The notes under the pieces are model-generated. The model was not told the origin of the DNA, made no database searches, and saw only the letters and a program-made list of their open reading frames with translations. A stretch of DNA of 64,000 nucleotides, taken from contig VMFP01000002.1 in NCBI GenBank assembly GCA_007376145.1, positions 8,679 to 72,678 on the forward strand, read 5' to 3'. A program made the position numbers and the translations under genes. The stretch comes from Parcubacteria group bacterium Gr01-1014_38 (GTDB lineage: Bacteria; Patescibacteriota; Andersenbacteria; UBA10190; CAIZMI01). This document shows positions 1 through 64,000 of the stretch, one piece after another (positions within the stretch are counted from its first letter, which is position 1; the number at the start of each line of letters is the position of its first letter).

Positions 1-940
1 CGGCTCCGAGACGCTCCATGCCGCGGATAAAGCCGAAGAGGATATTGCCCGTGCCGAGCGGCAGGATGATGTAGACCTTCGCCGATGCCTTGCCCGTCTT
101 TCCCAGCTCATCCCGCAAAAACGTGAGGCACTGCTGCGCCAGGAGAGAGTACATAAAGATGCCCACACCGTCCCAGCCATCGGTGACCTGCCAGTGTCCT
201 TCCCGTTCAATCCTCTCGCCCGCCATGGCAGCGACCACGTTGTAGAGCTGCTCCCGTGACAGGATCGCGCCGGCACCTGTGGAGATGGAGGTCACTCGGC
301 AATAGGGACCGCGCAGCTCCATCCTCATGTCGAGAGGCGTGGAAGCATCCACCAGGCAGTAGACCGTTTTCCGTTTTTTGGGCGGCACTGTGGCGTTCCA
401 GCGTTTGACCAGCTTCGCCAGGCTGAGTCCGGCGTTGCCGGCCGTCCAGAGTGCCAGGTGCTGAACGTCATGCTCGATCGCTTGAGAGAGCACCGCCCAC
501 GAGCGGAGGTCTTTGTGGGTGCCGGACCAGGTGTACGGGGACATATCCAAAACCCATGTTCCCCCAAGGCCCGAAAAGCGAGCCAGGTGCTCCATTTCGA
601 AGAGCGCCGGCTGGCCGCAAGGAACATGCAGCTTGGCCTGGAACAATTCTTTGAGCGCATCTCTGGGTTCCTTGAGACGGCCGCGTGACCGGAGTAGGAG
701 GTCTCTGCATCCATATTGAAGTAGTACTTCAGGAATGTCCTTGGCCTCCGGAATAATCGTGACGAAGCTCGAAGCCAGTTCAGCTTCTGCGATGGGACTG
801 AAGAATTCATGGCTCCGGTAACGGTTCATGCAGGTTGTGCAGAGAGCGTCGTTCGTGCGGTACGGACGCTCGAGCGACTTCCTGCACACCAGGCACCACG
901 CTTGCCAGTTCTCGTTGAACTCGAATCCCAATTCAGCCAT
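1..940 (-). CDS. PLP-dependent threonine synthase-like enzyme with an N-terminal CxxC...CxxC zinc ribbon. Only the 5' part is in the window; the gene runs off the left edge.
   Basis: My translation of the minus strand from the ATG at 938-940 (preceded by GGAGG) gives MAELGFEFNENWQAWCLVCRKSLERPYRTNDALCTTCMNRY...TWSGTHKDLRS...WTAGNAGLSLA... with no stop down to position 1. SGTHKD resembles the fold-type II PLP lysine motif (TGSFKDR). The track omits this ORF because it is edge-truncated. Confidence 0.55.
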   Translation of the reverse strand, partial: MAELGFEFNENWQAWCLVCRKSLERPYRTNDALCTTCMNRYRSHEFFSPIAEAELASSFVTIIPEAKDIPEVLLQYGCRDLLLRSRGRLKEPRDALKELFQAKLHVPCGQPALFEMEHLARFSGLGGTWVLDMSPYTWSGTHKDLRSWAVLSQAIEHDVQHLALWTAGNAGLSLAKLVKRWNATVPPKKRKTVYCLVDASTPLDMRMELRGPYCRVTSISTGAGAILSREQLYNVVAAMAGERIEREGHWQVTDGWDGVGIFMYSLLAQQCLTFLRDELGKTGKASAKVYIILPLGTGNILFGFIRGMERLGA

Positions 941-1479
941 GAGAAAATCCTCCAAGAAGGGGGTAGGTTCGTTGATTTTCAAAGGACAGGAAGATACCGC
1001 GAACCGAGACGATAGCAAATATCCGTCAGTCGGTCAACAGTCGCAGTGTGCTCAACCGAAAAGCCACGAAAGATCGAGGAAGTCCAGAAGAAACGAGACA
1101 TGAGACGACCCTTTTTAGAGTGTCTCATTTGTCTCATTTCCCTCGTGGAAGCCCCGACCCACGTGCCTCAAACCGCCTCTTGAAAAGGTCTCGAAAAAAG
1201 CTCTACGCTGACCAACAATCCCGGGTACTGAACCTGGGTGGCCCGCCATTCGACTCGCGTGAGCGAGAAGAATGACCCTGAGCGACGAGCGTAGCGAAGG
1301 AGTTCACTCCGAGCGGAGTCGAGGAGTCGAAGGGCCAAGATCCTTTGTCGCTCACGCTCGCTCATGGTAAACCAGGAATACTTTTTATCGGCAGACCTAA
1401 GCACTTAATACTCACCAGAAGGGATGTATTTAACCAACTTATTATCAGAGAGTATCGTCAGGTTGAGGCATTCTCTCGC

Positions 1480-2055
1480 ATGAAAAGAAGCAAAAGAACG
1501 TGTGAGTGGCCGGCGGGAGATACACTGATGGTGAAGTATCACGACGCGGAATGGGGCGTTCCGGTCCACAACGACCGGACGCATTTTGAATACCTCCTTC
1601 TCGACACCATGCAAGCGGGGCTCTCGTGGAGGACCATCCTGCACAAGCGCGAGAACTTCCGGAAGGCGTTTGACCGATTCGATTTCCGAAGAATTTCCCG
1701 CTACGGCCGAAAGGATGTTCAGCGGCTGCTCCGCGACGCTGGCATTATCCGTAACCGGCTGAAAATTCTCTCTGCCATTGAAAACGCGAAACGATTCCTG
1801 GAGATCCGCAAGGAGTTCGGCACCTTCGACCGCTACATCTGGCAATTCGTCGGTGGGAAGCCGATCCGGCACCGATTCCGGTCACTCAAGGAGTTGCCGG
1901 ATCGGACCAAAGAGTCCGACGCGATGAGCGCGAATTTAAAGAAGCGCGGTTTCCGCTTTGTCGGCTCTACGATCTGCTACGCCTATATGCAGGGGGCGGG
2001 GATGGTGAACGATCACGTTGTCGGCTGTTTCCGAAATCGAGGACCGTCGCGTTGA
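1480..2055 (+). CDS. tag: DNA-3-methyladenine glycosylase I
   Basis: MKRSKRTCEWPAGDTLMVKYHDAEWGVPVHNDRTHFEYLLLDTMQAGLSW matches the Tag N-terminus (CxW..YHDxEWGxP). The track ORF starts upstream at 1345; the internal ATG at 1480 matches the family start. Confidence 0.8.
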   Translation: MKRSKRTCEWPAGDTLMVKYHDAEWGVPVHNDRTHFEYLLLDTMQAGLSWRTILHKRENFRKAFDRFDFRRISRYGRKDVQRLLRDAGIIRNRLKILSAIENAKRFLEIRKEFGTFDRYIWQFVGGKPIRHRFRSLKELPDRTKESDAMSANLKKRGFRFVGSTICYAYMQGAGMVNDHVVGCFRNRGPSR

Positions 2056-2271
2056 AGGAACATCGGAATCAATAAAGAGGGTTTGGCATGGTACAGTAGC
2101 CTTTCGGTTTTAGGATCGCCTTGCCGAAAGGAGATTTTTTTCGGTACAATATCTTCGCGCGCTTTCATTCCGTGTGCTCGTATCTTTGTCCTGCTGTAGC
2201 AGGACAAAGATACGAGTTCGGGGTGTCGGCCACCGCCGACGCCCCATCGGAGGCGCTTCGTTTCACTTCGC

Positions 2272-2346
2272 GCGCTCGTAGCTCAGCGGTAGAGCAGGGG
2301 CCTCTTAAGCCCAAGGTCGCAGGTTCGAATCCTGCCGGGCGCACCA
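2272..2346 (+). tRNA. tRNA-Lys (anticodon CTT)
   Basis: Cloverleaf: acceptor GCGCTCG/CGGGCGC (one G.U pair), D-arm GCTC-AGCGGTA-GAGC, anticodon loop CTCTTAA, T-arm GCAGG-TTCGAAT-CCTGC, discriminator A plus an encoded CCA. Close to E. coli tRNA-Lys. Confidence 0.85.
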
Positions 2347-2352
2347 ATAGTT

Positions 2353-3270
2353 ATGTACAGATATCATCATCCCACGCCGATTGTGATAAAGCTCACTGAC
2401 GAGCTTGGTTTTCAATTGAGACAAAAAGCAGCGGAATATGTTGCCGCTAATCAGAATCGAACAGGGGCGGAAAGAGGAAGCTCGGAAGAGCAAGGGTTTG
2501 GCGCGCTTGCAGAAATGGTTGTTCGAAATAAACTCGGAATGCCTGAAATTAACCCCGAAAATCATCCGCTAGGATACGATATTCTGTTACCATCCGGCGT
2601 AAAGTTGGACGTGAAGTGCCGCGGTGGGGCGCTAGCATTCAAGGAAGAATATGAAAGTAGTGATGGGATAATGAGAGAGGCCAAGCATAATTTCTTTGCA
2701 CGTCAAATCCATGATGAAGAATTGGATACTGAAATTTACTTAATGACCCACCTCGAAACACCAAGCAACCGCGAACTTCCCGGCACGACGCGACAAAGGA
2801 AATGGATAGTCTACATCTGCGGCTGGGTATCGAAAGAACGAGTTGTACGAGAAGGCGTTTACCTGCCGCGCGGCTCCCTAACCGAACAAGGCAGGACTTG
2901 GTTCACTTACCGAGGACAAGAAGTAGAATTCTATAACCGCAATCTGAACGGCCTAGAAAAGATAGAGGATTTGTTGAGTATTGAGCGTACTGATATTGAA
3001 AAAGACAAGCACCACCAAGGCGATTTGAATCTAACCTCCGTTGATGCAGTGCGAATCGTTTACGACCTCATTGGTCGCGGTGTGCTCTCAGAAAAACACC
3101 TTGCCTTTGTTCAGAAAGAAACTGGCCTGGCCAAAATTGTGAAGCCGATTTTACACTCAAATCAGTATTTCCACCTTCTGAATTGGCTCAAAGGAAAAGG
3201 TGTGTTGACTGATAGTGAAATTAAAAAAGCGCAGCAAATTCTCCAAGAGGAGCCGTATAGCGGAATCTAA
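2353..3270 (+). CDS. Putative type II restriction endonuclease (PD-(D/E)xK-like), the convergent partner of the methyltransferase
   Basis: 305-aa ORF in a low-GC stretch. GYDILLPSGVKLDVKC fits a D...(D/E)xK nuclease motif. Its 3' end overlaps the MTase gene by 4 bp. No family assignment is possible from sequence alone. An alternative start is the MVVRNK methionine near 2514. Confidence 0.4.
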   Translation: MYRYHHPTPIVIKLTDELGFQLRQKAAEYVAANQNRTGAERGSSEEQGFGALAEMVVRNKLGMPEINPENHPLGYDILLPSGVKLDVKCRGGALAFKEEYESSDGIMREAKHNFFARQIHDEELDTEIYLMTHLETPSNRELPGTTRQRKWIVYICGWVSKERVVREGVYLPRGSLTEQGRTWFTYRGQEVEFYNRNLNGLEKIEDLLSIERTDIEKDKHHQGDLNLTSVDAVRIVYDLIGRGVLSEKHLAFVQKETGLAKIVKPILHSNQYFHLLNWLKGKGVLTDSEIKKAQQILQEEPYSGI

Positions 3271-4403
3271 AATAGCTTTAGTTTGTTGCTCTCTGCCTTG
3301 TATTGAGTTTCAGCTTCTTTAATACGTTGTTTGGAAACCTCGATGTAATCAACCTTGTGCTTTTTGAAGAGATACACTTCTTGATTTTTCTCAACACCAA
3401 TAAATTTTCTTCTCTCCAGAACTGCCGATACAAGAAAACTACCGCTTCCACAAGCGTTGTCTAATACAATATCGCCTTCCCTTGTGAAGGTTCGGATCAA
3501 GTAACGGCCAAGTTCTATTGGTTTTTGCGTTGGATGATAAACTTCTCCTTCGCTTTCGGCAGTTTTGAAATAAATAACATCAGTTGGGTATCGTTCGCCA
3601 TTGCTTTTCACCTCGACAGTTTTGAAATCGCCATAACTACCCGTTAACTGATCCTTTCTAAAACCTTTATTGTAAGGTTCGCCATTGCTCATTTGAGGAT
3701 TGTACGTTGGTTGGCTCTTGTAAAAGACGAGAACATCCTCATGCTTCCTCAGCGGTTGTTTTTTTGCGTTCAAGAAATTTGTCGGTTTTGACTTAACCCA
3801 CGTTATTTTATATTTGAAAATTTTTGGATTAGAAAGCATCAAGGTAGCGGTAAAAAGTCCTTGCGCCGTGAGGACAATAACTCCTTCGTCTTTAACAATT
3901 CTTTCGTAGTGCAGCCATAGTTGGTCAAGCGGAATCACGCTATCCCAGTGATTTTGCGTAGTGCCATAAGGAAGATCGCACAAAATCATGTCTATTGATT
4001 TTGCGGGAACGCCTTTCATTATTTCCAAACAATCACCCTCAAGTATTTTATTTTCAAAATGAGCAATCGTCTTTTTGCTTTTAACCTCTTCGGCTTTCGG
4101 CTCTTCTACGCCGAGATTTTTACGCAGATACCATAAACAGTAGGTATTGACCGGCAATCCTTCTTGTTGTGCGCGTTGTTCAAGTTCCAAATAGGAATTT
4201 GTTCTTAACAGGTTACGTAGTTCGTTGCTTCCGAGATCGGCGATGCTTTTATATACATCTTTGTTTCTTGAGCCAAAAGCTAAGATAAACCCCTTTGCTT
4301 TCAGGTTCGCTTCCTTGTAGTCGGGGAAGTACACTGCTTTGAAAATCTGATTACTCGGCATGAATGTATTATAGTATGATACCCACGGATTTTCCATTGG
4401 CAA
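3267..4403 (-). CDS. DNA methyltransferase (N6-adenine/N4-cytosine, beta-class, PF01555-like)
   Basis: Motif IV CDLPYG (DPPY-like) comes before motif I DNACGSGSF, and HPTQKPIEL is the PF01555 signature. Low-GC composition. Confidence 0.8.
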   Translation of the reverse strand: MPMENPWVSYYNTFMPSNQIFKAVYFPDYKEANLKAKGFILAFGSRNKDVYKSIADLGSNELRNLLRTNSYLELEQRAQQEGLPVNTYCLWYLRKNLGVEEPKAEEVKSKKTIAHFENKILEGDCLEIMKGVPAKSIDMILCDLPYGTTQNHWDSVIPLDQLWLHYERIVKDEGVIVLTAQGLFTATLMLSNPKIFKYKITWVKSKPTNFLNAKKQPLRKHEDVLVFYKSQPTYNPQMSNGEPYNKGFRKDQLTGSYGDFKTVEVKSNGERYPTDVIYFKTAESEGEVYHPTQKPIELGRYLIRTFTREGDIVLDNACGSGSFLVSAVLERRKFIGVEKNQEVYLFKKHKVDYIEVSKQRIKEAETQYKAESNKLKLF

Positions 4404-4537
4404 TTATCCACAAGCCGCGTCCGAGCTTCCCCTGGAGTCCTGCACCAGAGCAAGTTCGATGCGGGATAAACTCTGCGGAGGCAGTCAGTCCTTCTCAAAA
4501 AAGGTTCACGCGAAATGTATGATTCGGGCACCAACAT

Positions 4538-5104
4538 CTAAAATCCCAACCAGTGCGCGAGGAGGTCGGGGAGGGGTTCGCGGAGGTTGACGTCTTCTTT
4601 GACGCCGCGGCGGAGCGCCCGGCGAACGGCCTCGGGGTCTTGGTCGCCGAGCGGCAGGTGGAGAAGCGGCATGACGAGGCGTTTGCTGCGGATGAGCGCG
4701 AGCATGCCGGTAGGGGATTCCACGACGTTGAATGCTTCGAGGTCACGGAGGAGGTACCGGCGGTCATTGATGGTGAGATCGTCACGGCTGATCTGGATGC
4801 GGAGCGATCGCGGTGAGCGCTCGCTGTAGATGAGGATCAGGACGCCGGAGAGTACAAAGACGACGCCGCTCAAGAAGGAGCGGAGGAGGAACGCGACAAA
4901 GACGAGGGCCGCCATCCCCGCGCCGAAGGCCGCGTACCAGAGTGCGCCCTTCGGCTGCGGGTGGAATTCTGACGTTTCCCAAGCGAGAGCGGGCAGGGCC
5001 GGCGGGAGCGGCTGCGGTTCAGCGGCAGCGACGGTTGCCGCAGGCGTCGGCGGAGGACCCGGGTGCGACGCGGTACTCTGGCGGAGATTCACGGTGTCCG
5101 GCAT
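4538..5104 (-). CDS. Membrane protein with two TM helices and a bacterial PH-like (bPH_2-like) C-terminal region. Hypothetical.
   Basis: Hydrophobic stretches AALVFVAFLL and VVFVLSGVLILIY are followed by a soluble domain. Proline-rich N-terminus. Confidence 0.4.
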   Translation of the reverse strand: MPDTVNLRQSTASHPGPPPTPAATVAAAEPQPLPPALPALAWETSEFHPQPKGALWYAAFGAGMAALVFVAFLLRSFLSGVVFVLSGVLILIYSERSPRSLRIQISRDDLTINDRRYLLRDLEAFNVVESPTGMLALIRSKRLVMPLLHLPLGDQDPEAVRRALRRGVKEDVNLREPLPDLLAHWLGF

Positions 5105-5163
5105 GCCGTGTAGGCTCTTCCACCAGCATACCGCGAAACGTCCTCACGTGCGGAATCGGCTTC

Positions 5164-5916
5164 TTATCCGCGCGCCACGACGGCCGCCCAGAGCTCCTTC
5201 GCTCCCGCAGATGCGAGCACCCCGGCGGCGGCCTCGAGCGTCGCGCCGCTTGTGAGGACATCATCCACGAGCACGAGGCGCGGCGGCGGAGGGTGCGGCA
5301 CGCCGGAGCGGAGGGCAAAGGCGCGCGCAACGTTCTGGCGGCGAACCGCCGCACTTCCCAGGAGGCTGGTCTGCGGCGACGTAGACCGCGTGCGAAAGAG
5401 GAGGGGTGTCACCGGAAGGCCGAGGTGCATTCCCATCGCCTCCGCGAGGAGCTGCGCTTGGTTAAACCCGCGGGCGCGTTCACGCCGGGGATGGAGCGGA
5501 AGGGGGACCAGAGCGGGAAGAGCGCCGTCGGGCGACTGCCGAAGCAGTCCCGCAGCCGCGATTTTCCGCGCGAGGAGGTCACCAAGCGGGCCGGCAAGAG
5601 CGCGGACTCCGCGGAATTTGAATGTCGAGATGGCGGAGCGGAGAATGGGATCTCGGTAGAGCCCGACGGCGACGGAACCCGCGAGCGGCGTGCGCGGGAG
5701 GCAGGTGTAGCAGGTGCGTCCCGTCGGGGCACGGAGACCGCACACGAGGCAGACCGGCGCATCAGGGGTCAGCCGCTGGCGGCAGGCGGCGCACAGCCAC
5801 CGGCCTGCCTCGTCGGTGGACGTCTCCTGGTACGTTCCGCACCCGACGCAGGCGATCGGGAAGAGGAGATCGAGGACGGCCCGCGCGGTGGAACGGACCC
5901 CCGCGCGGAGACTCAT
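5164..5916 (-). CDS. comFC: ComF family phosphoribosyltransferase (competence protein ComFC)
   Basis: N-terminal zinc finger CVGCG...CAACRQR...CLVCG...CYTC and PRTase motif LVLVDDVLTSGATL. The start is either MSLRAG at 5916 or the upstream Met at 5940. Confidence 0.7.
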   Translation of the reverse strand: MSLRAGVRSTARAVLDLLFPIACVGCGTYQETSTDEAGRWLCAACRQRLTPDAPVCLVCGLRAPTGRTCYTCLPRTPLAGSVAVGLYRDPILRSAISTFKFRGVRALAGPLGDLLARKIAAAGLLRQSPDGALPALVPLPLHPRRERARGFNQAQLLAEAMGMHLGLPVTPLLFRTRSTSPQTSLLGSAAVRRQNVARAFALRSGVPHPPPPRLVLVDDVLTSGATLEAAAGVLASAGAKELWAAVVARG

Positions 5917-5951
5917 GGGAACCCGCCCTGGGCCGCGCACGGCGTTAGGCG

Positions 5952-8540
5952 TCAGACGGTTGCCGTCGCCGCCACGGGTGCGGCGCGACGCTCTTTCTTC
6001 GGGTGCGAGGTTTCGAGTTTTACGGCTCCGTCGGCAAAGGTGATCTGCACCGACGCCCCCGGCTGGATGCTGGCGTCAATGATGCCGTTGGCGATGGGAT
6101 CTTCGACGAGCTCTTGGACGAACTGGCGGATGGGCCGGGCGCCTTCGTTCACGTCCCAGGCCCGCTTGGCGGTTTCATCACGGACGGCGTCGGCGACTTC
6201 TGCGTCAATCTTCTGCTTCCGGAGCCGCTCCTTCAAATCTTCGAGGTGCAGGGCCGCAATCCGGCGGAGCTCCGGCAGACCGAGCGGCTTGAAGACGACA
6301 ATCTGGTCGATGCGCGAGAGGAGCTCCGGCGGCATTTCTTCCTTGAGGTTCGAGAGGACCCGGTCTTTCGTTTCCTCGTACCGCTGTTTCGCTTCCTGGC
6401 GTTCGGACTCTCCCTGCACTTCGAACCCCATCTTCGCTTCCTTCGAAAGCTCGTGGGAACCGATGTTGCTCGTCATGATGATGATCGCGTTGCGGAAGTT
6501 CGCCTTCTTCCCGTGCGAGTCGGTGAGCTCTCCCTCTTCGAGAATTTGGAGGAGAATGTTGAACACGTCGTGGTGCGCCTTCTCAATTTCATCGAAGAGG
6601 ACGATGGCGTAGGGGCGGCGGCGGATCGCCTCGGTGAGTTTGCCGCCCTCCTCGTATCCCACGTAGCCCGCTGGGGCGCCGATGAGGCGAGACACGGCGT
6701 GCGCTTCCATGAATTCCGACATGTCCACCCGGACGAGCGCGGACTCGTCTTCGTAGATCTCCCGAGCCAGAACCTTGGCGAGTTCTGTCTTCCCGACGCC
6801 GGTCGGCCCCAGGAACAGGAAGCTTCCCACCGGACGGCGTGGGTTGCTGATCCCCGCGCGTGCCCGGCGGATGAAGCGGGAGACAATCTGGATCGCTTCC
6901 TTCTGGCCGACGATCTTGCTCCCGATTGTCCGCTCAAGGTTCTGGAGTTTCTTCCCTTCCGCTTTCACGAGGCGAGACACGGGGATGTTCGTCATCTCCG
7001 CGATGACGGTGGCAACGTCTTCCCGGGTGATGAGGACCGGTTCCCCGCCCGACGTCGCGGGAGACGCGTGGAGGGTGTGGACGTGCTCGGCCATGTCCTG
7101 TTCGGCTTTCTTGAGCGCGAGGGCTTCTTCGTAGCGCTCTTCGGCAATCGCTTTGTCCTTCTGGGCGGTAAGTTCCTTCAACTTCTCCTGCACTGCTTTG
7201 AGTTCGACCGCAGCGGGCGATCCCGCCATCCCACCGCGCTTCAGTCGCGCCGTCGACGCGGCTTCGTCGAGGAGATCGAGGGCCTTGTCGGGCAAGAACC
7301 GATCGGTGACATATCGCTTCGCGAGAGCCACGGAGGCCTCAAGAGCGTCGTCGGTGACTTTCGCACCGTGGTGCTTCTCGTACGATTCCCGCACGCCGCG
7401 GAGAACTTCGAGCGTCTCCGCTTCCGTCGCTTCCCGGACGATGATGGGCTGGAAGCGGCGTTCCAGCGCAGCGTCTTTCTCGATGTACTTCCGGTATTCG
7501 TCAAGCGTGGTGGCCCCAATGCACTGGATCTCCCCGTGGGAGAGCGTCGGCTTCAGGATGTTCGCCGCGTCGAGCGAACCGCCCGCCGATCCGGCGCCGA
7601 CGATGGTGTGGAGCTCATCAATGAAGAGCATGACGTTGGAGTTTTCCTTTGCTTCCCGGATGACTTCCTTGAGGCGCTCCTCGAACTCTCCGCGAAACGT
7701 GGTGCCGGCAAGCACGGCGGCGAGGTCGAGCGCCAAGATGCGCTTGTCCACGAGGTGCGGAGGCACCTGCCCCTTGGCGATGCGCTGGGCCAGCCCCACG
7801 ACGATGGCGGTCTTCCCCGTCCCGGGGTCTCCAATGAGGACGGGGTTGTTCTTCTGTTTCCGGGTCAGGATGCTCATGACCCGCTGGATCTCCTTCTGTC
7901 GTCCCACGACCGGATCGAACTTGCCCTGACGGGCCTGTTCGGTGAAATCCGTGCAGAAGTAGTCGAGAGCAGGCGTCCGCGACTTCGGGCGCTTCAGCTG
8001 CGCATCCATGCCCTTCGGCATCTGGATCGGCAGTCCGGTAAGACTTCCGAGACCACCCTGGAGGAAATTCGTGAGGTCGGGGAAGTGCGCCGTATTCCGT
8101 AAGACCACTTTCACCTGGTGGAGAAGCGTCTTTGTGTCCGCCGGCGAGCGCTCAAGGATCTGGTACGCCGTGGATTCCTTTGAGGTGAGGAGACCGTAGA
8201 GGAGGTGCTCGGTGCCGATGTACCGGTGCTGATGCTCAAACGCGGTCCGCGCGGCCCGCTCGAGTGCTTTCTCGGCGTCGGTCGCGAGAATTTCCTGGAA
8301 CTCTTGGCCGCGAGGGAGCGTTTCCAGTTCCGTTCGGACGTACTCCGGGGAGAGGCGGAGCTTCCGGAGCAGGGTAGCGGCAATGCTCCCCGTCTCTTTG
8401 CTCAAGCCGTAGAGAAGGTGCTCGCTGCCGACACCGTTGTGCTGAAGCTCATCGGCCACACGCGTCGCCTCCGCCAGGACATTCTTCAGGCGAGTTGTGA
8501 GCTTGTCTTGTATGGGAAGAGTGTTCATCTCTTTCATCAT
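5952..8540 (-). CDS. clpC: Clp/Hsp100 AAA+ chaperone ATPase, ClpC-like
   Basis: Two Clp_N repeats, two AAA+ modules (GDPGTGKTAIV and GPTGVGKTELAK), a short middle coiled coil, and a KMGF loop resembling the ClpP-docking xGF loop. Confidence 0.8.
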   Translation of the reverse strand: MMKEMNTLPIQDKLTTRLKNVLAEATRVADELQHNGVGSEHLLYGLSKETGSIAATLLRKLRLSPEYVRTELETLPRGQEFQEILATDAEKALERAARTAFEHQHRYIGTEHLLYGLLTSKESTAYQILERSPADTKTLLHQVKVVLRNTAHFPDLTNFLQGGLGSLTGLPIQMPKGMDAQLKRPKSRTPALDYFCTDFTEQARQGKFDPVVGRQKEIQRVMSILTRKQKNNPVLIGDPGTGKTAIVVGLAQRIAKGQVPPHLVDKRILALDLAAVLAGTTFRGEFEERLKEVIREAKENSNVMLFIDELHTIVGAGSAGGSLDAANILKPTLSHGEIQCIGATTLDEYRKYIEKDAALERRFQPIIVREATEAETLEVLRGVRESYEKHHGAKVTDDALEASVALAKRYVTDRFLPDKALDLLDEAASTARLKRGGMAGSPAAVELKAVQEKLKELTAQKDKAIAEERYEEALALKKAEQDMAEHVHTLHASPATSGGEPVLITREDVATVIAEMTNIPVSRLVKAEGKKLQNLERTIGSKIVGQKEAIQIVSRFIRRARAGISNPRRPVGSFLFLGPTGVGKTELAKVLAREIYEDESALVRVDMSEFMEAHAVSRLIGAPAGYVGYEEGGKLTEAIRRRPYAIVLFDEIEKAHHDVFNILLQILEEGELTDSHGKKANFRNAIIIMTSNIGSHELSKEAKMGFEVQGESERQEAKQRYEETKDRVLSNLKEEMPPELLSRIDQIVVFKPLGLPELRRIAALHLEDLKERLRKQKIDAEVADAVRDETAKRAWDVNEGARPIRQFVQELVEDPIANGIIDASIQPGASVQITFADGAVKLETSHPKKERRAAPVAATATV

Positions 8541-8581
8541 TGTACACTACGATTGGTGCGGGAGAGCTATGGTACCGGGAG

Positions 8582-9199
8582 ATGCCCCCAGCGTCAAGAA
8601 GCGGTAGCGCGTTCCCGCCGAGCAAAGGTCGCAGCGCGCCGCTCGGGGGGTGGACCACAGAGCGCGACGCACACCGTTCCGCGCGTCCAGCGCGGCGGCG
8701 AGATGATCCGCGGTACGTTGCGCTCCGCTTGCTGGCCATTCGGCCGCGGAGCATTCGAGAGCTGATGAGGCGGCTGAGCGAGAAAGGATTTCCTCCGGAG
8801 CGGGTGCAGGGAGTGATCCACGCACTTCAGGAACAAAGGATACTCGATGACGCGCAATTCTCCCACATCCTCATTGAACAGACGCTCGCGCGGAAACCGG
8901 TGGGGCGGAAGCTCCTGGCGTGGAAACTGCGGCAGGCGAGCGTCGCTCCCGAGGGTATCGAGGAAGCGCTCGGGAGAGTCTTCCCACGCGTTCGAGAACT
9001 CGCGCTCGCCCGTGCTGCCGCAGCGCAGAAGCTCGCCGAGCTCCTGCGGCGTCGGCGCATTGCGCCGCGGAGTGACCTCAAGGCACGCATCGGACGGTTT
9101 CTCCTCTCCCGGGGGTTTTCTCCAGAGCTCGTTCCCGAAGTTCTCGAAGAAATCGTGTTCGGGCGAGCGAGTCACGGGCCTCGTGGGGTCGAGCAGTAG
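8582..9199 (+). CDS. recX: Recombination regulator RecX
   Basis: YVALRLLAIRPRSIRELMRRLSEKGF matches the RecX N-terminal repeat, followed by three-helix repeats. The start is uncertain: the track gives 8540, and 8582 is the first ATG compatible with a divergent promoter. Confidence 0.6.
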   Translation: MPPASRSGSAFPPSKGRSAPLGGWTTERDAHRSARPARRRDDPRYVALRLLAIRPRSIRELMRRLSEKGFPPERVQGVIHALQEQRILDDAQFSHILIEQTLARKPVGRKLLAWKLRQASVAPEGIEEALGRVFPRVRELALARAAAAQKLAELLRRRRIAPRSDLKARIGRFLLSRGFSPELVPEVLEEIVFGRASHGPRGVEQ

Positions 9200-9200
9200 A

Positions 9201-9224
9201 GGACGCCACTCTAAGTGGCGTCCG
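9201..9224 (+). terminator. Perfect hairpin GGACGCCACT-ctaa-AGTGGCGTCC immediately after the recX stop. No T-run follows.
   Basis: 10-bp inverted repeat seen directly in the sequence. No poly-U tail, so intrinsic termination is uncertain. Confidence 0.3.
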
Positions 9225-9378
9225 ATCCCGCGAGACGGGCGGATGCGCGAGGATCGGACTCGCGAGCACCGCCACCCGGAAAGACGATGCAGAGAAGGAG
9301 GAAACCGCCAGGTTTCTTCCTTCGAGCTTCTGTGGCATAGTGCAAGCGGGAGCGAATCCAAAACACCATCCAAGACCC

Positions 9379-10593
9379 ATGCGCCTCTTTCGTCACCGCC
9401 CGAGCGTCGGGATCGGCGTCGACTTCGGGACCTCGTCGGTCAAAGTAGTGGAGTTAGTTCGAGGGAGAAGCGGATTCCGCCTCGTCACCTATGCGGTGAC
9501 TCGGCAACCGAATCTCCTCCTGGACAACAACGCGCCGGACAGTGTGCCACGCGCCGCCGTGCTGCTGCGGGCAATGTTCCAGCGCGCCCACGTCAGTCAC
9601 GGAGAGGTCGCTGCTGCTCTCCCCGTGCTCTCGGTATTTTCGACCGTTCTGGAGCTGCCCCAGATGCCGGAGCGGGAGCTCAGTTCGGCGGTGACCTTCA
9701 TGGCGAAGAATTACGTCCCAAGTCCACTCACTGAGGTCGTCCTCGGGTGGTTGACCATCGGACCGCCAGAAGACTTGAACCGGTCCGCGCCTGCGGAGAG
9801 CGCTCCGGTCGGAGAGGGACAGGGCTCTTCCTCGTTCGCTCGCCTTGGAACCGGCGCGGCAGCGGCACCGCGACCGGTGGCAGGAGCGCCGCTCTCCCCC
9901 ACGAGGTCGCTCGAGATCCGCAAGATACAGGAAGTGTTTCTCACCGCGGCTCCGCGAGAACTCGTCGGGCGCTACACGGCACTCTTCGAGCGTCTGAATC
10001 TCCGGCTGGCGGCGCTTGAAGTGGAATCCTTTCCCCTGGCCCGTTCGCTCATCCGGGGGGATCGCCGCCCGATCCTCCTCGTGGATCTCGGAGACCGGAC
10101 GACGAGCTTCTCCATCGTGGAGCGCGGCTACCTCCGCTTGAACCAGGCGATTGACGTGGGAGGAGAAGCAATAACGAATGCCATCGCGAAAAAACTTTCT
10201 CTTCCGATCGACCAGGCGGAGCAGCGAAAGCGCGCCGAAGGACTCTCCAGCAGCGCGGAGGCTGGAGCCGCGGGGACCAGTGACATCGGGAGCTCGATCG
10301 CCGCCATCCTTCGACCCCTCGTCATGGAAATCATTACGCGGGCAGAAGTGGTCCGGCGTCTCTATGAGCGGAAGTCACACCGGGCACTTGCCGCGGTCCA
10401 GCTCATCGGCGGCGGTGCACGGCTTCCCCAGCTGGCGGCCTTCTGGACGAGTGTCACGGGAGTACCGTGCGAGGTAGGAAACCCGTGGCGCGGCATCTCC
10501 GTCCCCGCCCCGCTCACCGAGCACCTGCGGCGTTTGGGGCCGTCGTTTTCGGTCGCAGTCGGACTCGCCTTGCGTCCGTTTGAGGAATCGTGA
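9379..10593 (+). CDS. pilM: Type IV pilus assembly protein PilM (actin-like ATPase)
   Basis: VGIGVDFGTSSVKVVEL is the PilM/FtsA-like N-terminal motif. It lies in the pil operon. A GTG at 9340 is an alternative start. There is an internal low-complexity insert. Confidence 0.75.
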   Translation: MRLFRHRPSVGIGVDFGTSSVKVVELVRGRSGFRLVTYAVTRQPNLLLDNNAPDSVPRAAVLLRAMFQRAHVSHGEVAAALPVLSVFSTVLELPQMPERELSSAVTFMAKNYVPSPLTEVVLGWLTIGPPEDLNRSAPAESAPVGEGQGSSSFARLGTGAAAAPRPVAGAPLSPTRSLEIRKIQEVFLTAAPRELVGRYTALFERLNLRLAALEVESFPLARSLIRGDRRPILLVDLGDRTTSFSIVERGYLRLNQAIDVGGEAITNAIAKKLSLPIDQAEQRKRAEGLSSSAEAGAAGTSDIGSSIAAILRPLVMEIITRAEVVRRLYERKSHRALAAVQLIGGGARLPQLAAFWTSVTGVPCEVGNPWRGISVPAPLTEHLRRLGPSFSVAVGLALRPFEES

Positions 10594-10688
10594 CCGCTTG
10601 GGGCTAGACTCTCCTCGTGGACTGATGCGCACAGGGCTTTCTGGCCACCTCCTCGCGGAGCCATGCTATACTCCGTACTGACACCGAT

Positions 10689-11276
10689 ATGCCGCAACTC
10701 AACCTCGCTGCCGAAGTCTTCCGTTCCCAGTTGATGGCGCGACGGAGGCGCATGATCTATGGCCTGGCCATCATTCTCCTCCTGCTCGTCGTCGGAGCGT
10801 GGGCCCTGCCCGCGCTCCTCACGCGGAGTCGGGAGCAGCGCATTCAAGACGTCAACCGGAAGATCGGAACACTGGACGCCCAGCTTCAGGCACGGCGTGA
10901 AGAGGTCCGGCCGGTCGTGCTCTTCATGCGGCGTCTGGAGATGCTGAAACAGCACCTGGACGATCACTTCGGGTGGTCCCCGATCCTCGCGGAGTTCGAG
11001 CGGCTTACGCCACCGGTTGCGCGGTTTACCGCGCTCGTGGGGTCGGCCGAGACCGGTCAGTTGACGGCGCAGGTCCTCGTGCCGAGCGTCGATGCGGCAG
11101 CCGACTTCATTGCCAGCCTCCAGAATGTTCGTGGGGTGAACGAGACGCTCTTCTCACGCGTCGAGGTCAAGAATGTGGCCGTCTCGGAGGGAACCGGAGC
11201 GCAGGGGTACATCGTTTCCCTCCGCCTGCCCGTTCCCCGGTCCCTGTTCCGTCTCACCCTCGGGACGACCCCCTAG
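10689..11276 (+). CDS. pilN: Type IV pilus assembly protein PilN
   Basis: Short cytoplasmic N-terminus, a single TM (IYGLAIILLLLVVGAWAL), a coiled coil and a periplasmic domain. Gene order follows pilM. Confidence 0.65.
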   Translation: MPQLNLAAEVFRSQLMARRRRMIYGLAIILLLLVVGAWALPALLTRSREQRIQDVNRKIGTLDAQLQARREEVRPVVLFMRRLEMLKQHLDDHFGWSPILAEFERLTPPVARFTALVGSAETGQLTAQVLVPSVDAAADFIASLQNVRGVNETLFSRVEVKNVAVSEGTGAQGYIVSLRLPVPRSLFRLTLGTTP

Positions 11277-11289
11277 GCCGATTCTCTGT

Positions 11290-12000
11290 ATGGCGCGCTC
11301 CACGACCGGCATTTCCTACGCCTCTCTCGCAGTCGTGATCCTCGGTGGGCTGGTGTTTACCGTGTTTGTCACCATCCCGGCGTGGTCGACCTGGCAGGCG
11401 ACCAGACATGTCTTTGCCGAACGTGCGGCGGCTCGAGATGAGCGTATGCGCTTCCTGCAAAACATCGATGCTCGGCTTCAGGAGCTCCAGACGTACGAAG
11501 AGGATGCCCGCGTGTTATCCGTGACCTTTCCGGATACGGAAGCGCCGGCGGACGCTACGGCCATCGTCGGAGCGCTCGCGTCGCGGAACGGTCTGACCGC
11601 ACGGGTCGTTACGGGCCCGGAACTCCGGGATCAGCCCACGTCGCCTAGGGAAACGGCGCTCACCGCGCCGGTGGAAACCGTCTCCCTCGTGACGGAGGGG
11701 CGCCTCAGCGGAATCGCACCGGCAGCACCGCGATCCGCTGTACGCGGCGCGGTCCACGAGTTCCGGGTGAAAGTGCGAGGGACGTACGCCGGGGTCAGCG
11801 CCTTTCTCCGCGATCTCGAGAAGAGCGTGCGGTTCTTCGACATCCCCAGCATCGACGTCAAAGGTGGGTTCGATGACGGGTCGGCGGAAGCGGACCTTGC
11901 GATTCTCACGTACATCGCCGGGACCGGTGGTCCCTTCCTTCCCGCATCCGCCTCTGCGGCAGTGACTGGAAGCCCCACCACTCCTTCGCCGGTACCGTAA
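11290..12000 (+). CDS. pilO: Type IV pilus assembly protein PilO-like
   Basis: TM anchor (ASLAVVILGGLVFTVFV), a coiled coil and a C-terminal domain. Its position follows pilN. Start taken at the internal ATG 11290. Confidence 0.5.
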   Translation: MARSTTGISYASLAVVILGGLVFTVFVTIPAWSTWQATRHVFAERAAARDERMRFLQNIDARLQELQTYEEDARVLSVTFPDTEAPADATAIVGALASRNGLTARVVTGPELRDQPTSPRETALTAPVETVSLVTEGRLSGIAPAAPRSAVRGAVHEFRVKVRGTYAGVSAFLRDLEKSVRFFDIPSIDVKGGFDDGSAEADLAILTYIAGTGGPFLPASASAAVTGSPTTPSPVP

Positions 12001-12021
12001 TCTCCTTAAGGCATCGCATCC

Positions 12022-12312
12022 ATGGAACTCTCCCGACAGCAAAAACTTGCCTACGGAACGGTCGCGATTCTCGCGGTGATCTTCCTCGTGGTTCTCGTGT
12101 ATCTCCAGATTTCCCGAGGACGCGAGCGGGTGTCGGTCCAAGTTCCCGAGGCCGTCACGGTGGAAGGCTTGGCGCCCTCGGCGGCTGCTCGCCCCTTGGA
12201 TGTGACGGTTCTCCGCGATCCACGGTACCAGGTGTTGGATCGCAGCCTCATTGACCAGGGGCGACTTCCGGTTCCTCCACCGACGACCCGGGGGAAACCG
12301 AATCTCTTTTAA
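12022..12312 (+). CDS. Small single-TM protein in the pil operon. Hypothetical.
   Basis: 96-aa ORF with one TM helix, between pilO and pilB. Confidence 0.3.
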   Translation: MELSRQQKLAYGTVAILAVIFLVVLVYLQISRGRERVSVQVPEAVTVEGLAPSAAARPLDVTVLRDPRYQVLDRSLIDQGRLPVPPPTTRGKPNLF

Positions 12313-12454
12313 GTCTGGAAGAGGGCACGAAGTTCCCTCTTCCATGCATCACCCTCCTTTCGTGGTGCTCGCGAGTTCGGGACCTTATAACCCGCAACTC
12401 GCTCGCCGGATGACGGGGAAAGTTTCGTGTACACTATTCTGACGGAGGTGACCT

Positions 12455-14203
12455 GTGGCCGAGCAACGAACACCACAATCCGTTGAAGAGATTCTCGTCG
12501 AGTGGGGCTACTTGACGCCAGAGCAGCGTGACGCCCTGCGCGACTTGATGGCGCGGACCGGGAGGACTGCCGATGACCTTCTCTTGTCCGAGCGGTTCGT
12601 TCCGGAGGATCAGTTCGCGCGCGCGAAGGGAGTGCTCCTCGGTATTCCCTACGTGGATTTGCGGCGGACGGCGATTCATCCCGACGCCGTGAAGGAAATT
12701 TCGTTCGAGGCGGCACGGACGTACCAGTTCATCCCTTTTGCCAAGGAGGACAACGTCCTCCATGTGGCGCTCGCGCAGCCGGAAAATTTCCAAGCGCTCG
12801 AAGCGCTGAAGTTTCTCACGAAGAAGTCGGGGCTGAGTACCCAGATTCACATTGCGACCGCGTCCGCAGTGGAAGAGGCACTGTCGAAGTCGCTCGGTGG
12901 TCTCCACGCCGAGGTCGCCACCGCGATTCAGGAATTTTCCCAGGAGGTGGAGGAAGCCGGGCGGTTAGAGAAGCGGGAGGAGCGCGATCTCGAGCGCATT
13001 CTCGAAGAAGCTCCCGCCACGAAGGCGGTAGCCGTGATTATCCGGTACGCCATTGAAGGACGGGCGAGCGACATTCACATCGAGCCTGAGCCGGATAATC
13101 TCCGCATCCGTTTCCGGGTCGACGGTGTGCTCCACACGAGTCTCGTACTTCCCTTGAAAGTGCATAGCGCGATCGCCTCGCGGATTAAGATCTTGAGCAA
13201 CTTGAAAATCGACGAGCAGCGGTTACCGCAGGACGGTCGGTTTTCCACCACGGCGGGCGGACACGAGTACGACTTCCGCGTCTCCGTGATGCCGACGACG
13301 CTTGGCGAGAAAGTGGCGCTCCGCATCCTCGATAAGTCCCAGGGCGCGCTCCCCTTCGAAACGCTCGGCTACCGCGGTCGCCGGAAGGATGATCTCCTCG
13401 CGGCGCTCTCTCGCCCGTACGGACTGTTCCTCATCACGGGGCCGACCGGCTCCGGAAAATCCACCACGCTCTTCACCGCCTTGGATCATTTGAATAAGCC
13501 GGACGTGAACATCGTCACCCTTGAAGACCCCGTGGAGTACCATGTCGCCGGCGTCAACCAGACGCAGGTGAATCCCGATATCGGATTAGCGTTTGCTTCC
13601 GGTCTCCGGAGTATCCTCCGCCAGGACCCGGACATCATCATGGTGGGAGAAATCCGGGACTTAGAGACGGCGGAACTCGCCGTGCACTCCGCTCTCACCG
13701 GACATCTCGTCCTCTCGACCCTCCACACGAACGACGCTGTGGGCGCTGTCCCTCGCCTCCTTGACATGGGCGTTGAGCCGTTTCTCCTCGCGGCTATTCT
13801 CCGGCTGGTAGGCGCGCAGCGGCTCGTCCGTCGGATTTGCCCGCACTGCCGCGTGTCGGTGCCGTTGTCCGACGAGACCCGTGCTATACTAGCCGTGGAA
13901 CTCCGTGACGTACCTACTGTGGAAAAAGCCGAGGAGAACCTCCGCACTCCTTCGACGCTCGCCCAAGGGCAAGGGTGTACCGAGTGCGGGGGGACGGGGA
14001 CAACCGGGAGAATCGCGATCGTGGAAGTGGTCCCCGTGTCCGAGGAATTTCGGAACGCCATCATCCGCCGGGCGTCCCACGATGAGCTGCGGAAGCTCGC
14101 GACGGCGGCCGGGTATCTGACCATGCGACAGGATGGGATTCTGAAAGCGCTGGCGGGTGAGGTGCCCCTCGAGGAAGTGCTCGGCGCCACGTCGGAAGAT
14201 TGA
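12455..14203 (+). CDS. pilB: Type IV pilus assembly ATPase PilB (GspE family)
   Basis: T2SSE N-domain, Walker A GPTGSGKSTT, and a tetracysteine motif CPHC...CTEC. Confidence 0.85.
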   Translation: MAEQRTPQSVEEILVEWGYLTPEQRDALRDLMARTGRTADDLLLSERFVPEDQFARAKGVLLGIPYVDLRRTAIHPDAVKEISFEAARTYQFIPFAKEDNVLHVALAQPENFQALEALKFLTKKSGLSTQIHIATASAVEEALSKSLGGLHAEVATAIQEFSQEVEEAGRLEKREERDLERILEEAPATKAVAVIIRYAIEGRASDIHIEPEPDNLRIRFRVDGVLHTSLVLPLKVHSAIASRIKILSNLKIDEQRLPQDGRFSTTAGGHEYDFRVSVMPTTLGEKVALRILDKSQGALPFETLGYRGRRKDDLLAALSRPYGLFLITGPTGSGKSTTLFTALDHLNKPDVNIVTLEDPVEYHVAGVNQTQVNPDIGLAFASGLRSILRQDPDIIMVGEIRDLETAELAVHSALTGHLVLSTLHTNDAVGAVPRLLDMGVEPFLLAAILRLVGAQRLVRRICPHCRVSVPLSDETRAILAVELRDVPTVEKAEENLRTPSTLAQGQGCTECGGTGTTGRIAIVEVVPVSEEFRNAIIRRASHDELRKLATAAGYLTMRQDGILKALAGEVPLEEVLGATSED

Positions 14204-14236
14204 GGCGATTCACTCATGAGCAGAGGAGAACACCGT

Positions 14237-14626
14237 ATGGCGACATCCAAGGGGAACATCCTCCTCGTCGAAGACGACGCGTTCGTCGCCAGCATGTACC
14301 AGACGAAACTCTCGATGCTCGGATATACCATCCGCGTCGCGAGTGACGGGGAGGAAGGGTGGCGGATGCTCACCTCGGAGCCGCCGGATCTCCTTCTGCT
14401 CGATGTGGTGTTGCCGAAGCGAGACGGGTTTGAAATTCTGGCCGCCGTGCGGAAGGACCCGAAGTTGAAAGATCTTCCCATTCTCCTTCTCACGAACCTG
14501 GGGCAGAAGCCCGACGTGCAGCGGGGTCTCGAGCTCGGCGCGAATGATTACATTATCAAGGCCCACTTCACGCCCTCCGAGGTGGTCGAGAAAATCGAAA
14601 AAGTACTTCGGAAGCGGACATCGTGA
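14237..14626 (+). CDS. Single-domain response regulator (CheY-like receiver, PilH/PilG-like)
   Basis: ILLVEDD...LLLLDVVLPKRDGFEIL...ANDYIIK are receiver-domain motifs, including the phospho-acceptor Asp. Confidence 0.75.
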   Translation: MATSKGNILLVEDDAFVASMYQTKLSMLGYTIRVASDGEEGWRMLTSEPPDLLLLDVVLPKRDGFEILAAVRKDPKLKDLPILLLTNLGQKPDVQRGLELGANDYIIKAHFTPSEVVEKIEKVLRKRTS

Positions 14627-14714
14627 CGCGCCCGTGGCTGACCGGAGGGATCCTTAAAGAAGGCATGGATCAGCGTGGTTCGTCTCTGGCCCGGAGGCGC
14701 ACACGGCGCTCCCG

Positions 14715-15782
14715 ATGAATAGCGGCCCGGCGCCGGAGAAGCTTCTCGCCGAGCTCCTGGCGGAGGTCCTCTCTCTCGGGGCATCCGATTTGCATGTTTC
14801 GGTTGGCCGTCTGCCCATCGTACGGGTCGATGGCGCTCTCCGCGCACTCGAGGGACGCCCGCCGCTCTCGATGGACGACGTCACGAGCATGGTCCAGGTC
14901 GTCATGGGAATCGATCGGTCGCCCCTTTTCTTCACCGAGCGGCGGGAGGTGGACATCGCCTACGATCCGGCGGGCAGCGAGCTTCGCTTTCGCGTGAACG
15001 TCTTTTGGAGTCGCGGGGAACCCACGATTGTGTTCCGCTCCATTCCTCGGGTGATTCGGACGATCCGTGACTTGAACCTTCCCGAAACGCTCCTCCGGTT
15101 CACGGAACCGAGGCAAGGCTTCATCCTCTTGGCCGCTCCGTCCGGTCATGGGAAGACCACGACCATGGCGACGCTCGTGGATCACATCAACCACACGCGA
15201 TCGGACCACATCATCACCATCGAGGATCCTGTCGAGTACGTCTTCACCGAAGTGCGTTCATTGATCCACCAGCGGGAGGTAGGATCGGATGCGCGGTCGT
15301 TTCCCGCTGCGATCCGCGCCGCGCTCCGCGAAGACCCGAACGTGGTGGTTATTGGGGAGATGCGCGATCTCGAGACCATCGCCACCGCCCTGACCGTTTC
15401 CGAAACCGGCCACCTCGTGTTTGGCACCATTCACACGAACGACGCCGCGCAGACGATCGACCGTATCCTCGACGCCTTTCCGGCGGAGCGCCAGGCGGAA
15501 GTCCGCGTGCAACTCGCGGCCACGCTCACCGGGATCGTTTCCCAGCGTCTGGTGCCCCGTGCCTCGGGCGGGCGGATCCCCATCGTGGAAATCCTTGCCG
15601 CCACTCCGGCGGTGCGGAACCTCATTCGGGAGGGGGAAACCGCGCAGATCCCCGGTCTTATTCAGACCGGCGCAGAGTACGGCATGATCTCACTCGAGCG
15701 GTCGGTCGCCGAGCTCCTGCGCCGGGGTGAGGTGACCCCCGATAGTATTCGACCATACCTGCCCACGCTTCCTCCCCCGTGA
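14715..15782 (+). CDS. pilT: Twitching motility ATPase PilT
   Basis: Walker A APSGHGKTTT and the PilT family motifs (HINHTRSDHIITIEDPVEY, GEMRDLETI). Confidence 0.85.
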   Translation: MNSGPAPEKLLAELLAEVLSLGASDLHVSVGRLPIVRVDGALRALEGRPPLSMDDVTSMVQVVMGIDRSPLFFTERREVDIAYDPAGSELRFRVNVFWSRGEPTIVFRSIPRVIRTIRDLNLPETLLRFTEPRQGFILLAAPSGHGKTTTMATLVDHINHTRSDHIITIEDPVEYVFTEVRSLIHQREVGSDARSFPAAIRAALREDPNVVVIGEMRDLETIATALTVSETGHLVFGTIHTNDAAQTIDRILDAFPAERQAEVRVQLAATLTGIVSQRLVPRASGGRIPIVEILAATPAVRNLIREGETAQIPGLIQTGAEYGMISLERSVAELLRRGEVTPDSIRPYLPTLPPP

Positions 15783-15863
15783 GATCAATCGCGCTTCTTG
15801 GCGCGCTCGCCCGCGGAGGCTCTGTGCTACACTGAACTGAAACTACGCACATCAATATCTCCC

Positions 15864-17072
15864 ATGCCCGAGTACTACTACCGCGCGCGCACCCGCCTCG
15901 GCCACGTCACGAAAGGAACGGTCAGAGCCGCAACCCCCGAACGCGCGAGCGAAATGCTCGCGGGACACGGTCTCGCGCCTTTGGAACTCCAGGATGTCCG
16001 CGAGCTCCGGTTCTGGAAGCGGGAACTGAAGTTCGGCGGGGTCCGGATCCGCGATCGGGCGATCTTCGCACGCGAACTCGCCACGATGATTGAAGCGGGA
16101 ATCCCCATTCTCCAGGCGCTGCGCATTCTCGCCCAGCAGACGGAGAGCGTTCGACTCGCGGATATTCTCCGCAACGTGAGTTACGAGGTGGAAGGCGGCA
16201 GTCCGCTGAGCAATGCGTTGGAGAAGTACCCGCGCGCCTTTTCGGATTTCTTTATCAGCATGGTGCGCTCGGGTGAAGCGAGTGGGCAGGTGTCCCGATC
16301 GCTCCAGGCGCTGGCGGAACACGAGGAGCGGGACGCGGAGCTCATCCGGAAAGTTCGTACCGCGCTCCTGTACCCCGCCTTTGTCTTCACCGTGATGATC
16401 GTGCTCGTGCTCGTCATGGCGAACTTCGTCATGCCCCAACTGACCGATCTGTTCCGGGAAGCCAACGTGTCGCTCCCCTTCATGACCCGACTGCTTCTCG
16501 GTATGACGTTCCTCTTCCAGGCCTACTGGTGGTTCGTGCTCATCTTCCTCGGCATCGCGGGGACCATCGTGTTCAACTATCTCCGGACTCCCGAGGGACG
16601 GTACAACGCCAGCGCCTTTGTCCTCCGTCTTCCAATCTTGAGCACGCTCTTAAGGAAACTGTACCTCGCGCGATTCTCCGGGGCTCTCCAAACCCTGCTC
16701 GAAGCAGAGGTGCCGGTGGTCCGCGCGCTCCTCATCGCCCGGGATGTTCTCGCCAATCGCGTCTACCAGGAGATCATCGATCGGACAGCGGAGGACGTGA
16801 AAAACGGGAGCACGATTTCCCAAGCGTTCGAGCGCTACCCCGATATCCCCCTCATGGTGTCCGCCATTGTGGGCGTTGGCGAACGGAGCGGCCAGCTCGG
16901 TCAGGCCTTTGGGAACATCCATCGCTTTTACCGGCGCGACGTGGATGACGCGCTCGGCAACCTGACGGCGCTCATTGAACCGGTGGTCATTGTCGTGATC
17001 GGCGTTGGGGTGGCGTTCCTTCTCGCCGCTGTCCTTCTCCCGCTCTACGGGCTTGTCCAAGTCATTACCTGA
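15864..17072 (+). CDS. pilC: Type IV pilus platform protein PilC (GspF family)
   Basis: Two GspF repeats and three TM segments. Start at MPEYYYRAR. Confidence 0.8.
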   Translation: MPEYYYRARTRLGHVTKGTVRAATPERASEMLAGHGLAPLELQDVRELRFWKRELKFGGVRIRDRAIFARELATMIEAGIPILQALRILAQQTESVRLADILRNVSYEVEGGSPLSNALEKYPRAFSDFFISMVRSGEASGQVSRSLQALAEHEERDAELIRKVRTALLYPAFVFTVMIVLVLVMANFVMPQLTDLFREANVSLPFMTRLLLGMTFLFQAYWWFVLIFLGIAGTIVFNYLRTPEGRYNASAFVLRLPILSTLLRKLYLARFSGALQTLLEAEVPVVRALLIARDVLANRVYQEIIDRTAEDVKNGSTISQAFERYPDIPLMVSAIVGVGERSGQLGQAFGNIHRFYRRDVDDALGNLTALIEPVVIVVIGVGVAFLLAAVLLPLYGLVQVIT

Positions 17073-17087
17073 TCGGCAGTCAGCGTA

Positions 17088-17096
17088 TGGTATACT
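17088..17096 (+). promoter_or_regulatory. Extended -10 element TGGTATACT upstream of the pilin gene. Strong SD GGAAAGGGGGTG at 17150-17164.
   Basis: Sequence inspection only. No clear -35. Confidence 0.35.
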
Positions 17097-17167
17097 CTCT
17101 GGCACATACCAACAGCCAACACATGCGTCTGACGGCCGATGGTCTTAAGGAAAGGGGGTGAGCGCGG

Positions 17168-17650
17168 ATGAACATCAGGCATTTTCGTCTCCAGCGCGGA
17201 TTCACCCTCATCGAACTCCTCGTGGTCATTGCGATCATCGGGATTCTCGCGACGCTGATTCTGGTCGCCTTGAACGCCGCCCGCTCGCGGGCACGCGATG
17301 CCCGCATCGTCTCGAACTTGGAACAGGCCTTCACTGTCTGCACGCTCCGCAATGACGTGGACGGCGATTACCGGAACTGCAAGGTGGATGACTCAAATGT
17401 TACGGAAGAAGCCGGTGCCATTGCTCGATTGCACGCGGACACCCAGCGGATTGACGGGATCGGTGGCGCTTCGGACGGTGGGATCACCCTTTCCTTGCCG
17501 ACCGGTAACAGCAAGGTCTGCTTGCTCGTGACGCTGAACGCGAAGACCGGAACCGCCAACAAGAAGTTCTGCCGCGACGGTGAAGGGAACATAAGTCCGA
17601 CGGTCGGATCGGCGTCTGCCGCCTGCGGCGCAGGCGTCTGTACGCCCTGA
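17168..17650 (+). CDS. pilA: Type IV major pilin
   Basis: Prepilin leader MNIRHFRLQRG/FTLIELLVVIAIIGILA with the class III signal and a C-terminal Cys pair. Confidence 0.8.
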   Translation: MNIRHFRLQRGFTLIELLVVIAIIGILATLILVALNAARSRARDARIVSNLEQAFTVCTLRNDVDGDYRNCKVDDSNVTEEAGAIARLHADTQRIDGIGGASDGGITLSLPTGNSKVCLLVTLNAKTGTANKKFCRDGEGNISPTVGSASAACGAGVCTP

Positions 17651-17674
17651 AGCGACGTTTCCACTGCTGATTCC

Positions 17675-18463
17675 ATGTGGCGTATCGGCGCATTGCTTGC
17701 TGGCGCCATCGTCGGCAGTTTCCTCACCACCGTCATTGAGCGTCTCCCCTTGGAGGAACAGTTCCTCCGGGGGAGATCGCGTTGTGCGCGGTGCGGGATG
17801 CGGCTGACGCCGCGCGACCTGGTTCCCCTCTTCAGCTTCCTGACATCGCGCGGTCATTGTCGCCACTGCGGAGCCCCGATTCCTTGGTGGCACCTGGCGG
17901 TGGAGGTTGCGACACCAGTGCTCTTCATCCTCGCCGTCGCCCTCTCTCCGAATCCGTCCCTCGTCGATCAGCTCTCTCGGTGGATGCTTCTGGCCCTGCT
18001 TCTCGCGCTGACGGTCATCGATCTCCGCACCTTGCAGTTGCCCGATTCCCTCGTTGCGGCGACGGCGGTCGTCGGTGCCCTCCGCAGTCTGGCGCTCCAG
18101 CATCCTCCGTTTCCGGACGCGGTGCTCGGCGGGTCTGTCGGGCTTTTTCTCATCGGTCTTCTGGCTCTGCTCCCGTGGCGCCGCGCGATCAACGGCGCCG
18201 ACCGTGCCCCCACCACCGCCATGGGCCTGGGCGACGCGAAGCTGGCCGGCGCGATGGGGCTCACGCTTGGTCTGCAGGGGCTCCTCGCCGCCCTCTTGGT
18301 CGCGTTTGTTGCCGGCGGTCTCGTGGCTGGCCTGCTTCTGCTCTCCAAGCGCGCAACGTTGAAAAGCCGCATCCCGTTCGGGCCGTTCCTCGCGGGGGCC
18401 ACGGCGCTTCTCCTCGTGGTTCGAGAGCTCCCGGAAATCTTTTTCCGTCTCGCGGGGTTTTGA
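17675..18463 (+). CDS. pilD: Prepilin peptidase (A24 family) PilD
   Basis: N-terminal Cys cluster CARCG...CRHCG and multiple TM helices with the catalytic Asp motif GLGDAKL. Confidence 0.8.
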   Translation: MWRIGALLAGAIVGSFLTTVIERLPLEEQFLRGRSRCARCGMRLTPRDLVPLFSFLTSRGHCRHCGAPIPWWHLAVEVATPVLFILAVALSPNPSLVDQLSRWMLLALLLALTVIDLRTLQLPDSLVAATAVVGALRSLALQHPPFPDAVLGGSVGLFLIGLLALLPWRRAINGADRAPTTAMGLGDAKLAGAMGLTLGLQGLLAALLVAFVAGGLVAGLLLLSKRATLKSRIPFGPFLAGATALLLVVRELPEIFFRLAGF

Positions 18464-18493
18464 CCTAGAATACGTCGGAGGACGCACCCGGAC

Positions 18494-19129
18494 ATGACAC
18501 GGAAACTCCAGGATCCCGCGGGGTTCACCCCGTTACAAGCCCTTGAAGGAACATCTCGGAGAGATGTTCCTTCACGAGTCTTCCGAGGGGTGGGTCGGCC
18601 CAACACGGTGAGCGGTGCCAAGCCTTCGGATGTTCCTGACAGGCTTGTAACGGGGTTCACCTTTCTCGAGGTCCTCGTGAGTGCATTTATCCTCGCGCTG
18701 GTTTCGACGATCATCCTCCTCGGCGCTGCGGCCGGGCGGAGAAACGCCATTGTCCGGAGTTCCGCCCAGCAGATCGCGGGCTTCCTCCGCGAGACCGGCG
18801 GGCTCGCCTTGAACGGGGTGAAGGCCGCGAACTGCGACCCTGCGAATGTCGACTGCTCTCGGTACTTGGTGATCTTTGGCCCGTCCGGCCGGAAGAGCGA
18901 ATACGTCCGCCGGGCCGTGGGTGGAGGAACGGAGGTCCGGTCCGTCCTCCCCGCAGGCGCCGTGTTTCCCGTCACCGAGCAGGAAGTCCGGTTCGCGTAC
19001 ACCCCTCCGACGCTCACCGCGACCGCGGCCGCGATCGCTCTCGAGCACACGACGGGAGTCCCGCGGTGGTGGGTGTGCGTGACGAGTCTCGGGGGCGTCG
19101 AGGTGCATACCGGAAGTTGCCCCCCATGA
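18494..19129 (+). CDS. Minor pilin/pseudopilin with an unusually long leader. An alternative GTG start lies at ~18609.
   Basis: The GFTFLEVLVSAFILALV prepilin motif is preceded by ~60 aa in the ATG-initiated ORF. The GTG at 18609 would give a 15-aa leader. Confidence 0.5.
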   Translation: MTRKLQDPAGFTPLQALEGTSRRDVPSRVFRGVGRPNTVSGAKPSDVPDRLVTGFTFLEVLVSAFILALVSTIILLGAAAGRRNAIVRSSAQQIAGFLRETGGLALNGVKAANCDPANVDCSRYLVIFGPSGRKSEYVRRAVGGGTEVRSVLPAGAVFPVTEQEVRFAYTPPTLTATAAAIALEHTTGVPRWWVCVTSLGGVEVHTGSCPP

Positions 19130-19767
19130 GCGGACATTCGTCCCGTACCCGAGATTTCGTTCGCCCGAGCGGCTTCACGCTCCTTGGCGTCCTCATCTCC
19201 GCGCTCTTCATTGTGCTCGTCGTGTCCGGCTTGGCGCTCACGGCCCAGCGCACCGGACAAGCCGCGCGCGCCACGAAGGAGCGGATGTTGGCGACGATGC
19301 TCGCACGGGAAGGCGTCGAGCTCGTGCGCGCCATCCGGGATAATAACTGGCTGTCCACCCCGCGCTGTCCGACGACCGGTCGGTGCGAGATCTACTGGCG
19401 GGGACAGGCCTCTGGACCCGGCGCGATCTGTAACGGGACCTTCCGCATTGATGCGGATAATCTCCAACTCGTTCCCGCGTCGGCCGGGAGCGAGGGGACA
19501 CGCCTGTCGCTCGTCGGGACGAGGTACCACCACGGCGGCGGCACGCCAACGCCGTTCCGGCGTTGGGTGATCATCGCGTCACCCGAGGGGGGATGCGGGG
19601 AGCCCTCCGTCTTTGTGCCGAACCCCTCGCCGGCGTCGCGGCCTCCGCAGCCGTTCGTCGCCCGCGTGATCGTCGTGTGGGACGTGCGGATGGAGGCGGA
19701 CTGCACGCCGGGCCGTCACTGCGTTGAGCTCCGCGAGGACTTGTACCCCTGGATGAACTTCCGATGA
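19126..19767 (+). CDS. Minor pilin/pseudopilin
   Basis: Leader MSGHSSRTRDFVRPSG/FTLLGVLISALFIVLVV. It overlaps the upstream gene's stop. Confidence 0.6.
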   Translation: MSGHSSRTRDFVRPSGFTLLGVLISALFIVLVVSGLALTAQRTGQAARATKERMLATMLAREGVELVRAIRDNNWLSTPRCPTTGRCEIYWRGQASGPGAICNGTFRIDADNLQLVPASAGSEGTRLSLVGTRYHHGGGTPTPFRRWVIIASPEGGCGEPSVFVPNPSPASRPPQPFVARVIVVWDVRMEADCTPGRHCVELREDLYPWMNFR

Positions 19768-20295
19768 ACACCCTGGGCGATCGGCGCAACGGATTCACCT
19801 TTGTTGAGGCGCTCATCGCCGTCACCATTTTTCTTATCCTCATGGGCGCGGTAGCGGGGATCTTTACCACGTTCACGCGCCAGCAGCGGAGAGGGTTTAC
19901 GCAGACTACCCTTCTCGGGGAAGCGCAGAACGCCGTGGAAGTGCTGGAGCGGGAAGTGCGTACCGGATTCTCGAATACCTTCTCCGGTTCCGGATCGAAC
20001 TTCAGTTTCAAGAATCAGAACGGTGTGCTCATCGCCTACCAGCTCTCCGGCACCCGCATCACGCGGCGGGCCATTCCTCCGGATGTCACTCTCCCGATCA
20101 CCTCCTCGGCGGTGGACATCCGCTCCTTGGAATTCACCGTTCGGACGCCGGGCGTGGACCTTGGAACTGCTCCGCAGGTCCCTCTCCTCACCGGAGAGCA
20201 GGGACGGGTGACCGTCCGCGTGCGCGTGTGTCCCAAGAGTATTGATGACGATCGCCAGTGCCTCCAACTGCAAACGACCTTAACGTCTCGCCAAT

Positions 20296-20312
<17 letters not shown>
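19764..20312 (+). CDS. Minor pilin/pseudopilin
   Basis: Leader MNTLGDRRNG/FTFVEALIAVTIFLIL. It overlaps the upstream stop (ATGA). Confidence 0.65.
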
Positions 20313-22801
<2,489 letters not shown>

Positions 22802-22879
22802 GACGTGGTTACCCAAAAGACGGGGCACAGCCGCGCGCTCTGGTCGCGCGGCCCACGCTATGCCAAAGTAGAGGACGTC

Positions 22880-23173
22880 ATGGGTGCCGGCAGTCAGCCA
22901 CGTTCGCTCGTTCCGCAGATTGCGGATTTGGCGCGGTTGGCACTGACCGATGACGAGGAGAAACGCTTGTCCTTGGAATTCCAGAGGATTGTCGAGTACG
23001 TCGATCAGGTACAAAAGGTCCAGGCTCCCGCCGAACCCCTGACCGCCACGATCAGTGGCGTGCGTCAGGTGCTGCGCGACGACGCGGTCACGTCGTCACC
23101 TCTCGCCGACGCGTTACTTCACTGCTCCCCGGAGACGGAACAGCGGCACGTACGTGTTCCGCCGGTGCTTTAA
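22880..23173 (+). CDS. gatC: Glu-tRNA(Gln)/Asp-tRNA(Asn) amidotransferase subunit C
   Basis: IADLARLALTDDEEKRLSLEFQRIVEYVDQV is the GatC signature. Internal ATG start at 22880; the track ORF starts at 22805. Confidence 0.75.
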   Translation: MGAGSQPRSLVPQIADLARLALTDDEEKRLSLEFQRIVEYVDQVQKVQAPAEPLTATISGVRQVLRDDAVTSSPLADALLHCSPETEQRHVRVPPVL

Positions 23174-23177
23174 GGCT

Positions 23178-24629
23178 ATGCCGTCCGTTATCCGCGACCT
23201 TCATGAGCGGCTCCTCCGGCGCGAGACGACTGCGGAGGGGCTCCTCGATCAATCGCTCGCCGCGATTCGGGACAAGGACGAGACGCTCCACAGCTTTCTC
23301 CACGTCGCGGAGGACACCGCGCGGGCTGCGGCGCGGCGTGCGGATGAGGAGTTTCAGGCGGGACGCGAAGAACTTCCGCTCCTCGCGGGTATTCCGTGCG
23401 CCATTAAAGACATGATCTGCGTGGCGGGGCTCCCGGCCACTGCGGGCTCCCGGGTCCTCGACGGCTTCGTGCCGCCCTACGACGCCACAGTCATCGAACG
23501 GCTGAAGGATCACGACGCGGTCATTGTTGGGAAAACAAATCTCGACGAGTTTGCGATGGGCTCAAGCACGGAGCACTCGGCGTTTGGGCCGACCCGGAAC
23601 CCGTATGACGAGGCCTTGGTTCCGGGAGGGTCGTCGGGTGGCAGTGCCGCTGCCGTCGCTGCGAACCTCGTGCCGTACGCTCTCGGGACCGACACGGGTG
23701 GGTCCATCCGTCAACCCGCGAGCTTCTGCGGCGTCGTGGGACTCAAGCCAACATACGGGCGAGTGAGCCGATACGGGATGATTGCGTTCGCGAGTTCGTT
23801 TGACCAGGCCGGACCACTCACCCGGACGGTGGAGGATGCCGCCATCGTCTACGAAGCGATTGCCGGAGAGGACCCCAGGGACGGAACGACGCTCCCAGGA
23901 TCTGTTCCCTCCGTCCGCGCTGCGCTCGAGGCAGGGGTCCAGGGGCTCCGTCTCGGCGTTCCCGAGGAGTACTTCGCCGAAGAAGGAGTCGATCCAAACG
24001 TTGCTCGGACTGTCCGTCACGCCCTTGGGGTGCTGGCCGGTCTCGGCGCCGAGGTGAGAGAGGTTTCCCTGCCACTCACCGGCGTGGCGCTCGCGGTGTA
24101 CTACATTCTTGCCACCGCGGAGGCGAGCACGAACCTCGCCCGATATGACGGTGTTCGCTTTGGCCGTCGCGTGCCGGGGAGAACGCTCGATGACGTGTAC
24201 CGGCGGACGCGGGGAACGGGATTCGGTGCCGAAGTGAAGCGGCGCATTCTCCTGGGCACCTTTGCCCTGTCCGCCGGATACGCCGACCAGTACTACCGAA
24301 AAGCCGCGGCAGTACGGCAAGCGATTGCGCGAGAGTACGCACAGGCGTTTGAGACCGTGGACATTCTCCTTTCTCCCGCCACGCCCGAAGTCGCATTCCG
24401 AATCGGCGAGAAGCTTCAAGATCCTCTCCGGATGTACGCATCGGATATTCTCTCCGTTCCGATGAATGTCGCGGGCGCCCCCGCCCTGGTGGTGCCCTGT
24501 GGTTCGGTGGACGGGCTCCCCGTCGGGCTCCAAATCATTGCACCCCTCGGCCGCGAAGATCTGCTCTTCCGTGTCGGCGCTGCGTATGAGCGGAGGAGAT
24601 CGGAGACGGAGGGGAAGAAAGATCCGTGA
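23178..24629 (+). CDS. gatA: Glu-tRNA(Gln) amidotransferase subunit A
   Basis: Amidase signature GGSSGGSAAAVA and the catalytic Ser-cisSer-Lys context. Starts 4 nt after the gatC stop. Confidence 0.9.
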   Translation: MPSVIRDLHERLLRRETTAEGLLDQSLAAIRDKDETLHSFLHVAEDTARAAARRADEEFQAGREELPLLAGIPCAIKDMICVAGLPATAGSRVLDGFVPPYDATVIERLKDHDAVIVGKTNLDEFAMGSSTEHSAFGPTRNPYDEALVPGGSSGGSAAAVAANLVPYALGTDTGGSIRQPASFCGVVGLKPTYGRVSRYGMIAFASSFDQAGPLTRTVEDAAIVYEAIAGEDPRDGTTLPGSVPSVRAALEAGVQGLRLGVPEEYFAEEGVDPNVARTVRHALGVLAGLGAEVREVSLPLTGVALAVYYILATAEASTNLARYDGVRFGRRVPGRTLDDVYRRTRGTGFGAEVKRRILLGTFALSAGYADQYYRKAAAVRQAIAREYAQAFETVDILLSPATPEVAFRIGEKLQDPLRMYASDILSVPMNVAGAPALVVPCGSVDGLPVGLQIIAPLGREDLLFRVGAAYERRRSETEGKKDP

Positions 24630-24777
24630 TGCCGTTTTGGCCCAGCGCCCCGGTGTGGTATGTTCCGTGTACCACCGTGCGGCGATCTGCCTTTCTCTAT
24701 CAGGGGGACGGAAGCACGCCCGTGCCGCTCTGGGCAGCAGATCGTCATGAGCGTCGCGGACCCCGCGCACCGGCGGC

Positions 24778-26205
24778 ATGAACCGATCGGACCCCGTGCA
24801 TACGTGGCGAGAAGCGAGCGACGCATTCTTTTTGGCGGTTCTGCTGATCGCTGTTGTTTCTGTTGCCGGGTCTGTCCTCACCTTAACCAGATTTTCGCAG
24901 GATCTCGGACCGGTGAGTGCAACGGCAACTCCGGAGAATGGCGGTCCACCGCCGCCCCCGCCACCTCCACCGCCCCCGCCTCCACCACCGCCTCCCCCGC
25001 CACCTCCACCGCCCCCGCCTCCACCACCTCCACCCATCGGTGGGCCGCCACCGCCCCCACCGATTGGTGGTCCGCCCCCGCCTATCGGGGGTCCTCCGCC
25101 ACCGCCGATTGGCGGGCCCCCACCGCCAGACGGCATCGTGCCGCCACCGGTCGGCGTCGGGCCTCCCCAACCTCTTCCGGGGCCGTTCGCCACGGCGCCG
25201 TTCACCGCGTCTTCGGTGATCACTGCTCTCGGTCCTGGCAGGCGGCCTATGCTCAACGTTGCGGCGTTCGTCGCCGTCGTGGCGGCGACGCTCACTGCCG
25301 CGAGTACCGCGCTTCTTGCTGCTGCCGCTCTTCCCGGGGGCTTCGTCAGCCTCCCCCAATCGCTCTTCCCTTTTCTTGCCTTGCATCGTCCCCGCCGGTC
25401 TTGGGGTCGGATCGTCGAGGAGCGCACGAACCTTCCGGTGGCGGGCGCCGTCGTCACGATCCTCGATATGTCAGGAAAGCCGCGGGAGACCGTCTCTTCC
25501 CGGAGCGACGGCACCTTTGGAGCGCTCCTTCCTCGCGGTTCCTATCAGCTCTCCATGCAGCACACCGACTTCGCGTTCACGAGCGCGCCAGAAGGCGTCG
25601 TGCTTTTTCCGGAAGAGCGACTCTACACGGGCGGGTTCCTCCGGGTGGAAGACGAGGAGCAGATGGTGCCCGCGCTTTCCCTCGTCATCGGTATGAGACC
25701 CACCCGGGTCCGACGCCAAGTCCTCCGGGGCGCCTTCCGTTCCTTCCTGGAGCGCCTTCGGGTCCTTCAGGCTCGTCTCGCTCTTCCCGTCCTTCTCACC
25801 GGTGCCGCAATCAATTCTGTCGCTCTCGTGCTGAATCCCACCCCTCTCCTCGTGAGCTACGAGATTCTCTACGGTGTCTTCCTCACCTTTGAGCTTCTCC
25901 TCTCCCGCGTCGCCCGCCGCGCCCTCGGACGCGTCCGCGACGCTGTGACGCGCAGCCGTGTGGGTCTTGCCGTCGTCCGCCTCATGGATATGAAGACGCG
26001 GCGCCTCGTGGAGACCCGCGTCACCTCGTCTCGCGGAAGCTTCCTCTTGATGCCCCCGCCCGGGCGGTACCGCCTGCAGGTGGCTCACGCCGCCTACACT
26101 CCCTACACGAGCGATCTCCTCCGCATCGGCCGTGGAAGAACGAGTGCCGTCCGCCTGAACGTGGACCTGGAGCCCGGAAGCATGGCCGGGGCGCAGGCGA
26201 TCTGA
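24778..26205 (+). CDS. Membrane-anchored surface protein with a 30-residue polyproline run, IGGPPPP repeats and two CarboxypepD_reg-like beta-sandwich repeats
   Basis: N-terminal TM FFLAVLLIAVVSVAGSVL. DNA 24946-25035 encodes 30 consecutive Pro. Downstream segments VAGAVVTILDMSGKP...DGTF and VGLAVVRLMD...RGSF resemble carboxypeptidase regulatory-like domains. Confidence 0.6.
   Translation: MNRSDPVHTWREASDAFFLAVLLIAVVSVAGSVLTLTRFSQDLGPVSATATPENGGPPPPPPPPPPPPPPPPPPPPPPPPPPPPPPIGGPPPPPPIGGPPPPIGGPPPPPIGGPPPPDGIVPPPVGVGPPQPLPGPFATAPFTASSVITALGPGRRPMLNVAAFVAVVAATLTAASTALLAAAALPGGFVSLPQSLFPFLALHRPRRSWGRIVEERTNLPVAGAVVTILDMSGKPRETVSSRSDGTFGALLPRGSYQLSMQHTDFAFTSAPEGVVLFPEERLYTGGFLRVEDEEQMVPALSLVIGMRPTRVRRQVLRGAFRSFLERLRVLQARLALPVLLTGAAINSVALVLNPTPLLVSYEILYGVFLTFELLLSRVARRALGRVRDAVTRSRVGLAVVRLMDMKTRRLVETRVTSSRGSFLLMPPPGRYRLQVAHAAYTPYTSDLLRIGRGRTSAVRLNVDLEPGSMAGAQAI
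24946..25182 (+). repeat. Low-complexity CCN-repeat DNA encoding poly-Pro/IGGPPPP on the + strand and poly-Gly on the - strand
   Basis: Seen directly in the sequence. Confidence 0.9.
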
Positions 26206-26223
26206 TCTTCCAAAATCCTGTGG

Positions 26224-27819
26224 TCAGAGCAGACTGGCGAGGAGACTCTGCGCCGTCATCTCCGGGGGTTTGGGAAGACCAAGAATTTCCACGACGGTCG
26301 GGCCAACGTCCGCCAGTACACCGATCGGCGTACCAAGAATCCGGAAAAGCGCCTCGTCGGTTTTCGGCGGATTCTGCTGATTCTGCGACGCGAGGTAGGC
26401 GAGGGGGACCGGATTGACAGAGTGGTCGGTCACGACCGCTCCGGTCTGCGGGTTCCGCATTTCCTCCGCGTTCCCGTGGTCGCAGGTGAGGAGCACAGCA
26501 CCGCCCGCCGAAAGCGCGGCGCTGACCACCCGCGGGAGTTGCGTGTCGAGGAATCGGAGCGCTTCCACCGCTGCCTCAAAGTTTCCTGTGTGCCCGAGCA
26601 TGTCCGGGTTCGCGTAGTTCATGACGATGACGTCGTACTTCCCCTTCGCGATTTCCCCGACCACCTGGTCGGTGATCGCTTCGGCGCTCATGCGGGGTGT
26701 TTCCACATACTCTTTCACGTTCGGCGAGGGGACGAGGATCCGGTCCTCGTTCGGGAAGGGCAGCTCGCGCCCGCTGTTGAAATAGTACGTCACGTGGGCG
26801 TACTTCTCCGTTTCCGCAACGCGGAGCTGGCGGAGTCCGTGGTCGGCAATCACGCGGCCGACCGGCATATCCATCCACTCTTCGGGGAAGGCGACGGTGA
26901 CCGGGAGACCCTTCTCGTACTCTGCCATGGTGATGAAGGCAAGGTCGGCGAACGGCACCGCCTTGAACCTACCGAAGTTCTTCGCCACGAACGCATGCGT
27001 CAGCTGGCGCGCGCGGTCGGGGCGGAAGTTAAAGAACAGAATCGCATCACCATCGCGGATGGTACGCACAGGCCCGTTGTCTGTGATGACCGAGGGCGGG
27101 ACAATTTCGTCCGTTTTGCGACTCTCGTACGCAGCCTCCAGCGCCTCCTGCCAGGACCGGTACGGGGTGCCGGTCCCCGAGACGAGAAGATCGTAGGCGG
27201 CGCGGGTGCGGTCCCAATTGTTATTGCGATCCATCGCGTAGTACCGCCCGATGAGCGTCGCGATGCGCCCCGCCCCCGTCCGGCGAATCGTCTTATCCAC
27301 GTCGACCAAGTACTGTCCCGCACTCACCGGCGGCGCATCGCGCCCATCGAGGAAGGCATGGATGAACGTCTGCTTCCCGATCCCCTGCTGGGCGGCGAAT
27401 TCGAGAAGGGCCAGGAGATGCTGGAGGTGACTGTGGACACCCCCGGGGGAGACGCACCCCATGAGGTGGAGCACCGAACCCGGTCGCTCCTTCACGTGCG
27501 CGGAGGCCTCCTGGAATGCCACGTTCTGAAAGAACGTGCGGTCTTGGATGGCAAGGGTGATCTGCGGGAGCGGCTGGTAGATCACGCGTCCGGAGCCGAT
27601 GTTCTTGTGGCCGACTTCGGAATTGCCCACCTCTCCCCAGGGCAACCCAACCTCGATGCCCGCAGCGCGAATTGCCGCGCAGGGGTAAGTGCGGAGGTAG
27701 TTCTGGAGGTTCGTCATTTGCGCCGCGAGGACCGCGTTTCCCTCCTGAAAGAAGGAAATCCCAAACCCATCAAGAATCATGAGAACGAGCGGTCGCGGGC
27801 GCGATGCGGGACTGGCCAT
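26224..27819 (-). CDS. gpmI: 2,3-bisphosphoglycerate-independent phosphoglycerate mutase
   Basis: LVLMILDGFG, EVGHKNIGSGR and other iPGM motifs. Start taken at MASPASRP (27819) rather than the track's 27960. Confidence 0.85.
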   Translation of the reverse strand: MASPASRPRPLVLMILDGFGISFFQEGNAVLAAQMTNLQNYLRTYPCAAIRAAGIEVGLPWGEVGNSEVGHKNIGSGRVIYQPLPQITLAIQDRTFFQNVAFQEASAHVKERPGSVLHLMGCVSPGGVHSHLQHLLALLEFAAQQGIGKQTFIHAFLDGRDAPPVSAGQYLVDVDKTIRRTGAGRIATLIGRYYAMDRNNNWDRTRAAYDLLVSGTGTPYRSWQEALEAAYESRKTDEIVPPSVITDNGPVRTIRDGDAILFFNFRPDRARQLTHAFVAKNFGRFKAVPFADLAFITMAEYEKGLPVTVAFPEEWMDMPVGRVIADHGLRQLRVAETEKYAHVTYYFNSGRELPFPNEDRILVPSPNVKEYVETPRMSAEAITDQVVGEIAKGKYDVIVMNYANPDMLGHTGNFEAAVEALRFLDTQLPRVVSAALSAGGAVLLTCDHGNAEEMRNPQTGAVVTDHSVNPVPLAYLASQNQQNPPKTDEALFRILGTPIGVLADVGPTVVEILGLPKPPEMTAQSLLASLL

Positions 27820-27925
27820 GAGTGTCAGTATAGCTGCTCGCCTAAGGGGGGCTTGTCCGGACCCGCCCTGTGCGCTATGCTCGATCTGTCCCTGGGGTAT
27901 GCCCCTTGGACCACAGAACAACCGA

Positions 27926-28000
27926 CGCCGGGTGGAGAAGTGGCATCTCGCCAGGCCCATAACCTGGAGATCGCGGGTTCAAATCCCGCCCCGGCCACCA
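27926..28000 (+). tRNA. tRNA-Met (CAT) with initiator-like features: unpaired C1:C72 and A11:U24
   Basis: Acceptor CGCCGGG/CCCGGCC, D-arm GAGA-AGTGGCA-TCTC, anticodon stem-loop CCAGG-CCCATAA-CCTGG, T-arm GCGGG-TTCAAAT-CCCGC, discriminator A plus CCA. Coordinates are +/-1 because of a one-base inconsistency between the displayed text and the ORF track. Confidence 0.7.
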
Positions 28001-28005
28001 GCAGG

Positions 28006-28038
28006 AAATGATCCCAAGGACCTGGGGATCATTTCCTT
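28006..28038 (+). terminator. Hairpin AAATGATCCCA-aggacc-TGGGGATCATTT followed by TCCTTGT, just after the tRNA
   Basis: ~10-bp stem plus a T-rich tail, seen in the sequence. Confidence 0.4.
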
Positions 28039-28165
28039 GTGGGGATTGCAGAGCAGAGGCGCCGAACCAGGCGGACGGGAGGCCGCTTGTCAGACAGCGG
28101 CCTCTGCGTTGTGCGGACCAACACGTTGCGTCGGCAATGCATCTTCCGTACACTCCTTCCGGCTG

Positions 28166-28240
28166 GGCTGGGTAGCTCAGTGGCAGAGCATCGCACTCAT
28201 AAGGCGAAGGTCGTGGGTTCGATCCCCACCCCAGCTACCA
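28166..28240 (+). tRNA. tRNA-Met (CAT), elongator type (could alternatively be tRNA-Ile2 decoded via lysidine)
   Basis: Acceptor GGCTGGG/CCCAGCT (G1.U72), D-arm GCTC-AGTGGCA-GAGC (C11:G24), anticodon loop CTCATAA, T-arm GTGGG-TTCGATC-CCCAC, encoded CCA. Confidence 0.8.
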
Positions 28241-28242
28241 AA

Positions 28243-28282
28243 GAAAAAAGGCCGTGTCTCGAATAATCGAGGCGTGCCTATC
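28243..28282 (-). terminator. Imperfect hairpin plus T-run (read on the minus strand) ending the minus-strand island operon, abutting the tRNA-Met 3' end
   Basis: The minus-strand reading ggcacgcctcgattattcgagacacggcc is followed by tttttt. Confidence 0.3.
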
Positions 28283-28296
28283 AAGGAGAGCAGAAG

Positions 28297-28479
28297 TCAT
28301 CCTTGAGTTAGTTCGAGAAGCGACCGAAGGTACTGCTCATATTCAGGTCGTAGGCGAAGGTACTCCTTTACCCACTCTTCGGCGGCTTCGGGGTATTCAA
28401 TGGCCGCCACACACTCTTCAATCGTCGGCAGGCGGTCATGAGGAAAGTTCGTCTTCAGGTACTTTTCCAGGATGCTCAC
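28297..28479 (-). CDS. Small acidic hypothetical protein (60 aa), GTG start
   Basis: ORF in the low-GC island, translationally coupled to the upstream 235-aa gene by a 3-nt gap. Confidence 0.35.
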   Translation of the reverse strand: MSILEKYLKTNFPHDRLPTIEECVAAIEYPEAAEEWVKEYLRLRPEYEQYLRSLLELTQG

Positions 28480-28482
28480 GGT

Positions 28483-29190
28483 TTATTCTCCTGTGGTTGA
28501 GGGTTGGCGGCTCATGTACTTCTCAAGAATCTTTTTCGCCGCATCGTAGTCAACGTGCTCTGCAGCGGGTGGCCCCGCGCGGAGACCTGCTGCTAGGAGT
28601 AGTTCCAGGTGCTCACGCGGCACAGTGTGCAGCGTATCAGCATCAACCACTGTCTCGGCTCGCCAGGCGAAGGGGAGGTCTTTCAGCGCAGTGGTCAGAG
28701 TGGTACTAATACTCACCCGTGCGTGCAGGCGTTCAGTCCAGTCGTGTATGTTCTCTTCATTGTGGCGTTGGAGGCTGCGGTGCAGCCGCAGAGCGGCAGC
28801 CAGTGCTGTGTGAAGTGCCTTGTCGCCAGTGAAAAGCGCAACACAGGCATCCTGCCATACACGATACTGTTCGGACTCCATCTCAAAGGCGGGCAGTGTG
28901 TCGCGGGTGTCTAGGACAACACCGTCGTGCCGTCGCAGTGCGTAGTAGCAGAAGTGGTAGAAGGTTTTGTCTTTCTGCTCAATCGCGAGCAAAACATTTT
29001 CGCAGGGGTTAGCGAGAAGATGTTCGCACCGTTCTGGTGCTCCATCTTCAGCAACTACTATCGCAGCACTATAGCCTTGCGGCGTTGCCTGGCGACTCTT
29101 TTCTTCCAAACGTTCCGCGACCTGAGCGAAGTTCTCCCTTCCTGCCAAAACGAGATACGGACGCAGGTTGGCGTGAAGTTGGCCACTCAT
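28483..29190 (-). CDS. Hypothetical protein (235 aa)
   Basis: Low-GC island ORF. No recognisable motifs. Confidence 0.45.
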   Translation of the reverse strand: MSGQLHANLRPYLVLAGRENFAQVAERLEEKSRQATPQGYSAAIVVAEDGAPERCEHLLANPCENVLLAIEQKDKTFYHFCYYALRRHDGVVLDTRDTLPAFEMESEQYRVWQDACVALFTGDKALHTALAAALRLHRSLQRHNEENIHDWTERLHARVSISTTLTTALKDLPFAWRAETVVDADTLHTVPREHLELLLAAGLRAGPPAAEHVDYDAAKKILEKYMSRQPSTTGE

Positions 29191-29597
29191 TTGTATTCTC
29201 CTGTGAAAGAACGTGTGTTTTATCGGTCTGTTTTTATCCTACTGTCATAGTATGGCGTGGTCATTCAATAAAGCAAGGAGTTTTGTTTTTGGATGGCTAC
29301 CCTAAAACGCAAGAGGCTACCCCCGTTGGGGGGAGGGTACCCCCACCATAGGGGGTGGTTCCAAACCACTTTCAAACTCCAGATGGGTGCGGCACTATGA
29401 GAGTTGAGGGGCAGGCTTCAGCGTACCAACGCCACTAAAGATGTCCTTCAAATCGGCTAACTCCTTGCATAACCTGTTCCAATGAGTTCTCATTACGTCT
29501 ACCAACGTAGATTTTCGCTTCGGGAAGTGCTAAAAAAGAGTTACCTGGTCGTTCTTTTGCCAACCACATACCTCAAACAAGCGAGAGGAGAACCCTT

Positions 29598-30179
29598 ATG
29601 CAGCTTGTCCAAGACTACCGTATCCGTGAAGTGCACGGCACGCACTTCTCAAATGCCCCCTTCCGGTTTCTGCTGGAAACCGTCACTGACGGCTTTCCCA
29701 AAGACGCAGGCGAGCTAGTGTTCGACAAGGAAACGTGCGAACGGCATGGCATTTCACCTTCCCTTGATCTGGTGAACCGCAAACTGCGCTGTACGCTGAG
29801 GCCTCGTGTTCTCAAACGGAACACTGGCGGTCGTAAAGGCGATGAATGGTCGTTCCCTGATAGGCAAGACGTTCAGTCTGACGATATACTCATCAGTCAG
29901 ATCAGACGCGATGAAAAGTGGACACCCGAGTACAACGTCGGCGCGCCCCACGATGCCTTGAGGCAGGAGATCCATTACCACCTCTACGCCTACTCGGATG
30001 ACGGCACGGATGGAATCCACCCTTCACCAACCAACTGTCCGCTGTACAATCTCACGGTTGAGCTAACAGAGGATCAGTTTAGGGAGTGTACACAGTTTGC
30101 CCCTGGCACGGTGCTTAATGTCAGCTTCGCTCTGCTTCCGCCCGAACCCAAGCCAGCTACCGAAGAGGAGAAACAATGA
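29598..30179 (+). CDS. Hypothetical protein (193 aa)
   Basis: Low-GC island ORF with an RBS GAGAGGAGAA before the ATG. No recognisable motifs. Confidence 0.45.
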   Translation: MQLVQDYRIREVHGTHFSNAPFRFLLETVTDGFPKDAGELVFDKETCERHGISPSLDLVNRKLRCTLRPRVLKRNTGGRKGDEWSFPDRQDVQSDDILISQIRRDEKWTPEYNVGAPHDALRQEIHYHLYAYSDDGTDGIHPSPTNCPLYNLTVELTEDQFRECTQFAPGTVLNVSFALLPPEPKPATEEEKQ

Positions 30180-30535
30180 ACTGGCCAGCTGAGATTTTCG
30201 ACGCTTTCTCAGAAGCAGTAGACGTTGATCCTGTTCCTGGCAGTAGTAAAGAGGAGGTTATCCAGTATCTCCTTGTCGAAACCGCGCGACGAGCGGTCTG
30301 GCGAGCGAAAGCTGATCCCACTAAGCTCGATGCTGCCTACCGTGCGCCTTACACGCCACTAGGATCAGTGAGTGTCGAGGGAATGATCAGCAAAGGTCTC
30401 AAAGCCAAGAGTATGACGATCAAGCCCGCCTGGCATGAAGCAGTGGATCGTCTCTACGCTTTCGTGGCTGACAACCCTCAACTGATCTGCGATCAGTTCA
30501 AGGATCAGCAGGTTGAGTACTGTGATGCAATCTGA
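30176..30535 (+). CDS. Hypothetical acidic protein (119 aa)
   Basis: Overlaps the upstream stop (ATGA). Followed by the terminator. Confidence 0.45.
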   Translation: MNWPAEIFDAFSEAVDVDPVPGSSKEEVIQYLLVETARRAVWRAKADPTKLDAAYRAPYTPLGSVSVEGMISKGLKAKSMTIKPAWHEAVDRLYAFVADNPQLICDQFKDQQVEYCDAI

Positions 30536-30542
30536 TCATACA

Positions 30543-30575
30543 CCGCCAAAGCAAGAAGCAGAGGCGGTTTTTTTA
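30543..30575 (+). terminator. Rho-independent terminator CCGCC-N15-GGCGG followed by TTTTTTT
   Basis: Seen in the sequence. Confidence 0.45.
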
Positions 30576-30791
30576 TCTACGCGTTATTGTAGGCCAGCGC
30601 GTATGTGCCTGACATTAATCTTTCTCTGAACCGCCACATTCGCTCCATCGAGCGTAGAATCGAGTTCAATTTTCTGGTAACGTGGGCTACCATGAGACAG
30701 ATTTGAAGTGAAACGCAGCGGACGGAATTCCCGTATTCCGCGTTGCGACGATACCCCGCCGTCGGCCCTACCATTGGAGTAACGTAGAACT

Positions 30792-31472
30792 ATGCGACTC
30801 TCTTCACGTCCTGTTGAAACCTTTTTCCAAACCTGGACGCCGGAAATGGCGTATGTCCTCGGGTATTTTGCCGCCGATGGTTATATGTACCGCAATCCAC
30901 GCGGGTCACATTATGTCGGCTTCGTCTCCACTGATGAGGAACTTGTCCGTCTGGTCCGGTCGCTGATCGGCACCTTGAACAGCATCGAGGTTTACCGGCC
31001 AAAGAATAAAAACTGGAAGACCCGATACACGCTGCAGGTTGGAAGTCGGAAGATTTTTGAAACACTCAGTGATCTCGGATTTTCTCCCGCTAAGAGCCTC
31101 ACGGTGTCCTTTCCGCTTGTTCCCCTTTCCGTGTTATCGCACTTCGTCCGAGGATATTTTGACGGTGATGGGTGTTTGTCCTTCGGCACCTATGCGCGAA
31201 AGAACCGGAAAAGCAAAGCACAAGTCCTGTTCGCACGGTTCATCAGCGGCAGCGAGTATTTCCTCAAGGGTTTGCAGTCTGCTCTCCTGCTCGGGGAAAT
31301 CGGTCCGGGATCACTGGGACACCACGGGAAAAATTTTCGTCTTCAGTACGGGATGCACGATTCGTTCCGCCTATACAAATTGATGTATCCGACTTATGCT
31401 GTTCCCTGCCTTCTCCGAAAGCGAGAGAAATTCGAGCGAGGCCTCGTAGTAATGTCCGGGCCGGTCGTCTAG
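30792..31472 (+). CDS. LAGLIDADG homing endonuclease (two-motif, monomeric type)
   Basis: Motif 1 LGYFAADGYMY and motif 2 VRGYFDGDGCLSF at the typical ~100-aa spacing. The stop codon TAG (31470-31472) lies inside tRNA-Asp. Confidence 0.7.
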   Translation: MRLSSRPVETFFQTWTPEMAYVLGYFAADGYMYRNPRGSHYVGFVSTDEELVRLVRSLIGTLNSIEVYRPKNKNWKTRYTLQVGSRKIFETLSDLGFSPAKSLTVSFPLVPLSVLSHFVRGYFDGDGCLSFGTYARKNRKSKAQVLFARFISGSEYFLKGLQSALLLGEIGPGSLGHHGKNFRLQYGMHDSFRLYKLMYPTYAVPCLLRKREKFERGLVVMSGPVV

Positions 31473-31535
31473 CCTGGTTCAAGACGCCTCCTTGTCAAGG
31501 AGGAGACCACGGGTTCAAATCCCGTCCGGCCCGCC
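31457..31535 (+). tRNA. tRNA-Asp (GTC)
   Basis: Acceptor GGGCCGG/CCGGCCC, D-arm GTCT-(11-nt loop)-AGAC, anticodon stem-loop CCTCC-TTGTCAA-GGAGG, T-arm ACGGG-TTCAAAT-CCCGT, discriminator G plus CCA. Confidence 0.85.
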
Positions 31536-31540
31536 AGAGT

Positions 31541-33160
31541 TCAAAAGCGGTCGCGCACTTCGTAAATCGTTGCGCGGCTGGGTTCTTTCTTCCGCGCCTG
31601 CGGGTACTCGAACGTGCCGAGTGCCAAGAATTGATCCGCGAATCTCGGATCGACGAGAACGGGAAACGCCTCGCTTATGGTTCCACGGATGACGATATAC
31701 CGCACGTCCCACCGCTGGAGTTCTTGCCATTGCTCCTGACCGCTCGGAGTGTTCAGATGTGTTTCCGCAAAGACGGCTCGGCCTTCATCTTTCTCTCCAA
31801 AAAGGGCCAGCACAATACTGGAGCGGTGTTCGAAGGCAATCGTGCCGGGCAGCGCTCGCGCCGCCTGGATTGCTTGGTAGTATGCGTAGTCCGTTCCAAG
31901 ATTTTTCTGTTGAACTTCGCGGGCTTCGGCGGCCGTGTGCGCGGTCCACGGTCCGAGCGAGAGTCCGAGGAGGAGTACGCCCGCAACCATCGGCGCTGCT
32001 CGCGAGGCGCGTGGCCAGCGGAAGCTGACTTGTCGGACGGTCTGGATGGCTGCCTGGACTCCGGCAGCAAGCACCAGAAACAGCACAGGATAGAGCATCA
32101 CAAGGAACCGCTGGCGCACGCCCCACCAGGCGATCGGAACCGCAAGAAACAGAAATGGCAGAAGAATCAGGAGGAACCGCCGCAGGTGTCTGCGTGCGAG
32201 GAACACGATGCCCGCAAGAAGCAGGAGACTGGGGAATTCCTTCGGGTCGGTGAAGAAGGAGCGAAGTCGCGCCGGCCACGCGCGCGCCTCGAGCGTCGCG
32301 ATATCGCGAAGGATCCGCGGGGGCTCCCCCCACAGGCGGTCCACGCCAACGCTGGTCCAGATGGCGGCGTAGTTCTTTGAGAAATCGGCGAGCGTCGTCA
32401 CACCGAATGGCGTGGCCTCCGCGTCAGCAAAGTATTCCACGGGGAGCAGCGGCCGTCCGACGCGCGTGAAGAGCAGAGCGAACGGCAACCAGCAGACGAC
32501 CGCGGCCGCCAGCGCCGGTTTCATCAGGGAGCGTGGCTTCCAGTACACCAGCGCCAAGAGCGGAAAGAGTGCGAGGAGAAAGACTCCTTCAAAACGCGCG
32601 AGGGACGCCAGGGCAAAGAGCACTCCGGTGCCGATCGCGCCGCGGCGCGTTCGCGTTCGGAGGAACGCCAGCAGCGCGCCGAGGAACAACGCGATGAACG
32701 TCGTATCGGCGTATCCCCGCACGGATTGAAAGAGGAACGGCGCGACGGCCTGGAAGGGAGCGAGACCAACAACCAGTGCGACGTTCGAAAGTCCAAGTGT
32801 GCGTCCGAGGAAATAAAGCAGCGCGATCGCTACTAAGGACGCAATCATCGCGACCGCGATGGCCGCGCCTTCCCAGTCGAAAACCGTGTGGGCGAGCGCG
32901 ATGAGCGCGGGGTACACTGGCAGTCGCTTTTCCGCGACCGGGTACGAGCCTTTCAACAGTTCCTGCGCGATCAGAATGAAGTTGTAGGTATCGCCGCCCG
33001 GAAACGCTTTCCACCAGCGGAAAAACGCGATGCGGTGGGCAAGGGCGAGACCGAGAACCACGAAGAGACCCCCGTGCCTGCGGAGAAACCGCGCGCCCCC
33101 TGCGCCTACCAAGGCCAGGGACGCAGACGTTGCGGGGGCAAGACGCATGGAGATGAACAT
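31541..33160 (-). CDS. Polytopic membrane glycosyltransferase (GT39/GT83-like, ArnT/PMT family)
   Basis: More than 10 predicted TM helices with the N-terminal loop architecture typical of C-type lipid-linked-sugar glycosyltransferases. A weak assignment. Confidence 0.5.
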   Translation of the reverse strand: MFISMRLAPATSASLALVGAGGARFLRRHGGLFVVLGLALAHRIAFFRWWKAFPGGDTYNFILIAQELLKGSYPVAEKRLPVYPALIALAHTVFDWEGAAIAVAMIASLVAIALLYFLGRTLGLSNVALVVGLAPFQAVAPFLFQSVRGYADTTFIALFLGALLAFLRTRTRRGAIGTGVLFALASLARFEGVFLLALFPLLALVYWKPRSLMKPALAAAVVCWLPFALLFTRVGRPLLPVEYFADAEATPFGVTTLADFSKNYAAIWTSVGVDRLWGEPPRILRDIATLEARAWPARLRSFFTDPKEFPSLLLLAGIVFLARRHLRRFLLILLPFLFLAVPIAWWGVRQRFLVMLYPVLFLVLAAGVQAAIQTVRQVSFRWPRASRAAPMVAGVLLLGLSLGPWTAHTAAEAREVQQKNLGTDYAYYQAIQAARALPGTIAFEHRSSIVLALFGEKDEGRAVFAETHLNTPSGQEQWQELQRWDVRYIVIRGTISEAFPVLVDPRFADQFLALGTFEYPQARKKEPSRATIYEVRDRF

Positions 33161-33229
33161 ACCACGGTGATCGGTGCGTTCGTATCCCTCCAGGAGCGCT
33201 GCGAAGGGAACCTGTATGATGAGAGAACC

Positions 33230-34306
33230 GTGCGTCTCCGGTTCGCGATTGTTCTCGGCGTCGTGCTCTTGCTTGTCCTCGGCGCAGGGGTGAGATGGCG
33301 CCTGCAGAATCGTCTCGCCGATGTCCCGCAGCGGATCAGCGCGTTGCCGACGCCGGCGTCTCCACCGGTCTCGACTCCGGGGCCCCTCCGCGCTCCGGAA
33401 CTCGGAGTCTCAGGCGCGATGCTCGCCCGAGACGGCGTGGTGCGCGAAACGAACGCGCGGCGTTCCCGCGCTGACCTTTCGGTACTTCAAGAGCACCCGA
33501 CGCTCACGGCGGCTGCCGAGCGAAAAGTCGCGGACATGCTCGCACGGCAGTACTTCGCGCACGACAATCCGGATGGACGGGGAATTTCGACGGTCGTGTC
33601 CGGGCTCGGCTACGCGTACCTCCGCGTCGGAGAAAATCTCGCCCTCGGCAATTTTGCGAGCGACCAAGCGCTCGTGGATGCCTGGATGAACAGTCCGGGT
33701 CATCGCGAGAACATGCTTCACAAAGGCTTTACCGAGATTGGCGCGGCCGTGCGCCGCGGGACTTTTCAGGGGCGCGAGACGTGGCTGGCGGTGCAAGTCT
33801 TTGCGCTCCCGAAGTCCGCCTGTCCCGGCATGGATGATACGCTCCTGAAGAGCGTTGAGAGGCAGGAGGGCGAACTCGACAAACTTGACGCCCGCATCCG
33901 GGAACAGCGGACACGTGTTGAGGAGCTGGTGCGCGAGCGCGATGCGCTGGCGGCGGACATCGCGCGTCTTGTGAGCGAAGGAAACGCGAAGATTGCCGAA
34001 GGGAACGCTGAAATTGAGGAAGGGAATCGGATCTACCGTGAAACCGGAGACCGCAGCGCAGCCGAGCCGCACTGGACGAGAGGCGAACAGCTTCAGCGGG
34101 AAGGCGCGCAGAAGCATGAGGAAGCTCGCGCGAAAGAAACGGCGATGCGCGCGTTGGAAGACACGCTTGTCGCGCGTACCACCGAGGTCAATGAACTCAT
34201 TGCAACCTTCAACCGACTCCAGAAAGAGCAGCAAGTGCTCGTCGCGCGGGCCAACGCGAGCATTGAAGCCTTCAACGCTTGCGTTAAATCAATGGTGAGT
34301 CTCTGA
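33230..34306 (+). CDS. Membrane-anchored CAP/SCP (PR-1-like) domain protein with a C-terminal coiled coil
   Basis: GHRENMLHKGFTEIGAAV and YFAHDNPDG are CAP-domain motifs. A GTG start at 33230 gives the signal anchor MRLRFAIVLGVVLLLVLGA. The track ORF starts inside the upstream gene. Confidence 0.5.
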   Translation: MRLRFAIVLGVVLLLVLGAGVRWRLQNRLADVPQRISALPTPASPPVSTPGPLRAPELGVSGAMLARDGVVRETNARRSRADLSVLQEHPTLTAAAERKVADMLARQYFAHDNPDGRGISTVVSGLGYAYLRVGENLALGNFASDQALVDAWMNSPGHRENMLHKGFTEIGAAVRRGTFQGRETWLAVQVFALPKSACPGMDDTLLKSVERQEGELDKLDARIREQRTRVEELVRERDALAADIARLVSEGNAKIAEGNAEIEEGNRIYRETGDRSAAEPHWTRGEQLQREGAQKHEEARAKETAMRALEDTLVARTTEVNELIATFNRLQKEQQVLVARANASIEAFNACVKSMVSL

Positions 34307-34322
34307 TGGTATACTGCGCCGT

Positions 34323-35246
34323 GTGGCGAGCAGTGTTCCCAAACCTCGCGTGGCGGTAGTCTCCGGCACCGATCGGCGAGAAAATATCCGGCAAGCGCAA
34401 CTGCTTCTCGGTGATCCGTACGTCGAGCGCATCAAAACAGCGCGGCAGCTCTTCATTCACCCGAATCTCGTTTCCGACAAAAACCAACTTGCGAGTACCC
34501 ACGTCGAAGCCGTGCGTGCCGTGCTCGACATCATTTCGCTGCATCGCGGCGACGAGGTGCTCATCGGCGACGCGAGCTACCACGATACCAAAAAAGCGTT
34601 TGAGCGCTTCGGGTACGAGTCTCTCCGGCGCAGCGGGAACGCGCGGTTTCTTGATCTGAATGACGATGAAACCGTCGAGACGTTCGCCTACGACCGACAT
34701 CTCGCGCGCCAGCCGATGCCCACCAGCAAGACGGTTCTCGAGTCCGACTGCGTGGTCCTCATCGTTCCTCCCAAGATGCACAGCTACTACACCGTCTCCT
34801 TGAGCCTAAAGACGCATGTCGTCGGCAGTATGGTGGTGCCGCGCAGCCCCTTTGGCATTCACGCGCGGTGGCCCAAGGTGCACAGCGGGTATCTGGCCGC
34901 ACACCGAACGCTCGCCGACTGGTACCAGCAACACCCGGCACAGGCCGCCATCATTGACGGTCGAGAGGCGATGGAGGGAAACGGGCCGATGTCCGGGACA
35001 AAAGTCGAGCTCAACTGGGCCGTGGCTTCCCTGGATCCGGTGGCGGCGGATGCCATGGCCGCGTGGCTCATGGGGTTTACGCCCGACGAGATTGGGTACC
35101 TCGTGTACCTGAAGGCGGCGGGATGGATCATTGACCCTGCGGAGATGGAAGTCGTCGGAGAGCCGGGCTGGCAGCGGCTGCGCCAGGAACTCGCGCGCCC
35201 CGAGACGTGGCCCGAGATCGCCGAGTGGCGGGAGAACCATGAATGA
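34323..35246 (+). CDS. DUF362-like protein
   Basis: Pattern VAVVSG...IHPNLVS...VLIGDAS...IIDGREAMEGNGP resembles DUF362. A weak assignment. Confidence 0.4.
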   Translation: MASSVPKPRVAVVSGTDRRENIRQAQLLLGDPYVERIKTARQLFIHPNLVSDKNQLASTHVEAVRAVLDIISLHRGDEVLIGDASYHDTKKAFERFGYESLRRSGNARFLDLNDDETVETFAYDRHLARQPMPTSKTVLESDCVVLIVPPKMHSYYTVSLSLKTHVVGSMVVPRSPFGIHARWPKVHSGYLAAHRTLADWYQQHPAQAAIIDGREAMEGNGPMSGTKVELNWAVASLDPVAADAMAAWLMGFTPDEIGYLVYLKAAGWIIDPAEMEVVGEPGWQRLRQELARPETWPEIAEWRENHE

Positions 35247-35748
35247 GCATGAGAATCGTCTGCGAGACTTCGGCCGCTCCCTCGGAGAGTTCCTCTCTCG
35301 GCTGATTATTCCCGAGGCGGGGATTCCCCGACCGATCATTAGCCTGAAAAGCGCGATGCCCCTGCTTCTGCCCGTGAACCAAGACACCGTCGAAGAGCTG
35401 CGGCAGTTCGTGAAGGACCATCGGAAAGAGTTCCGCTCTGCGCTCTTGGTGCTCCACGTGCAGGGGTACAATGATCCCTACCACCGTCAAACCCTGACCG
35501 TGGCTCATCCGTATCAGGAGTTGGCGACCGGAGAGACCATCACGCGGATAGACGATCCGCGGCCCGTGAAGCTTGCGCGACTCGTGCTCCGAGAGGTGCC
35601 GTCCGAGTGGCGGAGCGTCAAGCCGCTGGAGCTTCTTCTCCAAGCACAGGCGCGGCACGTCCGCCATGGCGTCGCCCTCGGGGTCGGACCGACCGTTCCC
35701 CTGCGCGTGCCGCGGCAAGAGATTCCAGGTAAGGCGACGGGGATCTGA
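35239..35748 (+). CDS. Hypothetical protein (169 aa), coupled to the DUF362 gene by an ATGAATGA overlap
   Basis: ORF starts at the internal ATG 35239. Confidence 0.35.
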   Translation: MNEHENRLRDFGRSLGEFLSRLIIPEAGIPRPIISLKSAMPLLLPVNQDTVEELRQFVKDHRKEFRSALLVLHVQGYNDPYHRQTLTVAHPYQELATGETITRIDDPRPVKLARLVLREVPSEWRSVKPLELLLQAQARHVRHGVALGVGPTVPLRVPRQEIPGKATGI

Positions 35749-35761
35749 CCAAGACGAGCAG

Positions 35762-36967
35762 ATGGACAGGAGCATCGTGGTCTCTCTCCTTCGGAAGTTC
35801 AGCCTCCCGCTGGCCGTCGTGGTGCTCTTTGGCCTTGCGTGGAACGGGGTTCGGCGTATGCCACCGTCTCTGTCTCCCGTGGGGTCAGGGTCGGGCCTCT
35901 CGGCACTCGAGGCGTGTCTGTCCTCCCCCGGCTTTCGCGAGCGGGTCACGTGTTACCAGCCGATCTTGGAGGGGCAGCTTCAGGCGCAGGGACCGCGCGG
36001 CGTGCTGTCCGAGCTCGATCGACTGCAGGAGGAACGACCGGTGTTCCGAGCGCACTGCCATGACATGGCGCATGTTCTCGGGCGGTTCTGGATCGCTCGC
36101 GGGGGGACGGTGGCCGATGGCTTCCGGGAGGGTTCGAACATCTGCCACGCGGGATTCTTTCACGGCATGGTCGAGCGGGTGTTCCGAGGGGGGGAGAAGC
36201 TGACGGACGAGCCCCTGCACTTCTCGCCCGAGGAGCTGCGCGCGAAGGTCGCCACGGTCTGCGGCCCGGAAGTGCTGCAGACGACCAGCCGGAACATTCG
36301 CTTCCAGTGTTTGCACGGTCTCGGGCACGCCGTGGTCTTCTCGCTCGGGTACCGCTTGCCGATCGCGCTCGAGATTTGCGACGTCCTCCCCGGCAACTGG
36401 GACCAGAACTCCTGCGCTGGTGGAGCGTTTATGGAGAACATCACGGGCGTCGAGCGAGAACGGCGGATGCTCCGGGCAGGGGATCCCCACTATCCGTGTT
36501 CGATCGTTCCGCCGAAGTACCGCGATTCCTGCTACGGCATGCAGACCAGCTGGATGCTCGAAGACGGTCTGGCTTGGGACGCCATCATTGCCGCGTGTCG
36601 AGCGGCGGGCTCCTCCCAGCTCTCCTGTTTCCAGAGTTTCGGTCGGGACGTGAGTCCTCGGGTCCGTCAAGGCGGACCGGTCGCCTTCGTTCCCCTGTGC
36701 ACACAACTTGCACCGGATGAACGCGCGGCGTGCATTCGCGGGGCGGTCTACGCGCTGGCCGACCACACGTGGGATGGCCGCTATGCGTACCCCTTCTGTG
36801 CCGTGGTTCCGTCTGCGGATGTTCGTGCGGAGTGTTTCCAGCAGGCACACACTCACCTGCTCCGCTCATTGGAGCAACCGCCGGAAACAGCACAGCGCGG
36901 ATGTCTGGTGCTGAGCGACGGGAAGGACGTCTGTCTCACCACGCTCCAGCAACTCGTGACCTCCTGA
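35762..36967 (+). CDS. Secreted/membrane-anchored Cys/His-rich protein with repeated C-x-H-x3-H motifs
   Basis: Signal anchor LPLAVVVLFGLAW, then CHDMAHV, CHAGFFHG, CLHGLGHA and many additional Cys. Confidence 0.4.
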   Translation: MDRSIVVSLLRKFSLPLAVVVLFGLAWNGVRRMPPSLSPVGSGSGLSALEACLSSPGFRERVTCYQPILEGQLQAQGPRGVLSELDRLQEERPVFRAHCHDMAHVLGRFWIARGGTVADGFREGSNICHAGFFHGMVERVFRGGEKLTDEPLHFSPEELRAKVATVCGPEVLQTTSRNIRFQCLHGLGHAVVFSLGYRLPIALEICDVLPGNWDQNSCAGGAFMENITGVERERRMLRAGDPHYPCSIVPPKYRDSCYGMQTSWMLEDGLAWDAIIAACRAAGSSQLSCFQSFGRDVSPRVRQGGPVAFVPLCTQLAPDERAACIRGAVYALADHTWDGRYAYPFCAVVPSADVRAECFQQAHTHLLRSLEQPPETAQRGCLVLSDGKDVCLTTLQQLVTS

Positions 36968-36968
36968 C

Positions 36969-37508
36969 ATGGTGTATCCCACACCGGAACGCCTCCAGTT
37001 TCCCCTGTCCTCATACGTCGTCACCGGACGGAAGTTCTTGGACGAAGCGGTGTTCGGCGGGCAGTCGTGGGGACGTCACCTCGGTGAGGATTGCATTGCC
37101 GAGCCTGGAACGCCGGTCTGCGCGATTGGTGATGGCGACGTGGTCTACGCGGAGCTCCACGCGAGCTGGTTTCGGCGCCGCGGGAACTGGGGGCACGTGG
37201 TGATCCTCGGCCACACGCACGCGGCGGACGGTCAACCGTTTTATTCCGTGTATGGTCATCTCGGGGACTTCCGCGTGGCCGTCGGGAACCGCGTTCAAGG
37301 CGGAGACACGCTCGGCACGGTCGGAAAAGGCAGGACTCGCTCGAACGGCTGGTGGCCGGAACCGCACCTCCACTTCGCCATTTATCGCGGTCCGTGGGAA
37401 CATCACGTGCTCCCCGGCTATAGTCGCGAGAATGACGACCGCACGAAACTTGAGTACTGGGTAGACCCGTCGAGGTTCGTTCAGACCTACCTCTCACCGA
37501 TGTCATAA
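36969..37508 (+). CDS. M23 family metallopeptidase (LytM domain)
   Basis: HLGEDC, GDGDVVYA, GHVVILGH and HLHF match the M23 HxxxD...HxH signature. Confidence 0.75.
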   Translation: MVYPTPERLQFPLSSYVVTGRKFLDEAVFGGQSWGRHLGEDCIAEPGTPVCAIGDGDVVYAELHASWFRRRGNWGHVVILGHTHAADGQPFYSVYGHLGDFRVAVGNRVQGGDTLGTVGKGRTRSNGWWPEPHLHFAIYRGPWEHHVLPGYSRENDDRTKLEYWVDPSRFVQTYLSPMS

Positions 37509-37543
37509 AAAAAGACCCGTCGCGAACGACGGGTCGGGAAAAC
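37507..37543. terminator. Bidirectional intrinsic terminator between the convergent M23 and 580-aa genes: AAAAA-GACCCGTCG-cgaa-CGACGGGTC-GGGAAAA
   Basis: Perfect 9-bp stem. Read on the minus strand it is followed by TTTTTTT. Confidence 0.5.
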
Positions 37544-37572
37544 AATGAGCAGGAACCAGGGTGGTATGACGC

Positions 37573-39315
37573 TTACTCGATCGGGAGCGGAATCGCGCCG
37601 TCGCCGCGGGCGAAAACGTATGCTGGCGTCGTGTTCGCGCGTGACACACGGCGCCACCATGGGATGAGGTCCCGTAATCCCTCTTCGATCGCGAGAAAAA
37701 CCTTTCGCACTTCGTGGTTGACGTTCCATCCTGTCCGCTGCCAGGTGCAGAACTCCCACTGGCGGAGGTTTGCCACGATGTGAAAGCCAACGATATTCCC
37801 GAGTGCGAGCGAATACTGCCGAAGCATCGCCGGCACGTCGTGACCCTGAAGGAGCATATCGAGCTCACGGTTGCTTCGGTGAACCTCCGCGAAGGCTGTC
37901 GGAAGTTCAGGCGGTGCGGGTTTGTCGTACTGGTAGAAACCGAGGTCGGGCGTGAGGTAGGTACGGAAGTGCGTGCAGAAGCCTTGGCGTTGGAGGTCAC
38001 GCCAGCCGCGGAAGCTCATGAGACCCCGGAAGGGAAAGCTGACCGCTTCGAACTCCGCAGGAAGTTTGTCATACGGGTCCCGTGCGGTCGTGAACGGCTC
38101 GTGGGCCATCAGGTAAGCGAATGGTGGCGAGGGACGAGATTCCTTGGGGAAGAGGGGAAGGAGTGTGTGCTCCACGCTGTCTCGCCAGAAGGGGCCAATA
38201 TGTTCGATGCGCACCCGCCCTTTCTCTCCAGATGCCCCGGTATCGAACCATCCGCGCGTCGAGAGGTACCGCCAGTGCGCTCGGTCCCACGCGGTCGGCT
38301 CGAAGTGCCGAGCGAACTGGTGCGCGCCGATTTTCGCAGCCTCTTCGAGAACAAGCTCGACCAAGGTGAGGTTTTCCGGCGTCTCGTCAAGGAGGAGGTG
38401 CTTCAAGAGCATCGGGAATGCCTCACCGCTCACGCAGACGCCGACAGAAGTGAGCGTAGATGCAGGGAGAAGATTCCCGAGGATGTCGCAAGTTTCCCCG
38501 ATCACGCCCGTCTCGAGGTCTTTCGGCGTATTGTGGTAGAGACCGCCATACCGCTCACGGAGGAACGTCGGGAACGGACCAGTGAAGTTCCGTCCGACGA
38601 GTTCCTGGTAGAGACGGAACAGGACATCCGCAAACGAGACGACCGTTTCCGGATTCACGCTCCATCCCGCCGCCAGTTCACGCTCGATGGGATAGCGGCC
38701 CTTCGTGGACATGTCCACGTACCGGGTACTGAGCTCGATGTAGCCCGAACCCGGACGCGTCCACTCGATGCTCTTCGCGGCGAGAAGCGAGACACCCTCG
38801 AAGCAGAGCCAGAAGCTTGCCATCCGCGCGATAGAGTTGTGTCCGTACTTGTCGAGCCACGTGGTGAGAAACTTGCGGGTCTTCTTCGACTCCGCAAATT
38901 CTCGGAGGTATTGTGGATCCGCACCGCAGCACTCCAAGAAGTGATCGAACTCCTGACGGGCTTCTTCGCTGGATGCGAGAAAGCTCCCGAGGTTCGATAT
39001 ATTCTGAGCGCGGAGGAACGCGACTTCGTCTCCGCCGAATTCCCGTTCGACGGTAGAAAGACGCGTCGCCAGAAACTGGGGCAGAAAGCTCTCCACCCAG
39101 ACCCCGCGCAGGCCGCGGGGGTTCTTCATGCGGGAGAACATCGCGAGGAGTGTTGCTCCGATGTTCGGCGGCAGCGTGTGCATGAAGAACACGCGACGAT
39201 CGAGATTCGTAAAAAACGGTCGAAGAGCACGCGTTTCATCGGCGGTGAACGAAGTACCGAGCGAAGAAAAAACAAACTCTTTGGCAACATCCAGGACTGC
39301 TTGCGAGTACTGCAT
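37573..39315 (-). CDS. Hypothetical 580-aa protein with weak, tentative ThyX/Thy1-like segments
   Basis: GSGYIELSTRYV resembles the ThyX S-x-RYV segment, but the RHR motif is absent. The C-terminal ANLRQWEFCTWQRT...HEVRKV resembles the ThyX terminal helix. Very tentative. Confidence 0.3.
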   Translation of the reverse strand: MQYSQAVLDVAKEFVFSSLGTSFTADETRALRPFFTNLDRRVFFMHTLPPNIGATLLAMFSRMKNPRGLRGVWVESFLPQFLATRLSTVEREFGGDEVAFLRAQNISNLGSFLASSEEARQEFDHFLECCGADPQYLREFAESKKTRKFLTTWLDKYGHNSIARMASFWLCFEGVSLLAAKSIEWTRPGSGYIELSTRYVDMSTKGRYPIERELAAGWSVNPETVVSFADVLFRLYQELVGRNFTGPFPTFLRERYGGLYHNTPKDLETGVIGETCDILGNLLPASTLTSVGVCVSGEAFPMLLKHLLLDETPENLTLVELVLEEAAKIGAHQFARHFEPTAWDRAHWRYLSTRGWFDTGASGEKGRVRIEHIGPFWRDSVEHTLLPLFPKESRPSPPFAYLMAHEPFTTARDPYDKLPAEFEAVSFPFRGLMSFRGWRDLQRQGFCTHFRTYLTPDLGFYQYDKPAPPELPTAFAEVHRSNRELDMLLQGHDVPAMLRQYSLALGNIVGFHIVANLRQWEFCTWQRTGWNVNHEVRKVFLAIEEGLRDLIPWWRRVSRANTTPAYVFARGDGAIPLPIE

Positions 39316-39443
39316 AGGACATTCCTTTCAAGAAGGTTGTGAAGGTTCACGAAGGAGCAGTGGACTGTTGTGTATCGCGTCTCAATCGGGAAGTCAACCG
39401 GCGCGCGCTTACGCTTCGCGTGCGTCCCCGCTACCATGTACTC

Positions 39444-39827
39444 ATGACCCTCCGGTCCTCTCTCGCGGTCTTCGGGGTGGGGACAGCCTTCGCGTGGGCG
39501 GCGTTTCTCCTCATCTTCGTCACCGTTCCGCCCGAGACTGCGGACTCCCTTGGCGAGTTCTTCTTTTTCAGCGCGCTCTTCCTCGCTCTCACCGGAACGT
39601 TGACGATGCTCGGGATTGTGGGTCGGTGGCGGATGAGCAGTGTGCTCCCGGCGCTGCACATTGGTCCGGCCTTCCGGCAAGGCATGCTGCTCTCGGGTAC
39701 GGCGGCTGGGTTACTCCTCCTCCAGCGATTCCGGTTCTTGCGGTGGTGGAACGTCCTCCTCGTGGTCGCGGTCGCGGTGCTGCTCGATGTGCTCTTGACA
39801 CGCGGGCGTGACGCCGTGCCTGAATGA
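39444..39827 (+). CDS. Small polytopic membrane protein. Hypothetical.
   Basis: Three or four hydrophobic helices. Start taken at MTLRSS. Confidence 0.3.
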   Translation: MTLRSSLAVFGVGTAFAWAAFLLIFVTVPPETADSLGEFFFFSALFLALTGTLTMLGIVGRWRMSSVLPALHIGPAFRQGMLLSGTAAGLLLLQRFRFLRWWNVLLVVAVAVLLDVLLTRGRDAVPE

Positions 39828-39844
39828 GAAGTTCTTCACGCGCG

Positions 39845-40861
39845 ATGACTGATCTCCTCCAGCGTATTGCGGACCTGCAGGCGGAAGCCCGCACGGCCTT
39901 GAGCCGCGTCCAGACGCTTGCCGAACTCGAGCAGTTCCGGAATGTCTACCTCGCCCGTCGGGGAAAGATCCCCACGCTATTGAGAACGGTCAAAGATCTC
40001 CCGTCCGATGAGCGGCGGCCCGTCGGTGCCGCGGCAAACACGTTGCGCCGCGGGTTAGAAGCGGAGTATCTCGCGGCCCGCGCCCGACTTCGTGCGCGCG
40101 GCGTACGCCCCTTCGACGTGACGGTTCCAGGGCGCAAACCGGTGCTGGGCCATCTCCACCCCCTGACGATTGTCCGTCGGGATATCGAAGAGGTCTTTCT
40201 CGGTATGGGGTTTGAGATTCTTGACGGCCCCGAAGTCGAAGAGCCCCGGTACAACTTCGATCTTCTCAACGTTCCCCTGGAGCACCCGGCGCGCGACCTC
40301 ATGGATACCTTCTGGCTGACCGACGGCCGCCTCCTCCGCACGCACACCTCGGCTGCCCAAGCCCGCGTCATGGCGAACCGAACGCCGCCCTTTCGCATCC
40401 TGATTCCTGGACGAGTGTTCCGACACGAAGCGACGGACGCGACGCACGAATCCACCTTCTCCCAGTTTGAGGGATTGTACGTGGACGAGGGGGTGTCGCT
40501 CGCGGATCTCAAGGGGGTCCTCGGCGAAGCGCTCCAACGCATCGTGCACCAGCGTGTGGACATTCGCTTCCGTCCGTCGTACTTCCCGTTCGTCGAGCCG
40601 GGGGTGGAGGTGGATATCTCGTGTCTGAGCCGGCGCGGCAGTCACCGTGACTGCCGCGTGTGCAAAGGAACCGGGTGGGTCGAGATTCTCGGTGCGGGGA
40701 TGATCCACCCCGTCGTCTTGCAGAACGTCGCGGTTGACTCGACGCGGTACCGAGGCTTTGCGTTCGGCGGGAGCATCGATCGGCTTGCGATGCTTCGCTA
40801 CCGCCTGACGGACATCCGTCTGTTCTGGAGCGGCGATCCGAACTTCCTTGAACAGTTCTGA
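39845..40861 (+). CDS. pheS: Phenylalanine--tRNA ligase alpha subunit
   Basis: Class II motifs 2 and 3: FRPSYFPFVEPGVEVD and GFAFGGSIDRLAML. Confidence 0.85.
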   Translation: MTDLLQRIADLQAEARTALSRVQTLAELEQFRNVYLARRGKIPTLLRTVKDLPSDERRPVGAAANTLRRGLEAEYLAARARLRARGVRPFDVTVPGRKPVLGHLHPLTIVRRDIEEVFLGMGFEILDGPEVEEPRYNFDLLNVPLEHPARDLMDTFWLTDGRLLRTHTSAAQARVMANRTPPFRILIPGRVFRHEATDATHESTFSQFEGLYVDEGVSLADLKGVLGEALQRIVHQRVDIRFRPSYFPFVEPGVEVDISCLSRRGSHRDCRVCKGTGWVEILGAGMIHPVVLQNVAVDSTRYRGFAFGGSIDRLAMLRYRLTDIRLFWSGDPNFLEQF

Positions 40862-40862
40862 C

Positions 40863-42947
40863 ATGCGTCTCTCACTGGAGTGGTTGCGCTCGTACGTCCG
40901 TCTCCCCGAAGACGCGGCAACGGTTGCCCAATTGCTTACGGAACAGAGTTTCGAGACGGCGGTGGGTGCATCGGAAGGTTCCGGCGAGCTCCTCGAGGCC
41001 GACGTGCTCCCAAACCGGGCAGCGGACTGCCTCAGTTACCTCGGAGTCGCGCGGGAGCTGGGCGCGATTCTCCGTCGTACCGTCTCGTGGCCGGACATGA
41101 ACCTCGAAAAGTCGCTCACGCGCGCGCAGCCGCCATTTGCGCTTCGGATCCAGAACACCGCGCTCTGTCCGCGGTTCCTTGCCGTGCTCGTTGAGGGAGT
41201 GCGTGGGAATGCCCCGTCCCCGGCGTGGATGCAGCGCCGCTTACAGGCCGTCGGCGTCCGTCCGCAGAACCTCATCGTGGATGTCACGAACTACGTCCTC
41301 TGGGAGGTGGGGCAACCGACGCATGCGTTCGATGCGCGGGCGATTCGCCGAACGCTCGGCGTTCGTCCTAGTCGCTCCGGCGAGACAGTGCGAACATTGG
41401 ACGGTGTGACACACACGCTCTCGAAGGGAGTGCTCGTCTTAACCTCCGACGATCAGCCCATTGATGTCGCGGGCATCATGGGCGGGGAAGAGAGCAGCGT
41501 GCATGCAGATACGACCGTGATTGTCCTCACCGCGGGTCTCTTCGACCGAGTGGCGGTCCGCAAAGCATCGCAGGCGCTCAACCTGCGGACCGACGCTTCC
41601 GACCGCTTTGCAAAAGGGCGCACGGCGGCGCACGTCGAGGCGGGCGCCGCACGGGTCCTGGCGCTCTTACAAGAGCTGGCAGGAGCACGCGCCACCGCGA
41701 TGGCCGAGGCGTACCCGCAACCGATGAAGGCGCGGGCGATTCGGGTTACCGGCACAGAGGTCGAGGCGCTCCTGGGCTTAAAAGTCTCGAGTGCGCGCCA
41801 GCGAACCATCCTGACCGCACTCGGCTGCCGTGTGTCCGTGGTCGGGAAGACCCTTCGTGTTACCCCACCGCTCTTCCGGGCCGATCTGGCCATCCCGGAG
41901 GACATCGCGGAAGAGATCGGGCGCATCGTAGGGCTCGAGAAGATTCCGGCGCGTCTCCCCCGTGCTCCGCTGAACCCCGCTACCTTGCCAGACGACCTTC
42001 GGGCAATTCGGATTCTTGAAGATCAGCTGAAGGCTGCCGGGTGGACGGAGACGCTCTCCTACTCGTTCAGCATCGAGGAGGAGACACTCGCGCTCGGATT
42101 CGAGAAGGTGGAGCACCTGAAGATCGTGAATCCCATCAACCGTGATCAGATTCGGCTGCGGATTTCTCTGCTTCCGAATCTCCTCCACCACGCGTGGGCC
42201 GGAGCGAAGAAGACCCCGCTCCTCCGCCTTTTCGAGGTCGGGCGCGTCTACCTGCCCGGGCCGCGCACGCGCGCGCCGCGGGGCACGGAAAATTGGAAAG
42301 CGCGCGAACCGCTCCGCCTGGCTGGTCTGCTTGTTCGGCGCGGCGACGTCGCGTCTGACCGGCAGCGGGAAGATTTCTACGAAGTGAAAGGAACCGTCGA
42401 GCAACTGCTCATAACTTGTGGGTTGTCCGATGTGTGGTTTGACGATGTCGAGCCGAGTCCGGAGGGAACCTTCATCTCTCTTTGGCAGCCCGGCCGCAGT
42501 GCAGAGGTGAAGGTTGGTCAGAAGGCGGAGGTTGGATTCGTTGGCACCGTTGCTCCCGAGGTACTCGAGCGTCTCCGGATCCGGGGCAGCGTGGTCGCGT
42601 TCGATCTCGACCTCGCGGAGATTCTCACGCTCGAGAAAGCCGAGCGGGTCTACCAAGCCCCCCTCCCGTACCCGCCCGTGCTCCGCGATCTCTCACTCCT
42701 TGTGCCGGAGACGGTGCTCGTGGATATGCTCATGGAGGCCATTGACCGAGTCGGGGCACCGCTCGTCCAGGACGTGGACTTCGTGGATCTCTACGAGGGG
42801 TCCGAGCTTCCCGAAGGCCGTCGGAGCATCACGCTTCGGATCACCTACGGTTCGCCAGAGCGGACGCTCACCGACAAGGAAGTGAACGATCTCCACCGCC
42901 GCATCGTCGCAAGCCTCGAAGAAGAGTTCGGCGTGGAAGAGCGGTAG
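40863..42947 (+). CDS. pheT: Phenylalanine--tRNA ligase beta subunit (lacks the N-terminal tRNA-binding domain)
   Basis: B3/B4, B5 and C-terminal FDX-ACB regions. 694 aa versus ~795 in E. coli. Confidence 0.85.
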   Translation: MRLSLEWLRSYVRLPEDAATVAQLLTEQSFETAVGASEGSGELLEADVLPNRAADCLSYLGVARELGAILRRTVSWPDMNLEKSLTRAQPPFALRIQNTALCPRFLAVLVEGVRGNAPSPAWMQRRLQAVGVRPQNLIVDVTNYVLWEVGQPTHAFDARAIRRTLGVRPSRSGETVRTLDGVTHTLSKGVLVLTSDDQPIDVAGIMGGEESSVHADTTVIVLTAGLFDRVAVRKASQALNLRTDASDRFAKGRTAAHVEAGAARVLALLQELAGARATAMAEAYPQPMKARAIRVTGTEVEALLGLKVSSARQRTILTALGCRVSVVGKTLRVTPPLFRADLAIPEDIAEEIGRIVGLEKIPARLPRAPLNPATLPDDLRAIRILEDQLKAAGWTETLSYSFSIEEETLALGFEKVEHLKIVNPINRDQIRLRISLLPNLLHHAWAGAKKTPLLRLFEVGRVYLPGPRTRAPRGTENWKAREPLRLAGLLVRRGDVASDRQREDFYEVKGTVEQLLITCGLSDVWFDDVEPSPEGTFISLWQPGRSAEVKVGQKAEVGFVGTVAPEVLERLRIRGSVVAFDLDLAEILTLEKAERVYQAPLPYPPVLRDLSLLVPETVLVDMLMEAIDRVGAPLVQDVDFVDLYEGSELPEGRRSITLRITYGSPERTLTDKEVNDLHRRIVASLEEEFGVEER

Positions 42948-43208
42948 CTGGATTGGTTCGTCGACCAACTTCGGGAGCGGGATGTAGACGTGCTCTGTCG
43001 TGCGCTGGAACACGGTTCTCACGTCGTCCACGATGCGGAGCCACAGCGACGGAACACCGAGGGAACAGCACGAGCGGACGGATTTCGGCGCAAACAAACC
43101 GGAAGTGGGGACAGGGGCGAGGACCGCGTCACACTGGCAGCACGAGCGCGGAACAGAGGGCAAACCCGCAAGCCCCTTGGCGGAGCAGCCGCGCCGTGGC
43201 ACACTTCG

Positions 43209-43432
43209 ATGGCAATGCCGCGGACCATCACACGCTCTCCCGCGATCCCCGTCGTTCCCCGGCGATACGGTGGCCGGTGGGTCGCGTGGAGCCGAGACGG
43301 CAGGAAGATTATCGGGTCGGGAAAGACTCCCGAGGAAGCCCGCAACGCGGCGCGCCGCGCCGGCGTGAGGGACGTGGCCTACGAATGGGTGCCGCCCGCC
43401 GGCGAGCGCTTCATCGGCGGTCACGCGGCGGG

Positions 43433-43436
<4 letters not shown>
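43209..43436 (+). CDS. Small protein (DUF5678-like, tentative) overlapping the start of the aspartic protease gene
   Basis: YGGRWVAWSRDGRKIIGSGKTPEEA pattern. ATGA overlap with the downstream gene. Confidence 0.3.
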
Positions 43437-46145
<2,709 letters not shown>

Positions 46146-46154
46146 ATGAAAAAG

Positions 46155-46188
46155 CTCGCATCACGCCGTGATGCGAGCAGGATTTTTG
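46155..46188. terminator. Intrinsic terminator CTCGCATCAC-gcc-GTGATGCGAG followed by GATTTTT, after gyrB and convergent with the GNAT gene
   Basis: Perfect 10-bp stem plus a T-run. Confidence 0.5.
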
Positions 46189-46210
46189 AGGCTCCTTCCG
46201 GTGGTGGCGT

Positions 46211-46714
46211 TCACCGACAGTGCGGCTTCCCAAGAGGGCGGATGAGGAGGCAGACACGTGCGGGCCCGTTCACTGGACCTGGGTGGGTCGTGAGGTGCGT
46301 GAACATGGGAGACGTCAGTATCCGGAGAGCTCGGGCATGTCTCTCGTCAACCTGGATGACGAGCTGTCGGAAGCCTCGGTCACACATCTCCGCGGCGACC
46401 GCGCCCAGGAGCGCGTGCGCGACCTGATCACCGGAAGGTTTGCACGGTACCGCGACCTTGAGGATGTGCGCGTAGGAGGATTCAGGAGTCCCCACGCAGA
46501 CGGAAAAGCCCACGATTTCCGCGTCGAGTTCCGCAACGAGGATGGCCCCGGTTCGTGCCCCGGCCACGGCGAGTCGAAATGCGCAGTCATCCCAAGGCGG
46601 TTCGATGGTGAACTGGTCGATGCCAGCCGATGCCTGACGAGCGAGATAGGACTGATGGCGAGGGGCCGTTCGACGTTCGATGTCCAGGATCACCCGGAGA
46701 TCTTTGGGAGTCAT
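46211..46714 (-). CDS. GNAT family N-acetyltransferase (RimI-like)
   Basis: AHILKVAV...GDQVAHALLGAVAAEMCDRGFRQLVIQVDERHARALRIL matches acetyl-CoA-binding motif A of GNATs. Confidence 0.55.
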   Translation of the reverse strand: MTPKDLRVILDIERRTAPRHQSYLARQASAGIDQFTIEPPWDDCAFRLAVAGARTGAILVAELDAEIVGFSVCVGTPESSYAHILKVAVPCKPSGDQVAHALLGAVAAEMCDRGFRQLVIQVDERHARALRILTSPMFTHLTTHPGPVNGPARVCLLIRPLGKPHCR

Positions 46715-46853
46715 GGAGTATACGTCCACCCGGCCGTTTTGACTTCCCCAGAGAGTCATAGGAATACCCTCCCTTCATGCTGCAGACCACAGTGAAAAGA
46801 ACAGTGTTGGACTCCTCCGATAGTGAACTGTGGCAGGGCGCGCGTCAACCAAG

Positions 46854-46881
46854 TTGACAGGCCGGTCTTCCATGCTATACT
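46854..46881 (+). promoter_or_regulatory. Sigma70-like promoter TTGACA-N16-TATACT for secE-nusG. A palindrome GTCAAC-CAA-GTTGAC overlaps the -35.
   Basis: Near-consensus hexamers seen in the sequence. Confidence 0.45.
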
Positions 46882-46941
46882 CGGCTTCGTGGAGCCTCGC
46901 GGGCCCGGTATGTTCACACGGTGATGAGCCTGTCCGCGCCG

Positions 46942-47133
46942 ATGGCGTTTCGCCTTCTGTCTCTCGTGAGCTTCCTGCGGGAAGTCCGTCAGGAACTGAA
47001 AGGGGTACAGTGGCCGAGTCGCGAGGCGACGGTCCGTTTCACGGCACTCGTCATTGTCGTCTCCGCGGTCGTCGGTCTCGTCACAGGGGCGTTCGATTTC
47101 CTCTTGACGCTCGCCGTCGAGCGGCTCTTATAA
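46942..47133 (+). CDS. secE: Preprotein translocase subunit SecE
   Basis: A single C-terminal TM and KEVRQELKGVQWPSR. Position upstream of nusG. An alternative start lies at 46921. Confidence 0.7.
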   Translation: MAFRLLSLVSFLREVRQELKGVQWPSREATVRFTALVIVVSAVVGLVTGAFDFLLTLAVERLL

Positions 47134-47172
47134 ACGGTACAGATCACTCACGAAGAATCTCCGTTTCCTGGT

Positions 47173-47718
47173 ATGCCCAAGCAGATCTCCACCACGGATA
47201 AAGCCTGGTACGTGCTCCACACGTACTCGGGCTATGAGGACAACGTTGCGCGGAACCTCCGGCAGCGGATTGAGTCTATGGGCATGGAGGACAAGATCTT
47301 CCAGGTGCTCGTGCCGCGCGAGAAGAAAATCAAGATTAAGGACGGGAAGCGCCGCGTCGTCGAAGAGCGGCTGTTCCCTGGGTACGTCCTCGTGGAAATG
47401 ATCGTCACCGACGATTCCTGGTACGTCGTGCGGAATACGCCGAACGTGACCGGCTTCATCGGCTCGGGAACCATTCCCACGCCGGTGTCCGAAGACGAAG
47501 TGAAGCGGCTCTTCGAGCGCATCGGTGAGGAAGAGCCCACGTACAAGATTGACATGAAGGCGGGGGACACGGTGAAGATCACGGACGGCCCCTTCAAGGA
47601 CTTCGATGGGCGCGTCGCCGAGGTGAATGAAGCGAAGGGAAAGGTCAAAGTCCTCGTGAACATGTTCGGTCGCGAGACGCCGATTGAGCTCGATTCCCTG
47701 CAGGCGAAGAAGGTGTAA
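47173..47718 (+). CDS. nusG: Transcription termination/antitermination factor NusG
   Basis: NGN domain WYVLHTYSGYE and KOW motif GDTVKITDGPFKDFDGRV. Confidence 0.9.
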   Translation: MPKQISTTDKAWYVLHTYSGYEDNVARNLRQRIESMGMEDKIFQVLVPREKKIKIKDGKRRVVEERLFPGYVLVEMIVTDDSWYVVRNTPNVTGFIGSGTIPTPVSEDEVKRLFERIGEEEPTYKIDMKAGDTVKITDGPFKDFDGRVAEVNEAKGKVKVLVNMFGRETPIELDSLQAKKV

Positions 47719-47975
47719 AAGACACCGCTGGCTTCTGCGCTCGTCTATGGAGCGCCGTCGCTCGCGGACCGTGCCGGGCTTGGTCACCACGCCGCTATTG
47801 ACTTTTTCTCCTAGATGTGCGAGTATTCCAGCTTCTTTCACAACAAGAATAGTCCGAATGAGGCGAGTATTGTGAGGGTTTTCTAAATCCCCAGAACACT
47901 CGTCTCATATCGAGACAATCGTTTTTCGAGAGCGTTTCTCGGATAGTCCGCATTTCCTAAAGAAAGGATGAGACG

Positions 47976-48872
47976 ATGTCCAAGACATTGATCACGTCCG
48001 GCAAGCGGAAGCAGATTGTTCGATTGTTGAAAGATGGCCTCGACAAGGTCGCGCTCGACGATAGCGGAGCGCAACGCCTCATCGAGCGTGGCGACGAACT
48101 GCAGGAAGGACTCAAGGAGCTGCTCGAGCGCCTGTCCGTCACCGATCAGGTCGCTGATGAGGAGGTCGAGTCGAGCTACGGCTGCCCCTCCGGGTACAAG
48201 TTCCACCCGACGCTGGAGGAAAACCTTGCCGATCTTGAGCGAGAGCTTAAGATGATCCGAAGGATGTTCCCGGAACTGGCGAATGCCGACATCGATCGTT
48301 CTGTTCTGGAACGGATCAAAGCGCAGGACCTCACGCTTCCGACAGGCGCTGAACGGTGGACGCTCATCCCGCGCTGGGAGAAGATCGCCTCGACATACAA
48401 CGAAGCCGTCGAGAAAGTGATCGAACTGATCGCCGCGTCGCGGAAGTTCATCAACTACCGCGCAGGCAAGCTCGGTCCCGATCACCTCCGCCAGCACACG
48501 CGGAAGGTTGATATGTTCCAGACGCTAGGAGAGCAGCAGAAAGGTCACGACATCCTCGTGGTTCCCGCGCAGTTCGGCCTCCGGCATCGTGGTCGGTCCA
48601 TCCGGCGTGCCCATGAAGTGTTCGTGGCGAACGAGTGCGGTCTGGGAGCCTTCGCTGTCGGCTGCATGCTCCTGACCCATCCGGAACGCCTCCAGCACTA
48701 CGACGATCTCTGGATCGACTGTGCGGTCGATGAGTACGCTCCGGTTGCCGTTGGCGGGTTTCCGGGGGCTCCGTCCTTCCTCTTCTGCGGTGGTTGGCTG
48801 CGGCTTGGCGCTTGCTGGTTTGACGGTGCCTACGGCAACTATGGTTCCGCGTCTGGCTTCCTCCCGCAGTAA
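47976..48872 (+). CDS. Hypothetical protein (298 aa) in a lower-GC insert between nusG and rplK
   Basis: ORF with RBS AAAGGATGAG upstream. No recognised motifs. Flanked by its own promoter-like sequence and a terminator. Confidence 0.45.
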
Positions 48873-48957
48873 CGACACTTGTTCCTTGAATGCTTGGGTC
48901 TTTCGAGAGTTTGATCCTTGCGCCGTCGCTAAAGCTACGGCGCGCGCAGTCGCATTC

Positions 48958-48998
48958 GACGGGGTTTTCCACACGCTGGAGACCCCGTTTTTTTCTTT
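48958..48998 (+). terminator. Rho-independent terminator ACGGGGTT-ttccacacgctgga-GACCCCGT followed by TTTTTTT
   Basis: Seen in the sequence. Confidence 0.55.
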
Positions 48999-49053
48999 TG
49001 CGCGCCTGGACAGGCGTGGCAGAATTTCCTACACTAACCGCTCGCACGTACGT

Positions 49054-49479
49054 ATGCCCAAAGAAGTCCTCACGCGAGTGAAGCTCCAAGTTCCCGGCGG
49101 GAAAGCGACGCCGGCGCCGCCCATTGGTCCGGCGCTTGGTCAGCACGGCGTGAACATCCAGGCGTTCTGCACGAAGTTCAACGAGGCTACGAAAGACAAG
49201 AACGAGGAAATTACCCCGGTGGTCATCACCATCTACAAGGATCGGTCGTTTACCTTTATCTTCAAAACGCCGCCCGCGGCGGAACTCCTGAAGAAGGCCG
49301 CGGGGATCGAGAAGGGTTCCGGCACGCCGAATACCGCGAAAATCGGTGCGGTCACGAAGGCCCAAGTCCGCGAGATCGCCGAGAAGAAAATAACGGACTT
49401 GAATGCTGGAGACGTTGAGGCGGCAATGCGGATCGTCGAAGGCACCGCCCGCTCCATGGGCATTACGGTGAAGGAGTAA
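49054..49479 (+). CDS. rplK: 50S ribosomal protein L11
   Basis: [27 protein letters not shown] is the L11 signature. Confidence 0.9.
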
Positions 49480-49484
49480 GGAGT

Positions 49485-50159
49485 ATGCCGAAGCGGTACG
49501 GAGCACTCACGAAGGAAAAGCCATCCGCTCCCGTTGCGCTTCCCGAGGCGGTGAGCTTTGTCCGGAAGCACGCGAACGCGAAGTTCGATGAGACGATTGA
49601 TCTCCATGCGCACCTTGGCGTAGAGCCGGAGAAGAGCGACCAGGCGGTGCGCGGGACGGTGCTCCTGCCGCATGGGACACCTTCCAGCGTCCGGGTCGCG
49701 GTCTTTACCAACGATCGCGCACTCCAAGCGGCCGCCAAGGCGGCCGGCGCCGATATCGTGGGGGGAGAGGAATTGATTGAGCAGGTGAAGACCAACGGGA
49801 AGCTCGATGCCGACGTGGCGGTCGCGACCCCTGATGCGATGAAAGACCTCGCGACCATCGCAAAGGTTCTCGGGCCGAAAGGCTTGATGCCGAACCCGAA
49901 ATCAGGAACGATTGGTCCTGATCCGACGAAGATCGTCCGGGAGCTCAAGGGCGGGAAAACTGCCTTCAAGATGGATGACTCCGGAAACGTGCACCTCGCC
50001 GTCGGCAAAGCGTCCTGGCCGGAGGAAAAACTCCTCGCAAATGCGCGCGCCGCTCTGGATGCGCTTCGGCAGGCCAGGCCCGCCGCGGCAAAGGGAGAAT
50101 TCCTGAAGTCCGTGACGGTGACGTCCACGATGGGCGTGGGCGTGCGGGTGAAGGTCTAA
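49485..50159 (+). CDS. rplA: 50S ribosomal protein L1
   Basis: Full-length L1 homologue. Confidence 0.9.
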   Translation: MPKRYGALTKEKPSAPVALPEAVSFVRKHANAKFDETIDLHAHLGVEPEKSDQAVRGTVLLPHGTPSSVRVAVFTNDRALQAAAKAAGADIVGGEELIEQVKTNGKLDADVAVATPDAMKDLATIAKVLGPKGLMPNPKSGTIGPDPTKIVRELKGGKTAFKMDDSGNVHLAVGKASWPEEKLLANARAALDALRQARPAAAKGEFLKSVTVTSTMGVGVRVKV

Positions 50160-50193
50160 AAAAGCCACCCATTTCTGAGTGGCTACTTCCTCA

Positions 50194-50925
50194 CTACGAG
50201 GAAGTATTGAATGTCCGCCAATCCATGGGCTCCCAGTGGAAGTGGGTGCATTCACATGGATGACAACGACATATTTGGCATCCCTCTTGGTACTGATCCG
50301 TGAACGCGTCTTCGAGATCAATGCCCAGTACGCACGCGATCGCGATGGTCCAGGCCAGCGCATCCGCAAGTTCCAGTGCCAGCTCATCTTCGATCTGGTC
50401 GCGGCGAATCTGGAGCCGAGAGATTTTCATCGCCAGACTGGAGAGCTCGCTAATCTCCCGAAAAAGCCGGTTCAGCATGTTTTCCAGGCCACGCTTCCGG
50501 TTCATCGCGCCGTACAGATGATCGAGGTGGGCACACCACTGCCGGAGTGTCCATTGAAGCTGCTCGGGGTCGGCATGCTGTGCGAGTTGCGATTCAGAAT
50601 GCCTCTCGGAGCAGGCGCAAGGACTCTGTCCGCAGTAGCTGCAACGTCGGGGGTACTTTCTGACCGTTGCGATCACGAACGGATTCGCCGCCCCGGAAGT
50701 TTCAGGGAGATTCCAGAAGTGCTCTGCAACGCAGAAGATGCGCGATACGATCCGAGCGACGGCACACCCGAGTACATCCCGACCGAATTCTTTGCGAATC
50801 GCGTCCTGGAGGTCGCCAATCGCAAGATTCAGGTAATCAATTCGATCGCGGAGACTTGGGAGAAAAACGCGATTCCGTCGTGCGTACAGTGAAAATGAAT
50901 GTTCCATAAGCTTCTGGAGCGTCAT
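50194..50925 (-). CDS. MazG-like all-alpha NTP pyrophosphohydrolase domain protein with Cys-rich inserts
   Basis: LAIGDLQDAIRKE and ELADALAWTIAIACVLGIDLEDAF resemble the MazG EExxE/D motifs. Extra CSYCGQSPCAC and CQICRCHPCEC clusters. Confidence 0.4.
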   Translation of the reverse strand: MTLQKLMEHSFSLYARRNRVFLPSLRDRIDYLNLAIGDLQDAIRKEFGRDVLGCAVARIVSRIFCVAEHFWNLPETSGAANPFVIATVRKYPRRCSYCGQSPCACSERHSESQLAQHADPEQLQWTLRQWCAHLDHLYGAMNRKRGLENMLNRLFREISELSSLAMKISRLQIRRDQIEDELALELADALAWTIAIACVLGIDLEDAFTDQYQEGCQICRCHPCECTHFHWEPMDWRTFNTSS

Positions 50926-51044
50926 ACATGGACTCCTTGTTGATAGAAAGAACTCAGTGAACCGTGCCGCGCATTGTACGAGTGTGGTGCACGCGCCACA
51001 AGGGGTTGTTCCTCCCGTGTTCCCGGGGCATGCTAAGTAGGTTC

Positions 51045-51752
51045 ATGGGTATTCTCATTGTCAACGAGGGTGCAGACGGTTCGGGGAAAGAGACGCAGAC
51101 GACTCTCCTCTGTGAACGGTTGAAAAGCGAAGGGTACCGTGTGGAGCGGTTCGATTTTCCCACCTACGGACGTGACCCTGTCGCGGATCTCATCAAGTCC
51201 CTGTTGAGTACCAGGCAGGCGCACTGGAACGAGCGGACCATGGAATCTCGTGCGCTTCTCTACGCGGCAAATCGTGCGTTGTTTCGCGACGAGCTTCGGG
51301 GTTTCTTGGAAACACCAGGAACCATTGTCGTCTGCAATCGCTATGTCGCGAGCAATCAAGCGCACATGGCCGGGTATCTCACCAACTCTAACGCCTGGGA
51401 AGAGCGGTTTGCATGGATTGAGCGGCTCGAGTTTGAGCACATTGGTCTTCCGCGTCCCGACATCGTGCTGTTTCACACGATGCCGCATGCGAAGCGCGCG
51501 GCGCTCCTGGAGAAACGAGAACAGGGAAAGCAAGATGCGCACGAGCGAGACGCGGAGTACCTCCAGCGTGTGGAACAGTGCTACGCGTTGCTCGCCCGCC
51601 GCCATGCCGCGGTATGGCGCCATATTCCTGCCGACGTACACGGGCGCGTAGAAGCGCCGCCCGACGTCCACGTGCGAGTTTGGGAGACTCTTGCGGCGCA
51701 TCCCGCATGGCGGGAATTCGTCCAGCAGCGAGTGCGCGTCGGTACGCCGTGA
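51045..51752 (+). CDS. tmk: Thymidylate kinase
   Basis: P-loop IVNEGADGSGKETQ, DRY-like motif CNRYVAS, and a LID region. Confidence 0.75.
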   Translation: MGILIVNEGADGSGKETQTTLLCERLKSEGYRVERFDFPTYGRDPVADLIKSLLSTRQAHWNERTMESRALLYAANRALFRDELRGFLETPGTIVVCNRYVASNQAHMAGYLTNSNAWEERFAWIERLEFEHIGLPRPDIVLFHTMPHAKRAALLEKREQGKQDAHERDAEYLQRVEQCYALLARRHAAVWRHIPADVHGRVEAPPDVHVRVWETLAAHPAWREFVQQRVRVGTP

Positions 51753-51848
51753 TTTGTTAAACGACAGACATTACTCCGGCCTTCGAGGAATCGGAACGTT
51801 CTTTTTCGTATCTTCGGCTCGAGGCGATCTTCGTGTAGGCTAAAAGGC

Positions 51849-53390
51849 ATGCAACTGGAACCCATCATCGGGCTGGAGGTCCACGTGCACTTGAACACGA
51901 AGTCCAAGTTGTTCTGCGGGTGCCGGAACGTGTCGGAAGCCGAGCGGCCGAACCAGTACGTCTGCCCCGTGTGCATGGGGTTTCCCGGGACGCTCCCGGT
52001 GGCCAATAAGCAAGCGATCGAGTGGACCGTGCTCGCCGGACTGGCACTCGGGTGCGAGATCGCCGAGCACTCGACCTTTGCCCGGAAAAGCTACTTCTAC
52101 CCTGACTTGCCGAAGGGCTACCAGATCTCCCAGTACGAGGAGCCGCTGTGCGTAAACGGCGAAGTCCACGTGTTTGTCGGAAGCGAGGACCGCCGCGTGC
52201 GCGTTCAACGTGTGCATCTGGAAGAAGACGCGGCGAAGAGCATTCATACCGCCGATGCCACGCTCGTGGATCACAACCGGGCAGGCACGCCCCTTATCGA
52301 GGTTGTTACCGGTCCTGATCTGCGGAGTCCGCAGGAGGCCAAAGCGTTTCTCGAGGATCTCCAGCGGACGATGCGGTACTTACGAATCTCGAATGCCGAC
52401 ATGGAAAAAGGAGATTTGCGGGTAGATGCGAACATCTCACTTAGGCCTTATGGCGATAAGGCGCTTGGCCCGAAGACCGAGATTAAAAACATGAATTCCT
52501 TCCGTGCCGTCGAGCGGGCACTCGCTAGCGAGATTGAACGACATAAGCAGATCTGGCTACAACACCACAACACGGCGCATTCCTTTGGTGGCTTGTGGGT
52601 AGTAGAGGGGCTTCAGTCAACGACACGTGCGTGGGTAGCAGAGCATGAAGAGACAGTCGAGCAGCGCACCAAGGAAGCAGAGGCAGACTACCGGTACTTC
52701 CCGGAGCCGGATATTCCCCCGCTCGCTCTTGAGCGGATCTGGGTAGAAACACTCCGGATCGCCCTTCGGGAACTCCCCCACGCGAAGGAGGAGCGCTTCC
52801 GTCGCCAGTACCGGATGACGTCTGCTGATGCCCATCTCCTCGTCGGCAATCGGGATCTTGCCGACTACGCCGAGAACGTTTTTTCAGAGGTTGCAGAGTG
52901 GGTCAAGGAACGTACCGACGTAGAGCAGCGCGAGCTTCCGCATTTGGAAAAGCTTGCTGTGAACTATCTTATTGGCGATGTTCGCTCGACACTCGTGGCA
53001 CAAGGCGCCAGTGTTTCAACGACGAAAATAACGCCGGAAAACTTCGCGGAGCTCGTTGTCATGCTCCACCGGGCCGAGGTGAACCGGAATGCCGTGCCGG
53101 AGGTGCTCCGTCTCATGCACGAGACCGGGGGAGACCCATCGACGATTGTTCGAGAGCGCGGCCTCCAGCAGGTCTCGGATATGGATGCGCTCCGCCGTCT
53201 TGTCCAAGACGTGGTGCGGAGTTTCCCCGCGGAGGTAGACAAGATCCGTGCCGGCAAGAATCAGGTGCTCGAGTTCCTCGTGGGACAGGTGATGGCGGAC
53301 ACGCGCGGTCGAGCCAACCCCGCGACCGTCCGTCGGCTTCTCCGCGACGAACTCGGGTTGTCAGATGCTTCCGACAGACCATCGTCTTGA
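51849..53390 (+). CDS. gatB: Glu-tRNA(Gln) amidotransferase subunit B
   Basis: IIGLEVHVHL...CGC...CPVCMGFPG is the GatB N-terminal signature, with a C-terminal YqeY-like domain. Confidence 0.9.
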   Translation: MQLEPIIGLEVHVHLNTKSKLFCGCRNVSEAERPNQYVCPVCMGFPGTLPVANKQAIEWTVLAGLALGCEIAEHSTFARKSYFYPDLPKGYQISQYEEPLCVNGEVHVFVGSEDRRVRVQRVHLEEDAAKSIHTADATLVDHNRAGTPLIEVVTGPDLRSPQEAKAFLEDLQRTMRYLRISNADMEKGDLRVDANISLRPYGDKALGPKTEIKNMNSFRAVERALASEIERHKQIWLQHHNTAHSFGGLWVVEGLQSTTRAWVAEHEETVEQRTKEAEADYRYFPEPDIPPLALERIWVETLRIALRELPHAKEERFRRQYRMTSADAHLLVGNRDLADYAENVFSEVAEWVKERTDVEQRELPHLEKLAVNYLIGDVRSTLVAQGASVSTTKITPENFAELVVMLHRAEVNRNAVPEVLRLMHETGGDPSTIVRERGLQQVSDMDALRRLVQDVVRSFPAEVDKIRAGKNQVLEFLVGQVMADTRGRANPATVRRLLRDELGLSDASDRPSS

Positions 53391-53479
53391 CGGTCGCCAC
53401 CACCCACGTATCGTGCAGATACCCTCTTTGGTCCCTCCGGGTGCGTCACCCGCTGTCCTTTTTCTGAAAGGGGTCCTCC

Positions 53480-53776
53480 GTGACCAACCGGTCTTCTCCC
53501 AGCTCTGGCCTTCTCCCCAACCTCGACCGCGTTGATCAGGACGCGCTCCTCCGTGAGCTCTACAACGGCAAGCAGGAACTCGAATCCCTTCTTCGGAAAC
53601 TCGAAGAAGAACAATGTCCGATCTCCTCGATGCCCGCCGCCCAGTGTGCGCCGTGCGCGGAGAAGGATCCGCTGCACTATCCTCAAGGAGTCACGAGGAA
53701 GATCCGGACTGTTGTCCAGAAGCTCCTGCAGCAGATCGAGCGGGTGGCTTCTCTGCTCGCCACGGGTAGATCGTGA
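53480..53776 (+). CDS. Small coiled-coil protein with C-x10-C-x2-C (98 aa, GTG start). Hypothetical.
   Basis: ORF in a 410-bp gap with RBS AAAGGGG upstream. This could be a chance ORF in GC-rich DNA. Confidence 0.25.
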   Translation: MTNRSSPSSGLLPNLDRVDQDALLRELYNGKQELESLLRKLEEEQCPISSMPAAQCAPCAEKDPLHYPQGVTRKIRTVVQKLLQQIERVASLLATGRS

Positions 53777-53799
53777 GCCGACGGAACAGCAAGAAGAGG

Positions 53800-54780
53800 T
53801 TAGGGGGGTGACTCCGGTCGAACATCGTTTTGACCGGAGTTTTTTCTTTGGAGAACGTCGGTAATCACCCGGCGAGCTTCGGCGGCCGAGGCTACGCGGA
53901 CGAGTTCCGGTTCCCCCTTGAGCCACGTCTGTTGCCTCCGCGCGTACTCCCGGTGCGCACGAAGGACGGCGCGTGTGGTCTCCGCAAGAGTGGTTTCTCC
54001 GCGGAGGTACGGGAGTACCTGGCGGTACCCAACCGCCTGCAACCCCGGCGCTGATTCCCCGTACTGTTGTACCAGTCTTCGCACTTCTTCCACGAAACCG
54101 TGGCGAAACTCTTCCTCGACGCGGGAAGTGAGGCGCTCGCGGAGTACTTCCGGAGGAGGGACGAGCGCCAGTTTCAGGAACCGCACCGGGGGCGCACTCT
54201 GCCCGGACGGTGCTTCGTGGACGCCAGAGGAACCCGCCCGTGCAATTTCGAGCGCGCGTATGACCCGACGCTTATTGCGCACCTGATCGACTCTGGCATA
54301 GAGATCGGGGGCCAGAGCCTTCAGTTCACGCGCCAGCGTCTCCACGGACTGCGTCTCTGCCCACGCACGAAAGGCCGAATCTGGTGGAACGTCGGGGAGG
54401 GAGCGGTGGCTCGTCAGGACACGGACGTAGAACCCGGTTCCCCCGACGACGATTGGAAGTTTCCTGCGCCGCCGGATATCAGCGATGAGCTGTTCGGCGT
54501 CATCGCGGAATGCGGCGGCGGAGTACTGCTGGTCTGGTGTGAGGATGTCAAGGAGATAGTGGGGGATTCCGGCGACGAGGATCGGTTCATCACTCTTGCC
54601 GACGCCTAGCGTTCGTCTCCCCGGCTTCTCGGTACCGATGTCCATGCCGGCGTAGATCTGCCGCGAATCTGCGGTGATGATTTCCCCGTTGAGCGCTTGG
54701 GCAAGTTCCAGCGCGAGCGCGGATTTCCCCGCGCCTGTGGGACCCATGATGACGACGGCGGAGTTCTGCCTTCTCATCAC
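53800..54780 (-). CDS. miaA: tRNA dimethylallyltransferase
   Basis: P-loop GPTGAGKS and the IPHYLLD motif. Confidence 0.85.
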   Translation of the reverse strand: MMRRQNSAVVIMGPTGAGKSALALELAQALNGEIITADSRQIYAGMDIGTEKPGRRTLGVGKSDEPILVAGIPHYLLDILTPDQQYSAAAFRDDAEQLIADIRRRRKLPIVVGGTGFYVRVLTSHRSLPDVPPDSAFRAWAETQSVETLARELKALAPDLYARVDQVRNKRRVIRALEIARAGSSGVHEAPSGQSAPPVRFLKLALVPPPEVLRERLTSRVEEEFRHGFVEEVRRLVQQYGESAPGLQAVGYRQVLPYLRGETTLAETTRAVLRAHREYARRQQTWLKGEPELVRVASAAEARRVITDVLQRKNSGQNDVRPESPP

Positions 54781-54823
54781 TCACCACTCATAACGCAAAA
54801 CTCTCCCGTGGTACACTGGCGGC

Positions 54824-55393
54824 ATGTTCCGTCGAGCGGGATGGCTGCTCCGCTGGGTCCTTTTCCTCGTGGCCGCATGGGCCGCACTGGTGTACGGACT
54901 TCCCGCCTTCCGCGCCCGACTGCCCGACCTCTGCGCGCGGTGGAATCTCCAGGGAGGCGTGTGCTCCCCGCCCGTCCAAGAGACGCTCGGTCGCGTCCAG
55001 GAGTGGACGGAGAGTCATCTCGTCCCACTCTCTCGCGATGCTCGCTTTCGCGCGTCGCTGCGGCAGGTCCAGCGCGCGTTTCAGCACTTCGAAACGCTCC
55101 TCCGGCGGCAGGTGGGGAACGCGCGGGTGGACGCGGCGTTCCGCGGCGCAGACGTCGGATTGCGGGAACTCGAACGTCTGTTCGGCGATGATCGAGAGAT
55201 TGCGCGGGAGAAGATCGCTGCCGTGCCGGGGAACACGCGGGAACTCCTCCGAAAGGCGCGGGAAGCGTTTGACCGGCTCCGCGCTCTCTTGAGTTCAACC
55301 GGCCGCCGTGCCGACGAAGTGTCGAGCGCCGTGGACGAAGCCCAACAGGCCCTGGATGCGCTCTCCACCGCGCTTCCGGGAAAGAACGAGTGA
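54824..55393 (+). CDS. Membrane-anchored hypothetical protein
   Basis: N-terminal TM WLLRWVLFLVAAWAALVY, then a helical region. Confidence 0.35.
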   Translation: MFRRAGWLLRWVLFLVAAWAALVYGLPAFRARLPDLCARWNLQGGVCSPPVQETLGRVQEWTESHLVPLSRDARFRASLRQVQRAFQHFETLLRRQVGNARVDAAFRGADVGLRELERLFGDDREIAREKIAAVPGNTRELLRKAREAFDRLRALLSSTGRRADEVSSAVDEAQQALDALSTALPGKNE

Positions 55394-55399
55394 CGCGCT

Positions 55400-56704
55400 T
55401 TAGGGAAGCGTGAGCGACTTCTGCGCGATCTTCTCTGCGAGGAACCCGATTGCCTCCGAAAGTTTCTTGCTCCCGAAATTCTTTCCGCCGTGGAGACGGA
55501 TGGTCACGGTCTGCTCCTGCTGTTCTCGTTCTCCCAAAATGGCCATCACGGGGATTTTCTGCGTCTCCGCGTTTCGGATTTTCTTCGGCAGCGTTTCGTT
55601 GCTGTCATCCACTTCCACACGGATCCTGTCAGCACGCAAGGCTGTTGACACCTTGCTCGCGTATCCAGCGACATTCTGGCTCACGGGAAGAATCCGCACC
55701 TGAATCGGCGCGAGCCAGAGAGGAAACTTTCCTTCAAAGTGCTCGATGAGGAACGCAATGAAGCGTTCAAGGGTACCGATAAGAGCCCGGTGGATGATGA
55801 CCGGGCGCGCTCGCTTGCCGGTCGCCGCGGTGTAGGTCACATCCAGTCGCTCCGGGAGCAACATGTCGAGTTGGATGGTCGAAACGGTGAACGTGTGCCC
55901 AGCGGCATCCTTCATTTGGATATCGGCCTTGGGGCCATAGAACGCGGCGTCACCGACTGCTTCCGTGAACTGGACGCCTGCGTGCTTTAGCGCCGTGCGG
56001 AGGGCTGTTTCGCTCTTCTTCCAGAGCACGGGCTGGTCCGCGTACTTCTTCTTTTTCTTCGGGTCGTGGAGGGCGAAGTCAATCCAGAAGTCTTTCAGAC
56101 CGAAGGTGCGGTAGATTCGCTGCATGAGTTCAAGCACCGAACGGATTTCGCTTTCCAGCTGTTCCTCCGTGCAGAAGATATGCGCGTCGTTCATGGTCAT
56201 CCCGCGAACTCGGGTGAGCCCCTGGAGCTGCCCGGATTTCTCATAGCGGTACACCGTGCCGAATTCCGCGATGCGGAGCGGGAGCTCCCGGTACGAGCGC
56301 GGACGCGCCTGGTAGATGCGAACGTGGTGCGGGCAGTTCATGGGCTTCACGATGAACCGCTCGTTGTCCGCGACCATCGGGGGGAACATGCTCTCGCGGT
56401 AGTAGGGGAGGTGCCCCGAGGCCTCGTAGAGTTCTTCCCGTCCGAGATGCGGAGTCACCACGTGCTGATACCCGGATGCGAGTTCCTCGTCCATCACGTA
56501 TTGCTCCAATGCCCGCCGCAGCGCCGCGCCTTTTGGGAGCCAGAGCGGGAGGCCGCTGCCAATGAGCGGGTCAATGAGAAAGAGTTCCAACTCGGTCCCC
56601 GATTTCCTGTGGTCGCGCGGAGAGAGTTCAGCTGGCGACTCCCCCTGCTTTGCCGCTGCTTTTTGTTGAGGAGTACGTTTTGCTGGCACGTCGGTACTGT
56701 ACAT
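55400..56704 (-). CDS. thrS: Threonine--tRNA ligase: catalytic and anticodon-binding domains only, with no N-terminal TGS or editing domains
   Basis: RDHRKSGTELELF, class II motifs, the zinc-site CPHH, and an anticodon-binding domain. 434 aa versus ~640 for a typical bacterial ThrRS. Confidence 0.8.
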   Translation of the reverse strand: MYSTDVPAKRTPQQKAAAKQGESPAELSPRDHRKSGTELELFLIDPLIGSGLPLWLPKGAALRRALEQYVMDEELASGYQHVVTPHLGREELYEASGHLPYYRESMFPPMVADNERFIVKPMNCPHHVRIYQARPRSYRELPLRIAEFGTVYRYEKSGQLQGLTRVRGMTMNDAHIFCTEEQLESEIRSVLELMQRIYRTFGLKDFWIDFALHDPKKKKKYADQPVLWKKSETALRTALKHAGVQFTEAVGDAAFYGPKADIQMKDAAGHTFTVSTIQLDMLLPERLDVTYTAATGKRARPVIIHRALIGTLERFIAFLIEHFEGKFPLWLAPIQVRILPVSQNVAGYASKVSTALRADRIRVEVDDSNETLPKKIRNAETQKIPVMAILGEREQQEQTVTIRLHGGKNFGSKKLSEAIGFLAEKIAQKSLTLP

Positions 56705-56814
56705 TCTCGTCGCGCTTCTTGGAAGAACACCTCTTGACTACAGTACTCGTGTACTGTATTGATCAGTACGTACATTGGTCGCTCTGTTCTGCTACAACTC
56801 GAAAGGGGAAAACC

Positions 56815-57360
56815 ATGGCTGATCTCAAACCACCGCTCAAGGGCTACTCGTTGTTTCTTGAGGCGGAAGGATCGGAGCAGAAATTCTTGCAGGAGCTTGT
56901 GGATGACTTAGCACGGAAGAACCGAACATTCACGTTCCCGGCCCACGTTACACTTCTCGGCCTACTCGATAAAACCCCAGCTGATTTGGATCACGTCAAG
57001 CAGGCCGGAAGGGAGATTGCCGCCGGGTATCGCGGCGTTGTCACGGAAATCGTCGGGATGGGCATTCGCCGCATGTATTTCCAGTCCGTTTTTCTCCCCG
57101 TGAGCCCATCCAGCGAACTCATGACAATGAGTCAACAGGCGCGGGTCCTTCTCGGTCACGAGGCGGATCCCCCATTCATGCCGCACTGGAGTGCCGTCTA
57201 TGGGGATATTGACGAACGGCAGAAGCGGGCTATTGTCCGCGACCTCATGGGCGTAGTCCCGTTTCCAAAGGTCGTTGCGATCAAGAACATCGCCCTCGCA
57301 GATGTAAGCGGATATCCGGACGAGTGGAAGATCCTTGAACGATATCCTCTCGCTGACTGA
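56815..57360 (+). CDS. 2H phosphoesterase superfamily protein (LigT/ThpR-like 2'-5' RNA ligase)
   Basis: Two H-x-T/S-x motifs (AHVTLL and PHWSAV). RBS GAAAGGGGAAAACC before the ATG. Confidence 0.6.
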   Translation: MADLKPPLKGYSLFLEAEGSEQKFLQELVDDLARKNRTFTFPAHVTLLGLLDKTPADLDHVKQAGREIAAGYRGVVTEIVGMGIRRMYFQSVFLPVSPSSELMTMSQQARVLLGHEADPPFMPHWSAVYGDIDERQKRAIVRDLMGVVPFPKVVAIKNIALADVSGYPDEWKILERYPLAD

Positions 57361-57379
57361 CACCGCGTTAACGATTTCG

Positions 57380-57412
57380 TACCGATACTCTCCGGTGGGG
57401 GTCGGTATTTTT
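57380..57412 (+). terminator. Terminator TACCGA-N16-TCGGTA followed by TTTTT
   Basis: Seen in the sequence. Confidence 0.4.
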
Positions 57413-57415
57413 CTA

Positions 57416-57444
57416 TTGACATGTGCCGCTGAATCTCTTAAGCT
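57416..57444 (+). promoter_or_regulatory. Promoter-like TTGACA-N17-TAAGCT upstream of the IMPase gene
   Basis: Consensus -35, a plausible -10, and an SD AAGGAGAAA before the GTG start. Confidence 0.4.
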
Positions 57445-57491
57445 GTGCATTCGGGTTGTTGTTTCTTACCCATTGCTAAGGAGAAATCATC

Positions 57492-58271
57492 GTGATCGAG
57501 ACATTGGAACGTGCCGTCCGTGCGTGCGGAGACCTGCTCCTAGAAATTCGGGAGAAGGGCCTTCGGACGGAAGATAAGGATGAGCAGCTTGGGGCGCATT
57601 TTTCCACGCAGGGAGATACGCTCTCACAAGCGCGCGGCATTGAAATTCTTCGCGAGAAGTTCCCCGATGAGATCGTCATTGCGGAAGAGCAGGAGAACGC
57701 GGCAGAGATTCCACCGAACTGCACCGTCTTCGATCCACTGGACGGAACGATCGCCTATTACAACGGCTGTCGTGAATTCGGGGTCACGCTCTGCACGCTC
57801 CGCGGCGGACAGCCGCACGCTGGCGTGATGTATTTTCCCGTTGACCGGATGATGATCAGCGCGGTGCGCGGCGAGGGTTGCTCCATCAATGGAGAGAAGT
57901 TCACAATTCGGTGGGATCGCCCGCTGGATAAGACGATGATTGGGATCGACGTCGGTCCTTGGACGGTCTACGAAGTCGTTCAGCCACTCGCAAAACGCTT
58001 CTGCGTTCGAAGTATCATGGTCGCTGTCTACGATGCACGTGCAGTTCTTCTCGGAGAAACCGGTGCGTACTTCAGTCTGAACATCGCAAAGATCTGGGAT
58101 GCCGCGGCGGGCGTTCTCGCGGTGGAGGAGGCCGGAGGTGTTGCCTGTGCACCTGATGGGTCTCCGCTGCGGTGGAACGCGATTGCGGCGGACTGGATTC
58201 TCGCTGCAAACCGCGAATTGGCGGAGCACATTCTCCCCTACACCACATTGTGGAAGGGAAGAGCGAGTTGA
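57492..58271 (+). CDS. Inositol monophosphatase family protein (SuhB/IMPase-like)
   Basis: Motifs IAEEQE, FDPLDGT and WDAAAG. GTG start. Confidence 0.75.
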   Translation: MIETLERAVRACGDLLLEIREKGLRTEDKDEQLGAHFSTQGDTLSQARGIEILREKFPDEIVIAEEQENAAEIPPNCTVFDPLDGTIAYYNGCREFGVTLCTLRGGQPHAGVMYFPVDRMMISAVRGEGCSINGEKFTIRWDRPLDKTMIGIDVGPWTVYEVVQPLAKRFCVRSIMVAVYDARAVLLGETGAYFSLNIAKIWDAAAGVLAVEEAGGVACAPDGSPLRWNAIAADWILAANRELAEHILPYTTLWKGRAS

Positions 58272-58290
58272 TCGTCCTGATGACCCCATT

Positions 58291-58325
58291 GGCCAGCGGT
58301 CTACACCGACCGCTGGCCTTTTTCT
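58291..58325. terminator. Strong bidirectional terminator GGCCAGCGGTC-tacacc-GACCGCTGGCC followed by TTTTTC, between convergent genes
   Basis: Perfect 11-bp stem. Confidence 0.55.
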
Positions 58326-58327
58326 TG

Positions 58328-61300
58328 TCAGGATGATGGAACGGATCGTCGGAGTTCCACGGGTTCCGGGACATCCTCGGTCAGCGCGATCTCTACCGAC
58401 CGCGGCCCGAGGAGGTCGAGCAATTTTTCCCGCAGAGTGTGATCGAGAGTCAGCGCGTAGGAGGTCTTCACAAGGTCCACCGTTCCGTTGCGCTTCGGGA
58501 CGCGGAGGTAGATGCGGACCGGGCCGAGGGGCAGAGAGCTCAACACCTCCTTCAGGGAGAGCAAAACGGCGCGTCCTCCGTTGGGAGGGACCGTGAGAAT
58601 CGCGTAGGGTTTCGGAAGCGCTTCGGGGACGACCCGCGGTTCCGGAGCCACCCCGCGGTTCTCAGACGATGTGGTCATCGGCTGCGTTTCCGACACCTGC
58701 TCCGCTTCCTCGCAGAGCACTTTGGGCACGCCGTCGCGGTCATTGACGCGACCTTCCACGATCAGGACATGGTCTTCCGCCCAGAGTCCGGGATTGGCCG
58801 CGAGGACCTTCGGAAATACGAGCACCTCGATGGAGCCCGTTTGGTCCTCGAGCGTGGCGAACGCCATCGTTTCTCTCGTGCGCGTGACCACGCGCTGGAC
58901 TCTCGTCACGATCCCCCCGATGCAAACGCTGTAGTCCACAAGGTCGGCGGAAATATCCTTGATGGGTGTCGTGCGGCCGGCGAGGAGGTGCGACACCGCG
59001 GCGACCGGATGGCCGGACACGTAGAGACCGAGGAGCTCCTTCTCCCATTGCAAGCGTTGCTCTGGTGGGGCGGGAGGAGAAGGTCGGAGAGCGATCGCCG
59101 CGCTGCCCTGTTCCTCCGATGCGCCAAACAGCGCGCCCTGTCCCGCGATGGTCTGCTTCTGGGCACTCCGACCCAGATGGAGAAGGTGATCGAGGTTCTC
59201 GAGAATGGCGTTGCGCTCGGCCAGGGCGTCGAGGGCTCCCGCTTTCGTGAGGCTCTCCGCCGCTTTCTTGTTGAACTCGCGGGTCTGCACCCGCTGGAAA
59301 AAGTCGGCGAGCGTCCGGAAGGGACCGCCTGCCGCGCGGGCGTCGAGCATCGCACGCACCACACCGGACCCCACGTTCTTCACGGCGAGCAGGCCGAACC
59401 GAATGGCGTCTCCCGGTCCCTCCCGCGCGGTCACCACCGTGAAGTGCTCGCCGCTCTCGTTCACGTCCGGCGGGAGCACCGGGATCTCCATCGCGGTACA
59501 CTCCGCCACCTCAATGGCGATCCGATCGGTATCGTTCTCGTCGGAGGTGAGGAGCGCGGCCATGAAGGCCGCAGCGTAGTGGGTTTTTAAGTACGCGGTC
59601 TGGTAGGCGATGAGGGCGTAGCAGGACGCGTGGGCGCGGTTGAACCCGTAGTGGGCAAACGGTTCAATGAACGCGAAGATTTTCTCGGAGGTTTTTTCCT
59701 CTACACCGTTGCGGACCGCCCCATGAACGAACTTCTCCTTTTGCGCTTTCAGGAGTTTTTCAATTTTCTTCCCGACGGCCTTCCGGAGGATGTCCGCCTC
59801 GCCGAGCGTGAACCCCGCGATCGCGCGCGCGATTTCGAGGACCTGCTCTTGGTACACCGCAATCCCGTAGGTCTTCGCGAGAATCGGTTCCAACGCGGGG
59901 TGAAGGTACTCCGGTTTCTTCAAACCGTGCTTGCCGGCGATGTACTGCGGGATGAGCTCCATGGGTCCCGGTCGGTAGAGAGACACCATGGCCACGATGT
60001 CTTCGAACTCCGTCGGCTTCAGTTCTTTCAAGTATCGCTTCATTCCCTGGGATTCCAGCTGGAAGACACCGGTCGTCAGGCCTTCCTGCAGCGTGCGGTA
60101 GGTCGCTGCATCGTCGAGCGGGAGTGCGTCGAGGTCCAGGGCGGTGCCCGTGCGCTCGCGGACGATGTGGAGTGCGTGCCCGAGAATGGTGAGATTTTTT
60201 AAGCCGAGGAGATCGATCTTGAGGAGCCCAAGGTTCTCGACCGCGTGCATCTCATACTGCGTGATGATCGTGGCATCATCGGCGCTCGCCCGTTGGATCG
60301 GTACGTGTTCCACGAGTGGGGACGGCGTAATGACAATCCCTGCGGCGTGGGTGCTGGCATGGCGGGCAACACCCTCGAGCTTCCCGGCCGTCTCAAGGAG
60401 CCGTTGCACCTGGGGATCTTCCGCCGCGAGGCGTTGGAGGTCCTTCGAGCTGGCCTGGGCTTCGGCCAGCGACATGCCGAACGGAATGAGCTTGGCCACC
60501 TTATCGCAGAAGGTGTAGGGGAAACCGATCGCGCGTCCCACGTCGCGCACGGCCGCCCGCGCCGCCATGGTTCCAAAGGTGATGATCTGCGCGACGTGAT
60601 CGCGACCGTACCGGGCCTTCACGTACTGGAGCACTTCCTCCCGTCGGTCGTCGGCGAAATCGAGGTCAATGTCCGGCATACTCACGCGCTCGGGGTTCAA
60701 GAAGCGCTCAAACACGAGGTGGTGTTTCAGGGGGTCAATATTCGTGATGTGTACGAGGTAGCTCACGAGCGAACCGGCGGCAGATCCCCGACCCGGGCCA
60801 ACGAAGATGCCTTGGCGCTTCGCCCAGTTCACGAAGTCCTGCACAATGAGGAAGTACCCCGCAAAGCCGGTCTTCTCGACGACGTGCAGTTCGTACTCCA
60901 TCCGCTCCCGGGCTTCCGTCGGCGGCTTCAGCCCGTAGCGGGTTTGCAGCCCCTCCTCGGCGAGGCGGCGAAGCGCGGAATCCGGAGTCTCGCCGTCTGG
61001 GAGAGGGAAGGCCGGCAGGACAAGCTGGCCGAACGTCAGTTCGACAGCGCAGCGCTCCGCAATGCGCAGGGTATTCTCAAGCGCGCCCGGGACATCCCGG
61101 AACGCCTCAGCAAAGTGCTCTGAAGGTTGCAGGCTGAAGTCCTCTCCGAGCATGGAGAGCCGGTCCTTGTCCGTCAGCTTGGTTCCCGTCTGCACGCAGA
61201 GGAGAACGTCCTGCGCTTCGGCATCCTCCCGCCGCACGTAGTGCGCATCCCCCGTCGCGACGAGCCCGATTCCGTACTGCCGGGCGAACGTCTGGATCGC

Positions 61301-61870
61301 GTGGTTCACCTTTGGCTGCTCCGGGAGCGTGGGGTGATACTGGAGTTCAAGGAAGAACCGCTCGCGGCCGAAGACGTCGAGATGCCAGCGGACCAGACGG
61401 TCTGCTTCCGCATGGTCGCCGCGCACAATCGCTTGCGGAAGATCGCCGTTGATGCACCCCGAGAGGACGATAAGTCCATCGGCGTGCGCGCGCAGCGTGG
61501 CGTAGTCAATGCACGGCTTGCGGTAGAAGCCGTTCAGGTGCGCATCGGAGACCAGGCGCAAGAGGTTCTGGTATCCGGCCCTGTTCTCCACGAGGATCGT
61601 GAGATGCCGAATGGTCTTCTCGCTCACCGTGACGTCACGCGCCCGCTGCCGGTCGGGCACGAGGTACGCCTCCACGCCGAGGATCGGCCGAATCTCCCGC
61701 TTCCGCGCCTCCTCCCAGAATTCCACAAGACCGTGGAGGACCCCGTGGTCCGTGAGGGCCACGGCGCGCATGCCGAGCTCCTGCACGCGATCAAGAATCC
61801 CCGGGATTTTCCCGAGTCCGTCGAGGAGTGAATAGTGGCTATGCACGTGAAGATGGACGAAGTCGGGCAT
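58328..61870 (-). CDS. dnaE: DNA polymerase III alpha subunit
   Basis: PHP domain start MPDFVHLHVHSHYSLLDG, polymerase core, and OB fold. Start trimmed from the track ORF (62476) to the family-consistent ATG at 61870. Confidence 0.9.
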   Translation of the reverse strand: MPDFVHLHVHSHYSLLDGLGKIPGILDRVQELGMRAVALTDHGVLHGLVEFWEEARKREIRPILGVEAYLVPDRQRARDVTVSEKTIRHLTILVENRAGYQNLLRLVSDAHLNGFYRKPCIDYATLRAHADGLIVLSGCINGDLPQAIVRGDHAEADRLVRWHLDVFGRERFFLELQYHPTLPEQPKVNHAIQTFARQYGIGLVATGDAHYVRREDAEAQDVLLCVQTGTKLTDKDRLSMLGEDFSLQPSEHFAEAFRDVPGALENTLRIAERCAVELTFGQLVLPAFPLPDGETPDSALRRLAEEGLQTRYGLKPPTEARERMEYELHVVEKTGFAGYFLIVQDFVNWAKRQGIFVGPGRGSAAGSLVSYLVHITNIDPLKHHLVFERFLNPERVSMPDIDLDFADDRREEVLQYVKARYGRDHVAQIITFGTMAARAAVRDVGRAIGFPYTFCDKVAKLIPFGMSLAEAQASSKDLQRLAAEDPQVQRLLETAGKLEGVARHASTHAAGIVITPSPLVEHVPIQRASADDATIITQYEMHAVENLGLLKIDLLGLKNLTILGHALHIVRERTGTALDLDALPLDDAATYRTLQEGLTTGVFQLESQGMKRYLKELKPTEFEDIVAMVSLYRPGPMELIPQYIAGKHGLKKPEYLHPALEPILAKTYGIAVYQEQVLEIARAIAGFTLGEADILRKAVGKKIEKLLKAQKEKFVHGAVRNGVEEKTSEKIFAFIEPFAHYGFNRAHASCYALIAYQTAYLKTHYAAAFMAALLTSDENDTDRIAIEVAECTAMEIPVLPPDVNESGEHFTVVTAREGPGDAIRFGLLAVKNVGSGVVRAMLDARAAGGPFRTLADFFQRVQTREFNKKAAESLTKAGALDALAERNAILENLDHLLHLGRSAQKQTIAGQGALFGASEEQGSAAIALRPSPPAPPEQRLQWEKELLGLYVSGHPVAAVSHLLAGRTTPIKDISADLVDYSVCIGGIVTRVQRVVTRTRETMAFATLEDQTGSIEVLVFPKVLAANPGLWAEDHVLIVEGRVNDRDGVPKVLCEEAEQVSETQPMTTSSENRGVAPEPRVVPEALPKPYAILTVPPNGGRAVLLSLKEVLSSLPLGPVRIYLRVPKRNGTVDLVKTSYALTLDHTLREKLLDLLGPRSVEIALTEDVPEPVELRRSVPSS

Positions 61871-61969
61871 GGGACTATTATTGTACGTCTGCGAGGCGTG
61901 TCGGGGGAGACGGGTCCTGTACCATGGAGTGGCCCGCCTTGCGCTCGGCCCATTCCACCTTTGAGCATC

Positions 61970-62782
61970 GTGAGAAACATTTCGTGGTATGGTGACGAGG
62001 TGCGGAGGCGGCTTCGAAAACAGCTCACCGTCGTTGCCGTGCTGGCAGCAGGACTTGGAGGCCTCATCGCCCTCGTCGTCGTGATCGTGTATGAGCCTCC
62101 TCCTCCTCCTCCGCCTCCCCCGCCGTCGTACCAAGATCTTGTCGTCCGCAGTGCCGGGCTGCTCCGCCAGGATTCCGGCGACCGCGCGGACCTCTATGCG
62201 ATCGTGCGGAATCCGAACGCGAATGCAGGCGTGCGCGCCGTGGACTACGCCTTCGAAGTGCGCGCTCAAGGACAGTCGGTGGCGCGGATCCCTGGGAGAA
62301 CATACTTCATGCCCGGTCAGGAGAAACCCATCGTGGCGCTGTATGAGACTGTGCCACCGGGAGGCAGGGAAGTCACGATCAATGTTGGGACTCCCGATTG
62401 GGTCGCCGTGGAACCGGGCTTTCGGCCTCCATCCTTCGTTCCGGTGAGCCGCACGGCTGCGGTCCGCGAGGGACAACCGCCGCTCTACGAGGTCAAGGCG
62501 GTCCTTGCGAATGAATCAACACTCGATTATTTGACCGTCGAAGTCACCGCCCTCGGTCTCGATGCCGACGGAGCCATCATCGGTGCGGGACGCACCTTCG
62601 TCGGTTCGCTCCGCTCCGGAGAGCGACGGGAGTTGACCGTGTCCTGGCCGCTCCCTCCCGGACGGGAGGTCAAAGAGGTTCGGCTCATCCCCGAGGTCAA
62701 CGTATTCTCAAAAGCCGCTGTCCAGCCACGTCCGGGCATTCCGGGGTTAGAACCACGGCCGACGAGCGCGCCGCGCCAATGA
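61970..62782 (+). CDS. Membrane-anchored protein with a 10-Pro linker and a beta-rich ectodomain. Hypothetical.
   Basis: GTG start gives MRNISWYGDEVRRRLRKQLTVVAVLAAGLGGLIALVVVIVYEPPPPPPPPPPSY. The track ORF's 5' end overlaps dnaE. Confidence 0.4.
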   Translation: MRNISWYGDEVRRRLRKQLTVVAVLAAGLGGLIALVVVIVYEPPPPPPPPPPSYQDLVVRSAGLLRQDSGDRADLYAIVRNPNANAGVRAVDYAFEVRAQGQSVARIPGRTYFMPGQEKPIVALYETVPPGGREVTINVGTPDWVAVEPGFRPPSFVPVSRTAAVREGQPPLYEVKAVLANESTLDYLTVEVTALGLDADGAIIGAGRTFVGSLRSGERRELTVSWPLPPGREVKEVRLIPEVNVFSKAAVQPRPGIPGLEPRPTSAPRQ

Positions 62783-62864
62783 ACCGGTCCGAAAAAGACT
62801 CGCCCGCGTGCTCGGCGGGGCATTGTTCCGTATACTCATGCTGTTCTTCCCTTGAGCGGAACTG

Positions 62865-63998
62865 ATGCGCCTGCCGACCATTCTCCGACGCGTTGATTGG
62901 GCACTCGTCGCGAGCGCGCTTCTCCTCGCGCTCCTTGGAGTTGTGCTCTTAAGCACCGCGGGGGAAACCACGGGCGCCCGTGCGCTCGCGGTGCGCCAAG
63001 CGCTCTTTGCGGCCGTGGGAATCGCTCTCGTGTTTCTCCTCGGGAGCGTGCACTACAGTGTCTTTCGGACCCTCGCTGGTCCCCTCTACGTCGTCGTGCT
63101 GCTCTTGGTGGTGCTCACCCTCGTGCAGGAGCATCGGATCCGAGGCGTGGCGGCCTGGCTCGTCGTTGGAGGGGCGCAGCTCCAACCGTCGGAGCTCCTG
63201 AAGGTGGCGCTGGTCCTTGTCTTGGCGCGCTTGAGCGGGGAAAGTTCAACGCCGTGGCTCTCCGGTCGCCGGTTGCTCTCCGCGATCGCGGTCGTCGGTC
63301 TTCCCATCGTTCTCGTGCTCCGGCAGCCAGACCTCGGCATGGCTGTGCTTCTCATGCTCATTTCCTTGGGCATGATCCTCGTGGCCGGTCTATCGCGGGC
63401 ACAGAAGATCGCTCTGGGCGCTCTCGCACTCCTCGCCGGCTTCCTGGCGTGGGAAGTATTCTTCGCGGACTATCAGAAAGAGCGCATCCTCGTCTTTCTC
63501 AACCCGCAGCGTGATCCACTCGGCTCCGGGTACACGGCGCTGCAAGCCCGAACGGCCTTTGGCAGCGGCGGGATCCTCGGGCGCGGCTTGGGGTGGGGTC
63601 CCCAGAGCCGCTTAAATTTTCTTCCCGAAGCGCATACGGACTTCGTGTTCGCGCGGATCGGGGAGGAACTCGGTCTCGTCGGTGTGGTGATCGTCCTCGC
63701 GCTCTTCGGGGTACTCTTCAGCCGTCTTCTCCGTGCGGCGCAGCGCACCTCCGATGCCTTTGGGCGATCGCTGGCGGTGGGAAGTTTACTCACGATGCTC
63801 GTCGGCCTGGCGGTGAACGCGGGAATGAACATCGGGCTTCTTCCCGTCACGGGCGTGCCGCTGCCGTTTGTTTCGTATGGGGGCAGTAATCTCCTTGCTT
63901 CGTCCCTCCTCCTCGGGCTCTCCTTGAGCGTCGTGGTGCACGGCGAGCGGTGGGAAGGCATCACCGCGGAAAGCGCCCTCATCGAGGCGCAGACGTAA
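62865..63998 (+). CDS. SEDS family peptidoglycan glycosyltransferase (FtsW/RodA)
   Basis: 10-TM topology and the conserved C-terminal motif GLLPVTGVPLPFVSYGGSN. Confidence 0.8.
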   Translation: MRLPTILRRVDWALVASALLLALLGVVLLSTAGETTGARALAVRQALFAAVGIALVFLLGSVHYSVFRTLAGPLYVVVLLLVVLTLVQEHRIRGVAAWLVVGGAQLQPSELLKVALVLVLARLSGESSTPWLSGRRLLSAIAVVGLPIVLVLRQPDLGMAVLLMLISLGMILVAGLSRAQKIALGALALLAGFLAWEVFFADYQKERILVFLNPQRDPLGSGYTALQARTAFGSGGILGRGLGWGPQSRLNFLPEAHTDFVFARIGEELGLVGVVIVLALFGVLFSRLLRAAQRTSDAFGRSLAVGSLLTMLVGLAVNAGMNIGLLPVTGVPLPFVSYGGSNLLASSLLLGLSLSVVVHGERWEGITAESALIEAQT

Positions 63999-64000
63999 AA

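Follow-up and report, generated by a model that had tools for sequence, protein, structure and literature searches.

The 64,000-nucleotide window of Parcubacteria group bacterium Gr01-1014_38 (contig VMFP01000002.1) that we analysed holds an open reading frame whose 475-aa product, a predicted polytopic membrane protein, includes 30 consecutive prolines. The features of this frame, with those of an overlapping antisense frame and of a second protein elsewhere in the window, are as follows.

24778-26205, + strand: full ORF, 475 aa, predicted polytopic membrane protein of Parcubacteria group bacterium Gr01-1014_38
24826-24888, + strand: TM1, residues 17-37, probably a signal anchor (N-in/C-out); Kyte-Doolittle peak 2.71, AlphaFold helix 6-42
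24889-25248, + strand: Pro-rich segment between TM1 and TM2, residues 38-157, 51% Pro, predicted extracytoplasmic
24946-25035, + strand: 30-Pro tract (P30), a 39-nt (13-codon) unit repeated 2.3 times
25036-25128, + strand: four IGG-P(4-6) repeats, residues 87-117; TRF periods 21 and 27
25249-25251, + strand: internal ATG (Met158), start of the 318-aa product in the public NCBI annotation
25255-25335, + strand: TM2, residues 160-186, Ala/Thr-rich, predicted from hydrophobicity, AlphaFold and charge counts
25399-25701, + strand: beta-sandwich 1 (CarboxypepD_reg/transthyretin-like), about residues 208-308, from Pfam, AlphaFold and Foldseek
25780-25902, + strand: predicted TM3-TM4 helical hairpin, residues 335-375, with an uncharged NPTP turn, from hydrophobicity, AlphaFold and charge counts
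25921-26169, + strand: beta-sandwich 2 (CarboxypepD_reg), about residues 382-464, from Pfam, AlphaFold and Foldseek
23562-25514, - strand: antisense 650-aa ORF with poly-Gly, overlapping gatA; not a gene
about 61997-62782, + strand: second protein; TM anchor and P10 stalk behind an MRRRLRKQ-type N-terminus, then two tandem beta-sandwich domains

A preliminary description of the locus had placed 30 prolines at codons 57-86, encoded by 90 nt of CCN, behind an N-terminal membrane anchor and ahead of IGGPPPP-type repeats. The ORF translation agrees on each point: residues 57-86 are all proline, TM1 is hydrophobic and helical in the AlphaFold model, and four IGG-Pn repeats come after the tract, with Pro runs of 6, 4, 5 and 4 and IGG between them. 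The tract is missing from the NCBI product because the start has been placed at Met158; residues 158-475 are 100% identical to that product (P0001). On the opposite strand the 650-aa poly-Gly ORF over gatA does exist, and its earlier rejection was right, the + frame being the coding one. Similar antisense fragments are mis-called as genes in related contigs, and since longest-ORF gene calling, applied naively, selects the antisense ORF, such a call was not used here.

Were the public annotation correct, translation would begin at Met158, and TM1 and the Pro tract would form an untranslated low-complexity spacer. We give this reading little chance. In its favour, several contigs have NCBI, ENA and Logan calls that begin at Met158 or the equivalent position, and translating a P30 tract is costly (PMC12856214). 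These short calls, however, come with evidently spurious antisense poly-Gly calls, and all orthologues and paralogues examined keep the frame open from a conserved start across TM1 and the Pro region. Long in-frame ORFs with the same N-terminal helix are found in L003, L002, L128 (P0003, for which the PGAP gene call is the long form), P0015 and three L131 paralogues, and in L003 the start ATG overlaps the gatA stop codon. Many changes in TM1 are synonymous, and its amino-acid sequence is conserved: the TM1 segment differs from that of the L003 paralogue at 8/5/19 sites by codon position, mostly the third, the codon changes being 14 synonymous and 10 non-synonymous, and W10, E12, S14, F17, L19, L22, V29, G31, S32 and V33 in this region are invariant in five orthologues. 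Inspection of the sequence found a convincing Shine-Dalgarno sequence at neither start codon. On these comparative grounds ORF 24778-26205 is a genuine coding gene, with its long frame, N-terminal helix and Pro-rich segment conserved in orthologues. Thirty consecutive prolines should stall ribosomes strongly.

The P30 tract is composed of 10 CCA, 9 CCG, 6 CCT and 5 CCC codons and, owing to this mixture, is not homopolymeric; the two full copies of its 39-nt unit match at 38/39 positions. The ENA MEGAHIT k139 contig, an independent assembly, is identical to the window base for base through the tract, and as the 90-nt tract and its flanks fit inside one 139-mer, the P30 sequence must occur in reads. 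The source sample is represented by run SRR8863434 and assembly ERZ27284378. That the tract length is an assembly artefact, produced by repeat collapse or expansion, is exceedingly improbable given two assemblies that agree at every base and codons that are mixed, even though short-read assemblies of close relatives, like the Logan assembly, do break in the tract: the Logan contig (k=31) breaks at the 39-nt repeat and ends inside the tract, and the contig of the closest relative (L001, 90% identity) ends within its Pro tract. The 90-nt CCN tract is real sequence, and the artefact that the preliminary description had considered is not what we find. Runs of 10 CCN codons occur as 22 overlapping matches, against 0 in 100 dinucleotide-preserving shuffles.

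Judged from the repeat unit and the orthologues, the length of P30 is the result of a recent, lineage-specific tandem duplication of the 13-codon unit and is not a conserved design feature. A comparison of stalk length across genomes, as proposed earlier, reveals variation, the longest Pro runs in orthologues being 13, 11, 5 and 3 versus 30 here. The Pro-rich segment is 121-141 aa long in 4/5 orthologues and is not conserved in sequence; TM1-TM2 loops of 121, 141, 131 and 126 aa have longest Pro runs of 30, 11, 5 and 13, respectively. A metagenome scan (JGI) with the 5-orthologue alignment found no relatives. Pro codon usage is shifted, with CCA and CCT enriched and CCC depleted (p=0.003, duplicated copy removed); avoidance of long C homopolymers was considered as a basis for codon choice and found to be weak (p=0.075). 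Within the population, copy-number heterogeneity of the 39-nt unit is possible. Other bacteria have at least 36 runs of 30 or more Pro with mixed codons; runs of this length are rare in bacteria, but precedented.

The two carboxypeptidase-regulatory-like repeats of the preliminary description, for which it had suggested structure prediction, are found by both Pfam and AlphaFold. CarboxypepD_reg (PF13620) matches at 62.8 bits, versus a gathering cut-off of 32.3, over two stretches (about 210-281 and 384-463), and the AlphaFold model, with pLDDT >90 in both sandwiches, has the transthyretin-like seven-strand beta-sandwich fold. Foldseek matches of both sandwiches are to transthyretin-like and CnaB domains, with a target TM-score of 0.87 and an rmsd of 2.2 Å for 5aq0, the TTL domain of carboxypeptidase D. 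After TM2 come PGG, an amphipathic helix (188-201) and a basic HRPRRSWGR motif, and sandwich 2 is 35% identical (E=9e-8) to this juxtamembrane segment together with sandwich 1. In the hairpin between the sandwiches, hydrophobicity and AlphaFold place TM3 at residues 335-353 and TM4 at 357-375.

Topology was assigned from hydrophobicity, the positive-inside rule and homology. Among 111 members of the C-terminal module described below, the mean K+R count is 1.5 on the N-terminal side of TM2 and 4.5 on its C-terminal side, 2.7 before TM3, 0.2 in the TM3-4 turn and 3.0 after TM4, a pattern that is identical in kind among the 21 closest relatives. The flanks of TM1 show no clear charge bias. The K+R counts, and the signal-peptide-led fn3, Ig-like or disulfide-repeat ectodomains that relatives have in its place, point to the Pro-rich segment itself as the extracytoplasmic part. 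The best explanation overall, to which we assign a probability of roughly 0.6, is that the ORF encodes a genuine four-helix CPR membrane protein with its Pro-rich segment outside and both sandwiches in the cytoplasm. A short N-terminus would lie inside, TM1 would pass outward and TM2 inward, and the two cytoplasmic sandwiches would be joined by the TM3/TM4 hairpin, with its turn touching the outer face. The P30 run is most likely an outward-facing loop between two membrane helices and not a stalk carrying the sandwiches.

It was as such a stalk that the preliminary description presented the tract, a polyproline-II (PPII) rod of ~9 nm projecting the C-terminal domains from a protein with a single anchor. 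The rod is retained in our model. The single anchor is not, three further membrane helices (160-186, 335-353 and 357-375) having been overlooked, and because of these helices a stalk that lifts the sandwiches is unsupported; TM2, the TM3-TM4 hairpin and the K+R counts all speak against the outward projection. A TonB-like protein, in which a single N-terminal anchor and a polyproline stalk hold the sandwiches at least ~9 nm above the membrane, is thus highly unlikely. It has in its favour that TM1 and the Pro-rich rod are real, that a PPII spacer of exactly this kind exists in TonB (PMC5413942) and that the second protein in the window has an anchor-stalk architecture. However, the three additional hydrophobic helices flank the sandwiches and are long helices in the AlphaFold model, a helix end and an Arg-rich motif stand directly before each sandwich, large signal-peptide ectodomains occupy the position of the Pro segment in relatives, and the protein has no Pfam match to TonB_C at E<=1. 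For the second protein the earlier account (61970-62782) of an anchor, a 10-Pro stalk and an ectodomain holds: the 10-Pro run lies at 62096-62125 and the P10 stalk is conserved, the true start being likely GTG 61997 rather than 61970.

CarboxypepD_reg-type sandwiches are typically extracytoplasmic, and a cytoplasmic location is for this reason atypical. This favours an arrangement in which TM2 either fails to cross the membrane or pairs with helix 188-201 as a hairpin, and the sandwiches are extracytoplasmic and tethered by the TM3/TM4 hairpin. The moderate hydrophobicity of TM2 (KD 2.04 here; family median 1.81, with 23% of members <1.6) and the alignment of helix 188-201 with the end of TM4 by internal homology are also consistent with it. 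We nevertheless consider this arrangement doubtful, as it would place at least 9 K/R outside and none in the sole cytoplasmic turn, and as helix 188-201, at ~14 aa, is too short to span and contains Pro, Gln, Glu or Arg in relatives.

A less improbable variant is that TM1 is a cleaved signal peptide, which would leave the Pro segment as a free N-terminal whisker on TM2 with a contour of up to ~35 nm. Cleavable-looking signal peptides begin most relatives, and a small-residue motif (SVAG|S) lies inside TM1; on the other hand, TM1 has a hydrophobic core of 21 aa, more than is usual in a signal peptide, its n-region lacks net positive charge, and TM1 is conserved far better than usual signal peptides. 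We regard cleavage as a minor possibility. With TM1 retained as an anchor in the four-helix arrangement, the Pro-rich segment would be the entire ectodomain of the protein. P30 would form a rigid PPII rod of ~9 nm, followed by short P4-6 rods with Gly-Gly joints, and the rods together would make a loop or arch, tethered at both ends, that could reach ~10-18 nm into or through the cell wall. This loop may act as a wall-spanning spacer or as an exposed low-complexity surface element, comparable to the Pro-rich regions with which Gram-positive surface proteins span the wall.

In TonB a Pro-rich PPII rod spans the periplasm (PMC5413942), and the likeness consists in a membrane helix with a long Pro-rich segment behind it (51% Pro over 121 aa after the anchor), expected to be a PPII rod across the envelope space. 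TonB has one TM helix, EP/KP repeats and TonB_C at the far end of its rod, and works with ExbBD and an outer membrane, whereas the protein described here has four hydrophobic helices, a TM helix after the rod and a pure Pro run. CPR bacteria are monoderm and have no outer membrane. Among Gram-positive surface proteins, SdrG has a Pro-rich wall-spanning domain (PMC7616799), and LPXTG proteins such as SdrG and M protein resemble the protein in having a Pro-rich low-complexity segment directly on the N-terminal side of a hydrophobic helix with a basic cluster; in relatives of the protein, too, variable ectodomains precede the Pro-rich segment. The LPXTG motif is, however, absent from its sequence. 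In place of a terminal TM helix and a short tail, it has a 320-aa module of three helices and two beta-sandwiches, so that the helix and basic cluster are internal with 270 more residues after them; there is no ectodomain beyond the linker, and the N-terminal end is probably membrane-anchored too.

Tracts of at least 30 Pro with mixed CCN codons also link domains in envelope proteins of other bacteria, as hinges of OmpA-family proteins and as other linkers. L038, L042 and L115 consist of a beta-barrel, P32-35 and an OmpA-like C-terminal domain, and L016 is another example with at least 30 Pro. These linkers join two folded domains in a diderm periplasm, whereas P30 joins two TM helices in a CPR bacterium. 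PF13620 proteins share the sandwich fold, but here the domains sit between TM helices and are predicted to be cytoplasmic.

Comparison with relatives establishes residues 158-475, which we took as the founding member, as a conserved module comprising TM2, a basic motif ending in WGRV, sandwich 1, the TM3/TM4 hairpin and sandwich 2, the helices being predicted. An exhaustive HMM search with this module returned 784 representatives at E<=1e-30. The whole core is present as a single stretch in 131 of the 165 proteins fetched, with a median of 9 aa beyond its end and N-terminal extensions of 1-2563 aa before it, and the module makes up the very C-terminal end of proteins in more than 100 diverse clusters. 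All organism-named members are CPR/Patescibacteria. Long members have signal-peptide-like N-termini and fn3, Big_5, Big_13 or Gly_rich_2 domains, and in P0018 the position of the Pro segment is taken by 7 acidic double-disulfide repeats. The segments next to the membrane in long members are modestly enriched in Pro (8.3% versus 5.5%, p=4e-4).

The motifs of the module (the basic cluster with WGRV, DGxF, GxY, the TM3 Gly, the turn Pro, the TM4 Tyr and GxVxD) are found in the protein. W209, G210, G245, F247, G254, Y256, G342, P354, Y365, G384 and D388 are conserved in at least 80% of 123 members; I212 stands at the Val position of its motif (Val in 86%), and R211 is outside the >=80% columns. 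As the conserved residues are Gly, Pro, aromatic and others that look structural only, a catalytic role for the module was set aside. No entry in Pfam, NCBIfam or the PDB spans the whole module: NCBIfam has no model for the protein, and a PDB sequence search gave single-domain matches only. A search of the literature on Pro-rich proteins or CarboxypepD_reg in Parcubacteria/Patescibacteria found nothing relevant, a preprint on the CPR Pam pilus being unrelated.

Much of bacterial diversity belongs to the CPR, whose members live attached to hosts and have surface proteins that are almost uncharacterised. As the locus shows, gene callers in high-GC CPR genomes systematically cut Pro-rich surface proteins short: the proline region is replaced by spurious antisense poly-Gly genes, and as a result signal anchors and ectodomains go unseen. 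P30 is a natural extreme test of polyproline translation (EF-P dependence) by a reduced translation apparatus, with the caveat that comparable runs exist elsewhere and that it is a recent repeat expansion and not a conserved feature. A further outcome is a recurrent C-terminal membrane module, as yet unnamed, that is combined with very different ectodomains. Tentatively, this module may be an undescribed, CPR-specific membrane base for surface proteins. It would serve outside-in signalling or mechanical anchoring by connecting cytoplasmic partners with highly variable ectodomains such as Pro-rich rods, fn3/Ig arrays and disulfide repeats, and the gatA-gpmI locus, with its 1-3 fast-diverging Pro-rich paralogues, might then be a hot spot of surface variation for host or phage interactions.

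The open reading frame at 24778-26205 (+) comprises 475 open codons, and its translation bears out both the run of 30 consecutive prolines that a preliminary description had placed at codons 57-86 (nt 24946-25035) and the IGG-spaced runs that follow it (P6, P4, P5 and P4). All four CCN codons are used in the run (CCA 10, CCG 9, CCT 6 and CCC 5). (CCN)10 occurs in 0 of 100 dinucleotide-preserving shuffles of the window; the real window has 22 overlapping matches, of which this tract accounts for 21 and position 62096 for the other. Tandem Repeats Finder and self-comparison resolve the tract into 2.3 copies of a 39-nt (13-codon) unit, and because the two full copies are identical at 38 of 39 positions, the 30 prolines represent a recent expansion of a run of ~13 and not a tuned length.

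The preliminary description had recognized that such a repeat could be an assembly artefact. An independent ENA assembly (MEGAHIT, k139, 36-kb contig) is identical to the window at every base, beginning upstream of the start codon and continuing across the tract, and since the 90 nt and their flanks fit within one 139-mer, this exact sequence must be present in the reads, which makes it unlikely that the assembler collapsed or expanded the repeat. A Logan contig of run SRR8863434 begins within the tract, at copy two of the 39-nt repeat. The window is from Parcubacteria group bacterium Gr01-1014_38 (taxid 2017185), as an NCBI protein of that MAG matches residues 158-475 with 100% identity. Heterogeneity of the tract's copy number in the population is possible.

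The NCBI model of the gene has 318 aa and starts at Met158 (25249); neither TM1 nor the proline tract of the 475-aa frame is therefore in the public record. Orthologues share the context ligA-gatC-gatA-[X]-gpmI, and in each the frame is open from a conserved start, which speaks against the frameshift or non-coding status that had been considered.

Orthologous loci and proteins
L003 orthologue: 490 aa, ATG overlaps the gatA stop codon
L002 orthologue: frame stays open
P0003 (locus L128): 496 aa, called full-length by PGAP
P0015 orthologue: 583 aa
L131: three tandem paralogues

Common to all is the N-terminal pattern ...W(K/R)E(L/A)S(D/H)xF(F/L)LA...V(S/A)V(T/A)GSV..., with ten positions of the helix segment invariant in five orthologues. 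Compared with the L003 paralogue, this segment differs at 8, 5 and 19 first, second and third codon positions (14 synonymous and 10 non-synonymous codon changes), and in a 90%-identical relative the frame remains in register upstream of the annotated Met up to the contig end, inside the proline region. From the open frames, the conserved N-terminus and the third-position bias we conclude, on sequence grounds, that the gene is the long form, of which the short public model is a truncation. Gene callers systematically cut this family short at an internal Met and, in several contigs, place antisense "genes" over the proline regions; the 650-aa antisense poly-Gly frame overlapping gatA does exist in the window, as first described.

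Spurious antisense (poly-Gly) calls
L002 1224-1466 (-)
L003 4654-4962 (-)
L131 4330-4933 (-)
L131 5968-6396 (-)
L131 7907-8224 (-)

Two other long frames of the window, 20837-23014 (-) and 17968-19533 (-), have no Pfam matches, and the former sits where synteny predicts ligA on the + strand; both are probably antisense artefacts too, produced by the 61% GC content. Downstream, 165 nt separate two tRNA-Met(CAT) genes (27926-28000 and 28166-28240, +), the first overlapping the 5' extension of the longest gpmI frame (26224-27960, -), so the true gpmI start lies further downstream; gpmI homologues have 518-532 aa.

The loop between TM1 and TM2 is conserved in length and not in sequence: orthologous loops of 121, 141, 131 and 126 aa have longest proline runs of 30, 11, 5 and 13, respectively. 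In the close orthologue P0015 a PPC-like beta domain is inserted between two Pro-rich linkers, giving a 227-aa loop with a longest run of only 3. One to three diverging paralogues occupy the gatA-gpmI locus (one in the window, two in L003, three in L131).

Tandem paralogues between gatA and gpmI, with the same N-terminal helix
L003 6146-8533 (+)
L131 5868-7763 (+)
L131 7846-10029 (+)

A Trp-rich hydrophobic block (WIFLWIAIFVWLWT...WYWYWLWTWFW) occurs in some paralogues; that of L003 additionally has ~200 aa of PGP/PQP repeats ahead of the same C-terminal module. The pattern is that expected of a fast-evolving, surface-exposed, low-complexity element.

Pfam identifies two CarboxypepD_reg domains, in agreement with the two carboxypeptidase-regulatory-like beta-sandwiches originally proposed. 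The proposed N-terminal anchor is present (helix 6-42) but is not the only one, as hydrophobicity and the AlphaFold model give four helices (6-42, 156-183 with a short 188-201, 315-352 and 356-378). Residues 158-475 form a module that opens with TM2, continues via an amphipathic helix and a basic cluster (ending in WGR(V/I)) into sandwich 1, and then has an amphipathic basic helix, the TM3-NPTP-TM4 hairpin and, after a further basic cluster (SRVARRALGRV), sandwich 2. Its halves are homologous, juxtamembrane motif included (35% identity over 77 aa, E=9e-8). Relatives numbered only about 20 by word-indexed search and 784 (E<=1e-30) by an exhaustive HMM search across 1.84 billion representatives. 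The whole module is a single stretch in 131 of 165 fetched proteins, with a median of 9 residues beyond its end and N-terminal extensions of 1 to 2563 aa. Longer members have signal-peptide-like starts and fn3, Big_5, Big_13 or Gly_rich_2 domains, and their membrane-proximal segments are modestly enriched in proline (8.3% vs 5.5%, p=4e-4); within the family the longest proline run is 30, followed by 11 and 10. In P0018 (L129 5001-6830) the place of the window protein's prolines is taken by a signal peptide and an ectodomain of seven acidic double-disulfide repeats (NF033662). P0011-P0013 contain one such repeat, a CxDGxDNDxDGxxDCxDxxC unit. All members with an organism name are CPR (Parcubacteria group, Candidatus Andersenbacteria, Patescibacteria group). 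Across 123 members, conservation falls on Gly, Pro, aromatic and other residues typical of sandwich motifs, with no catalytic signature among them, and no entry for the whole module was found in Pfam, NCBIfam or the PDB.

Among 111 members, the 15-aa flanks of TM2 average 1.5 Lys+Arg on the N-side and 4.5 on the C-side; the corresponding means are 2.7 ahead of TM3, 0.2 within the turn between TM3 and TM4, and 3.0 following TM4, a pattern repeated in the 21 closest relatives. Given this bias and the relatives' N-terminal parts (signal peptides, disulfide-rich or Ig-like), we infer that the segment before TM2 is outside and both sandwiches are cytoplasmic. TM2 is only moderately hydrophobic, and a cytoplasmic location is atypical for CarboxypepD_reg-type domains. 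In the window protein the N-terminus would lie inside; TM1 would lead out to a 121-aa extracytoplasmic segment, 62 of whose residues are prolines, and TM2 back in to sandwich 1, with the hairpin next and sandwich 2 again inside. The earlier mechanism is thus right only in part: a stalk lifting the C-terminal domains off the membrane is very unlikely because membrane helices flank each sandwich, and the proline segment would itself be the ectodomain. The polyproline II helix rises ~3.1 Å per residue; P30 would form a rod of ~9 nm and the IGG-P4-6 units short rods with Gly-Gly joints, and tethering at both ends would produce an arch reaching roughly 10-18 nm. TM1 might be cleaved, in which case the segment would be a free whisker instead. 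Functionally, the segment most resembles the polyproline II rod of TonB (PMC5413942) and the Pro-rich wall-spanning regions that adjoin the anchors in surface proteins of Gram-positive bacteria (PMC7616799).

The second protein (61997-62782, +) does fit a model of anchor, short rigid stalk and ectodomain. MRRRLRKQ, a TM helix, (V/I)YE, P7-10 and (S/T)(Y/F) recur in 25 of 25 homologues, so the spacer length is conserved at ~10 (P10 at 62096-62125, +), and the AlphaFold model (pLDDT 89.7) shows a single TM helix and, beyond the spacer, a tandem pair of beta-sandwiches. The described architecture therefore stands, but not its start at 61970: as homologues mostly have 252-262 aa, GTG 61997 is the likely start, rather than 61970 or the ~61898 implied by the 294-aa NCBI model. 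The sandwiches resemble the C-terminal barrels of transglutaminases; the FxLYD match is weak (22.2 bits, cut-off 23).

Reviews call a 20-proline tract "artificially long" and put the longest natural run in B. subtilis at four (PMC12856214). Relative to eight housekeeping genes of the window, the Pro-rich segment uses CCA and CCT more and CCC less (p=0.003, duplicated copy removed). A scan for (CCN)>=30 in one genome per species (185,579 species) gave at least 120 loci. Among those listed (L006-L125), 72 are poly-C homopolymers, many at contig ends, and look like sequencing or assembly artefacts; the poly-C/poly-G matches span 90-700 nt, and several 'ASV' isolate assemblies are among the contig-end cases. 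The other 48 listed loci have mixed-codon runs, at least 36 of these within Pro-frame open stretches of at least 250 aa and 30-231 codons long, the two longest (both L064) lying in simple-repeat DNA. Hinges of P32-P35 occur in OmpA-like proteins, for example, and P35-P57 linkers in large secreted proteins. Proline runs this long are thus rare, with clear precedent as inter-domain linkers of bacterial envelope proteins.

Elsewhere, the window contains a type IV pilus-like cluster (12455-17650, +) with a PilB-type ATPase (T2SSE + MshEN), a PilT-type ATPase, a T2SSF platform protein, a pilin with an N-terminal methylation motif and, at 14216-14626, what we take to be a response-regulator-like frame. 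A free-standing LAGLIDADG_3 homing-endonuclease-like frame (30792-31472, +) overlaps tRNA-Asp (31458-31536) by 15 nt at its 3' end.

The 30-proline feature is genuine and coding, and public records annotate it wrongly. The rod is of a known kind, the Pro-rich envelope spacers, in an undescribed setting: a loop, probably anchored at both ends, on a C-terminal membrane module specific to CPR. Of greater value as leads are the unnamed module that recurs across these proteins and the way Pro-rich surface genes are systematically truncated in CPR genomes.

Follow-up and report, generated by a model that had tools for sequence, protein, structure and literature searches.

The genes of the low-GC island within a tRNA cluster of this Parcubacteria genome from groundwater were probably acquired independently of one another, and do not seem to form one four-gene toxin-antitoxin or defence system. 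It is probably best read as a mosaic accessory cassette of three independent units: the gene for P1, a predicted nucleotide-signal synthase with a cyclase fold; the coupled pair P3-P4; and P5, a free-standing LAGLIDADG endonuclease abutting tRNA-Asp. The first-pass annotation, made from the sequence, had suggested that the four genes preceding the endonuclease could represent an undescribed system; however, P1-type and P3/P4-type genes are never found together outside this genome, thus suggesting that the modules are independent of one another. Seven independent P1-type loci, including this one, and 16 independent P4-type loci were inspected, many of them on short contigs; tblastn recovered neither P3 nor P4 in the six other P1-type loci (L011-14, L015, L016/17, L027, L028, L029), nor P1 in any P4-type locus. 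There is a doubtful but not negligible prospect that the locus holds more than this, with the P1 family being a new clade of active synthases that forms an undescribed two-gene system with P2 or with a 132-147-aa partner, P4 having a new fold and P3-P4 constituting a second undescribed module borne by CPR bacteria.

Composition, borders and gene layout

The window referred to here is the whole stretch of DNA that was analysed (64,000 nucleotides). The 3.2-kb island (window 28241-31457) has a GC content of 0.526 as compared to 0.616 in the rest of the window, and GC3 is 0.53-0.61 in the five island genes as compared to 0.71-0.78 in five flanking genes, a deficit of approximately 0.15 which is common to all five. 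Comparison with the flanks thus bears out the low-GC island between tRNA genes which had been described, as do the tRNA calls of ARAGORN and Rfam. The left border is the 3' end of the second tRNA-Met gene, with which P1 and P2 are convergent, and the right border is tRNA-Asp; there are two tRNA-Met genes rather than one, the first of which is suggested to be of the initiator type by a 1:72 mismatch read by eye. The possibility of an assembly chimera was ruled out, as the region is reproduced in two other assemblies; one (L002) matches 27936-38116 with two mismatches (27944 and 28208), each of which falls in a tRNA-Met gene, and the other (L003) matches 28630-37349 with none. Rfam matched only tRNAs, whether gathering or permissive thresholds were applied, and neither group I introns nor riboswitches were found in the island. 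Elsewhere in the window, a second low-GC patch containing a DNA methyltransferase lies directly after tRNA-Lys, which suggests that tRNA-adjacent acquisition recurs in this genome.

The features of the island and its borders are as follows:

27926..28000, + strand: tRNA-Met(CAT) no. 1, first of the left tRNA cluster (ARAGORN; Rfam 58.9 bits)
28166..28240, + strand: tRNA-Met(CAT) no. 2 (ARAGORN, Rfam)
28243..28279, - strand: putative P1-P2 intrinsic terminator (hairpin 28249-28279, U-run 28243-28248)
28297-28479, - strand: P2, 60 aa, with a GTG start and an AGGAG ribosome-binding site (ORF list)
28483-29190, - strand: P1, 235 aa, the largest island gene, a member of an unannotated family (ORF list)
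29191..29597, no strand: divergent intergenic region, GC 0.47, the lowest of the island
29598-30179, + strand: P3, 193 aa (ORF list)
30176-30535, + strand: P4, 119 aa (ORF list)
30542..30575, + strand: putative P3-P4 intrinsic terminator (hairpin 30542-30568, U-run 30569-30575)
30792-31472, + strand: P5, 226 aa, free-standing LAGLIDADG homing endonuclease (ORF list; Pfam, PHROG)
31458..31536, + strand: tRNA-Asp(GTC), right border of the island (ARAGORN, Rfam)

The two divergent, coupled gene pairs were recovered with exactly the open reading frames first reported; the coordinates and sequence place a 3-nt gap between P1 and P2 and an ATGA overlap between P3 and P4, and a ribosome-binding site of the AGGAG/GAGGAG type can be read before each island gene. 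The small partners are acidic, as had been stated, with a pI of 4.7 for P2 and 4.8 for P4. Both promoters presumably lie in the divergent intergenic region. Each of the two proposed terminators folds into a hairpin followed by a U-run (-13.3 kcal/mol with a modest z of -1.7 for P1-P2, and -11.9 kcal/mol with a modest z of -2.2 for P3-P4), but neither was called by a strict terminator scanner. For the 215-nt spacer that precedes the endonuclease gene, the predicted fold is not more stable than those of shuffled sequences (z -1.25).

The P1 family and its predicted fold

No motif had been recognised in P1 to P4, and this holds for the sequence libraries, in which searches of Pfam, PHROGs, PADLOC and NCBIfam returned nothing except one PycC match at E 0.049; it does not hold for the predicted structure of P1, which has a nucleotidyl-cyclase fold. 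A word-indexed search had made P1 appear an orphan, a result overturned by an exhaustive search which found 87 representatives at E <= 1e-3 and 58 at E <= 1e-10. The family is patchy and occurs on both CPR-like low-GC contigs and high-GC contigs; it has no Pfam or NCBIfam model, and where source names were seen they all read 'hypothetical protein'. Many relatives carry a fused N-terminal DUF2934; P1, the only member of its own 90%-identity cluster, is a short form.

The template-free AF2 model of P1 (pLDDT 92.2) has the palm fold of the cyclase homology domain, beta-alpha-beta-beta-alpha-beta, and in structure comparison it matches class III nucleotidyl cyclases, nearer than mCpol, with the cUMP and cCMP synthases 7r65, 8jsf and 8jsz among the matches. 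The family alignment has D49, E53 and D114 in all 60 sequences, with R110, R158 and R177 in 56, 59 and 57 of the 60, respectively. In the model D49 ends strand 42-48 (beta1) and D114 directly precedes strand 115-120 (beta3); these two residues are a putative metal-binding pair, with their positional equivalence read from the secondary structure. Strand 157-162 (beta4) leads directly into helix 165-174, on which the alignment has no conserved Asn or Arg, the conserved R177 and N144 being located elsewhere. As read from its secondary structure, the model has no evident beta4-beta5 hairpin or alpha4 Asn/Arg transition-state pair, and for this reason the reaction of P1 could differ, being dinucleotide or oligonucleotide synthesis, or none.

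The cyclase assignment is a structural prediction, and the family has no sequence-profile link with Guanylate_cyc, GGDEF or PycC. Searches of Pfam with P1 and 60 family members found no Guanylate_cyc (PF00211) or GGDEF domain even at E <= 10, PADLOC gave that single PycC match among the 60, and neither P1 nor the profiles A1, A2 and A3 matched any PDB sequence. P1 probably makes a nucleotide signal and represents a new family of such synthases. We infer that it would use an NTP to make a cyclic nucleotide or another signal derived from nucleotides, and that it would probably work as a dimer of identical chains, as do its structural relatives.

The closest relative of P1 (L027, 49% identity) is also convergent with tRNA-Met(CAT), having a terminator and then the tRNA directly downstream, and P2 is absent. 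It has a tRNA-Met gene on either side and its neighbours are different, such that tRNA adjacency is all that it has in common with the island. The remaining relatives have either nothing downstream or a 132-147-aa partner unlike P2, and this partner overlaps the upstream gene and is kept in three independent long-form loci. The pairing of P1 with P2 is therefore not found elsewhere; tblastn detected no relative of P2 in any fetched locus and its cluster is a singleton, for which reason its reality as a gene is uncertain. P2 would be a lineage-specific addition which, if expressed, would most plausibly modulate P1. Two possible ties were rejected using hhalign, namely P2 as a truncated member of the 132-147-aa partner family A4 (probability 0.24%) and the 147-aa partner as a distant P4 homologue linking the modules (below 1%).

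The arrangement invites the suggestion that P1 is the sensor or synthase of a Pycsar-like or Panoptes-like defence system, the effector being P2, P3/P4 or the long-form partner. P1 would be a stand-alone cyclase without a sensor domain, as in Pycsar (PMC11224242), the conserved overlapping partner would fit such a system, and the neighbourhood of L016 contains a resolvase, DUF4238 and weak PADLOC candidate matches. However, nothing near P1 could be recognised as receiving or acting on a nucleotide signal; in P2, P3, P4 and the partner family, the family libraries found no cyclic-nucleotide-binding, TIR, CARF or SAVED domain, and inspection by eye showed no obvious transmembrane segment. The relatives of P1 do not match the PADLOC PycC models, their neighbours gave only marginal PADLOC matches, and P1 never accompanies P3/P4 elsewhere. 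The short-form relatives (L015, L029) are partnerless and sit among housekeeping genes, either between cell-envelope genes or beside ThrRS, a context which favours ordinary signalling over conflict, without revealing the pathway. We thus consider this form of defence system unlikely. CPR/Patescibacteria have tiny genomes in which few defence or signalling systems have been recognised. A family with a cyclase fold which is invisible to sequence libraries would, if borne out, add a candidate second-messenger synthase to these bacteria and give DUF2934 its first functional context.

The P3-P4 pair, the endonuclease and the origin of the island

P3 is known in three loci only, in which it is always immediately upstream of P4 and overlaps it. 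L001 and L004, one of them a Parcubacteria MAG, retain both the pair and the ATGA overlap, with identities to the island proteins of 60-62% for P3 and 73-78% for P4; C47, C65, C147 and C164 of P3 are identical in all three sequences, and over some 60-70 nt directly ahead of P3 the island sequence is similar to that preceding the L004 homologue. P3 has no match in Pfam, PHROG, PADLOC, NCBIfam or PDB sequences, and a metagenome scan with it was empty. P4 belongs to a sparse family of mostly helical, acidic proteins with an invariant core, TARRAxWR (ETARRAVWR in most members), and an invariant TPLGSV; its fold has no PDB or viral match. The proposed pairing therefore recurs, but only in part, as 13 of the 16 independent P4-type loci (L005/6 (= L018), L007-L010, L019-L026) have P4 without P3, among neighbours which are unrelated and mostly housekeeping genes. 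One P4 locus adjoins a PIN-domain gene. Because P4 is found alone in many genomes, it would be the autonomous core of a separate coupled unit which may travel with its conserved upstream sequence, with P3 as an accessory.

According to the first-pass annotation, such pairs are typical of toxin-antitoxin, toxin-immunity or phage-defence modules. On this reading, P1 and P3 would be toxins or effectors neutralised by P2 and P4. The translational coupling and size asymmetry of both pairs, the acidity of the small partners, the tRNA site with its foreign composition, the retention of P3-P4 in three loci, the sporadic distribution of the P1 and P4 families and the PIN-domain gene are all consistent with this. 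However, the pairing of P1 with P2 was seen in this genome only, the predicted fold of P1 is that of a biosynthetic cyclase and not a toxin, and the solitary occurrence of P4 in varied contexts is not the behaviour of an obligate toxin-antitoxin or toxin-immunity pair. PADLOC and Pfam recognised no toxin or antitoxin family, nor did PADLOC recognise any known defence family, and the neighbourhoods of the relatives are unconvincing as defence islands. Searches of phage, plasmid and viral-contig collections with P1, P3 and P4 were all empty, the viral-contig scan for P1 having used a sub-alignment of its family. Two such modules are thus quite improbable, although the predicted fold would keep a signalling or defence-like role alive for P1 alone, in a form other than that proposed. 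A coupled large protein and small acidic partner is perhaps best treated as weak evidence of a toxin-antitoxin system until the conservation of the pairing has been checked. It is very unlikely that P1 is a cyclase for the routine housekeeping signalling of CPR bacteria (making, e.g., cAMP), in vertical synteny with tRNA-Met and with the low GC as a local quirk, since the tRNA-Met adjacency of L027 and the housekeeping surroundings of the other short-form relatives are set against the GC3 deficit of all five island genes, the patchy family and singleton cluster of P1, the otherwise different neighbours of L027 and the presence of a homing endonuclease.

In the mosaic cassette, the third unit would be the endonuclease. 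Its reported position at the right edge was confirmed, with LAGLIDADG_3 matched in two stretches (E 2.7e-14), LAGLIDADG_1 at residues 121-162 (Pfam) and the PHROG endonuclease phrog_4645 at 2.7e-28; P5 thus has two LAGLIDADG-type domains in one chain, and the last 15 nt of its gene, stop codon included, lie within tRNA-Asp. The locus does not resemble a tRNA-targeted integrative island, as there is no integrase among its open reading frames (ORF list, Pfam) and the far border does not repeat the 3' end of the tRNA; the only att-like copy of the 3' end of tRNA-Met is a 17/20 match that falls within P3 and is probably due to chance. Neither an empty site nor a donor was recovered. A homing or recombination route of acquisition, which we purely infer, would use the conserved tRNA genes on both sides as homology arms, such that cleavage by the endonuclease followed by repair could exchange cassettes without an integrase. 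The locus may thus illustrate how tRNA clusters edged by a homing endonuclease can gather unrelated cargo.

Comparison with known systems

Type II toxin-antitoxin systems share with the island two small, coupled, co-oriented genes, an acidic partner and a patchy distribution on acquired DNA; they differ in that no toxin or DNA-binding antitoxin domain was found here (Pfam, NCBIfam, PADLOC), the P1-P2 pairing is not conserved and P4 is mostly solitary. Class III cyclases (Ma1120, PDB 4wp3) resemble P1 in fold; where their two metal-binding Asp residues sit, the model of P1 predicts one invariant Asp closing beta1 and a second directly ahead of beta3, and a conserved Arg opens beta4 in both. P1 departs from them in having no sequence-profile similarity, an LDGAPE motif in place of the usual one at the first Asp, a long beta2-beta3 insertion and an extra C-terminal helical extension, the beta4-beta5 hairpin and alpha4 Asn/Arg again not being evident in the model; many of its relatives also carry the N-terminal DUF2934.

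The cytidylate cyclase EaPycC has a catalytic Asp pair and a substrate-contacting R142 (PMC11224242), and P1 likewise has an Arg at -4 from the second Asp (R110/D114 as compared to R142/D146 in EaPycC). Both are stand-alone proteins, P1 being of the same size of approximately 230 aa, and P1 has the structural matches 7r65, 8jsf and 8jsz and the weak PADLOC PycC match; the P1 family fails to score on PycC models. The Pycsar effector, a cyclic-nucleotide-binding domain fused to a transmembrane or TIR module, adjoins PycC (PMC11224242), whereas P2, P3, P4 and the partners have no cNMP_binding, TIR or PycTM/PycTIR match and the partners in the P1 family are an orphan 60-aa ORF or a 132-147-aa protein. 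Panoptes, consisting of the mCpol OptS and the membrane effector OptE, similarly places a small palm-domain nucleotide synthase beside a small partner; P1, however, is twice the size of mCpol, lacks a GGDD-type motif and is nearer to class III cyclases, and no transmembrane (S-2TMbeta) or CARF-TM effector was recognised and no PADLOC match to such a system was obtained.

Free-standing homing endonucleases occur in tRNA gene clusters, SegB of phage T4 being an example. P5 differs from SegB in being of the LAGLIDADG and not the GIY-YIG type, in lying in a bacterial chromosome and in that its homing is putative, but it resembles endonucleases of this kind in being free-standing, in abutting a tRNA gene and in having variable cargo alongside.

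The low-GC island and its borders

The island is real and mostly an ordinary mosaic accessory island, the one noteworthy element of which is the family of its 235-residue protein P1, previously unannotated and invisible to sequence libraries. As two other assemblies reproduce the region, one (L002) with 2 mismatches, both within the tRNA-Met genes, and the other (L003) with 0, it is not an assembly chimera. The island has a GC content of 0.526 against 0.616 in the remaining window, and a GC3 of 0.53-0.61 in its five genes against 0.71-0.78 in five flanking genes, in keeping with the low-GC interval between tRNA genes described in the first-pass annotation. The tRNA-Met and tRNA-Asp borders are likewise present; however, two tRNA-Met genes precede the island where only one had been claimed. 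The five proteins were deposited as TSC72855-TSC72859, four as 'hypothetical protein' and one as 'putative DOD family homing endonuclease'.

Features of the island and its borders
27926-28000, tRNA-Met(CAT), first copy
28166-28240, tRNA-Met(CAT), second copy
28297-28479, minus strand, P2, 60-aa ORF, 3 nt from P1
28483-29190, minus strand, P1, 235-aa ORF
29598-30179, plus strand, P3, 193-aa ORF
30176-30535, plus strand, P4, 119-aa ORF, ATGA overlap with P3
30792-31472, LAGLIDADG ORF, 226 aa, after P3-P4
31458-31536, tRNA-Asp

The two divergent, coupled pairs that had been reported were recovered, with the 3-nt gap between P1 and P2 and the ATGA overlap between P3 and P4, as were the acidic character of P2 and P4, the homing endonuclease at the right edge and both proposed terminators, each of which folds into a hairpin that a U-run follows, the z-scores being modest. 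The LAGLIDADG gene and tRNA-Asp overlap, the stop codon of the former falling 15 nt into the 5' part of the latter (31458-31472).

The island contains neither an integrase gene nor a convincing att repeat, and phage, plasmid and viral-contig collections yielded no relatives of P1, P3 or P4. The 20 nt at the 3' end of tRNA-Met (28225-28244) recur imperfectly (17/20) at 30147-30166, inside the 3' end of P3; this is probably a chance match, since an att site there would cut the conserved P3-P4 pair. Adjacency to tRNA genes is recurrent, being found in the window, beside the closest relative of P1 (L027, two tRNA-Met genes) and in two P4-type loci (L001 and L007, tRNA-Ile(TAT) nearby). The tRNA clusters may have served as conserved homology arms, and the homing endonuclease could have promoted the exchange of cargo between the tRNAs. 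P1-type and P3/P4-type genes were never found together outside this genome.

Two further features of the window were observed. A second, deeper low-GC island (2000-4400, GC down to 0.40) directly follows tRNA-Lys (2272-2346), with a 3-methyladenine glycosylase gene (1345-2055) just upstream. It holds a 305-aa ORF of no assigned family (2353-3270, plus strand) convergent with an N6_N4 DNA methyltransferase (3267-4403, minus strand), the two probably forming a type II restriction-modification module. The ORF at 24778-26205, an unusual low-complexity surface-type protein, has a poly-proline run of more than 30 residues, then PPPPIGG-like repeats and CarboxypepD_reg domains.

P1 as a predicted nucleotide-using enzyme

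Searches of P1-P4 against Pfam, PHROGs, PADLOC and NCBIfam returned nothing except a marginal PycC match for P1 (E 0.049), and a word-indexed search of 5.8 billion proteins matched P1 only to itself. Its apparent orphan status was overturned when 1.84 billion cluster representatives were searched exhaustively with HMMER: 87 relatives scored E <= 1e-3, 58 of them E <= 1e-10, and the closest had 49% identity. An alignment of 60 family members has three invariant residues (D49, E53 and D114) and ten nearly invariant ones (G50, P52, F77, R110, N144, W151, H156, R158, R177 and G202), with the motifs LDGAPE, R-x-[FYW]-Q-D, LHAR and WR-x-E; an N-terminal DUF2934 is present in 18 or more of the 60.

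In the P1 model, D49 closes the first core strand on its C-terminal side and D114 comes directly before the third; on this secondary structure, rather than on a residue-level superposition, they would correspond to the metal-binding aspartate pair of the cyclase fold predicted for P1. In EaPycC, the cytidylate cyclase of Pycsar, R142 contacts the substrate and D146 lies four residues on (PMC11224242); P1 R110 precedes D114 by the same offset and, judged again by secondary structure rather than superposition, may be its equivalent. No sequence profiles were found linking the P1 family to Guanylate_cyc, GGDEF or PycC, and in the model neither the beta4-beta5 hairpin nor the Asn/Arg pair expected on helix alpha4 is evident; for these reasons, we describe P1 as a predicted palm-domain, NTP-using enzyme that has a class III cyclase fold and belongs to a new family. 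A nucleotide signal is its probable product.

Seven independent P1-type loci were inspected. The closest relative (L027, 1-1199) has the interval between two tRNA-Met(CAT) genes to itself and leads straight into a strong, canonical terminator, P2, P3 and P4 being absent; it shares with the window the tRNA-Met adjacency and the convergent orientation of the P1-type gene. Two further short forms are also solitary, one amid glycosyltransferase/Mur-ligase genes (L015) and one adjoining ThrRS (L029). The long forms, with an N-terminal extension that is often DUF2934 (L011-14, L016/17 and L028), are each followed by an overlapping partner gene of 132-147 aa, whereas the short forms, that of the window included, lack it. 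The three partners (of L011, L016 and L028) are related to one another via that of L028 (blastp E about 1e-7 to 1e-8, five-sequence database) and matched nothing in Pfam or PADLOC. That the P1 family and this partner define an undescribed nucleotide-signalling or conflict system we regard as rather unlikely. In L011 (4904-7235) the 147-aa partner has a paralogue in the C-terminal half of a 229-aa protein just upstream (blastp about 2e-15), which itself comes after a sigma-70 region-4 gene, a context that hints at sigma/anti-sigma-like regulation.

P2 was rejected as a member of the partner family (hhalign probability 0.24%) and had no match in any fetched locus, L027 included; among the loci inspected, P1 is thus paired with P2 in this genome alone. 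P2 has a good ribosome-binding site and is a putative gene.

P4 as an autonomous gene

Relatives of P4 numbered nine in the protein collection (41-80% identity) and two among 185,579 GTDB species representatives (one Saccharibacteria, one Gemmatales), while a metagenome scan gave nine loci, eight of them new. Only three loci are known to hold P3: the window, L001 (62%) and L004 (60%, a Candidatus Andersenbacteria MAG). In each, its end overlaps the P4 gene immediately downstream. To this extent the suggested P3-P4 pairing is conserved, but P3 is absent from the remaining 13 independent P4 loci (tblastn E <= 0.1). The neighbours of P4 in these all differ, most of their names being read from translated ORFs rather than library matches: a PIN-domain gene, tRNAs with tiny ORFs, a radical-SAM gene, SpoVG, a Uma2-like gene (by eye), RuvB, aldose epimerase, a TPR protein, PP2C, CysRS, mevalonate-pathway genes and RF2. 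P4 is thus an autonomous small gene and P3 an accessory to it in three loci only. The small P4 protein is conserved, and no structural relative of it was detected; though less probably, its solitary copies could be orphan immunity genes.

Roughly the last 60-70 nt upstream of P3 are alike in the window and L004. In L001, an IstB/DnaC-like ATPase and an 89-aa ORF, not P1-P2, are divergent from P3-P4, and the P4 homologue (2486-2847) is split by a frameshift, residues 1-27 and 21-117 falling in different frames; this copy is either a pseudogene or misassembled. In two independent contigs, P3/P4-type loci adjoin a tRNA-Ile gene whose anticodon is the rare TAT (L001 121-195 and L007 2422-2494). 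In L025 (2346-6494), the genes on either side of a P4 homologue (39% identity) resemble HMG-CoA reductase and HMG-CoA synthase by eye and belong to an apparent mevalonate-pathway operon.

Comparison with known systems

With toxin-antitoxin systems, both pairs of the window share coupled, adjacent genes only, and the autonomy of P4 in 13 loci argues against the obligate toxin-antitoxin or toxin-immunity pair that the first-pass annotation had considered for P3-P4. Panoptes, which combines an mCpol synthase (OptS) with a membrane effector (OptE), differs in that P1 lacks the mCpol-type motif and its locus has no membrane or CARF effector. The second defining feature of Pycsar, an adjacent effector with a cyclic-nucleotide-binding domain, is absent from the window locus, and by sequence profile P1 falls outside the class III cyclases. 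In structure, however, the class III cyclases, Pycsar PycC among them, are nearest to the P1 model, and P1 would work in a similar manner.

Follow-up and report, generated by a model that had tools for sequence, protein, structure and literature searches.

A predicted LAGLIDADG homing endonuclease gene in the 5' leader of tRNA-Asp in CPR bacteria

Described systems and the gene in the window

Homing endonucleases (HEs) are usually thought to survive inside self-splicing introns or inteins. The segB gene of phage T4, on the other hand, is a free-standing endonuclease gene between tRNA-Arg and tRNA-Ile, and its product is reported to target the tRNA intergenic region. SegB spreads by intronless homing with co-conversion, its target being present in endonuclease-less relatives (PMC2988022). 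SegB appears to be the closest analogue of the gene described here, which also fills a tRNA-tRNA spacer and is present in some relatives and absent from others. SegB is a GIY-YIG enzyme of a phage, whereas the gene in CPR bacteria resides on a cellular chromosome and encodes a predicted nuclease of the LAGLIDADG type. Moreover, the CPR site has been kept throughout a bacterial radiation, and the end of the CPR ORF commonly lies within the tRNA that follows.

In CPR 16S and 23S rRNA genes, LAGLIDADG genes within group I introns have been described as common, and one was shown to be active (PMC11270868, PMC11809585). These genes belong to the same phylum and enzyme superfamily, but they occupy conserved rRNA sites, whereas the tRNA-Asp family lies outside any intron; PMC11270868 makes no mention of tRNA. 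I-Ssp6803I, a bacterial homing enzyme that also has a tRNA-gene niche, appears in the reference list of PMC3984707 as a Synechocystis endonuclease of the group I intron in tRNA-fMet. It is intron-encoded and targets the anticodon region, whereas the present gene is free-standing and upstream of the tRNA. About 30% of the present family has an arrangement like that of the cyanophage F-CphI/psbA intron (collaborative homing). Most members, however, including the one studied here, have no intron and an intact putative target.

The DNA analyzed, referred to as the window, is a stretch of 64,000 nt of contig VMFP01000002.1 from Parcubacteria group bacterium Gr01-1014_38. The features around the gene are listed in Table 1.

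Table 1. Features of the tRNA-Met to tRNA-Asp region (window coordinates)
Feature	Position	Strand	Remarks
tRNA-Met(CAT), first of two	27926..28000	+	ARAGORN, Rfam; relatives share tRNA-Met / HE / tRNA-Asp synteny
tRNA-Met(CAT), second copy	28166..28240	+	ARAGORN, Rfam; synteny
Low-GC insert between tRNA-Met and HE gene	28241..30535	.	GC 0.52-0.56 vs 0.62-0.65 in flanking genes
Insert ORF	28483-29190	-	no annotation
Insert ORF	29598-30179	+	no annotation
Insert ORF	30176-30535	+	no annotation
Non-coding region upstream of HE gene, 256 nt	30536..30791	+	presumed promoter and 5' UTR of HE-tRNA-Asp unit
Hairpin followed by T7 run, terminator-like	30542..30574	+	after ORF 30176-30535; -11.9 kcal/mol, z=-1.67
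Free-standing LAGLIDADG homing-endonuclease gene	30792..31472	+	226 aa, ATG to TAG (ORF list)
LAGLIDADG motif 1, LGYFAADGYMY, aa 23-33	30858..30890	+	catalytic Asp29; translation
LAGLIDADG motif 2, VRGYFDGDGCLSF, aa 119-131	31146..31184	+	catalytic Asp126; translation
Overlap of ORF 3' end with tRNA acceptor and D arm, 15 nt	31458..31472	+	encodes G-P-V-V-stop
tRNA-Asp(GTC), intact, no intron, CCA encoded	31458..31536	+	ARAGORN; Rfam RF00005 65.2 bits, full model

A sequence-only reading of this locus had proposed a free-standing LAGLIDADG gene with two motifs. Both motifs were present at the positions given in Table 1, and Pfam LAGLIDADG_3 matched the 226-aa ORF in two stretches (E=2.7e-14). 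The gene has its own ATG and TAG, with no intron or intein in the window, and so it is indeed free-standing. The protein was an exact match to a 'putative DOD family homing endonuclease' of Parcubacteria group bacterium Gr01-1014_38.

The AlphaFold model (pLDDT 94.5, pTM 0.90) consisted of two alpha-beta-beta-alpha-beta-beta-alpha domains. In profile and Foldseek searches, the best PDB matches were I-Tsp061I, E-DreI and I-AniI, and the top 50 Foldseek matches in the PDB were all LAGLIDADG enzymes or maturases. I-Ssp6803I belongs to a different fold family, PD-(D/E)XK. Among the best matches, 2dch had E=1.5e-6 in the profile search and 3.3e-10 in Foldseek. The archaeal monomeric enzymes in this group, I-Tsp061I, I-DmoI/E-DreI and the Tli VMA intein endonuclease domain, share with the window protein the two-domain fold, a catalytic acidic residue in each LAGLIDADG helix and LAGLIDADG_3. 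They are encoded inside rRNA introns or inteins, whereas the window gene has its own start and stop, and the identity is only 16-21%.

The protein aligned over its full length with its homologues (100% coverage) and kept every invariant residue. Asp29, Gly30, Lys101 and Gly127 were each found in 100/100 family cores, and Asp126 in 99/100. The sequence and the model indicate that the ORF encodes a monomeric two-domain LAGLIDADG enzyme, and nuclease activity would be expected of it. The sequence-only reading had also considered a frameshifted pseudogene, which is not what was found: the ORF is intact and of full length.

Two other types of LAGLIDADG protein were rejected. An intein-associated endonuclease would carry a Hint domain and extein flanks, of which the locus showed neither; in Pfam the protein had LAGLIDADG domains only. 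In NCBIfam, the protein weakly matched archaeal proteins that carry inteins, in their endonuclease portion. WhiA combines a bacterial LAGLIDADG fold with an HTH, and long forms of the present family carry an HTH too. In the family, however, the HTH is N-terminal, and the window protein lacks it and has no C-terminal HTH either. Its LAGLIDADG_WhiA score (14.7 bits) was below the cut-off (23.2), and its catalytic aspartates are kept.

The TAG at 31470-31472 corresponds to U13-A14-G15 in the D stem/loop of the intact tRNA-Asp, and the stop codon therefore lies inside the tRNA, as had been proposed. The distance first given, 14 nt into the tRNA, was about right: by our count the overlap is 15 nt with the stop included, and 12 nt of the tRNA precede the stop.

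The covariance-model check for a group I intron gave no group I or group II intron match at E<=10 in 30000-32000 (Rfam), in agreement with the sequence-only reading, and a window scan at gathering level returned the tRNA alone. With the tRNA-Asp uninterrupted as well, an intron-encoded endonuclease was rejected. A repeat search around the ORF revealed neither att-like repeats nor a second copy of the tRNA-Asp 5' end. It returned only the T-arm similarity that tRNAs share and short matches, probably due to chance, one of them a 20-nt stretch at 30147-30166 that repeats the tRNA-Met 3' end at 85%.

The distance from tRNA-Met to the HE gene is usually 3-130 nt in relatives, versus the insert of about 2.3 kb in the window. 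The three ORFs of this insert had no match in Pfam, PHROG, NCBIfam or PADLOC. The HE gene itself had a GC content of 0.517 and a GC3 of 0.586, compared with 0.62-0.65 and 0.70-0.79 in its neighbors. The window copy lies in a compositionally foreign, low-GC island.

Upstream of the ATG, a GGAG is present at 12 nt, and no sigma-70 consensus was found on the plus strand. The 256-nt non-coding region showed no significant fold as a structured 5' UTR (z=-0.42), and tblastn for a remnant of an N-terminal HTH domain in it returned nothing better than E of about 0.3. The terminator-like hairpin may separate the upstream ORFs from the HE gene. A match to the Caulobacter sRNA CC2171 at 30241-30399 was taken as chance (Rfam 22.6 bits versus a gathering score of 75). 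Downstream, a 539-aa membrane protein had no Pfam, PHROG or PADLOC match and only a weak glycosyltransferase-like match in NCBIfam.

Position beside tRNA-Asp among CPR relatives

The family was surveyed in the 80 best-matching species-level genomes, almost all of them CPR; related loci and contigs, including metagenome contigs, are labeled with L-numbers. In 78/80 of these species a tRNA-Asp(GTC) gene adjoined the homologous gene downstream on the same strand, starting -103 to +72 nt relative to the ORF stop. The juxtaposition was also seen in independent assemblies. The upstream neighbor varied (usually tRNA-Met, otherwise tRNA-Val, PolX or, in the window, the island), and the downstream neighbor was constant. 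The gene belongs to a large CPR/Patescibacteria family with a fixed home, the 5' leader of tRNA-Asp(GTC).

The overlap is not unique to this locus. It turned out to be the commonest state of the family: the stop was inside the tRNA in 47/71 intact species-level copies, mostly at U8-A9-G10 or U13-A14-G15. The overlap modes of the family were -10 and -15 nt, and homologues ended in the same tRNA-derived peptides (GP, GPVV, GS, GLEV).

In half of the family, an HTH domain is added at the N-terminus. A second HTH-bearing family nests before tRNA-Met in the same manner, and is found before tRNA-Asp too.

Viral contigs carried only distant relatives (27-38% identity), and none of them adjoined tRNA-Asp (0/80). 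A phage origin was rejected on these grounds.

The protein tree largely followed host and tRNA type, with long branches (about 40-60% identity). The window protein was 52-54% identical to the L003 and L010 enzymes, and just 39-44% identical to enzymes beside the same GGGCCGG-type tRNA. With a position kept across deep lineages and a tree that follows host and tRNA type, long-term residence dominates over frequent long-range jumping.

The window tRNA-Asp has no intron, and to this extent the intron-free picture first drawn was correct. The family, on the other hand, does have a link with introns. At 23/76 family loci, the tRNA-Asp anticodon loop contained an insertion of 196-234 nt, and 8/17 of the insertions covered by two Rfam searches matched Intron_gpI (35-55 bits, E 5e-11 to 2e-5). 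Similar introns were found in neighboring tRNA-Arg, -Leu, -Met and -Thr genes. In the intron-bearing relatives, the ORF was still outside the intron, upstream of tRNA exon 1.

Occupied, empty and decayed sites

Comparison with tRNA-Asp loci that lack the ORF, which the sequence-only reading had recommended, revealed empty sites. In related metagenome contigs, tRNA-Met and tRNA-Asp were separated by 8-23 nt; in L108, L132 and L102 the spacer was 18-21 nt. The occupied site of L115 contained the ORF alone, set off by 12 nt from tRNA-Met and by 11 nt from tRNA-Asp. Among contigs with the same type of tRNA-Asp (shared 3' half), 19 had the gene, 2 had a remnant and 37 were without it.

Decayed copies were also found. 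The spacer of L148, a 137-nt remnant, equals the L115 gene minus 555 nt internally. Clear TAA nonsense alleles were limited to L032 (also L109, L111 and L126) and L077. The L051 copy had a TGA. In L088, a TGA replaced an invariant Gly, for which an alternative genetic code is possible. L069, at first taken as broken, was found to be intact with a GTG start. The ORF was intact in about 95% of species.

From the gene through the tRNA 5' exon and the intron to the T arm, the L020 and L034 loci were 84% identical in nucleotide sequence. The homology stopped in the acceptor 3' strand, and the flanks were unrelated. We interpreted the shared stretch as a possible conversion tract ending inside the tRNA.

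A search for immunity polymorphism in tRNA-Asp showed no consistent difference between occupied and empty sites; the tRNAs of L128 (with the gene) and L112 (without it) were identical.

Presence and absence at the same site, together with decayed copies, were therefore seen among relatives, although not within the window's own species: the gene was present and identical in all three assemblies of that species (the window, L008 and L009). These comparisons support a dispensable and probably mobile gene that lives in the tRNA-Asp leader. The earlier suggestion that the gene homed into, or is maintained by, the leader gains support in its tie to the leader from the empty sites, the ORF-sized insertions, the remnant and the nonsense copies. 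The same suggestion had been set against a conserved, non-mobile gene. Half of that opposite picture was also found, in the deep conservation of position and the host-tracking tree, but the empty, remnant and nonsense sites do not fit it.

Proposed life cycle and competing explanations

We consider it probable (about 0.68) that the gene is a selfish, free-standing homing endonuclease resident in the tRNA-Asp leader, for which we infer the activity, the target, homing, co-transcription and competition with RNase P. Its typical home is the spacer of roughly 10-20 nt between tRNA-Met and tRNA-Asp in a tRNA operon, and the putative target would probably comprise the spacer and the tRNA-Asp 5' junction. 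The gene would spread into endonuclease-less alleles of the same site through double-strand-break repair ('intronless homing', as in SegB), then co-diverge with its host, and be inactivated and deleted now and then. The insertion is essentially the ORF alone. Squeezed into so small a spacer, the ORF would easily lose its original stop, and translation would then end at the first in-frame stop that conserved tRNA nucleotides offer, U8-A9-G10 or, as in the window, U13-A14-G15.

The spacer of most relatives is too short to house a promoter, and the gene would therefore have to ride on the tRNA operon transcript. In the window, where the insert parts the gene from tRNA-Met, a promoter is presumed in the non-coding region upstream of the gene. 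Since RNase P cleavage at tRNA +1 takes away the stop codon, the complete protein would be made from the unprocessed precursor only. This dependence would hold the nuclease at a low level.

Several points were counted against the selfish reading. The protein tree mostly follows host and tRNA type, all three assemblies of the window's species have the gene, and the window copy showed no promoter. The spacer that the gene splits is AT-rich and poorly conserved, and would thus be an unusual target for an enzyme with a specificity of roughly 20 bp. The persistence across the CPR radiation, with an active site almost never lost, would fit a host-beneficial gene as well. Such a benefit could lie in the overlap itself, if the stop inside the tRNA were a functional design that makes the HE mRNA and tRNA-Asp mutually exclusive products of one precursor; we regard this as rather unlikely. 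RNase P cleavage would leave a non-stop message, to be rescued and its product degraded, and translating ribosomes would unfold the tRNA 5' end, so that the nuclease dosage would be hard-wired to processing of the tRNA operon. This coupling, or some other host benefit, would have enabled one HE lineage to remain in the same tRNA leader while the CPR radiated.

An unlikely alternative is a domesticated LAGLIDADG host factor that serves tRNA-Asp and has been inherited vertically since early CPR evolution. It might, for instance, regulate the tRNA operon by binding DNA, assist splicing of the tRNA-Asp group I intron as a maturase, or act in recombination or repair. The conserved position in 78/80 species of many CPR lineages, the tree that roughly tracks tRNA and host type, the intact ORF with invariant core residues in about 95% of species and the extra HTH in half of the family would all suit a host factor. 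The structural neighbors include the bI3 maturase and I-AniI, which is bifunctional, and an intron interrupts the adjacent tRNA at about 30% of loci. The remaining 70%, the window included, however, have no intron to splice, and closely related tRNA operons lack the gene or retain only the 137-nt remnant. Nonsense copies occur, and the window copy sits within a compositionally foreign island. WhiA and the bI3 maturase, which are domesticated LAGLIDADG relatives, have lost the catalytic aspartates; here both are kept, and LAGLIDADG_WhiA remained below threshold.

The introns raise another explanation, that the enzyme is the trans homing partner of a group I intron and cuts intron-less tRNA-Asp where the intron inserts, between U35 and C36 of the anticodon. 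The ORF-less intron would then give immunity, enzyme and intron would move together, and the window would be an intron-loss copy. Such collaborative homing is on record for free-standing enzymes of phages (PMC3984707). With only about 25 nt between the end of the gene and the intron insertion site, co-conversion would be easy, and the frequency of anticodon-loop insertions and their Intron_gpI matches agree with this explanation. In about two thirds of the enzyme-carrying genomes, including the window, however, tRNA-Asp is uninterrupted, and its anticodon stem-loop is the same as the one that splicing joins in intron-bearing relatives (L054 versus L080). With its putative target intact, such an enzyme would cut its own genome. 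The introns also occur here and there in the protein tree, next to intron-less sisters (L011 and L004; L054 inside an intron-bearing clade), and their presence in other tRNAs suggests that tRNA introns are generally common in these genomes. We consider this explanation improbable for the family, and rejected a collaborative pair for the window, whose tRNA-Asp has no intron. Least of all can we credit chance adjacency or an annotation artefact, in which an unrelated or decaying ORF happens to read into the tRNA. Any ORF that enters a tRNA soon meets a stop at U8-A9-G10 or U13-A14-G15, and a stop inside the tRNA alone therefore needs no special explanation. This reading was refuted by the comparative data: the ORF is of full length with all invariant residues, and the juxtaposition recurs in 78/80 species and in independent assemblies, but not in the viral relatives.

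On the selfish reading, this LAGLIDADG lineage appears to use another refuge than introns and inteins, namely a few transcribed, dispensable nucleotides between tRNA genes. The fit would be so tight that the tRNA supplies the stop codon, with the address kept across hundreds of CPR species. If true, cells have in this gene a LAGLIDADG equivalent of SegB from phage T4, and the occupied, empty and decayed loci form a natural series in which the life cycle of an endonuclease can be followed in uncultivated bacteria. The family could then also be a source of new meganuclease specificities. We found no published description of this HE/tRNA-Asp arrangement, in a coverage of the literature that was incomplete and does not prove novelty.

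There is also a consequence for annotation, as default tRNA finders overlook such overlaps and the tRNA-Asp genes that an intron splits. The 'tRNA-His with intron' reported by ARAGORN in L035 was rejected as such, being a tRNA-Asp with a mis-set intron boundary.

The endonuclease gene and its overlap with tRNA-Asp

The sequence-only reading had placed the stop codon of a two-motif LAGLIDADG ORF, the TAG at 31470–31472, inside tRNA-Asp. The ORF listing, Pfam, ARAGORN and Rfam all bore this out. The tRNA gene was a full-length match to the Rfam tRNA model (65.2 bits) and overlapped the ORF by 15 nt, the TAG being tRNA nucleotides 13–15. The last four codons of the ORF, G-P-V-V, fell in the acceptor stem and the first part of the D arm. 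The same reading had seen no group I intron core, and Rfam agreed: neither group I nor group II introns were matched in 30000–32000, even at E≤10.

The protein matched LAGLIDADG_3 (Pfam) in two stretches (E=2.7e-14). Its annotation as a DOD-family endonuclease is already public: the entry for Parcubacteria group bacterium Gr01-1014_38, named 'putative DOD family homing endonuclease', is identical. A profile built from 28 homologues found the archaeal intron-encoded I-Tsp061I (PDB 2dch, E=1.5e-6). An AlphaFold model built from the same alignment (pLDDT 94.5, pTM 0.90) had two copies of the alpha-beta-beta-alpha-beta-beta-alpha topology, and its closest PDB structures were I-Tsp061I, E-DreI, the Tli VMA intein endonuclease, I-AniI and the bI3 maturase. 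The catalytic aspartates were kept in 100/100 and 99/100 family cores, and K101 in 100/100. Sequence and model together predict a complete, monomeric LAGLIDADG enzyme whose active site is intact.

Low GC spanned the window from ~28250 up to tRNA-Asp, taking in the endonuclease gene (GC 0.517, GC3 0.586) and, upstream of it, an island with three ORFs (235, 193 and 119 aa; GC 0.52–0.56). The genes around the island had GC of 0.62–0.65 and GC3 of 0.70–0.79. The three ORFs, which were followed by a weak hairpin and a T-run, had no match in Pfam, PHROGs, NCBIfam or PADLOC. A second tRNA-Met lay 2.55 kb upstream of the endonuclease gene, and the partial copy of its 3' end within the island may be coincidental or an att-like scar.

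In a neighbour-joining tree, built without support values, the window enzyme clustered with those of the related contigs L003 and L010 and the Daviesbacteria clade (49–54% identity). It was only 39–44% identical to enzymes beside the same GGGCCGG-type tRNA-Asp. Both the low GC and the grouping away from these enzymes speak for horizontal acquisition of the gene by this lineage, with the caveats that the tree has no support values and that the nearest database relative is only 57% identical.

Features of the window and of related contigs (L-numbers)
Feature	Location	Strand	Remark
Endonuclease ORF, ATG to TAG, 226 aa	window 30792–31472	+	ORF listing
LAGLIDADG motif 1, LGYFAADGYMY	protein residues 23–33	+	translation
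LAGLIDADG motif 2, VRGYFDGDGCLSF	protein residues 119–131	+	translation
tRNA-Asp(GTC)	window 31458–31536		ARAGORN
Second tRNA-Met	window 28166–28240
Low-GC island, 2.3 kb	window 28241–30535		between tRNA-Met and endonuclease gene
20-nt, 85% copy of tRNA-Met 3' end (28225–28244)	window 30147–30166
PolX-PHP, upstream and divergent of endonuclease-tRNA-Asp unit	L001 2176–3936; L004 2168–3943; also L011, L014, L018
PolX-PHP, downstream of the unit	L034 911–2713		unit orientation reversed relative to PolX
Distant viral relatives in large phage tRNA arrays	L252, L262 about 3001–3357; L248 3001–3654
Regions compared for conversion	L034 631–911; L020 883–1166
Split tRNA-Asp(GTC)	L001 4930–5205; L011 3669–3944; L035 3728–4007
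Split tRNA-Asp(GTC), further loci	L013, L020, L024, L056, L069, L072 and others
tRNA-Leu CAA with insertion	L035 1438–1734		reaches Rfam group I gathering score
tRNA-Met with insertion	L041 5150–5471		reaches Rfam group I gathering score
tRNA-Arg with insertion	L024 4985–5237; L042 4501–4765		ARAGORN
tRNA-Leu AAG with insertion	L098 2640–2932		ARAGORN
tRNA-Thr with insertion	L089 2570–2830		ARAGORN
tRNA-Ile(AAT), 1470-nt intron	L077 946–2505		ARAGORN call
Second HTH_23 family genes	L098 2996–3691; L148 5827–6546; L151 5078–5788; L112 382–1107; L147 87–809

Position of the family relative to tRNA-Asp

The protein search gave 951 relatives, mainly from CPR (Patescibacteria) genomes, in two size classes of ~225 and ~310 aa, the latter with an N-terminal HTH. 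The ORFs of two early relatives, P0007 and P0037, ended 22 and 15 nt inside tRNA-Asp, respectively. In L001 the ORF ended inside a tRNA-Asp with a ~200-nt anticodon-loop insertion, where ARAGORN called no tRNA.

With one genome scanned per species, at least 513 species had a relative, and the best 80 of these were examined. tRNA-Asp(GTC) started –103 to +72 nt from the ORF stop, on the same strand, in 78/80 of these best species, a count that takes in L035, whose tRNA-Asp ARAGORN miscalled as His. At L046 a tRNA-Val lay between the two genes, and contig ends cut four loci (L033, L073, L077 and L086), leaving no downstream tRNA to score. The stop codon was inside the tRNA in 47 of 71 intact copies. 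The overlap modes were –10 nt (stop U8-A9-G10) and –15 nt (stop U13-A14-G15, as in the window), and a few copies read through most of tRNA-Asp. This downstream neighbour was constant while the upstream one varied, being mostly one or two tRNA-Met genes, otherwise tRNA-Val or, in Daviesbacteria, PolX. The arrangement of ORF and tRNA-Asp is a rule of the family. The PolX-PHP DNA polymerase gene was a constant neighbour of the unit in Daviesbacteria-type genomes.

Distant relatives (27–38% identity) on 80 viral contigs served as a control. tRNA-Asp adjoined the relative in none of the 80, and in 3/80 the relative lay within a phage tRNA array. The array sites in L252, L262 and L248 were the tRNA-Lys/tRNA-Gln interval or directly before tRNA-Trp, a placement that echoes T4 SegB. 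T4 segB, a free-standing gene between tRNA-Arg and tRNA-Ile that targets the tRNA intergenic region (PMC2988022), is the closest precedent for an endonuclease gene in such a space, although it is GIY-YIG and the present enzyme LAGLIDADG.

There is published precedent for free-standing endonucleases, for intronless homing and for LAGLIDADG genes within the rRNA introns of CPR (PMC3984707, PMC2988022, PMC11270868). In the literature searched we found neither a LAGLIDADG lineage addressed to the tRNA-Asp leader (its 5' flank) across hundreds of CPR species nor a habitual stop codon from tRNA nucleotides; coverage was incomplete, and we claim novelty for both with caution.

Occupied, empty and decayed sites

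Metagenome loci were collected with the 3' half of the window-type tRNA-Asp, and thus independently of the endonuclease. Where upstream sequence sufficed, the gene was present in 19, a remnant in 2 and absent in 37. The empty sites were tight arrays of tRNA-Met, tRNA-Met, tRNA-Asp and often tRNA-Arg, with AT-rich Met-Asp spacers of 8–23 nt. This spacer contained nothing but the ORF in L115 and L164, where the ORF began 12 nt past tRNA-Met and stopped 11 nt before tRNA-Asp, which left no space for its own promoter. The remnant spacer of L148 and L158 was 137 nt long. It matched the first 113 nt (102/110 identical) and the last 27 nt (25/27 identical) of the L115 insert, and is thus a 555-nt internal deletion.

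Lone nonsense codons interrupted otherwise intact copies in L032, L077, L051 and possibly L088, and the L032 allele recurred in three metagenome contigs. The empty, remnant and nonsense loci showed that the gene is dispensable, and that it degenerates and is lost as a selfish endonuclease gene should be. The codon in L088 and L051 was an in-frame TGA; in L088 it sits at the invariant Gly84 codon, which would fit a UGA=Gly code in that host rather than a pseudogene.

Set against the empty arrays, a comparison proposed earlier for defining the insertion site, the insert of L115 and L164 lies in the Met-Asp spacer. Within the species of the window the gene was present and identical in two further assemblies (three occupied in all). 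The tRNA-Asp was identical in L128 (occupied) and L112 (without this gene), so any sparing of its own genome by the enzyme could not come from differences within the tRNA. A disrupted site across the spacer/tRNA 5' junction would be the simplest remaining way.

We interpreted the window gene as, most likely, a free-standing homing endonuclease resident in the leader of tRNA-Asp. Break-induced gene conversion would carry it from one close relative to another, after which copies would drift, degenerate and disappear. The stop in the tRNA would be a by-product of squeezing the ORF into a ~20-nt spacer, since any reading frame that enters a tRNA meets a stop made of conserved nucleotides after no more than a few codons. 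RNase P cutting at +1 would remove this stop, so that full protein would come solely from unprocessed transcripts, which could hold nuclease dosage down. The main rival is domestication by the host, with which the deep positional conservation and the near-universal retention of the active site are also consistent. Empty sites, remnant and nonsense alleles, on the other hand, speak against an essential host role.

L020 and L034, labelled as different CPR phyla, were 84% identical in nucleotide sequence over the endonuclease gene, tRNA exon 1, intron and T arm (endonuclease proteins 87%). The homology stopped at the acceptor 3' strand, leaving L034 with a G5·A68 mismatch, and the downstream flanks were unrelated. 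This one comparison hints that the acceptor boundary in L034 may be a gene-conversion end point. Bin mixing is a possible explanation of the pattern, since L013 and L034 share one MAG.

Introns and other genes at tRNA loci

Insertions of 196–234 nt between U35 and C36 (…CCTGT/CACGG…) were present in tRNA-Asp at 23/76 species-level loci. Two Rfam searches covered 17 of them, and 8 matched the group I intron model (35–55 bits, E 5e-11 to 2e-5). The split genes carry ORF-less group I introns and were missed by default ARAGORN or, in L035, called 'His'.

The pairing of endonuclease and split tRNA-Asp at these 23 loci resembles collaborative homing (reviewed in PMC3984707). We do not think this is the general mechanism of the family, however, for tRNA-Asp was uninterrupted in two thirds of the endonuclease-bearing genomes, the window included, and an uninterrupted anticodon arm can be identical to the exons, once spliced, of relatives that have the intron (L054 versus L080). 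The introns were also dispersed over the protein tree beside intron-less sisters, and ARAGORN found similar ones in neighbouring tRNA-Arg, -Leu, -Met and -Thr genes; Rfam confirmed two. These anticodon-loop insertions in other tRNA genes were ~180–290 nt long, and introns in tRNA genes seem to be common across the phylum. The tRNA-Ile call in L077 may be spurious or may mark an intron that holds an ORF.

Another family of ~230-aa proteins shared the N-terminal HTH_23 of the long endonuclease forms; the C-terminal domain matched no assigned family, and a LAGLIDADG-like helix in it, LFIAGxAMYWSEGY, was seen by eye only. Its genes ended 3–8 nt ahead of a tRNA or within it, the tRNA being tRNA-Met or, in L112, tRNA-Asp. 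Leaders of tRNA genes look like a general nest for genes of this sort in CPR. The L148 product of this second family ends in QGSSVG-stop, from the D arm of tRNA-Met.

Follow-up and report, generated by a model that had tools for sequence, protein, structure and literature searches.

The order secE–nusG–rplK–rplA is textbook-conserved, and rplK normally follows nusG directly; in the window analysed here (the whole 64-kb stretch of DNA under study) the two genes are 1,335 nt apart, with an open reading frame of 298 codons (ORF298) inside the gap. What is this gene, and how did it come to lie there? A first-pass annotation made from the letters alone had the layout right, as a 298-aa reading frame between nusG and rplK that has a promoter-like element and an intrinsic terminator. 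On sequence grounds, we identify ORF298 as a target, or variable-protein, gene of the kind whose 3′ end a diversity-generating retroelement (DGR) rewrites by error-prone reverse transcription; what had been an anonymous 'hypothetical protein' in this operon thereby gains a name. The 1.2-kb insert around it, comprising promoter, leader, reading frame, CTTG repeats and terminator (Table 1), is very probably a self-contained DGR target module, here either remote from its cassette or orphaned. In blastn comparisons the module shows 85% identity to one family locus (L094) from 47794 on, and its homology to three others (L095, L097 and L007; 71–75% identity) stops at 48992–49001.

Table 1. Features of the nusG–rplK interval and its surroundings (positions in the window)
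Feature	Position	Strand	Description
secE	46921–47133		gene of the nusG–rplK cluster
nusG	47173–47718	+	host gene 5′ of the insert; Pfam NusG (3e-31) plus KOW
Whole inserted module	47794–49001	+	extent of homology to other family loci at the DNA level
Promoter-like site	47798–47826	+	–35 TTGACT (47798–47803), N17, –10 GAGTAT (47821–47826); read from the sequence
Long hairpin	47858–47908	+	5′ leader of the variable-protein mRNA; conserved, covarying
Small alternative hairpin	47902–47916	+	GTCTC-ATATC-GAGAC plus T-run; terminator-like scan match, putative
Second leader hairpin	47927–47941	+	CGAGA-GCGTT-TCTCG; conserved, covarying
ORF298 (298 aa)	47976–48872	+	RBS GAAAGGA at 47962–47968
38-nt core	48687–48724	+	encodes 13 residues; crossover segment between the window gene and a second family copy
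Variable region (VR)	48738–48869	+	codons A255–Q298; homologous to VR/template-repeat pairs of 10 loci
Six CTTG-type repeats	48878–48920	+	right after the stop codon; spacing 7–10 nt
Predicted intrinsic terminator of the module	48958–48999	+	12-bp stem (48958–48989) plus T-run
rplK promoter-like site	49007–49035	+	TGGACA-N17-TACACT; scan, 9/12 positions; outside the homologous module
rplK	49054–49479	+	host gene 3′ of the insert; Pfam Ribosomal_L11_N and Ribosomal_L11
rplA	49485–50159		

ORF298 belongs to a large protein family. Full-length homologues were found in 1,661 clusters (about 55% identity), with 1,578 representatives at 50% identity, and the family, common to Patescibacteria and their phages, has no Pfam model although it exceeds 1,500 protein clusters. 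The first-pass description of a protein without recognisable domains was correct as far as domain libraries go, with no significant match in Pfam, NCBIfam, PHROGs or PADLOC and 0 matches in a sequence profile search against the PDB; its identity as a DGR variable protein is nevertheless recognisable, since ORF298 is 42–66% identical over its full length to the proteins of the family loci that carry VR/template-repeat pairs. Structural comparison was equally empty. Foldseek found nothing in the PDB with either the full AlphaFold model (pLDDT 82.7) or residues 76–298, nothing in BFVD with the full model, and nothing resembling the C-type-lectin folds known from solved DGR variable proteins. The model predicts an N-terminal helical bundle followed by a C-terminal alpha/beta domain, and the family alignment shows a strongly conserved scaffold followed by a C-terminus where hypervariable positions alternate with fixed ones.

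The evidence for a DGR comes from that C-terminus. At 10 of 12 family loci, 46–131 nt from the 3′ terminus of the gene recur nearby as a template repeat, and the mismatches between the copies fall at template adenines in 20/20, 14/14, 17/17, 25/25, 21/21, 26/27, 22/24 and 16/19 cases at eight loci, or 161/167 in sum. The VR of ORF298 bears the corresponding mark. Specifically, it contains 6 adenines in 131 nt (4.6%), compared to 21.9% over the remainder of the gene, and when set against template repeats of other family loci, which are not cognate, it differs at 80–85% of template adenine sites and at 21–28% of the others; in one such comparison the counts were 25/31 adenine sites and 21/100 other sites (Fisher p = 3e-9). 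It also ends in CCGCAG, as do all family VRs, whereas the family template repeats end in CCGAAG. The Cys/Gly/Trp-rich C-terminus noted at first is therefore real, and is the adenine-depleted VR, a meaning that had been missed. AT skew falls to between –0.39 and –0.42 at 48600–49049, and an adenine-starved, Gly/Cys/Trp-rich C-terminus combined with strongly negative AT skew is a workable flag for DGR targets, also with no reverse transcriptase in view.

The VR is accompanied by a set of cis-elements, of which promoter, leader hairpin, CTTG repeats and terminator are all kept across the family. The proposed TTGACT-N17-GAGTAT promoter is a mixed case: its –10 agrees with the consensus at 3/6 positions and falls under the promoter-scan threshold, but the 17-nt spacer ends in TGC, providing a TGn extended –10 at 47818–47820, and canonical homologue promoters with the sequence TTGAC(A/T)-N16/17-TATAAT, TAAAAT or TATACT (L004, L008 and L090) align at the same place. 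Within the leader, the long hairpin is supported by nine loci, in which 95.4% of cells are paired compared to 41–53% with slid partners; compensatory changes occur in 12 pairs, and none of 500 shuffles attains the observed level. An Rfam search of 45500–51500 (E ≤ 1) returned no match, so this hairpin lies outside known RNA families, and the stretch searched contains no L11 or L1 leader motif. The small alternative hairpin overlaps its 3′ strand and covaries with it in L090 and L091, and the stem of the second leader hairpin appears across loci as CCCGA/TCGGG, CCGGA/TCTGG and CCAGA/TCTGG. A small ATG...TGA frame in the leader was discarded as a leader peptide, the frame not being conserved.

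Downstream of the VR, the CTTG-type repeats comprise four exact CTTG copies plus CTTTCG and TTTG, a pattern with 1 match in the window against a chance expectation of 0.05. Such repeats follow the VR in 13/13 family loci and are absent 3′ of the template repeat in L001 and L003, where these flanks were read. Together with the VR-type 3′ end, they may guide retrohoming. The strong terminator proposed at first was found by the scan and has the features of an intrinsic (Rho-independent) terminator; 6 of its 12 predicted stem pairs are GC, followed by TTTTTTTCTTTT, and every family locus has a hairpin here, its stem covarying and differing in sequence between sub-lineages. The promoter-like site from which rplK was said to restart was likewise recovered by the scan. 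A relic of the cassette's template-repeat promoter was ruled out for this last site, as homology ends at 49001.

At eight of the 12 family loci, the target gene has Avd and reverse transcriptase genes close by. They adjoin it in L001, L003, L089–L092 and L095, and are 5 kb off in L008; the genes of the ORF298 homologues P0022, P0043 and P0003 likewise lie directly 5′ of bAvd and RVT_1 genes. In members that retain a cassette, the nearby template repeat is transcribed first, and the reverse transcriptase and its Avd partner copy it, misincorporating opposite adenines; the cDNA then substitutes for the last ~131 nt of the target gene, an exchange that rewrites some 20 codons located on the C-terminal beta-strands. 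The adenine-depleted VR and VR-type 3′ end of ORF298 are the scar of this process. By analogy, and given the alternating variable positions on the predicted beta-strands, these strands presumably form a binding surface. Patescibacteria presumably live attached to host cells; to our knowledge, no function has been assigned to their DGR targets.

No such cassette accompanies ORF298. Template repeat, Avd and reverse transcriptase are all absent within 47 kb upstream and 25 kb downstream. Specifically, blastn revealed no second copy of 48400–49053, which includes the VR, in the window; tblastn with the family reverse transcriptase and Avd gave no match there; and the 10 kb past its right end hold housekeeping genes only, with neither cassette nor VR copy, leaving the window and the next 10 kb without a cognate template repeat. 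Wider searches were also negative. The VR 3′ end had no match in the species-representative genomes, a set without the present genome; the exact ORF298 protein is absent from the contig collection index; and no reverse transcriptase of this organism was among the best 120 matches to a related one, which is a weak negative. One candidate, P0274, was rejected as the reverse transcriptase of this genome, as it has no nr entry of the kind expected of annotated assembly proteins. With no cassette over this distance, ORF298 is a remote or an orphan target, and it is about equally likely to be served in trans as to have been frozen after cassette loss.

A second assembly of the same strain (sample ERZ27284378, contigs L098 and L099) presents the locus in a different state, with 0 SNPs relative to the window in 21 kb of flank. 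L098 equals window positions 38107–48724 with 0 mismatches in 10.6 kb, beyond which it continues into a different VR and then the conserved 5′ region of a DGR RNA, ending short of any template repeat. L099 starts inside another gene body, about 73% identical to that of ORF298, and equals the window from 48687 on for 10.8 kb, including the VR and rplK. In this sister assembly, ORF298 has recombined with a second, cassette-linked copy across the 38-nt core, which lies within the family's most conserved DNA stretch (family-wide conservation 0.86–0.88). The body and tail of the window gene are both closest to the group of L094, L095, L097 and L007, and the L099 start and the L098 end each have their nearest relative in the phage-borne L091 type; the window therefore represents, in its sequence, the ancestral, unoccupied arrangement, and this holds whether or not an element occupies the genome at present. 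L098 and L099 have the appearance of the two boundaries, left and right, of an L091-like element that recombined into the window form, and would then be linked to one another. A scan of viral sequences with the L098 end gave 0 matches.

The same contigs raise a rival reading, in which the window under-represents the locus and the true insert is larger, consisting of a variable-protein gene, a DGR cassette (possibly a prophage) and a second variable-protein gene, two copies having been joined at the 38-nt core by the assembler or by a real deletion, so that ORF298 would be hybrid or collapsed. The departure of L098 from the window sequence at 48724 and the entry of L099 at 48687 would both be expected of it, and, as k=139 contigs that read through a shared core of 38 nt, L098 and L099 should have read-supported joins and not arise from repeat collapse. 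We nevertheless consider this reading unlikely: the window gene is phylogenetically coherent, the exact ORF298 protein is present in GenBank (TSC72876.1), and the L098–L099 link is inferred and unseen.

The VR is identical in the window and L099, with no fresh diversification visible. At sites that carry no adenine in any family template repeat, the VR of L098 departs from the window VR in 29% of cases; the cassette at the L098 end, the sole one linked to the locus, was thereby ruled out as the cognate template of the window VR, and a single template repeat cannot serve both VRs of the locus. It is possible, as a tentative proposal, that phage-like elements carrying a DGR dock at the solitary variable-protein gene and recombine with it across the 38-nt core. 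Crossover there would swap the VR and all that lies downstream between the resident and the phage-borne gene; in the sister assembly, the resident body would have gained a new VR with a live cassette, re-arming an orphan target, and the phage copy would have acquired the old host VR beside rplK. If true, docking would add a second, modular layer of variation atop adenine mutagenesis, and would account for the persistence of cassette-less copies in housekeeping loci. The two assemblies provide a concrete test of VR and cassette exchange with phages.

A less generous interpretation of the missing cassette is that ORF298 is a dead relic, a former DGR target that lost its cassette, survives by chance and has no present function. 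The 72 kb around ORF298 hold no cassette, and decay is known among its relatives: of the cassette, L004 retains a template repeat and part of Avd, with no reverse transcriptase, and the reverse transcriptase genes of L008 and L095 are frameshifted. The ORF298 reading frame is intact and full length, all 14 of the 14 invariant family residues are kept, and promoter, leader hairpin, RBS, CTTG repeats and terminator are all retained. In addition, a GC3 like that of the host implies that ORF298 has long resided there under selection. A dead relic is therefore improbable, and ORF298 may be active at present.

The base composition that argues for long residence also modifies the first-pass picture of a lower-GC segment. 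ORF298 has a GC content of 60.4% and a GC3 of 74%, within the values of neighbouring genes (GC 58–63%, GC3 63–84%), and the nusG–rplK segment as a whole (58.0%) compares with 58.4% for nusG, 58.7% for rplK and 61.1% for the window. Low GC is confined to the non-coding flanks, with 43% over promoter and leader together and 54% in the 3′ flank. Composition thus leaves no foreign mark on ORF298 and gives no sign of recent foreign transfer; the GC of the module has probably converged on that of the host after it lodged between nusG and rplK.

Synteny supplies what composition does not. In the 80 closest NusG loci (66–80% identity) from species-representative genomes, rplK follows nusG in 80/80, most gaps measuring about 60 nt; 6/80 have gaps of 485–1,600 nt that are filled by other genes, and 0/80 have an ORF298 homologue within 5 kb. 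The homologues are scattered over many unrelated neighbourhoods, the closest (60–66% identity) adjoining genes for a CAP-domain protein, ftsA, an AP endonuclease and infC. These observations support ORF298 as an insertion into secE–nusG–rplK–rplA and not an ancestral operon member, and the insertion is far outside chance variation. Ancestral membership in this lineage, which host-like GC and GC3 and a filled site in the second assembly of the strain would favour, is hardly credible, being already refuted at family and order level by the 80 loci that have no such gene and by the unrelated neighbours of the closest homologues. Of the two observations that were to speak against an insertion, host-like GC was found and presence in relatives was not. 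The module's own promoter and terminator, conserved across the family, also speak for an insertion. The label 'foreign' fits the family members on phage contigs and finds no support in composition.

The likely source is suggested by the family. Some members lie on phage contigs beside terminase, portal/adaptor and capsid genes: L089 and L091 encode a large terminase (phrog_38, 1e-79), L089 also a small terminase and an integrase, and L090 an adaptor or portal protein and a major capsid protein. The 496–498-aa proteins encoded 5′ of the gene in L001 and L003 had no match to the large terminase of L089/L091, and we therefore claim phage linkage for L089 to L092 alone. Given the phage linkage of the ORF298 family, the inserted module probably derives from phage DNA that settled between nusG and rplK in this lineage.

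DGR targets are already known in these tiny Patescibacteria of groundwater, and ORF298 adds a new member. It resembles the targets of DGR clade 2 of Roux et al. 2021 (PMC8144416) and of the unclassified UVR classes of Wu et al. 2018 (PMC5758913) in its Patescibacteria host, C-terminal VR, and lack of a recognisable domain or transmembrane segment, the targets of the candidate phyla radiation typically having no recognisable domains (PMC8144416). The family layout of target, template repeat, Avd and reverse transcriptase, with adenine-specific mismatches, is also shared. Unlike those targets, ORF298 stands alone in a cluster of ribosomal-protein and transcription-factor genes. Non-adjacent or remote DGR targets are documented, although Wu et al. 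found targets more than 100 kb away solely outside their candidate-phyla-radiation set (PMC5758913). The Treponema denticola DGR has seven extra remote targets (PMC5758913, PMC4891356), which, like the VR of ORF298, are far from any reverse transcriptase; their cognate template repeat is known and differs at adenines only, whereas none was found for ORF298 in the stretches searched.

The DGR of Bordetella phage BPP-1 (PMC3240598, PMC5758913), with its template repeat, Avd and Brt, provides a further comparison. Similar to Mtd, the target of BPP-1, the ORF298 family is phage-linked and has its VR at the C-terminus, but Foldseek detected no Mtd-type C-type-lectin similarity, and in the phage-linked members the gene adjoins terminase or portal genes and not tail-fibre genes. 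In both systems the 3′ ends of VR and template repeat differ (in BPP-1 the IMH with a downstream cruciform; in the present family the CCGCAG and CCGAAG ends), and a VR-specific DNA element lies 3′ of the VR. This element consists of CTTG repeats and a terminator hairpin here, and of a GC-rich inverted repeat right after the IMH in BPP-1. A compact, well-folding target (285 aa) with a defined leader hairpin, CTTG repeats and 38-nt core offers a tractable candidate for structural and retrohoming work.

ORF298, the 298-aa ORF of Parcubacteria group bacterium Gr01-1014_38 deposited as GenBank TSC72876.1 and annotated as uncharacterised, lies in the gene order gyrB, a minus-strand GNAT gene, secE, nusG, ORF298, rplK and rplA. 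The first-pass annotation had read it as a foreign gene inserted into the conserved secE-nusG-rplK-rplA cluster. For synteny, we compared the 80 closest NusG loci of species-representative genomes, all from Patescibacteria and with NusG identities of 66-80%. rplK comes next after nusG in every one of these loci, in most across a gap well under 200 nt, and none has an ORF298 homologue within 5 kb of nusG; the gene is thus absent from this position in all the relatives compared, and its closest homologues (60-66% identity) sit in unrelated neighbourhoods. ORF298 is an insertion into the cluster, as claimed. The surprise at this is tempered, since neither the nusG-rplK nor the rplK-rplA junction is inviolable in the phylum. 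Six of the 80 loci have nusG-rplK gaps of 485-1,600 nt filled with genes unrelated to ORF298, which, from reading their translations only, encode an SPFH/band-7-like protein (twice), an IS1595-like transposase, small proteins and a membrane protein. A membrane protein of ~320 aa with Cys-containing repeats is conserved between rplK and rplA in many of the 80 loci, so that the L11-L1 pair is often split in Patescibacteria. In the window, the ribosomal cluster is also broken after rplA, because the usual rplJ-rplL are not next; a convergent gene (50194-50925, minus strand) that matches MazG weakly (E = 1e-3) is followed there by tmk and gatB. The gap separating gyrB from the GNAT gene, which converges on it, contains a hairpin with a perfect 11-bp stem and T-runs on both strands (46154-46178); it looks like a bidirectional terminator.

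The reported lack of recognisable domains holds insofar as searches of ORF298 against Pfam, NCBIfam, PHROG and PADLOC models gave no match, but the protein does have an identity. Its homologues fall into 1,661 clusters, with ~55% identity over the full length, and clustering at 50% identity gives 1,578 family representatives. Downstream of the homologue in loci L001, L003 and L095 of other genomes lie a gene for the accessory protein bAvd and then an RVT_1 reverse transcriptase (RT) gene. Moreover, 10 of 12 family loci contain a nearby second copy of the gene's 3′ end, 46-131 nt long, and mismatches between this variable region (VR) and the non-coding copy, the template repeat (TR), fall at adenines of the latter in 20/20, 14/14, 17/17, 25/25, 21/21, 26/27, 22/24 and 16/19 cases. 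Such adenine-confined mismatches are the hallmark of a diversity-generating retroelement (DGR), in which reverse transcription of an invariant TR introduces errors specifically at adenines and the resulting cDNA replaces the VR of the target gene (PMC3240598, PMC5758913), and they identify the family as DGR targets. In the protein alignment, a strongly conserved scaffold precedes a C-terminus of alternating fixed and hypervariable positions; ORF298 is intact and keeps all family-invariant residues. We regard ORF298 as very probably a DGR variable-protein gene; that it is being diversified at present is possible, though we lean slightly against it. Many of the listed family members (P0391-P0506) are only 150-280 aa long, several of them on very short contigs; some may be truncated, and others may form a shorter subfamily lacking the N-terminal helical bundle.

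ORF298's own VR carries the same signature. Adenine makes up 6 of its 131 nt (4.6%), compared with 21.9% of the remainder of the gene, which accounts for an AT-skew trough of -0.39 to -0.42. Relative to the TRs of eight other loci, the VR differs at 80-85% of TR adenines and at only 21-28% of the remaining positions (Fisher p = 3e-9). Its 3′ end is CCGCAG, as in every family VR, and the TRs end in CCGAAG. The Cys/Gly/Trp-rich C-terminus pointed out earlier coincides with the VR, and this adenine depletion, together with the adenine-site differences, explains it as the remnant of mutagenised AAY, GAY and AAG template codons.

DNA-level homology to other loci extends over 47794-49001 and includes several cis-elements. 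The proposed promoter TTGACT-N17-GAGTAT (47798-47826) has a -10 hexamer that fails a consensus scan, but it possesses a TGn extended -10 and aligns with canonical promoters at the corresponding place upstream of the homologues in L004, L008 and L090. The same scan recovered both the terminator (stem 48958-48989 plus T-run) and, outside the homologous stretch, the promoter-like site of rplK (49007-49035); the terminator's position is conserved across family loci, and its stem sequence differs from one sub-lineage to another. Lower GC, also reported for the segment, applies to its non-coding parts (43% in promoter and leader, 54% in the 3′ flank), but ORF298 itself resembles its neighbours (60.4% GC, GC3 74%). 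The leader, with one long and one small hairpin, is structured: over nine loci 95.4% of cells are paired, compared with 41-53% when partners are slid, and twelve pairs have compensatory changes, equalled by none of 500 shuffles. It matches no Rfam family. The overlap of the long hairpin with a small alternative one suggests a candidate switch. CTTG-type repeats lie downstream of the VR in 13 of 13 family loci, and none follows the TR in L001 and L003, the loci whose TR flank was read. By position they resemble the VR-specific recipient-marking element of the Bordetella phage system, of which they may be an analogue.

Coordinates of features in the window and in other loci
Feature	Locus and coordinates	Remark
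secE	window 46921-47133	
nusG	window 47173-47718	
Leader, long hairpin	window 47858-47908	
Small alternative hairpin and T-run	window 47902-47916	bases in common with 3′ strand of long hairpin
Leader, small hairpin	window 47927-47941	
ORF298	window 47976-48872	298 aa
VR of ORF298	window 48738-48869	
Six CTTG-type repeats	window 48878-48920	directly 3′ of ORF298 stop codon
rplK	window 49054-49479	
rplA	window 49485-50159	
Other genes between nusG and rplK	L035 5567-6331; L051 2503-3258; L050 5271-6065 (-); L025 5553-5996; L065 1190-1597; L040 5553-6107	
~320-aa membrane protein between rplK and rplA	L012 5981-6982; L013 6056-7021; L015 6002-6970; L017 6027-6992	
VR and TR of L004	6274-6404 and 6460-6609	intact pair; 17/17 mismatches at adenines
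~75-nt conserved segment	L001 5965-6038; L003 6024-6097; L089 10641-10713; L091 3640-3711; L098 10884-10966	

No second VR copy, RT gene or Avd gene occurs in the 64-kb window, and beyond its right end a further 10 kb, taken from another assembly of this strain, contain housekeeping genes only. ORF298 is therefore a remote target or an orphan, with similar likelihood. Simple decay is argued against by the intact gene, with every family-invariant residue and all cis-elements kept. Among other family loci, the cassette lies 5 kb from the target gene in L008; L004 has a decayed cassette (a TR and an Avd fragment, residues 65-114, with no RT within 5 kb), near which are three tRNA genes; L097 has a partial TR only; and L007 and L094 have no cassette in the sequence at hand. 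DGRs are abundant in candidate-phyla-radiation bacteria, with targets that typically lack recognisable domains (PMC8144416; PMC5758913) and are in documented cases non-adjacent (PMC5758913), and ribosomal-protein genes are interleaved with some of these DGRs (PMC5758913). ORF298 is a target of the same kind; less ordinary are (i) the solitary copy wedged into secE-nusG-rplK-rplA, (ii) its defined cis-elements, and (iii) the indications that it has exchanged sequence, at a fixed core, with a copy that bears a cassette.

Evidence for this exchange comes from a second assembly of the strain. At 90% identity, ORF298 clusters with a single other protein, P0390 (ENA sample ERZ27284378), encoded on contig L098, which is identical to window 38107-48724 (0 mismatches in 10.6 kb). 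From 48725 on, L098 diverges, with another VR, other CTTG repeats and another terminator, and then enters the conserved region that lies between terminator and TR in intact cassettes, where the contig stops. An exact-match look-up of RplK in the same sample located contig L099, which starts within another gene body (~73% identity to that of the window) and equals the window from 48687 on for 10.8 kb, VR included. The window thus equals L098 up to, and L099 beyond, a crossover that falls in the shared 38-nt core 48687-48724, within the family's most conserved DNA stretch. By similarity to other loci, L094, L095, L097 and L007 group with the window's gene, in its body as in its tail, and the phage-type locus L091 groups with the start of L099 as well as with the end of L098. 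The simplest reading takes the window as a coherent, unoccupied form, and L098 and L099 as the junctions, one on each side, left by recombination of a cassette-bearing, L091-like element into that form. An occupied locus may instead have been collapsed when the window was assembled; the product would equal the unoccupied form in sequence. The L098 cassette is ruled out as the cognate of ORF298's VR, since of the positions at which no family TR has adenine, 29% differ between the VRs of L098 and the window.

A (GA)9-11 tract occurs at the same codon position in the DGR RT genes of L095 (6140-6170) and L008 (1003-1024), both of which are out of frame there. Of 120 RT homologues, 17 carry 3 to 5.5 in-frame (RE)n repeats near residue 183. 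The pattern looks like a slipped-strand ON/OFF switch for a DGR. Between target-gene terminator and TR lies a conserved segment of ~75 nt (GAGTCTAGGCT...ACGGATTGYCGTCGCYGAACTCTTTCTC) that matched no Rfam family and probably folds as a 5′ domain of the DGR RNA.

The AlphaFold model of ORF298 is confident (pLDDT 82.7 for the full protein, 83.7 for residues 76-298) and predicts an N-terminal three-helix bundle, a linker and an alpha/beta domain whose last three beta-strands would carry the VR. No signal peptide or membrane segment is evident from reading the sequence by eye. Analogy and the alternating variable positions point to a possible ligand-binding role.

Some family members sit beside phage genes: L089 and L091 encode a large terminase (phrog_38, 1e-79), L089 additionally a small terminase and a serine integrase, and L090 both an SU10-type major capsid protein and a protein that is either a head-tail adaptor or a portal. 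Other members have cellular housekeeping genes as neighbours, so the family is common to Patescibacteria and their phages. The first-pass annotation was therefore right as to a foreign origin, though this copy is host-like in composition; its observations are largely confirmed, and its interpretation was half right. On the phage-classified contig of L091, a full-length LOOT RNA (RF03000, 85 bits; 6190-6308, minus strand) lies just downstream of the DGR RT.
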